A stretch of 20,000 bases of DNA from Pachysolen tannophilus NRRL Y-2460 (taxonomy: Eukaryota). The notes beneath the pieces are model-generated. The model saw nothing but the letters and a program-made list of their open reading frames with translations. It did not search any database and had not been told where the DNA came from. Of the stretch, positions 1 through 20,000 are shown one piece after another. The position numbers and the translations under genes are program-made. The first letter of the stretch is position 1. Each line of letters starts with the position of its first letter. The DNA lies in assembly GCA_001661245.1 (NCBI GenBank), contig KV454018.1:927629-947628 (forward strand), given 5' to 3'.

Positions 1-462
1 CATTGTTGAAAGTAAACCATGAATAGCGTAAACTTCAGGCCTAAGATCCAAAGGTGCTAATTGTGCTATTGAAGCTTCTTCAACTGATTTAAAAGGACCA
101 GTTTCGTCTCCAGAAGGTGAAATGACACCCACAATTGCAGCAAATAACAAAATTATGAAATTATCGATTGGTGAGGCAAATATTATACCACTTATCATCA
201 TCAACAATGTTCCTATGATCATAACATTTTTCCTTCCTATCTTATCACCATACCAAGTGAGATTATACGAAATTGCCGAATCTCCAAGTAAACTCAACGT
301 CATAAATAGTCCAATATTGGATTCAGATATGTTCAAACTTTTCAAATATAATGTCAATATTTGGTTTGTCAGACCATAAGAAGTCAACCTGATAAACACA
401 GAAGCCCATAGTATGCGTATATCACTGGATGAGCTTTGAAGTGTCTCCACAATATGAACCAT
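1..462 (-). CDS. MFS transporter, YJR124C-like; 5' part only, continues beyond the window start
   Basis: Not in the ORF track. Manual translation from ATG (CAT at 460-462, in-frame stop just upstream): MVHIVETLQSSSSDIRILWASVFIRLTSYG[CTG]TNQILTLYLKSLNISESNIGLFMTLSLLGDSAISYNLTWYGDKIGRKNVMIIG...GVISPSGDETGPFKSVEEASIAQL. It has hydrophobic helices, MFS motif A (GDKIGRK) and the GVISPSxxExGPFxSxEEA motif I recall from the YJR124C family. Confidence 0.85.
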   Translation of the reverse strand, partial: MVHIVETLQSSSSDIRILWASVFIRLTSYGLTNQILTLYLKSLNISESNIGLFMTLSLLGDSAISYNLTWYGDKIGRKNVMIIGTLLMMISGIIFASPIDNFIILLFAAIVGVISPSGDETGPFKSVEEASIAQLAPLDLRPEVYAIHGLLSTM

Positions 463-797
463 TACAGAAGCATCTATATTCCCAAATATTCACTTTATTT
501 TCTATTTCTTACTTTAAAAATATCAACTACAATCCATCAGAGGAATTATCTCTTTACCTTCATCCAGAGTTAGCAGTTAAAGCCGTCTTATTAAAGTCGC
601 TTTTTTTCACAAAAGATTTCTCGCTTAATTTTTTTTTTTTTTCTTTTTTTTCACAAAAAGCGTAAACCCCGAAAATGAAAACGGCTGCGACCCCACTTGA
701 TGATGGAAAAGATGAAATACAACGACAATACGATGATGAGTATTTAATATCATAGAAGATTACGTTATTTTATCTTTGGACAGAACATTGTCGTCAG

Positions 798-910
798 ATT
801 AAGCATTACCCAAGAGATTCTATTTATGACTAATCGTTACAAATTTTCAAAATAAATTGAAAAGTAAAGTAAAGTAAAGTAAAGTAAAAAAAAAAAAAAA
901 AAGAAAAAAA
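798..910. repeat. Copy 1 of a ~113-bp sequence duplicated on both sides of the N gap; includes (AAAGT)n and poly-A
   Basis: ATTAAGCATTACCCAAGAGATTCTATTTATGACTAATCGTTACAAATTTT... reappears at 1213. Confidence 0.95.
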
Positions 911-1212
911 NNNNNNNNNNNNNNNNNNNNNNNNNNNNNNNNNNNNNNNNNNNNNNNNNNNNNNNNNNNNNNNNNNNNNNNNNNNNNNNNNNNNNNNNNN
1001 NNNNNNNNNNNNNNNNNNNNNNNNNNNNNNNNNNNNNNNNNNNNNNNNNNNNNNNNNNNNNNNNNNNNNNNNNNNNNNNNNNNNNNNNNNNNNNNNNNNN
1101 NNNNNNNNNNNNNNNNNNNNNNNNNNNNNNNNNNNNNNNNNNNNNNNNNNNNNNNNNNNNNNNNNNNNNNNNNNNNNNNNNNNNNNNNNNNNNNNNNNNN
1201 NNNNNNNNNNNN
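911..1212. other. Assembly gap (302 N)
   Basis: Run of N in the sequence. Confidence 1.
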
Positions 1213-1326
1213 ATTAAGCATTACCCAAGAGATTCTATTTATGACTAATCGTTACAAATTTTACAAAATAAATTAGAAAAGTAAAGTAAAGTAAAGTAAA
1301 AGTAAAAAANAAAAAAAAGAAAAAAA
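1213..1326. repeat. Copy 2 of the gap-flanking duplication
   Basis: Matches 798-910 apart from small indels in or next to A runs and one N. Confidence 0.95.
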
Positions 1327-1335
1327 GAAAGAAGT

Positions 1336-4300
1336 TCATCTATGGAAACCGAATTGGTTCATTACACTGTCAATATCTTTCCATAACACATCTGAGTCCC
1401 AGTTATCTGCGTCAAAGTCAAATCCGTTCAAAGGTGAGTCATTTTCGACGTTTTCTGCTTTGAATGGTTGTGATTCAGTGCTATTGTTTATTCTTTCATC
1501 TAAGTTGAGGGTATCCAGAACAACAATGTCATTATTTTTGTCTCTATTTGTGTTTTCCCTTTCTTTTTTATTGAAAGATGTTCTTTTTTTGTTAGAGACC
1601 AGAGCAGAGTTTTCAATTAAGGCCAGATCATCAGTTGGAACTTGATTTGATTGAATATTTTTATTCTCAGTTTCTGTTAATTTTGCAGTTTTCCCATTAT
1701 TATCACTATTGTTGGAGTTTGTAATATTTGTTTTCATTTCAACAACTTTATCAACATTATTATTATCTTGTATTTGCAGGTTTGTAATCTTATTTACATC
1801 TTCAGAGCTTTTTCTTGAACTCTCTAATTTCGACAGGTCGGACAGCTGTCTAGATACAACTTGATTTTTTGGGGAGACGGAGCTACCCAACGATGGCGAA
1901 AGATTATTTGGATTGATCACTTTTTGTAAAAAACTTGATGTAACAGAATTTGCTCTATCATCATTATATTCCTCTGTGTTATTGATTGAAATTGGACGAG
2001 GATCCAAGGGAATTGTTCTAATGATTTTTCTTGCTGATGATTCCGGGTTTAAAGTAGAAGACAAAGTTCTTTGTTTTCTTTTGAAACTTGAACTACTGGT
2101 TGATGACTGTGGTGTGCGGTTATTACCCTCATTTTCATGATGACTTTCAGAGTAAGATGATTCCGAATCTTCGTCATCATCGTCTTCATCTTCGTCAATA
2201 GCATTTTCATTGAAATCATCATCTTTATCGTTGACAACAGCAATGTCATTATTATTATTATTGTTATTATTATTATTTTTGCTATTAATATTATTATTCT
2301 CATTTGAATTTTGAGTAGGACTCAACTTAATCATTCCACATTGTTCTCTTAAAACCCATAAACAATCAAAAAATATAGAAGCGCACATACGAGTTCTAAT
2401 GGTTACACTGACGTTCTGAACATTTCCCTTTTCATTAAGAATTCTGAATAAAGCCCACATATTCCTCATTATACCAGAAGATCTATAAGCCATATCATGC
2501 TTTAAGACAGATGCCTTCAATGCTAGCTTTATTGCATGTTGATATAATTCCTTACCAGCTCCAACATCTAGTACATCACTATAAGGTGAATTTATTAATC
2601 TCGCAATAATACAAGCTGCTTGCCAAATAGTTAAAATATAAACACCAGGTAAATATCTCACAAATTTTTTATCTCTTATTTGTGAGTTTTGAGAATGTGC
2701 AATCAAAGCCAAAGCAGCATTATAAACTCTGACAAAACCTCTTCTTAGTTCAAATGAAGCTACTTTGGATGTATCCAAGAAATGATAAGTCAATATATGT
2801 AACCTTGTAGATAACAAAGAGAATCTTCTAAGATCATCCAATGGTGAAGTTAAATCAGTACTTAATCTGATTTCTAATTCGTCCAATTGTTCTAGCAATA
2901 TTTGTAACAAAGGTAATCTTTCTGTAGCATCAATTAAACCTAAAGGATCCATCGGATTATTATTCAAAGTTTTTGCAACTTGATCTTCTAAGTGCTGTAT
3001 TTCCATCATTTGTGTCATTACAGCGGGTATCCGAATTTGAGAACCTGGTCTACAAGCAGCCAAAACCGCTGCATCGAATTGAACAAATGCGGGAAAACCA
3101 AATGCAGTAGCTACGGTCTGGCTTACAATGTTACATCCAACCCATGTTCTGATGTGTTCATTCAAGAGTTCTAAATTGTTTTTTTTCAAATTATTGAAAG
3201 AATCTGTTTGACCTGGTGAATGTAATCCAATTCTTATAGCTTGAAATAATGCAATACCTATAGTATGCCATGAAGTGTCTGCTGACAATGAAGAAGTTAA
3301 AGGAGGCCAAAAAGTGTATAGCAACAATGCCTGAACTGAAAACACACTAGATACGTTTAATATTGGTTCATCAACTTCCGAGGGAACATATCTTGTTATC
3401 GGACTGATTGCTATTTCTGCCAACAAGGACTTTAACAATGACGATAGTTTCATGTATAAATCATTGCGTGATGATGAAGAATGCAGGTTGGCATTTACAT
3501 TTGTCTGGGCTGACATATCTGGTGTTTGCGTTACAGATGTATCCTTGGTTAATTTACACCTTCTTAATGAAATAAACATAATTGTCCAAAATAATACGGG
3601 ACAAAGACGATATATTCTTTCTGGACCTTTGCTTATATCAACCACTGGTAAAATTGGATGATAATTTTCACAAAATTCTTTAAATAAAATCTTAATATCT
3701 TCTGGTGATAATGAAACATCACCCAATTGCTTATTTGTACATTTTAATTGATTTTCTGTCAAGAATACATTTCTTTCCATTGACCTTGGCTCTGGTATCT
3801 TATTACCAAATAAATTATTTATATTATTGTCAATACCAGACCTTGCAATAGAAGGCTTATTAGAAGTAGTTTCCTGCAGAAATACTGAACTAGAGCCTGG
3901 TGTTGATTTCATTGAGGTGTATGGTGATGGCAGTCCAGTAGGTAGAGTATTAGTTAAAGGCAGCGGTGAATCAAATCTAGGTGTGGAATAACTATTATTA
4001 TTATGATTATCCAGCAATGCAGATCTTAAAGGAGGTAAGTGAGATTGATACTGAGGTTGAGACTGAGGTTGAGACTGAGACTGAAAATGAGACTGTGTTG
4101 CATAAGGATTTGATTGACGCTGTTGATGATGAAACTTTACTTCAGCATCTGATATTGAAGAAGCTCCTAATAATGAACTATTTCTTTCTAAATTCTGTAA
4201 TAAACCTTGTGCTCCTGCTTCTTGTAACGTCCTTCGTAAGTCGCTGAATTCTTTTTCTATTTGCGCTATCCTTGCTCTCTTATATGTTCTCTTATAATCT

Positions 4301-4716
4301 GGTTTTAAAGTACAGGGCAAATTTCTTTTCACACATCTCGTACATGGATTTGGTTGTTTTTCATATGCATCACACTTTGATTTTTGTTGCCTACATTCAA
4401 CACATGCTAACCTTTTAACCCTCTTACCAGTTGTTGTAGTCAAAACAGTGTTTTTATAGTTACTATCGTTATTAATAGCACTATTTTCAGAATCATAATC
4501 TGTACTACCAGCTTTCATATTATTATTATTACTATTAGTAGTAGTAACCTTGCTAAATAAGTCATCACTGCTACCGGTTTTTAAATTATTGATCTTGTTC
4601 TCAATATCCATATTCTCCAAAACTTTCTGAGGGCTATTAATTACATTAGCCGCCCGTGCCAAAGAATTCAACCCTAAGTGTTCTCCAGTCGGAATGAAAT
4701 CTTTATTATTATTCAT
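1336..4716 (-). CDS. SEF1: Zn(II)2Cys6 transcription factor Sef1, 1126 aa
   Basis: Zinc cluster ACVECRQQKSKCD...PCTRCVKRNLPC, followed by a coiled coil. Leu3/Sef1-type middle region (YHPILPVVD, FWTI, LYTFWP, IWQAACII, RTRMCASIFFDCLW). Acidic C-terminal tail (WDSDVLWKDIDSVMNQFGF). Asn-, Gln- and Asp-rich linkers. The paralog LEU3 cannot be fully excluded without an alignment. Confidence 0.7.
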   Translation of the reverse strand: MNNNKDFIPTGEHLGLNSLARAANVINSPQKVLENMDIENKINNLKTGSSDDLFSKVTTTNSNNNNMKAGSTDYDSENSAINNDSNYKNTVLTTTTGKRVKRLACVECRQQKSKCDAYEKQPNPCTRCVKRNLPCTLKPDYKRTYKRARIAQIEKEFSDLRRTLQEAGAQGLLQNLERNSSLLGASSISDAEVKFHHQQRQSNPYATQSHFQSQSQPQSQPQYQSHLPPLRSALLDNHNNNSYSTPRFDSPLPLTNTLPTGLPSPYTSMKSTPGSSSVFLQETTSNKPSIARSGIDNNINNLFGNKIPEPRSMERNVFLTENQLKCTNKQLGDVSLSPEDIKILFKEFCENYHPILPVVDISKGPERIYRLCPVLFWTIMFISLRRCKLTKDTSVTQTPDMSAQTNVNANLHSSSSRNDLYMKLSSLLKSLLAEIAISPITRYVPSEVDEPILNVSSVFSVQALLLYTFWPPLTSSLSADTSWHTIGIALFQAIRIGLHSPGQTDSFNNLKKNNLELLNEHIRTWVGCNIVSQTVATAFGFPAFVQFDAAVLAACRPGSQIRIPAVMTQMMEIQHLEDQVAKTLNNNPMDPLGLIDATERLPLLQILLEQLDELEIRLSTDLTSPLDDLRRFSLLSTRLHILTYHFLDTSKVASFELRRGFVRVYNAALALIAHSQNSQIRDKKFVRYLPGVYILTIWQAACIIARLINSPYSDVLDVGAGKELYQHAIKLALKASVLKHDMAYRSSGIMRNMWALFRILNEKGNVQNVSVTIRTRMCASIFFDCLWVLREQCGMIKLSPTQNSNENNNINSKNNNNNNNNNNDIAVVNDKDDDFNENAIDEDEDDDDEDSESSYSESHHENEGNNRTPQSSTSSSSFKRKQRTLSSTLNPESSARKIIRTIPLDPRPISINNTEEYNDDRANSVTSSFLQKVINPNNLSPSLGSSVSPKNQVVSRQLSDLSKLESSRKSSEDVNKITNLQIQDNNNVDKVVEMKTNITNSNNSDNNGKTAKLTETENKNIQSNQVPTDDLALIENSALVSNKKRTSFNKKERENTNRDKNNDIVVLDTLNLDERINNSTESQPFKAENVENDSPLNGFDFDADNWDSDVLWKDIDSVMNQFGFHR

Positions 4717-4799
4717 TTAATGAGATGGTGGAGAAATATGTATTATTACTCAATTACTGTGAAGGCTTTTTTTTGCTTCTTTAATGTTTACTTTTTAAA

Positions 4800-4830
<31 letters not shown>

Positions 4831-4877
4831 TTAAAATTAAAATCATCACATCATACACGACCTATTTACCAGTTAGT

Positions 4878-6479
4878 TCAAATTCTAATAGGTGAAAAGC
4901 ATTCACTTTGTTCTATTGATTTATTGAATTCCTTATCAGTTTCTTCATCTATGGAAACCTTATGAGTATCTTTGATGGGGTTTGAATTGTTTGTATTCAT
5001 GAGGTTTGAGTTTGAGTTTTTATTGGTGGTTTTATTGTTATTGTTCAAGATATTTGATATTTCTGATAATGGCAAGTCTTGATTTTTTTTCAATTTTTCC
5101 TGTAATATTAGTTTATTTGTTAATAATTGTAGTGATTTTTCTATATTTCTTATCTTTGAGTTTAATTCTTCTTCTTTGAATGAATTGTTGCTTTTAGGGA
5201 CGTTAGGTACGTTATGGACGTTAGGTACGTTAAAGATGGACTTTGGAGGTGAAGAAGGTATACGTGGTGAAGATTGTAATCTTTGAGTTTTCCGTCTTGC
5301 GGTTTTAAGTTTTCTTTCTTCGATTCTCCTCTTAAGTTGTTTCATTGAATAAGTAGTATTATCGGAACTGGTATTGGCTTCATCTTTATAGATTGTTCCT
5401 ATATTGATCAATTTTTCAGTGTTATCAATATCTTGATTTAATAACTTGTAGTTTTTCAATGAAATAAAATCTGAATTATTTTCTTGATTTTCTTTATTTT
5501 CATTTTTCAATTTTGTTTCTCGTATTAAAGATCTAAGAGAAGCAACTTCTTTCTTGATTAATTCGTTTTCAATCAGTAATTCTTGTTTTTCAATTTCCTT
5601 CCTCAATAATGCTGCTTTATTATCCTTTAATAATTTTTGATTTTCTTCTTCCAATGATATTATTTTCTTGTTTAAATTTTCTAATATTTCTTGTTTTTTC
5701 TGCAATATTTTTAAAACTTCAAAGTTATTATCATTGTCATTTTTAGTGGGTTCTTCAATGTTGCGTCTTTCATTATCTTCCAGTTTAGGTTTATGTTCGG
5801 TTGTTGATTTAATTTCATTGGGTATTTGGGTTATCTTAATATTATTTGCAGTATTTATCTTTGTCTGTAAATAATTTGAATCTTCTTTAGATAATCCCAT
5901 ATTATCTCCTGAACCTAATACCATATTGAAAACGTTAGAGCCAATACCACTTATCAGTGACCATATCATTCCAGTAACAAATTTTGTTAATTTTTTGGAT
6001 CTAGTAGTTTTCAAATTGTTGTTTCTATAGTTTAAATTTTTTTTAATAGAATTCGGCATACCACTTCGATAGTTGGATGTTTTTTTACGAATAGCATAAT
6101 CTTTACCACCGCCAAATGATTTATTATTATTATTATTATTATTGTAATCATATCTATTCCTCAAGATTGATTTCAAAGGTCTTGTAGAAGTTATACAAGA
6201 TTTTTCAAATCTCCCACGTGAACTTGGTCTTAACAAATTCGTTGCCTCCAGAAGATTTGGCTGAACTTCTGGTAATGGAAAATTGCTCGATCTTGATCGA
6301 AGAAATCTTAACGCCTCATCTTTACTTCCTTGTTGTCCCAATGTCAATGTTCGTCCTCCAATTTTTGAATTCTTCAGAAAAGGTTTTAAACCATCATTCA
6401 CACGATGACGGAAATATGGCCTTAACGGCCTTGAATTTGAATTAAAATTATCATTATTATCTCTAATATCATATACCAT
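4878..6479 (-). CDS. Unrecognised 533-aa protein: basic N-terminus, one hydrophobic/amphipathic segment, coiled coil, SP-rich C-terminus
   Basis: 1.6-kb ORF. The first ATG is at 6479 (the ORF track starts at a TTG at 6488). Heptad-like region EVLKILQKKQEILENLNKKIISLEEENQKLL...VASLRSLIRE; segment LTKFVTGMIWSxISGIGSNVFNMVLG. Confidence 0.8.
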   Translation of the reverse strand: MVYDIRDNNDNFNSNSRPLRPYFRHRVNDGLKPFLKNSKIGGRTLTLGQQGSKDEALRFLRSRSSNFPLPEVQPNLLEATNLLRPSSRGRFEKSCITSTRPLKSILRNRYDYNNNNNNNKSFGGGKDYAIRKKTSNYRSGMPNSIKKNLNYRNNNLKTTRSKKLTKFVTGMIWSLISGIGSNVFNMVLGSGDNMGLSKEDSNYLQTKINTANNIKITQIPNEIKSTTEHKPKLEDNERRNIEEPTKNDNDNNFEVLKILQKKQEILENLNKKIISLEEENQKLLKDNKAALLRKEIEKQELLIENELIKKEVASLRSLIRETKLKNENKENQENNSDFISLKNYKLLNQDIDNTEKLINIGTIYKDEANTSSDNTTYSMKQLKRRIEERKLKTARRKTQRLQSSPRIPSSPPKSIFNVPNVHNVPNVPKSNNSFKEEELNSKIRNIEKSLQLLTNKLILQEKLKKNQDLPLSEISNILNNNNKTTNKNSNSNLMNTNNSNPIKDTHKVSIDEETDKEFNKSIEQSECFSPIRI

Positions 6480-6618
6480 TATGAGCAATAGCCTTCGCCC
6501 TAAGTTTCTTCTAGTTAATTCACCACGATTAATTGAAACAAAAATTAGTATAAAGAAATAATAAAATGTAAAAATTATTTGTTTACCTTTTTTTTATCTT
6601 TGTATCATCAAAACCTGT

Positions 6619-6624
6619 ACGCGT
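6619..6624. promoter_or_regulatory. MCB element (ACGCGT) in the divergent promoter between the orphan ORF and DOT5; a second ACGCG core lies at 6700-6704
   Basis: Exact MluI box 140 bp upstream of the orphan ATG, in very CG-poor DNA. Confidence 0.5.
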
Positions 6625-6777
6625 TGTTTTATGTTAATTTTTCAATTTTCTTAATATTTTTTCATTTGGTGCACCGTTTTGATCAATACGCAATTGAAAA
6701 CGCGGATTCGGCCAAATAATGGGGTAATATTGAAAGGCAAGAGGCAACACAACAACATGTTTTTTTTTTCAAATAAT

Positions 6778-6785
6778 TATATAAA
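6778..6785 (+). promoter_or_regulatory. Probable TATA box for DOT5
   Basis: TATATAAA about 55 bp upstream of the ATG at 6833. Confidence 0.4.
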
Positions 6786-6832
6786 AGCATTTGAGTAATT
6801 GTTGAGGGTAGTAAGGTATTTAAGTCCAAGTC

Positions 6833-7501
6833 ATGGTTCGTCGTTCAATTAGGGTTGCAGCTAAAAAGGAAGCTGGTAATGGAGAAAAATTGAAGCAACA
6901 AGTTGTTGATGTTGATACGCCTGAAAGTAGTATTGATGCACCTGTTACAAAGAAAAGTAAAGAAGAACCCCAAATTTCAAAAGATGTTAAAGATGTTAAA
7001 GATGAAGAAGATGAAGAAGATAGTGATGAGGTATCAAACAAGAAATTAGAAATTGGTGATGAAATTCCAGATTTAACTTTTAAAGATCAAGATGAAAATG
7101 ATATCAACTTGAAAGAATTATCAAAAGAAAATAGAATCTTGGTAATATTTGCCTATCCTCGTGCTTCTACACCTGGTTGTACAAGACAAGCTTGTGGATT
7201 TGCTAAGAATTATCCAGATTTAAGTTCAAAGGCAACTTTTATTGGATTATCAGCAGATTCACCAAAGGCTCAAAAAAATTTTGAAGTTAAACAAAAATTA
7301 CCATTTAAATTATTATCTGATCCTAAAAGAGACCTCATCGGGAAACTCGGTGCAAAGAAACATCCTACTGGTATCATAAGATCTCATTGGATCTTTGTTG
7401 ATGGTATTTTAAAAATTTCCAAAGTTGGAATTAGTCCAGAGGCAAGTGTCACTGGAGCTAAACAAGACGTTGAAAAATTAAGTGATGAACTAAAAATTTA
7501 A
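6833..7501 (+). CDS. DOT5: Nuclear thiol peroxidase (BCP/PrxQ peroxiredoxin), 222 aa
   Basis: YPRASTPGCTRQACGF active site (PxxxTxxC with a second Cys), GLSADS, LLSDP, RSHWIF; charged N-terminal extension starting with an RRSxR motif. Confidence 0.93.
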   Translation: MVRRSIRVAAKKEAGNGEKLKQQVVDVDTPESSIDAPVTKKSKEEPQISKDVKDVKDEEDEEDSDEVSNKKLEIGDEIPDLTFKDQDENDINLKELSKENRILVIFAYPRASTPGCTRQACGFAKNYPDLSSKATFIGLSADSPKAQKNFEVKQKLPFKLLSDPKRDLIGKLGAKKHPTGIIRSHWIFVDGILKISKVGISPEASVTGAKQDVEKLSDELKI

Positions 7502-7661
7502 AAAAAAAAAAAAAAAATCTTACTTCTTTCAAATTCCTTTTTCAATCTACTTTTTCTATTTAGTTTTAAAAAATAATTCGTTAATTCAATAATTGATTTA
7601 TGTGAACTAGTTAGTCATTTACTGACCAAGAATCTTTGTAGGTATTAAACATTTCTCTCAT

Positions 7662-7928
7662 TGCAAGGTCGGAGAAGATCTGGAAAAAATTACTGGAGAA
7701 GATCTGGAGAGGAGATTGGAGAAGTTTGAAGAAGTATGGAAATCCGGTTTGAATTTGCATTTATTTTTTTTTCCGAATTATTTTTTTCCGGAACTTTTTT
7801 TTTTTCTTTTTCCGAACTTCTCCAGTATTTTTTCCAAATCTTCTCCAGTTTTTTTTTTTTCCATTTTTTTTTTCTCCAGATTTTCTCCAGATTTTCTCCA
7901 GAAATGTTTTTCCGATCTTCTCCTTGCA
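7662..7928. promoter_or_regulatory. Inverted and tandem repeat array of CTGGAG and CGGA-N-N-A motifs upstream of GDB1
   Basis: 7671-7701 is the reverse complement of 7817-7846 with 1 mismatch and 1 indel. (TTTTCTCCAGA)x3 at 7870-7902. Seven CTGGAG/CTCCAG hexamers. The repeat structure is observed; the regulatory role is inferred. Confidence 0.6.
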
Positions 7929-8109
7929 GGAGGAAACTTGATAAGATAATGGAATGAAAGCAAAAATACAAAGAAAATAAGTGTATATATGAGTAGAGAG
8001 GTTTTTATGTTTCATTTAATTTAAATCTTTATTGGTTAATTAATTGTTGAAATATTGAAAAAAGGTATTGTCAATTTTTTGGCATTAGCATTGGCATTAC
8101 TGGAGTAAG

Positions 8110-11100
8110 ATGACTAGAACTGTTCTTTTACGAATAGATGAATCTGGTGAGCCGCTCTTAGGTTATAGTAAGGGGATAAATAAAAATGGTGTAATCACGT
8201 TGCCTAGTATACCTTATCTAAATAATGATTCAAAGTCGGCTATATTCATCATAAAATTTTTGATTGAACCTGGTACTAGAATTAGTAATAAAGGAACTGT
8301 TTGGTCAAATTTTCCTCCTAACTATGATACTTATTTTGATAGACAAACATTTTACAAGCATGTAATAGATCATACATCGTTTGATAAAGATTATTCATTT
8401 GATATTCCAATTTTCAAACCTGGTGCTTACTGTTATTACGTTTCATATTATTCCATTAAAAATGATGTTGAAGGCTCTCAGGCATTAATCACAACTAGAA
8501 AATTTTATATTAATGTTCCTCCGTCATTAGAGATAAATAAAAAATCTTTACCTTTGAATTCTATCAATTTACAATCAATGGTTAGTAAATGGATGGGATC
8601 TGAATTATCTGATTGGAACAAATATTTTAGCCTAGTTAAGGAAAAAGGTTATAATATGATTCATTTTACTCCATTACAACATAGAGGTCAATCTGACTCG
8701 CCTTATTCCATCTATGACCAATTGAAGTTTGATCCAAACATTTTCGAAAATAATGATCAAGTTAAAAAAATTATTAGCGATTTGGAAAAAGATTATTCCA
8801 TATTATCATTAACTGATATTGTTTGGAATCATACTGCAAACAATTCTGCTTGGTTAAGAACTCATCCGGAATCGGGTTACAATAGAGTAACTGCTCCACA
8901 CTTAATCCCAGCTATTGAATTAGATATATCTCTTCAAAAATTTAGTAGCAAAATGAAACGTTATGGGTTTCCAACAGTTATTACATCAACTTCAGATTTA
9001 CTTAAAATTATGGATGGAATCAAAGTACATGTCTTGGGTGAATTAAGATTATGGGAATTCTATGTGTTAGATATTGACGATTTTTCACAAAAGTTGGAAA
9101 AAAATTGGAATGATTGTTCAGATAAAATTCAACCAATTGCAGATATTCCAACTGATATTAAAGCAAATCTTGGTGATTTAGCAAGATTCGTTGTTGAATA
9201 TTGCAATAATGGTGTTCAATATTCTTTGAATTGCAAAAGGTTTGGTAATTCACTAGATATCTTGAAATTTATTTCAATCTTGAAAAACTTATATCCTGAA
9301 AAAAAAGCTTATCTGGATATAAAGTCGGAATCGTTAAATATAATATCAGCAATTAATTTGCCCTTATATAAGGAATATGATGAAGACGTTGAAACAATTT
9401 TGGAGCAATTGTACAATCGAATTAAATACTTGAGGTTAGATGGAAATGGTCCAAAATTGGGGGAGATCACTGAAGAATCGCCTTTGACTGAAAATTATTT
9501 TACAATTTTCAAAGGTCCAGATAATGAACAATGGGAACTAGCTAATAATGGTTGGATCTGGAATGGGAACCCATTGGTAGACTTTGCTTCCTCTAAATCA
9601 AAAAGTTATTTAAGAAGAGAAGTGATCATTTGGAGCGATTGTGTGAAGCTACGGTATGGTTCTTGTGAAGAAGATTCTCCTTATCTTTGGTCAAGAATGA
9701 TGGAGTATACAGAATTGTGTGCTTCGATATTTTGTGGCTTCAGAATAGATAATTGCCATTCTACACCATTACATGTTGGTGAAAAGTTATTAGATGTAGC
9801 AAGAAAGGTGAATCCACAGCTTTATGTTGTCGCTGAGCTATTTACAGGAAGTGAAGAGATGGATAAATTATTTGTGGAAAGATTAGCAATCAATTCGTTA
9901 ATTCGAGAAGCAATGCAGGCATGGTCTGTTCAAGAATTATCAAGATTACTCCATCGTCATGGCGGTCGTCCGATTGGATCATTAAAATGGTTACCTCTTG
10001 ATGAATTTTCATATCCTATTGGTAACAAATCTGTAAATGATCTTCTTGAGAAAGTACCTGAGCCTAATATAGATAAAGTATCTGAAATTGCAATCCCTAG
10101 AGTGTTGACAGCAACGTCTCCCCATGCATTGTTTATGGATTGTACCCATGATAATACTACACCTTATGATAAAAGGTGCGTGGAAGATACTTTACCAACT
10201 GCTGCCTTAGTTTCATTATGTTCAAGTGCCACTGGAACAGTTTTTGGATATGATGAGTGCTTTCCCCACTTGTTAAACGTAGTCACAGAACATAGGTCTT
10301 ATACTACTGAAGCTCATATTGGTATAAGTCAAGTCAAGACCAAATTGAATCTGATAAGAAAAGAAGTCAATCAGCAAGGAACTGATATTTCGGATGAACA
10401 CGAAGCTTATGTTCATCATGAAGGACAATATATTACTTTCCATAGATCCAATCCCAGAACGGGAAAAGGATATTTTTTGATTGCAAGAACAAAGTTCACA
10501 ACTGAAGAAGATCAATGGCTTGCTCCCATTTATCTTGCAGGAACTAAAGCTAAACCAGAGTTTAGTTACAGCTTAGTCAAAATAGGGGAACCCGATGAGT
10601 CTCCATCAAAATTTATCAATCCGGTTCCAACAAAGTTAGAAACTCTACCTGAACCTACTGTGGAATATGATTTTGACAAAAAAGAAACAAAAATAACACT
10701 TCCTGATAAATTTCCACAGGGTTCGATCGCTATATTATCAACTTCTGTTTTAACTTGTAATGATGAACTCGATAAATTTGTCAGGACAGGTGCGATTGAG
10801 GCTACAAGGTTATTAACATTGGTAGATTTGAATGTTTTGATATATCGTTGTGAATCCGAAGAAAGAGATGCTAGTGCTGGTAGAGATGGTGTCTACAACG
10901 TTCCTAATTATGGGAATTTGGTATATGCTGGCCTTCAAGGTTGGATATCAGCTTTAGGGAATGCTATATCTGACAATGATTTAAGCCACCCCTTGGTTGA
11001 ACATTTAAGAAATGGTTATTGGGCTTTGGATTACATTGTCAATCGGCTAGATAAATATTTACCCTCTGATGGTGTGTCGCTTTTCTTGAGCTGGCTACGT

Positions 11101-12696
11101 TCTAGAATGATTCAAATCAAAAATGTGCCTCTCTTTCTTTTACCTCGTTATTTTTCCCTTTTTGTTGGAACTGCTTATGAAGCTTGTCGGTATAGAGCCT
11201 TGAGTTTACTATCTCCTATGATTAGAGATGGAACGTGGTTTGTGCAATCTTTGGGTATGACTTCCATTCAGATGTTAGGTAAAATGCGGTCAGCTTCTTT
11301 AAAACCCTTTGAGGAAGTACCTTCTTTAAGTGCTGGATTACCTCATTTCTGCTATGACTATATGCGTTGTTGGGGAAGAGATGTTTTTATTAGTATTAGG
11401 GGATTATTGATTGTAACTCAGCGTTTTGATGAAGCAAAATGTCATATTTTGGATTTTGCATCTACTTTGAAGCATGGATTAATTCCAAATTTGTTAGGTT
11501 CCGGGAAGGAACCACGTTATAACGCAAGAGATGCGGCTTGGTTTTTTTTGCAAGCAGTCCAAGATTATACTGATGCATGTCCTAATGGATTGTCTATTTT
11601 GAAAGAAAAAGTGAAGCGCAGGTTTCCCTTGGATGATACACATGTACTGGTTGATGATCCTTTAGCATTTAGTTATGAAACTTCAATTGAAGATATCATT
11701 TATGAGATTTTATCTCGCCACGCTAAAGGCATTAAATACAGGGAATTCAATGCTGGATCAAATTTAGATTCAAAAATGAAAGATGAAGGTTTTAATGTAG
11801 AGGTGAAAGTTGATTGGAAAACTGGTTTAATTCATGGTGGAAACCAGTGGAATTGTGGTACGTGGATGGATAAAATGGGCGAGAGTAGTCTTGCTGGAAA
11901 CATCGGATATCCTGGAACTCCCAGAGATGGAGCAGCCATCGAGATCAATGGATTGTTGAAAAGTTGTCTAAAATTTGTCAACAAACTTTATACAGAAGGA
12001 TTATTCTCTTATGATACGGTCTATACACAAGACGGACAGGAAATATTGTTGACCAAATGGGAGCAATTGATTCAGGAGAATTTTGAAAGATGTTACTATA
12101 TTCCAGAAGATCCAGCAGAAGATCACAATTATGATCTCGATGAAGGAATTATAAATAGAAGAGGAATATATAAGGATTTGTACAAATCAGGTAAACCTTA
12201 TGAAGATTATCAATTACGTCCCAATTTTTCCATTGCGATGACAGTTGCACCGGAACTATTTACACCAGTTAAAGCTTTGAGAGCATTACAAATTGCTGAT
12301 AAAGCAATTAGAGGCCCTGTTGGAATGAAAACGTTGGATCCATCTGATTACAATTATAAACCATATTATTTGAATAATGTTGATAGTACTGATTTTGCAA
12401 CTGCTAAAGGTAGAAATTATCACCAGGGACCGGAATGGGTATGGTGTTTTGGATATTTTATGAGAGCGTATTCCAAGTTTCATATCATAGAACATAGTAA
12501 TCGTAAAGATGTTAATTTCATTTACAATTTAATAGGAAAGCGTTTAGAAGGCAATAGAAAATGGCTAAGAGAGAGTCCATGGGCAGGATTGACCGAACTT
12601 ACTCAAAAGGACGGGCTGTTTTGTAATGATTCTAGTCCATCACAGGCATGGTCGACCTCTTGCTTATTAGATCTATATCATGATTTAAGAGTTTAA
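8110..12696 (+). CDS. GDB1: Glycogen debranching enzyme (4-alpha-glucanotransferase / amylo-1,6-glucosidase), 1528 aa
   Basis: GH13 motifs GYNMIHFTPLQ, DIVWNHTA, GFRIDNCHSTP, VAELFTG, DCTHDN. Glucosidase-domain motifs WGRD, HGLIPNL, TWMDKMG, NYHQGPEW, LTELT...QAWS. Confidence 0.98.
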   Translation: MTRTVLLRIDESGEPLLGYSKGINKNGVITLPSIPYLNNDSKSAIFIIKFLIEPGTRISNKGTVWSNFPPNYDTYFDRQTFYKHVIDHTSFDKDYSFDIPIFKPGAYCYYVSYYSIKNDVEGSQALITTRKFYINVPPSLEINKKSLPLNSINLQSMVSKWMGSELSDWNKYFSLVKEKGYNMIHFTPLQHRGQSDSPYSIYDQLKFDPNIFENNDQVKKIISDLEKDYSILSLTDIVWNHTANNSAWLRTHPESGYNRVTAPHLIPAIELDISLQKFSSKMKRYGFPTVITSTSDLLKIMDGIKVHVLGELRLWEFYVLDIDDFSQKLEKNWNDCSDKIQPIADIPTDIKANLGDLARFVVEYCNNGVQYSLNCKRFGNSLDILKFISILKNLYPEKKAYLDIKSESLNIISAINLPLYKEYDEDVETILEQLYNRIKYLRLDGNGPKLGEITEESPLTENYFTIFKGPDNEQWELANNGWIWNGNPLVDFASSKSKSYLRREVIIWSDCVKLRYGSCEEDSPYLWSRMMEYTELCASIFCGFRIDNCHSTPLHVGEKLLDVARKVNPQLYVVAELFTGSEEMDKLFVERLAINSLIREAMQAWSVQELSRLLHRHGGRPIGSLKWLPLDEFSYPIGNKSVNDLLEKVPEPNIDKVSEIAIPRVLTATSPHALFMDCTHDNTTPYDKRCVEDTLPTAALVSLCSSATGTVFGYDECFPHLLNVVTEHRSYTTEAHIGISQVKTKLNLIRKEVNQQGTDISDEHEAYVHHEGQYITFHRSNPRTGKGYFLIARTKFTTEEDQWLAPIYLAGTKAKPEFSYSLVKIGEPDESPSKFINPVPTKLETLPEPTVEYDFDKKETKITLPDKFPQGSIAILSTSVLTCNDELDKFVRTGAIEATRLLTLVDLNVLIYRCESEERDASAGRDGVYNVPNYGNLVYAGLQGWISALGNAISDNDLSHPLVEHLRNGYWALDYIVNRLDKYLPSDGVSLFLSWLRSRMIQIKNVPLFLLPRYFSLFVGTAYEACRYRALSLLSPMIRDGTWFVQSLGMTSIQMLGKMRSASLKPFEEVPSLSAGLPHFCYDYMRCWGRDVFISIRGLLIVTQRFDEAKCHILDFASTLKHGLIPNLLGSGKEPRYNARDAAWFFLQAVQDYTDACPNGLSILKEKVKRRFPLDDTHVLVDDPLAFSYETSIEDIIYEILSRHAKGIKYREFNAGSNLDSKMKDEGFNVEVKVDWKTGLIHGGNQWNCGTWMDKMGESSLAGNIGYPGTPRDGAAIEINGLLKSCLKFVNKLYTEGLFSYDTVYTQDGQEILLTKWEQLIQENFERCYYIPEDPAEDHNYDLDEGIINRRGIYKDLYKSGKPYEDYQLRPNFSIAMTVAPELFTPVKALRALQIADKAIRGPVGMKTLDPSDYNYKPYYLNNVDSTDFATAKGRNYHQGPEWVWCFGYFMRAYSKFHIIEHSNRKDVNFIYNLIGKRLEGNRKWLRESPWAGLTELTQKDGLFCNDSSPSQAWSTSCLLDLYHDLRV

Positions 12697-12956
12697 AAAT
12701 ATTAATGAGTTATGTTAAGTTATGTTACTTCCCCTCGTTTTTTATATAATTTTTATTATTTTCTTTTTTTTTTTTTTTTGCTTTAGTTTTGAATAAAATT
12801 TAAAAGTCTCTAGTATGATGAGATATTGTTATCGGATCTATGATAATGTCTGAAAAGTAAGCAGATAGAATTAGATGAAAACTATTTTATAAGAAGTAAA
12901 ATAAAATTTAAAAACAAATAGGAGAAATTAAGAGAAAAACAAGAAATTTTCTAAAT

Positions 12957-13760
12957 TTAATCACCAAGCTGCCAAACCTCCAATCCTAGTATTTTAAATT
13001 GAACATGTGAACTCAAAGGTTCATTTCCAAAAGTTTGTACTGAATCGCTTGCACCTTTATATAAATCGCTGTCTATCCATAATCCAAATTTCCCATCACC
13101 AGATCCGATTGAAATAAAATCGTGATTAGAATATATTATAAAATCATTTAAAGATGTATAAGGAAAAACTTTTAATCTCATTTGTTCATGAGATGAAGAA
13201 ATTGTACTTTCTAAATCGTCATCACTATTATTATTATTAATATTAGTATTCGTTAAATTATTCAAATTTGGTATTCTTGAAATTTCAGTTTTCCATAAGA
13301 AACATTCTCCATTTCCGTAATATCTTTTTTTATCCATCGGCCTTAAATATTCATTCACATAACAACCAAAAAGTTGATGATTTTCATCTCTAATAACTAA
13401 TAAATAACCAAATTTCCTGGATCGAAACGTATCTTTAGGAATCATTGAATTATATAAAGTTCTTAAAGATATCCCATTTTGTTCGATAGAATATAATAAT
13501 TGCCAATCATGAGAAATTTGTAATCTTGGAGGTAAATGAAATCTTAATTCTTCAGCTAAAGGCAAACTCAATAACTGGTGTTTTGTTGAAGATTTATATC
13601 CGTTTAATTGTAGAGGGGTGAGCGGCGGGTCACTCAAAAAATTATAATTCTCGTTATTATCTGAAGTTATTGAAGGAGAAGGAGACTTTGGAGCTCTTTT
13701 AAAGATTTCACTTAATCTTTTGAATTTTTCCTTTGAATTTGAAGAAGCTTGTGATTTCAT
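12957..13760 (-). CDS. OXR1: Oxidation resistance protein 1 (TLDc domain), 267 aa
   Basis: WQLLYSIEQNGISLRTLY, YYGNGECFLWK, IGSGDGKFGLWID, TFGNEPLS, LEVW. Start moved to the first ATG (MKSQASS, 13760); the 47-aa extension in the ORF track begins at a non-ATG codon. Confidence 0.93.
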   Translation of the reverse strand: MKSQASSNSKEKFKRLSEIFKRAPKSPSPSITSDNNENYNFLSDPPLTPLQLNGYKSSTKHQLLSLPLAEELRFHLPPRLQISHDWQLLYSIEQNGISLRTLYNSMIPKDTFRSRKFGYLLVIRDENHQLFGCYVNEYLRPMDKKRYYGNGECFLWKTEISRIPNLNNLTNTNINNNNSDDDLESTISSSHEQMRLKVFPYTSLNDFIIYSNHDFISIGSGDGKFGLWIDSDLYKGASDSVQTFGNEPLSSHVQFKILGLEVWQLGD

Positions 13761-14218
13761 ATTAGATTCTATAGAAGAGTATGAAGACAGTAGCAGCAGC
13801 TGAAAGAAGTCATAACTTGATTTTTCAATTGCTCTGTCTTTTATCTTTACTTTTTTTTTTTTTCTCTCCTTCACTTTCCATGATTCCCTTATTCTTAACA
13901 CACTATACTTGTATTATTATTATGTTTTTATATTTATCGTTTTAAAGACAATTAAATGTACCCATTATTTTTCAAAATCACGAAACTTCTTGTAAAATTC
14001 AAGTAAAATTATATTAAAGTCCCCAATTGGATTTCATCAATTACTAATTAACTAAGATTAAATTTTTCACCTAAATCTGCATTAAGCTAGGTGTATCGCA
14101 TTGTTTTTATCTTTAATTTTTTATTTTTATTTTTTTATTTTTTTATATTTTTTTTTATTTAAGGCCCCATGTCTAGGCAATTGTTGTCAAATTTCAGCTA
14201 ATTGTTGTCGAATTCATA

Positions 14219-16531
14219 CTAAATGTCGGTAAGATCTGAATCACCATCACTTTCATCGACAATGTTTTCTAAACCATCACTATCACTTTTTAAAACTCTA
14301 CCATATTTCTTTCTAGGACGCTTACCTCCATTATAACCAGATGCATGATTTGAATGAGTATTTGAAATCGAGTTCATATTAGCATCACCATTAGGATGTA
14401 AGCTCACACCTTCGTCGACATCTGGATGATTGATAAATTCATCATCTACAGCTGAGGAACCCCAACATTCATGCTTATTTGAAGTGAAAATTAAAGAATT
14501 TTTGTAAAACCAATCAGTTATTGATTCATCAATAGCAGAAACAATAGGCCTCAACTGGGTAGTTTTATCTATAAAATTAATTGAAGCTTTTACTAAATTT
14601 TTAACTTCACGATGACCTAGTAAATGTATTATTCCATTATATGAATCACCAACACCAATAAATACCAATTTTGAAACTTGAAAATATTGAATGTAGTTAT
14701 CCCATATATATAATAGAATTTCTTGGGATGTATTTATATTATTGTAATTATCATCATCGCTACCAGTTATAGAAGTAGGGATATTAACATCAATTAACCC
14801 ATATTTTTGTTTTAAAGCCCATTCTATAAATCTCAAACATGAGTCTATAACTATGGAATTTGAAGAATCTAAAATACCTGAAACAGGATCACGTTGGGCC
14901 CAAACTTGAGCAGGATCATGAACTAATATTATTAAAGTTTGAGCTTCGTAAATTGAAGGAGAAGCTAAAACCAGATTTTCTAAAGAAACTGATTCTAGTT
15001 TTGTTGATAAGAGTATTGGTAAATTGATAAAATCATACAATTTAAATAATTCCTTTGATTGCTGTAACCTAATAGAATCATGCAATCTATAATTGAAATT
15101 ATCTACCAATTCCTTATCTGTTGAGTCCGAAGTTACTTGAGAAATGTATCTTGGAGTAGATAATCCACCATATTCAGGTTTCATTGATCTCCAGTATTTA
15201 GACTGAATTTTAATAACTTTTTCAATAGTTTCAATAGTTTCTGGTTTTGCAATTTTTTTCCATAATTCCTCAGGAGGTTCACCAACCAATATTTTAGCAA
15301 CGCTCAATGCAGACTTAGCAATTGAGTCTAAGTTATAACCACCTTCCAACACGACGCATAAATTACCTTTGGCTAAAGATTTCAATTGATGAGTCATATG
15401 ACCGTATCCAGCTGGGGATACATGGCATCCACCAATAACATCACCATCAGCAGCATCAAATCCCGAACTTATTATAACCAAATCCGGGTTGAATTCGTAA
15501 CAAATAGGCATGATAACTCTTCTAAATGCATACATATAGTCAGCATCATCTTTGCCGCCACTGGCCCAAGGAATATTAATATTATAACCTTCACCTTCAG
15601 CTTCGCCACACTGATCAGCAGAGCCTGCAGTTGTTCCTGGATAATATTTCCCCTGTTCATAACGGTGTAAAGATATGTATAAAACACGGGGATCATTTAT
15701 AAAAGCCTTTTGAGTTCCATTACCATGATGGACATCCCAATCAACAATTACTATTTTCCGTACACTTTCTGGATAATTTTTCAAAATATTTTTAGCTGCT
15801 ACCGCAACATTTGAAAACAAACAAAAACCTCCAGGAACATCTGGTTCAGCATGATGACCTGGAGGTCTAACTACTGCCAATGCATTCTTCACCTTCCCTT
15901 CCACTACAGATTTACAAGCTTCGATAGCTCCACCACATGATAATTTTGCACCTAAGAAAGAGTCATGATTAAAATAAACCGAATCTCCCTTTTCAGTGGC
16001 TTCCAATAGCTGCTGCTTATTCATCAAAGTTGTACTTTCAATGAACTTTAAATGTTCTTCTGAGTGAACCAATAGTATTTCTTCTTCTGTAGCTTCTCTT
16101 ACTGGAATCTTAAGCATCAAATCTCCAATTTCGTTACGTCCTATTAATTGGGGGTCATTTATCAATCCATTCTCTGCTAGTATTTTATAAATACGATATA
16201 TTCGACGAGGATCTTCTGGATGAGGATCAATATATTCATAATACGACGTATAAATCTTTGCATGATATCTCATTCTAACATCGTAACACAATCCAGTTTT
16301 TTTCGGAATGTAGAAAAGTTTTGGTGAACAAATTGGTACAATTATTTGTTTCTCATTCAATTCAGTAGTATCTCCATTATAATTGGATTCAACAATCTTC
16401 CTTTTAATTCCATTCAAAGTCTCCTTCTCATCATTAACAGCAGAATTTTCATCTTTCATAACAACATCATTATCCAGAACTTGTATAGGTCCCAGAGTTT
16501 CCCCCATTTTAGATGCATCTTCCGAATTCAT
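14219..16531 (-). CDS. HDA1: Class II histone deacetylase Hda1 with C-terminal Arb2-like domain, 770 aa
   Basis: HPEDPRRI, RPPGHHAE, GFCLFSNVA, DWDVHHGNGTQ, SGFDA, LEGGY; Arb2-like region IILVHD...YGLIDVNIP...PRKKYGRVL. Confidence 0.97.
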   Translation of the reverse strand: MNSEDASKMGETLGPIQVLDNDVVMKDENSAVNDEKETLNGIKRKIVESNYNGDTTELNEKQIIVPICSPKLFYIPKKTGLCYDVRMRYHAKIYTSYYEYIDPHPEDPRRIYRIYKILAENGLINDPQLIGRNEIGDLMLKIPVREATEEEILLVHSEEHLKFIESTTLMNKQQLLEATEKGDSVYFNHDSFLGAKLSCGGAIEACKSVVEGKVKNALAVVRPPGHHAEPDVPGGFCLFSNVAVAAKNILKNYPESVRKIVIVDWDVHHGNGTQKAFINDPRVLYISLHRYEQGKYYPGTTAGSADQCGEAEGEGYNINIPWASGGKDDADYMYAFRRVIMPICYEFNPDLVIISSGFDAADGDVIGGCHVSPAGYGHMTHQLKSLAKGNLCVVLEGGYNLDSIAKSALSVAKILVGEPPEELWKKIAKPETIETIEKVIKIQSKYWRSMKPEYGGLSTPRYISQVTSDSTDKELVDNFNYRLHDSIRLQQSKELFKLYDFINLPILLSTKLESVSLENLVLASPSIYEAQTLIILVHDPAQVWAQRDPVSGILDSSNSIVIDSCLRFIEWALKQKYGLIDVNIPTSITGSDDDNYNNINTSQEILLYIWDNYIQYFQVSKLVFIGVGDSYNGIIHLLGHREVKNLVKASINFIDKTTQLRPIVSAIDESITDWFYKNSLIFTSNKHECWGSSAVDDEFINHPDVDEGVSLHPNGDANMNSISNTHSNHASGYNGGKRPRKKYGRVLKSDSDGLENIVDESDGDSDLTDI

Positions 16532-16928
16532 CGTAGCTTATCGTTAGCTTAATATATAAATTTTTTGAGTTTTTCCAAAACAAAAAAAAAAANAAAAAAA
16601 CAATTAACAATTAAATTTTTTTTTTTTCAAATTCCAATATGAAATCAAATCAAATCATACAATATTTAAACCAAACATATGATACTTCTTCTTCTTCTTC
16701 TTCTTTTTCTCCAGAAAATGAAGTTAAACCAATAGTAACTTAAAATATAAAATATATGGTTTACTACAAACCTTCAAAAATCGGTTTTTCACTTCTCGAT
16801 ATACAAATTTACTGAACCGTCGAGATGGAACGGAAATTGACAGATACTTAATCTTAGTCTTTGAAATAAGACAAAAACCATAATATATTCAAGTTAAGTA
16901 TATAATAATTACAAAAGAAACTAGATGG

Positions 16929-16969
16929 GTTCAGGTATGTTCAGGCATGTTCAGGCATGTTTCAAGAAT
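16929..16969. repeat. 10-bp tandem repeat GTTCAGGYAT x3 plus one degenerate copy
   Basis: GTTCAGGTAT GTTCAGGCAT GTTCAGGCAT GTTTCAAGAAT. Confidence 0.85.
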
Positions 16970-16978
16970 GTTGTAAAC

Positions 16979-17890
16979 TTATTTTTCTTTACTCCACAGT
17001 TTCTTGGCTTCGGGGACTATTTTTTTCCATTCAAAGATACCAGGATTTACGAGTTTTGCGCCTTCTCCTTTATTATAATCAATGTAATTTCTTTTAGGAC
17101 TTGTCATTGTAGCTGTGACTACATTCATAAAATCAATGATATTAATATTTTGCTTTTTATCAGCCTCTGCAGCAATTTGTGATTGTGTATCGTGGGACCT
17201 TTCTTCTACGATTAGTTTAACTCCTTTTACCTGCTCGTATAATTTAAATAATTCATTTTGTGTGTAAGCATCACCTTGGATGCAAACTTTTTCAGGTAAT
17301 TGCAGAGGTGGATGATGAGCCAATGATGCCAATGACTTTCCAATATCCGATACAAATGTTACAGGAATTTCAATATTGCCGTCGCCTACTCTTACAGCAT
17401 GATTTGGCTCTAGGCTTAAAAATAACACTGGTGGTTTGCATATAACCCAATCAGCAAACCAACCAACTTTCAAATGCACGCATTTCAAGCGATCATCGTG
17501 GAAAACATTTTTAAATCCAAGTAAGTTTGGATAATCATTTTTCTCTGGACCATAATTAGGGGTATAAACTGTAGGAAAGAAAAGCTTTACCCCGGCTTTA
17601 GCAGCAGCAGCTATTAAAGATTCGGTATTACCACGAGTTCCAAGATCTATTACGACATCAACACCATTGAAAGCAGAAACTAATGAAGATTCATCACTGT
17701 AGTCCACTTTGTGATATGATACCTCAGAATCAGAAAATTCATCAAATTTGTTATTGCTGGTTGTAATTGCACGAATGGGAAATTTATAATATTCCTTAAA
17801 CTGAGGTGAAGTCAAAGCTAACAATGTTGGTTTACCCAATTCACCGTTGAGACCTACAACGGCGACCGCTTTCTTATCTGAAGAACTCAT
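16979..17890 (-). CDS. NmrA-like / isoflavone-reductase-like atypical SDR (CIP1-like NAD(P)-binding protein), 303 aa
   Basis: N-terminal GxxGxxG (VAVVGLNGELGK), VDYSD...AFNGVDVVI, AAAKAGVKLFFP, GWFADW, GDGN...VTFVSDIG. Confidence 0.85.
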   Translation of the reverse strand: MSSSDKKAVAVVGLNGELGKPTLLALTSPQFKEYYKFPIRAITTSNNKFDEFSDSEVSYHKVDYSDESSLVSAFNGVDVVIDLGTRGNTESLIAAAAKAGVKLFFPTVYTPNYGPEKNDYPNLLGFKNVFHDDRLKCVHLKVGWFADWVICKPPVLFLSLEPNHAVRVGDGNIEIPVTFVSDIGKSLASLAHHPPLQLPEKVCIQGDAYTQNELFKLYEQVKGVKLIVEERSHDTQSQIAAEADKKQNINIIDFMNVVTATMTSPKRNYIDYNKGEGAKLVNPGIFEWKKIVPEAKKLWSKEK

Positions 17891-19081
17891 GGTTACTCAC
17901 GGATTAATAATTGGTCAAAAAAAATTGTCTATAGTTTGAAACTTAATTTTTCTTTTGCAATTTTACAGATGGAAATATAGATTGTCGAGGTTATACCATC
18001 TTATATAGTTATCAAAAAAATGTTGAGCAATTGGGATTCTAATGGACATTGTATAATTGCTGCGAGAGCCAGACTTAAAACCGTTATTTGCGAACATTTG
18101 CGGAGACTATGGAAATAACCAATGTCTGTAACCTCAGAAAAAAGGACATCAATTTTACTCAGTAACTGATTAGCGAGAAAACAAGAAATAATATAAAGTT
18201 TTCAGTCAAATTGCATATGATATGCATCGAGAAATGGATTTTTTATAGAAGGATAGTTTTTTTTTTATATATAGCTTCAACAGTATCAGCGAGGATCAAT
18301 CCTATAATGAAGATCTAATATTGCTGTTTTTACACGTCGCATGAAAAAGTGTAAAAATAAGAGTTACTTTGTTTTGCTAATTAGCAATATTTGTAGCATA
18401 AAAGCAAACGGCTGTAATTAAACGTGAAAGAAGTTGAAAGAAAACAATTTTAACTATAAATCGTTTAGGCTTTATCGATGCTATAAACCGAAGATGATGC
18501 ATAAATTCAAAGTACACCGAAAAACTCCGTTGATAATGCATGAAGAATGCAATGGTTTTCAGGTCTGAAAATTAAATTTTACGAGGCTTCTGTATTCAAA
18601 TAGATGATTGATATACCCACCGGTATCGAGAAAAGTTTAGTTAGAGGAAAGATTAGGGTCTTCTGCAAAAAGTAAAAATATAGAGTTTCGAAAAATGGGT
18701 TCACTATATTATAAAGAAAGATGAAAACTGGGTTTAAAGTTTGAAAGCAAACAGTTTTGTTCTAAATAATACATAACAAAAAATTGAAAGCGATTAACAA
18801 AAGACTCTACAAAAAATAATTTTAACATTTATGATATGGCAGCAATGTATATATTCAATGAGAACATGAAACTGTATTTATCGAGGTGTTAAACATTCCG
18901 TTTAAAAAACACGGAATACAAAGAGATTGTGTATATAAGTAATACTTAAACAAAAAAAACATAATAAGGCTCGAACTTGAAATTACATACTAATGATTCA
19001 ATTTAACTACGTAATGAAATAAGGAATAAACTATCTTTTAATGAAAAAATGAATATTTGCTGTAGAGTGGAGAGTAAAAAA

Positions 19082-19103
19082 TGGTGTAAGTGGTGTGAGG
19101 TGT
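19082..19103 (+). repeat. Degenerate internal telomere-like repeats
   Basis: TGGTGTAAGTGGTGTGAGGTGT, about 2.5 imperfect copies of the terminal 9-mer in the same orientation. Confidence 0.65.
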
Positions 19104-19728
19104 AAACAATATGTGAAGTGAAAAGCTCACCTTTCTTTAATAGTGGAAAAGGAATATATAAGTACTGAATCTGATTTATCTAAAAATACCTCACAAAAGC
19201 GTAGAATATTATTTACTTTTCTTAACAGAAATCTGACAATATCAGCAAAAAGACCGATATAATGGTGTATTTGCTGTAGCTTAGAACGGATACCTTTTCT
19301 ACATTATTAGTCCTCGTTAAGTTGTCATCAGCTCTTACGGCTTTATCTTGCATGTAGATCAATGTAGTGTACATCATAGAAATAAGGACATTTGATACTA
19401 GCTAAATGAAAATTATAGAATTAATTAATAAATAAGATATCGAGTCTAAGTTGAAAAATAAACATGGGTAATATTGTTTTTGAACTGAAGAGACGGAAAA
19501 GGAAACTTGAACGTTTAAATGAAGAGTGTACTGTAGATAAGGTGACTACTACCGATGATCGAAAATTTCCAGGAGTTATTTGACGCAAGAAAAATAATCA
19601 TTGATTAAGACTTTAGAGAGTTATTTAAGTTAGAAGAGAATCAAAAGCTGATATTATAAATTATCAAGCAAAAATTGGGGGAAATTAACAAAACGTTAAT
19701 TTGAAACTATGTTTGGAATAATAGAAGA

Positions 19729-20000
19729 AGTGGTGTGAGTGGTGTGAGTGGTGTGAGTGGTGTGGGTGGTGTGAGTGGTGTGAGTGGTGTGAGTGGTGTG
19801 AGTGGTGTGAGTGGTGTGAGTGGTGTGAGTGGTGTGAGTGGTGTGAGTGGTGTGAGTGGTGTGAGTGGTGTGAGTGGTGTGAGTGGTGTGAGTGGTGTGA
19901 GTGGTGTGAGTGGTGTGAGTGGTGTGAGTGGTGTGAGTGGTGTGAGTGGTGTGAGTGGTGTGAGTGGTGTGAGTGGTGTGAGTGGTGTGAGTGGTGTGAG
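19729..20000 (+). repeat. Putative telomeric array (GGTGTGAGT)n, about 30 copies
   Basis: Period-9 array with no C on the + strand. The G/T-rich strand runs 5'->3' towards the window end. One variant unit (A>G at 19765). Contains the GGTGT core common in budding-yeast telomeres. Confidence 0.88.

Follow-up and report, generated by a model that had tools for sequence, protein, structure and literature searches.

The window analysed here, a stretch of 20,000 nucleotides of Pachysolen tannophilus nuclear DNA, carries CTG codons in genes on both strands. The minus strand encodes the 5′ part of an MFS transporter that extends beyond the window (positions 1..462), a zinc-cluster transcription-factor-like protein for which we keep the label SEF1 given in the original prediction (1336..4716; 1126 codons, 11 CTG), an ORF of 533 codons with no Pfam match at E 1e-10 (4878..6479; 5 CTG, at 5574, 5781, 5955, 6249, and 6375), the histone deacetylase HDA1 (14219..16531; 3 CTG, at 14972, 16475, and 16493), and an NmrA-like protein (16979..17890; 2 CTG, at 17303 and 16997, both outside the Pfam match to residues 6–124). 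The plus strand encodes the glycogen debranching enzyme GDB1 (8110..12696; 1528 codons, 4 CTG). There is no tRNA gene within the window. The codons at 14972 of HDA1 and 17303 of the NmrA-like gene are in frame, as the original prediction had them; the NmrA codon at 16997, the two HDA1 codons at 16493 and 16475, which lie upstream of the database start, and all five codons of the 533-codon ORF are additions to its list.

The four CTG codons of GDB1, located as predicted at 9313, 10351, 11647, and 12616, were compared with the corresponding columns of 119 homologs. Codon 402 (9313..9315) falls in a variable polar column (N 26, E 23, D 20, gap 14, S 11, T 9, A 2, L 0), codon 748 (10351..10353) in a column populated mainly by E 28, K 25, A 22, and D 18 (S 6, L 1), codon 1180 (11647..11649) in one dominated by P 68 (T 20, A 10, S 8, L 0), and codon 1503 (12616..12618) in one dominated by E 57 (A 27, D 14, S 12, L 0). 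The residues that the original prediction gave for the S. cerevisiae protein, proline at 1180 and glutamate at 1503, are indeed found there (P0077). Pooled, the four columns contain 1 Leu, 61 Ala, and 37 Ser among 462 homolog residues, whereas the columns of the CTA, CTT, TTA, and TTG codons in the same alignment are 66–70% Leu; those of CTC contain only 26% Leu (5 sites). In HDA1, the column of codon 520 (14972) consists of T 56, Q 28, L 16, S 9, I 5, and A 2 (119 homologs), and the threonine given in the original prediction for S. cerevisiae at this position is correct (P0188).

The 11 in-frame CTG codons of the SEF1-like gene, which read CAG on the plus strand at 1516, 1600, 1624, 1777, 1834, 1843, 3484, 3877, 3931, 3961, and 4012, occupy the places listed in the original prediction, and all of them lie outside conserved columns. 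None is in the block 2341–3480, which the prediction had singled out as free of CTG and which holds 54 of the 101 other Leu codons (Fisher p 0.0006). Likewise, the columns that half or more of 60 homologs conserve contain 46 of the 101 other Leu codons and no CTG (p 0.003), and the columns in which the CTG codons do occur have no dominant residue. The database translations display alanine at all 17 CTG sites checked, in the SEF1-like gene (P0361, 11 of 11), GDB1 (P0001, 4 of 4), HDA1 (P0121, codon 520), and the MFS gene. This is a product of earlier annotation and not independent proof.

Within the window, only codon 31 of the MFS gene (370..372, minus strand) clearly runs counter to this pattern. 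As the original prediction had cautioned, this CTG is in frame and sits in a conserved Leu column (L 94, I 6, M 4, A 4, Q 4, V 3, S 2 among 119 homologs). It may represent a tolerated Leu-to-Ala change.

Beyond the window, we rescored Pfam matches under three readings of CTG (Leu, Ser, and Ala) in 86 proteins that were chosen for high CTG density from 172 sampled ORFs and the six window ORFs. Fourteen of 72 segments matched no Pfam family at E 1e-4 whichever of the three codes was used; excluding them before the count left 58 segments with 98 CTG codons. Replacing Leu with Ala at these sites raised the score by 74.1 bits (45 segments up, 9 down, sign p 7e-7; +0.76 per codon), and replacing Leu with Ser raised it by 53.5 bits (42 up, 12 down). 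Only two of the nine segments in which Leu scored above Ala did so by at least 1 bit. As a control, CTA, a rare Leu codon, lost 1.36 bits per codon, or about 53 bits in total, when read as Ala. Together with the GDB1 columns, these scores bear out the claim that CTG does not behave as a leucine codon.

The distinction between alanine and serine is finer. Ala exceeded Ser by 20.6 bits over the 98 sites (bootstrap 5.6 to 36.4; +0.21 per codon), with 32 segments up and 22 down (sign p 0.22, Wilcoxon p 0.036), and the segments in which the two differed by at least 1 bit numbered 13 for Ala and 2 for Ser. The true Ala codon GCG behaved in the same direction as CTG, losing 0.55 bits per codon when read as Ser (11 GCG codons), so that the preference for Ala at CTG is smaller per site than at GCG; TCG read as Ala gave the opposite sign (−0.48 bits per codon; one of 26 segments lost its Pfam match and was dropped). 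In the window itself, the six segments have Ala-minus-Ser scores of −0.1, 0, −0.6, −0.1, −0.3, and +0.3 bits, which sum to −0.8, and the sequence contexts that the original prediction had cited are therefore non-discriminating: its preference for Ala over Ser is right as a conclusion, but the cited contexts do not themselves favour Ala, and the window's own sites alone do not separate the two residues.

Codon statistics of the sample are in keeping with a published description of Pachysolen. The 172 ORFs contain 530 CTG codons, or about 3.1 per ORF, similar to the reported 16,824 CUG codons in 5,288 proteins (PMC4937558). A test based on neighbouring residues ranked Ala low for CTG, the frequency of Ala neighbours being 0.84 times background as opposed to 1.5–1.75 times for GCN, and the residues found most often on both sides of a CTG codon were Ser (17 cases) and Gln (11 cases). 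This classifier, which assigned 33 of 59 control codons correctly, is too weak to rely on, and the one-step mutations that turn CAG and CCG into CTG confound it.

A pattern search of the genome recovered a single tRNA with a CAG anticodon, and it is built on an alanine body (G000:C6:217831-217902(-)). It is 72 nt long, begins with 5′ GGGC, and carries G3:U70, A73, G37, and a variable loop of 4 nt. The original prediction had set a G3:U70 pair, as a mark of Ala, against a long variable arm, as a mark of Ser; the tRNA found here has the former and lacks the latter. The sequence is 73% identical to tRNA-Ala(AGC) and 69% identical to tRNA-Ala(UGC) of the same genome, as opposed to 56–61% for two Leu tRNAs and 51% for two Ser tRNAs, and it is one of seven genes with a tRNA-Ala 5′ end. 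None of the 18 matches to a Leu/Ser-type (class-II) D-arm in the genome has a CAG anticodon. Looser patterns for Leu- or Ser-type CAG tRNAs hit four places, none of which is a tRNA; one of these patterns would also miss the known tRNA(CAG) and carries little weight. The tRNA census combines these patterns with 63 of 1003 candidates scored in an Rfam tRNA search, which missed the tRNA(CAG) that a pattern then recovered; it is not exhaustive, and the assembly is gapped.

Considering (i) the Ala-type tRNA(CAG), (ii) the modest Pfam signal in the genome sample, and (iii) the published proteomics of the clade, we conclude with near certainty that CUG has been reassigned from Leu to Ala in this nuclear DNA of a CUG-Ala yeast of the order Alaninales, an Ala-bodied tRNA(CAG) inserting Ala. 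Alanyl-tRNA synthetase is described as reading G3:U70 and A73, not the anticodon (PMC4937558), and would therefore charge this tRNA with Ala; since the tRNA would pair with CUG, Ala would be incorporated at every CTG, as mass spectrometry has shown in Pachysolen. A single mutation cannot produce CTG from GCN but can do so from CAG, CCG, TTG, CTN, GTG, ATG, or CGG. New CTG codons would therefore arise mostly where the residue matters little, in linkers and in Q/P/S-rich tracts, which could account for their observed distribution.

The code is real but already known. It is NCBI table 26, shared by Pachysolen, Nakazawaea, and Peterozyma and established by proteomics in 2016 (Muhlhausen et al.; PMC4937558). 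Ala at CUG is given as a diagnostic character of the order Alaninales (PMC5951914; PMC11182611), whose diagnosis also lists the order-specific family OG0016373 and rDNA/EF-1alpha phylogeny (PMC11182611). For both GDB1 and HDA1, the best-matching homologs with a name belong to the sister Pichiales (Kuraishia, Candida boidinii, Ogataea), which supports the placement in this order indirectly. By its described features, the system of P. tannophilus (PMC4937558) is like the one seen here in its Ala-derived tRNA(CAG), which has 5′ GGGC, G3:U70, A73, and G37 but lacks an extended variable loop, in the retention of both tRNA-Leu(UAG) and tRNA-Leu(AAG), and in having about three CUG codons per gene, which do not sit at conserved Leu and do not clearly sit at conserved Ser; we saw no difference in this comparison, in which the tRNAs were matched by their described features.

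Decoding could instead be mixed, mostly Ala with a minority of Leu supplied by wobble of tRNA-Leu(UAG) or by leucylation of the G37-bearing tRNA(CAG), and CTG could thereby persist at a few conserved Leu sites. A gene for tRNA-Leu(UAG) is present (G000:C8:422116-422249), G37 is described as a Leu-type element (PMC4937558), and Leu is the best fit at a few sites (MFS codon 31 and the two Pfam segments mentioned above). We nevertheless consider this very unlikely: Pachysolen proteomics covered 907 CUG positions with full support and report Ala at 97.2% of them, with an ambiguity no greater than that of AUG (PMC4937558), and one-step changes of TTG or CTN codons into CTG would be expected to leave a few sites in Leu columns anyway. 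Mixed Ala/Leu decoding, if true, would be the second dual decoding of a sense codon after that of Ascoidea asiatica.

A reading of CUG as Ser, as in the Serinales (Candida/Debaryomyces; Ser1, NCBI table 12) or the Ascoideales (Ser2), is an extremely remote prospect. The two kinds of code share the avoidance of conserved Leu positions and a better fit of Ser than Leu to the columns; furthermore, Ser equals or slightly exceeds Ala in the window segments and is the commonest two-sided neighbour of CTG. In those yeasts, however, CUG is read by a tRNA-Ser(CAG) that has a long variable arm, no counterpart of which was found here among the class-II matches or with the looser patterns, the sole CAG tRNA found lacks that arm and is little like the Ser tRNAs, and both the TCG control and the segments that differ by at least 1 bit point, modestly, to Ala over Ser. 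That CTG follows the standard code as a rare Leu codon confined to weakly constrained regions has a negligible probability, for although MFS codon 31, the 16 leucines at HDA1 codon 520, and the rare Leu codon CTC, likewise depleted in Pfam domains (0.65 compared to 0.58 for CTG) and poor in Leu in GDB1, are compatible with it, CTG in GDB1 and the SEF1-like gene does not occupy conserved Leu columns as other Leu codons do, responds oppositely to CTA when read as Ala, and is matched by an Ala-type tRNA, no Leu-type CAG tRNA having been found in the pattern searches.

Under reassignment to Ala, genes of the P. tannophilus genome need to be translated by table 26, which in the window switches 26 residues in six of eight large ORFs from Leu to Ala, and genes transferred into or out of this yeast require recoding of their CTG codons. 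The reassignment and its tRNA, described in 2016–2018, now define a taxonomic order.

Separately, the 3′ third of the MFS gene is inverted in the assembly, around G000:C8 926,520–927,150, and the gene is unbroken in all four sequencing runs examined. This inversion breaks an intact gene and shortens its database protein (P0241, 301 aa), which matters for annotation. We considered the possibility that codon 31 belongs to a pseudogene broken by this inversion and rejected it, since the same four runs show the unbroken gene with the same CTG letters.

The window, with a GC content of 31.7%, is the terminal stretch of contig C8 in an assembly of 12.6 Mb and 197 contigs. Every CTG codon listed in the original prediction proved to be in frame at its place in an ORF check of the window: eleven in a zinc-cluster-like gene labelled SEF1 in that prediction and presumed to be so (1336-4716, minus strand), four in GDB1 (8110-12696, plus strand), and one each in HDA1 (14972), an NmrA-like gene (17303) and an MFS gene (370), the last presumably, by the label of the prediction, a counterpart of YJR124C. 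The names GDB1 and HDA1 come from database matches and those of the NmrA-like and MFS genes from Pfam. Eight further CTG codons are found in the HDA1 N-terminus (two), the NmrA-like C-terminus (one) and the ORF 4878-6479 on the minus strand (five), and ORFs 6833-7501 and 12957-13760 contain none. An assembly gap of 304 N (about 909-1212) separates the MFS and SEF1-like genes.

CTG is not a leucine codon in this genome. Aligning GDB1 with 119 homologs gives 462 residues in the four CTG columns, of which 1 is Leu, 61 are Ala and 37 are Ser, with E, P, D and N also frequent; the columns of CTA, CTT, TTA and TTG are 66-70% Leu. The Saccharomyces cerevisiae residues that the original prediction gave for GDB1 and HDA1 match the homolog alignments, and the best named homologs of both proteins come from the sister order Pichiales. 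For the genome at large, 40 evenly spaced 10-kb stretches yielded 172 ORFs (90,571 codons, 530 CTG), from which the 80 most CTG-dense were taken together with six window ORFs. Seventy-two domain segments were cut around CTG codons in these 86 proteins and scored against Pfam with CUG read as Leu (table 11), Ala (table 26) or Ser (table 12); 58 segments with 98 CTG codons retained a match. Reading CTG as Ala rather than Leu gained 74.1 bits, with 45 segments rising, 9 falling and 4 tied, and reading it as Ser rather than Leu gained 53.5 bits; the control, the rare Leu codon CTA read as Ala, lost 53.1 bits over 39 codons. The GDB1 columns and the Pfam rescoring agree with the original claim that CTG behaves unlike leucine.

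The distribution of CTG within proteins also differs from chance. In the SEF1-like gene, none of the 11 CTG codons falls in block 2341-3480, compared to 54 of the 101 other Leu codons (p 0.0006), and none falls in columns conserved among 60 homologs, compared to 46 of 101 (p 0.003). Across the 86 scanned proteins, Pfam domains are poor in CTG (ratio 0.58) and enriched in TTA and TTG (1.41 and 1.27), but CTC, itself a rare Leu codon, shows depletion too (0.65), so that domain depletion by itself is weak proof. A single mutation leads to CTG from CAG, CCG and Leu codons, against two from GCN, which may be why it accumulates in Q/P/S-rich sequence under weak constraint. Three CTG-rich low-complexity regions elsewhere in the genome (L094:4099-6924, L093:3-2345 and L080:4300-6768), which include one SWIRM-domain gene with 33 CTG, translate under table 26 into A/P/Q/S-rich linkers and Ala runs.

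Protein evidence by itself separates Ala from Ser less firmly than it excludes Leu. Over the 58 segments, Ala exceeded Ser by 20.6 bits, scoring higher in 32 and lower in 22 (p 0.22 in a sign test, 0.036 in a Wilcoxon test), and among segments differing by at least 1 bit, 13 favour Ala and 2 favour Ser. With controls of −0.48 bits per codon for TCG (true Ser) read as Ala and −0.55 for GCG (true Ala) read as Ser, the +0.21 bits per CTG site lean towards Ala without matching GCG. A neighbour-context test, which called only 33 of 59 control codons correctly, pointed away from Ala. The six window segments are neutral (Ala minus Ser, sum −0.8), and the sequence contexts in the window, taken in the original prediction to favour Ala over Ser, therefore did not carry this choice.

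The choice is decided by an Ala-type tRNA(CAG). A pattern search found this 72-nt tRNA on contig C6 (217831-217902, minus strand), with a 5′ GGGC, a G3:U70 pair, A73 as the discriminator base, G37 and a variable loop of 4 nt; G3:U70 and A73 are named as the main alanine identity elements in a published account (PMC4937558). It is 73% identical to tRNA-Ala(AGC) and 69% to tRNA-Ala(UGC) of the same genome; with two Leu tRNAs the identity is 56-61%, and with two Ser tRNAs it is 51%. The tRNA-Ala 5′ end is common to seven genes (three AGC, three UGC, one CAG). A Leu/Ser D-arm pattern matched 18 genes, either Ser-type (UGA, GCU and AGA three each, CGA one) or Leu-type (UAA four, CAA two, AAG and UAG one each), none with a CAG anticodon, and looser patterns for a rival CAG tRNA hit four places, none of which is a tRNA. 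As the census is pattern-based and the assembly has gaps, the absence of a Leu- or Ser-type CAG tRNA is likely, short of proof. Judged by its sequence, the CAG tRNA of C6 would be alanylated and would decode all CUG codons here. None of the seven genes with the Ala 5′ end is a tRNA-Ala(CGC), the intermediate from which PMC4937558 proposes that the CAG tRNA arose, and GCG is rare in the sampled ORFs (2.3 per 1000 codons).

CUG is therefore almost certainly read as Ala in this genome; the probable reassignment to Ala put forward in the original prediction is borne out by the Ala-type tRNA(CAG) and the non-Leu CTG columns. It operates in the manner of the CUG-Ala code (NCBI table 26), and its tRNA places it there. 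The observation is confirmed and its interpretation supported, and this reading is already known: the code is described for Pachysolen, Nakazawaea and Peterozyma (PMC5951914) and as diagnostic of the order Alaninales (PMC11182611), and database translations of window genes already have Ala at every one of the 17 CTG sites that were compared.

Partial decoding of CUG as Leu is left a small opening by two codons in columns that contain Leu. The MFS codon at 370, raised as a counter-example in the original prediction, is a real one, its column being Leu in 94 and Ala in 4 of 119 homologs; the column of HDA1 codon 520 is Leu in 16 of 119. Published Pachysolen proteomics speaks against such decoding, since 97.2% of the 907 CUG positions with full support were Ala (PMC4937558), and the MFS codon stands as a single Leu-to-Ala change. 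It shows no alternative letter in the contigs of 4/4 runs from two samples. Just left of the window (L108:7518-8149, about 926,520-927,150 of C8), the assembly shows the last 148 MFS codons and the intergenic DNA behind them in inverted orientation. The two parts are joined unbroken in the contigs of the same 4/4 runs, with five letters fitting both sides, which rules out a dead gene with its 3′ codons on the opposite strand. The MFS gene is intact, and the inversion, most likely an assembly error, truncates its database protein P0241 (301 aa).

The mitochondrial contig C10 (28,450 bases) encodes a 73-nt tRNA with an AAG anticodon (L115:5987-6059) and a 5-nt variable region in place of a long Leu arm. 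CTT is the main CUN codon of the mitochondrial ORFs, in contexts that look Leu-like; CTA occurs a few times as well, and the tRNA carries A34. At the right end of the window, about 1.8 kb without any ORF of 80 codons (17900-19700) lead from the NmrA-like gene to an array at the end of C8 (19729-20000) of 30.2 copies of AGTGGTGTG with a 99% match. Degenerate copies lie near 19080-19105, and the array is probably the telomeric repeat of this yeast.
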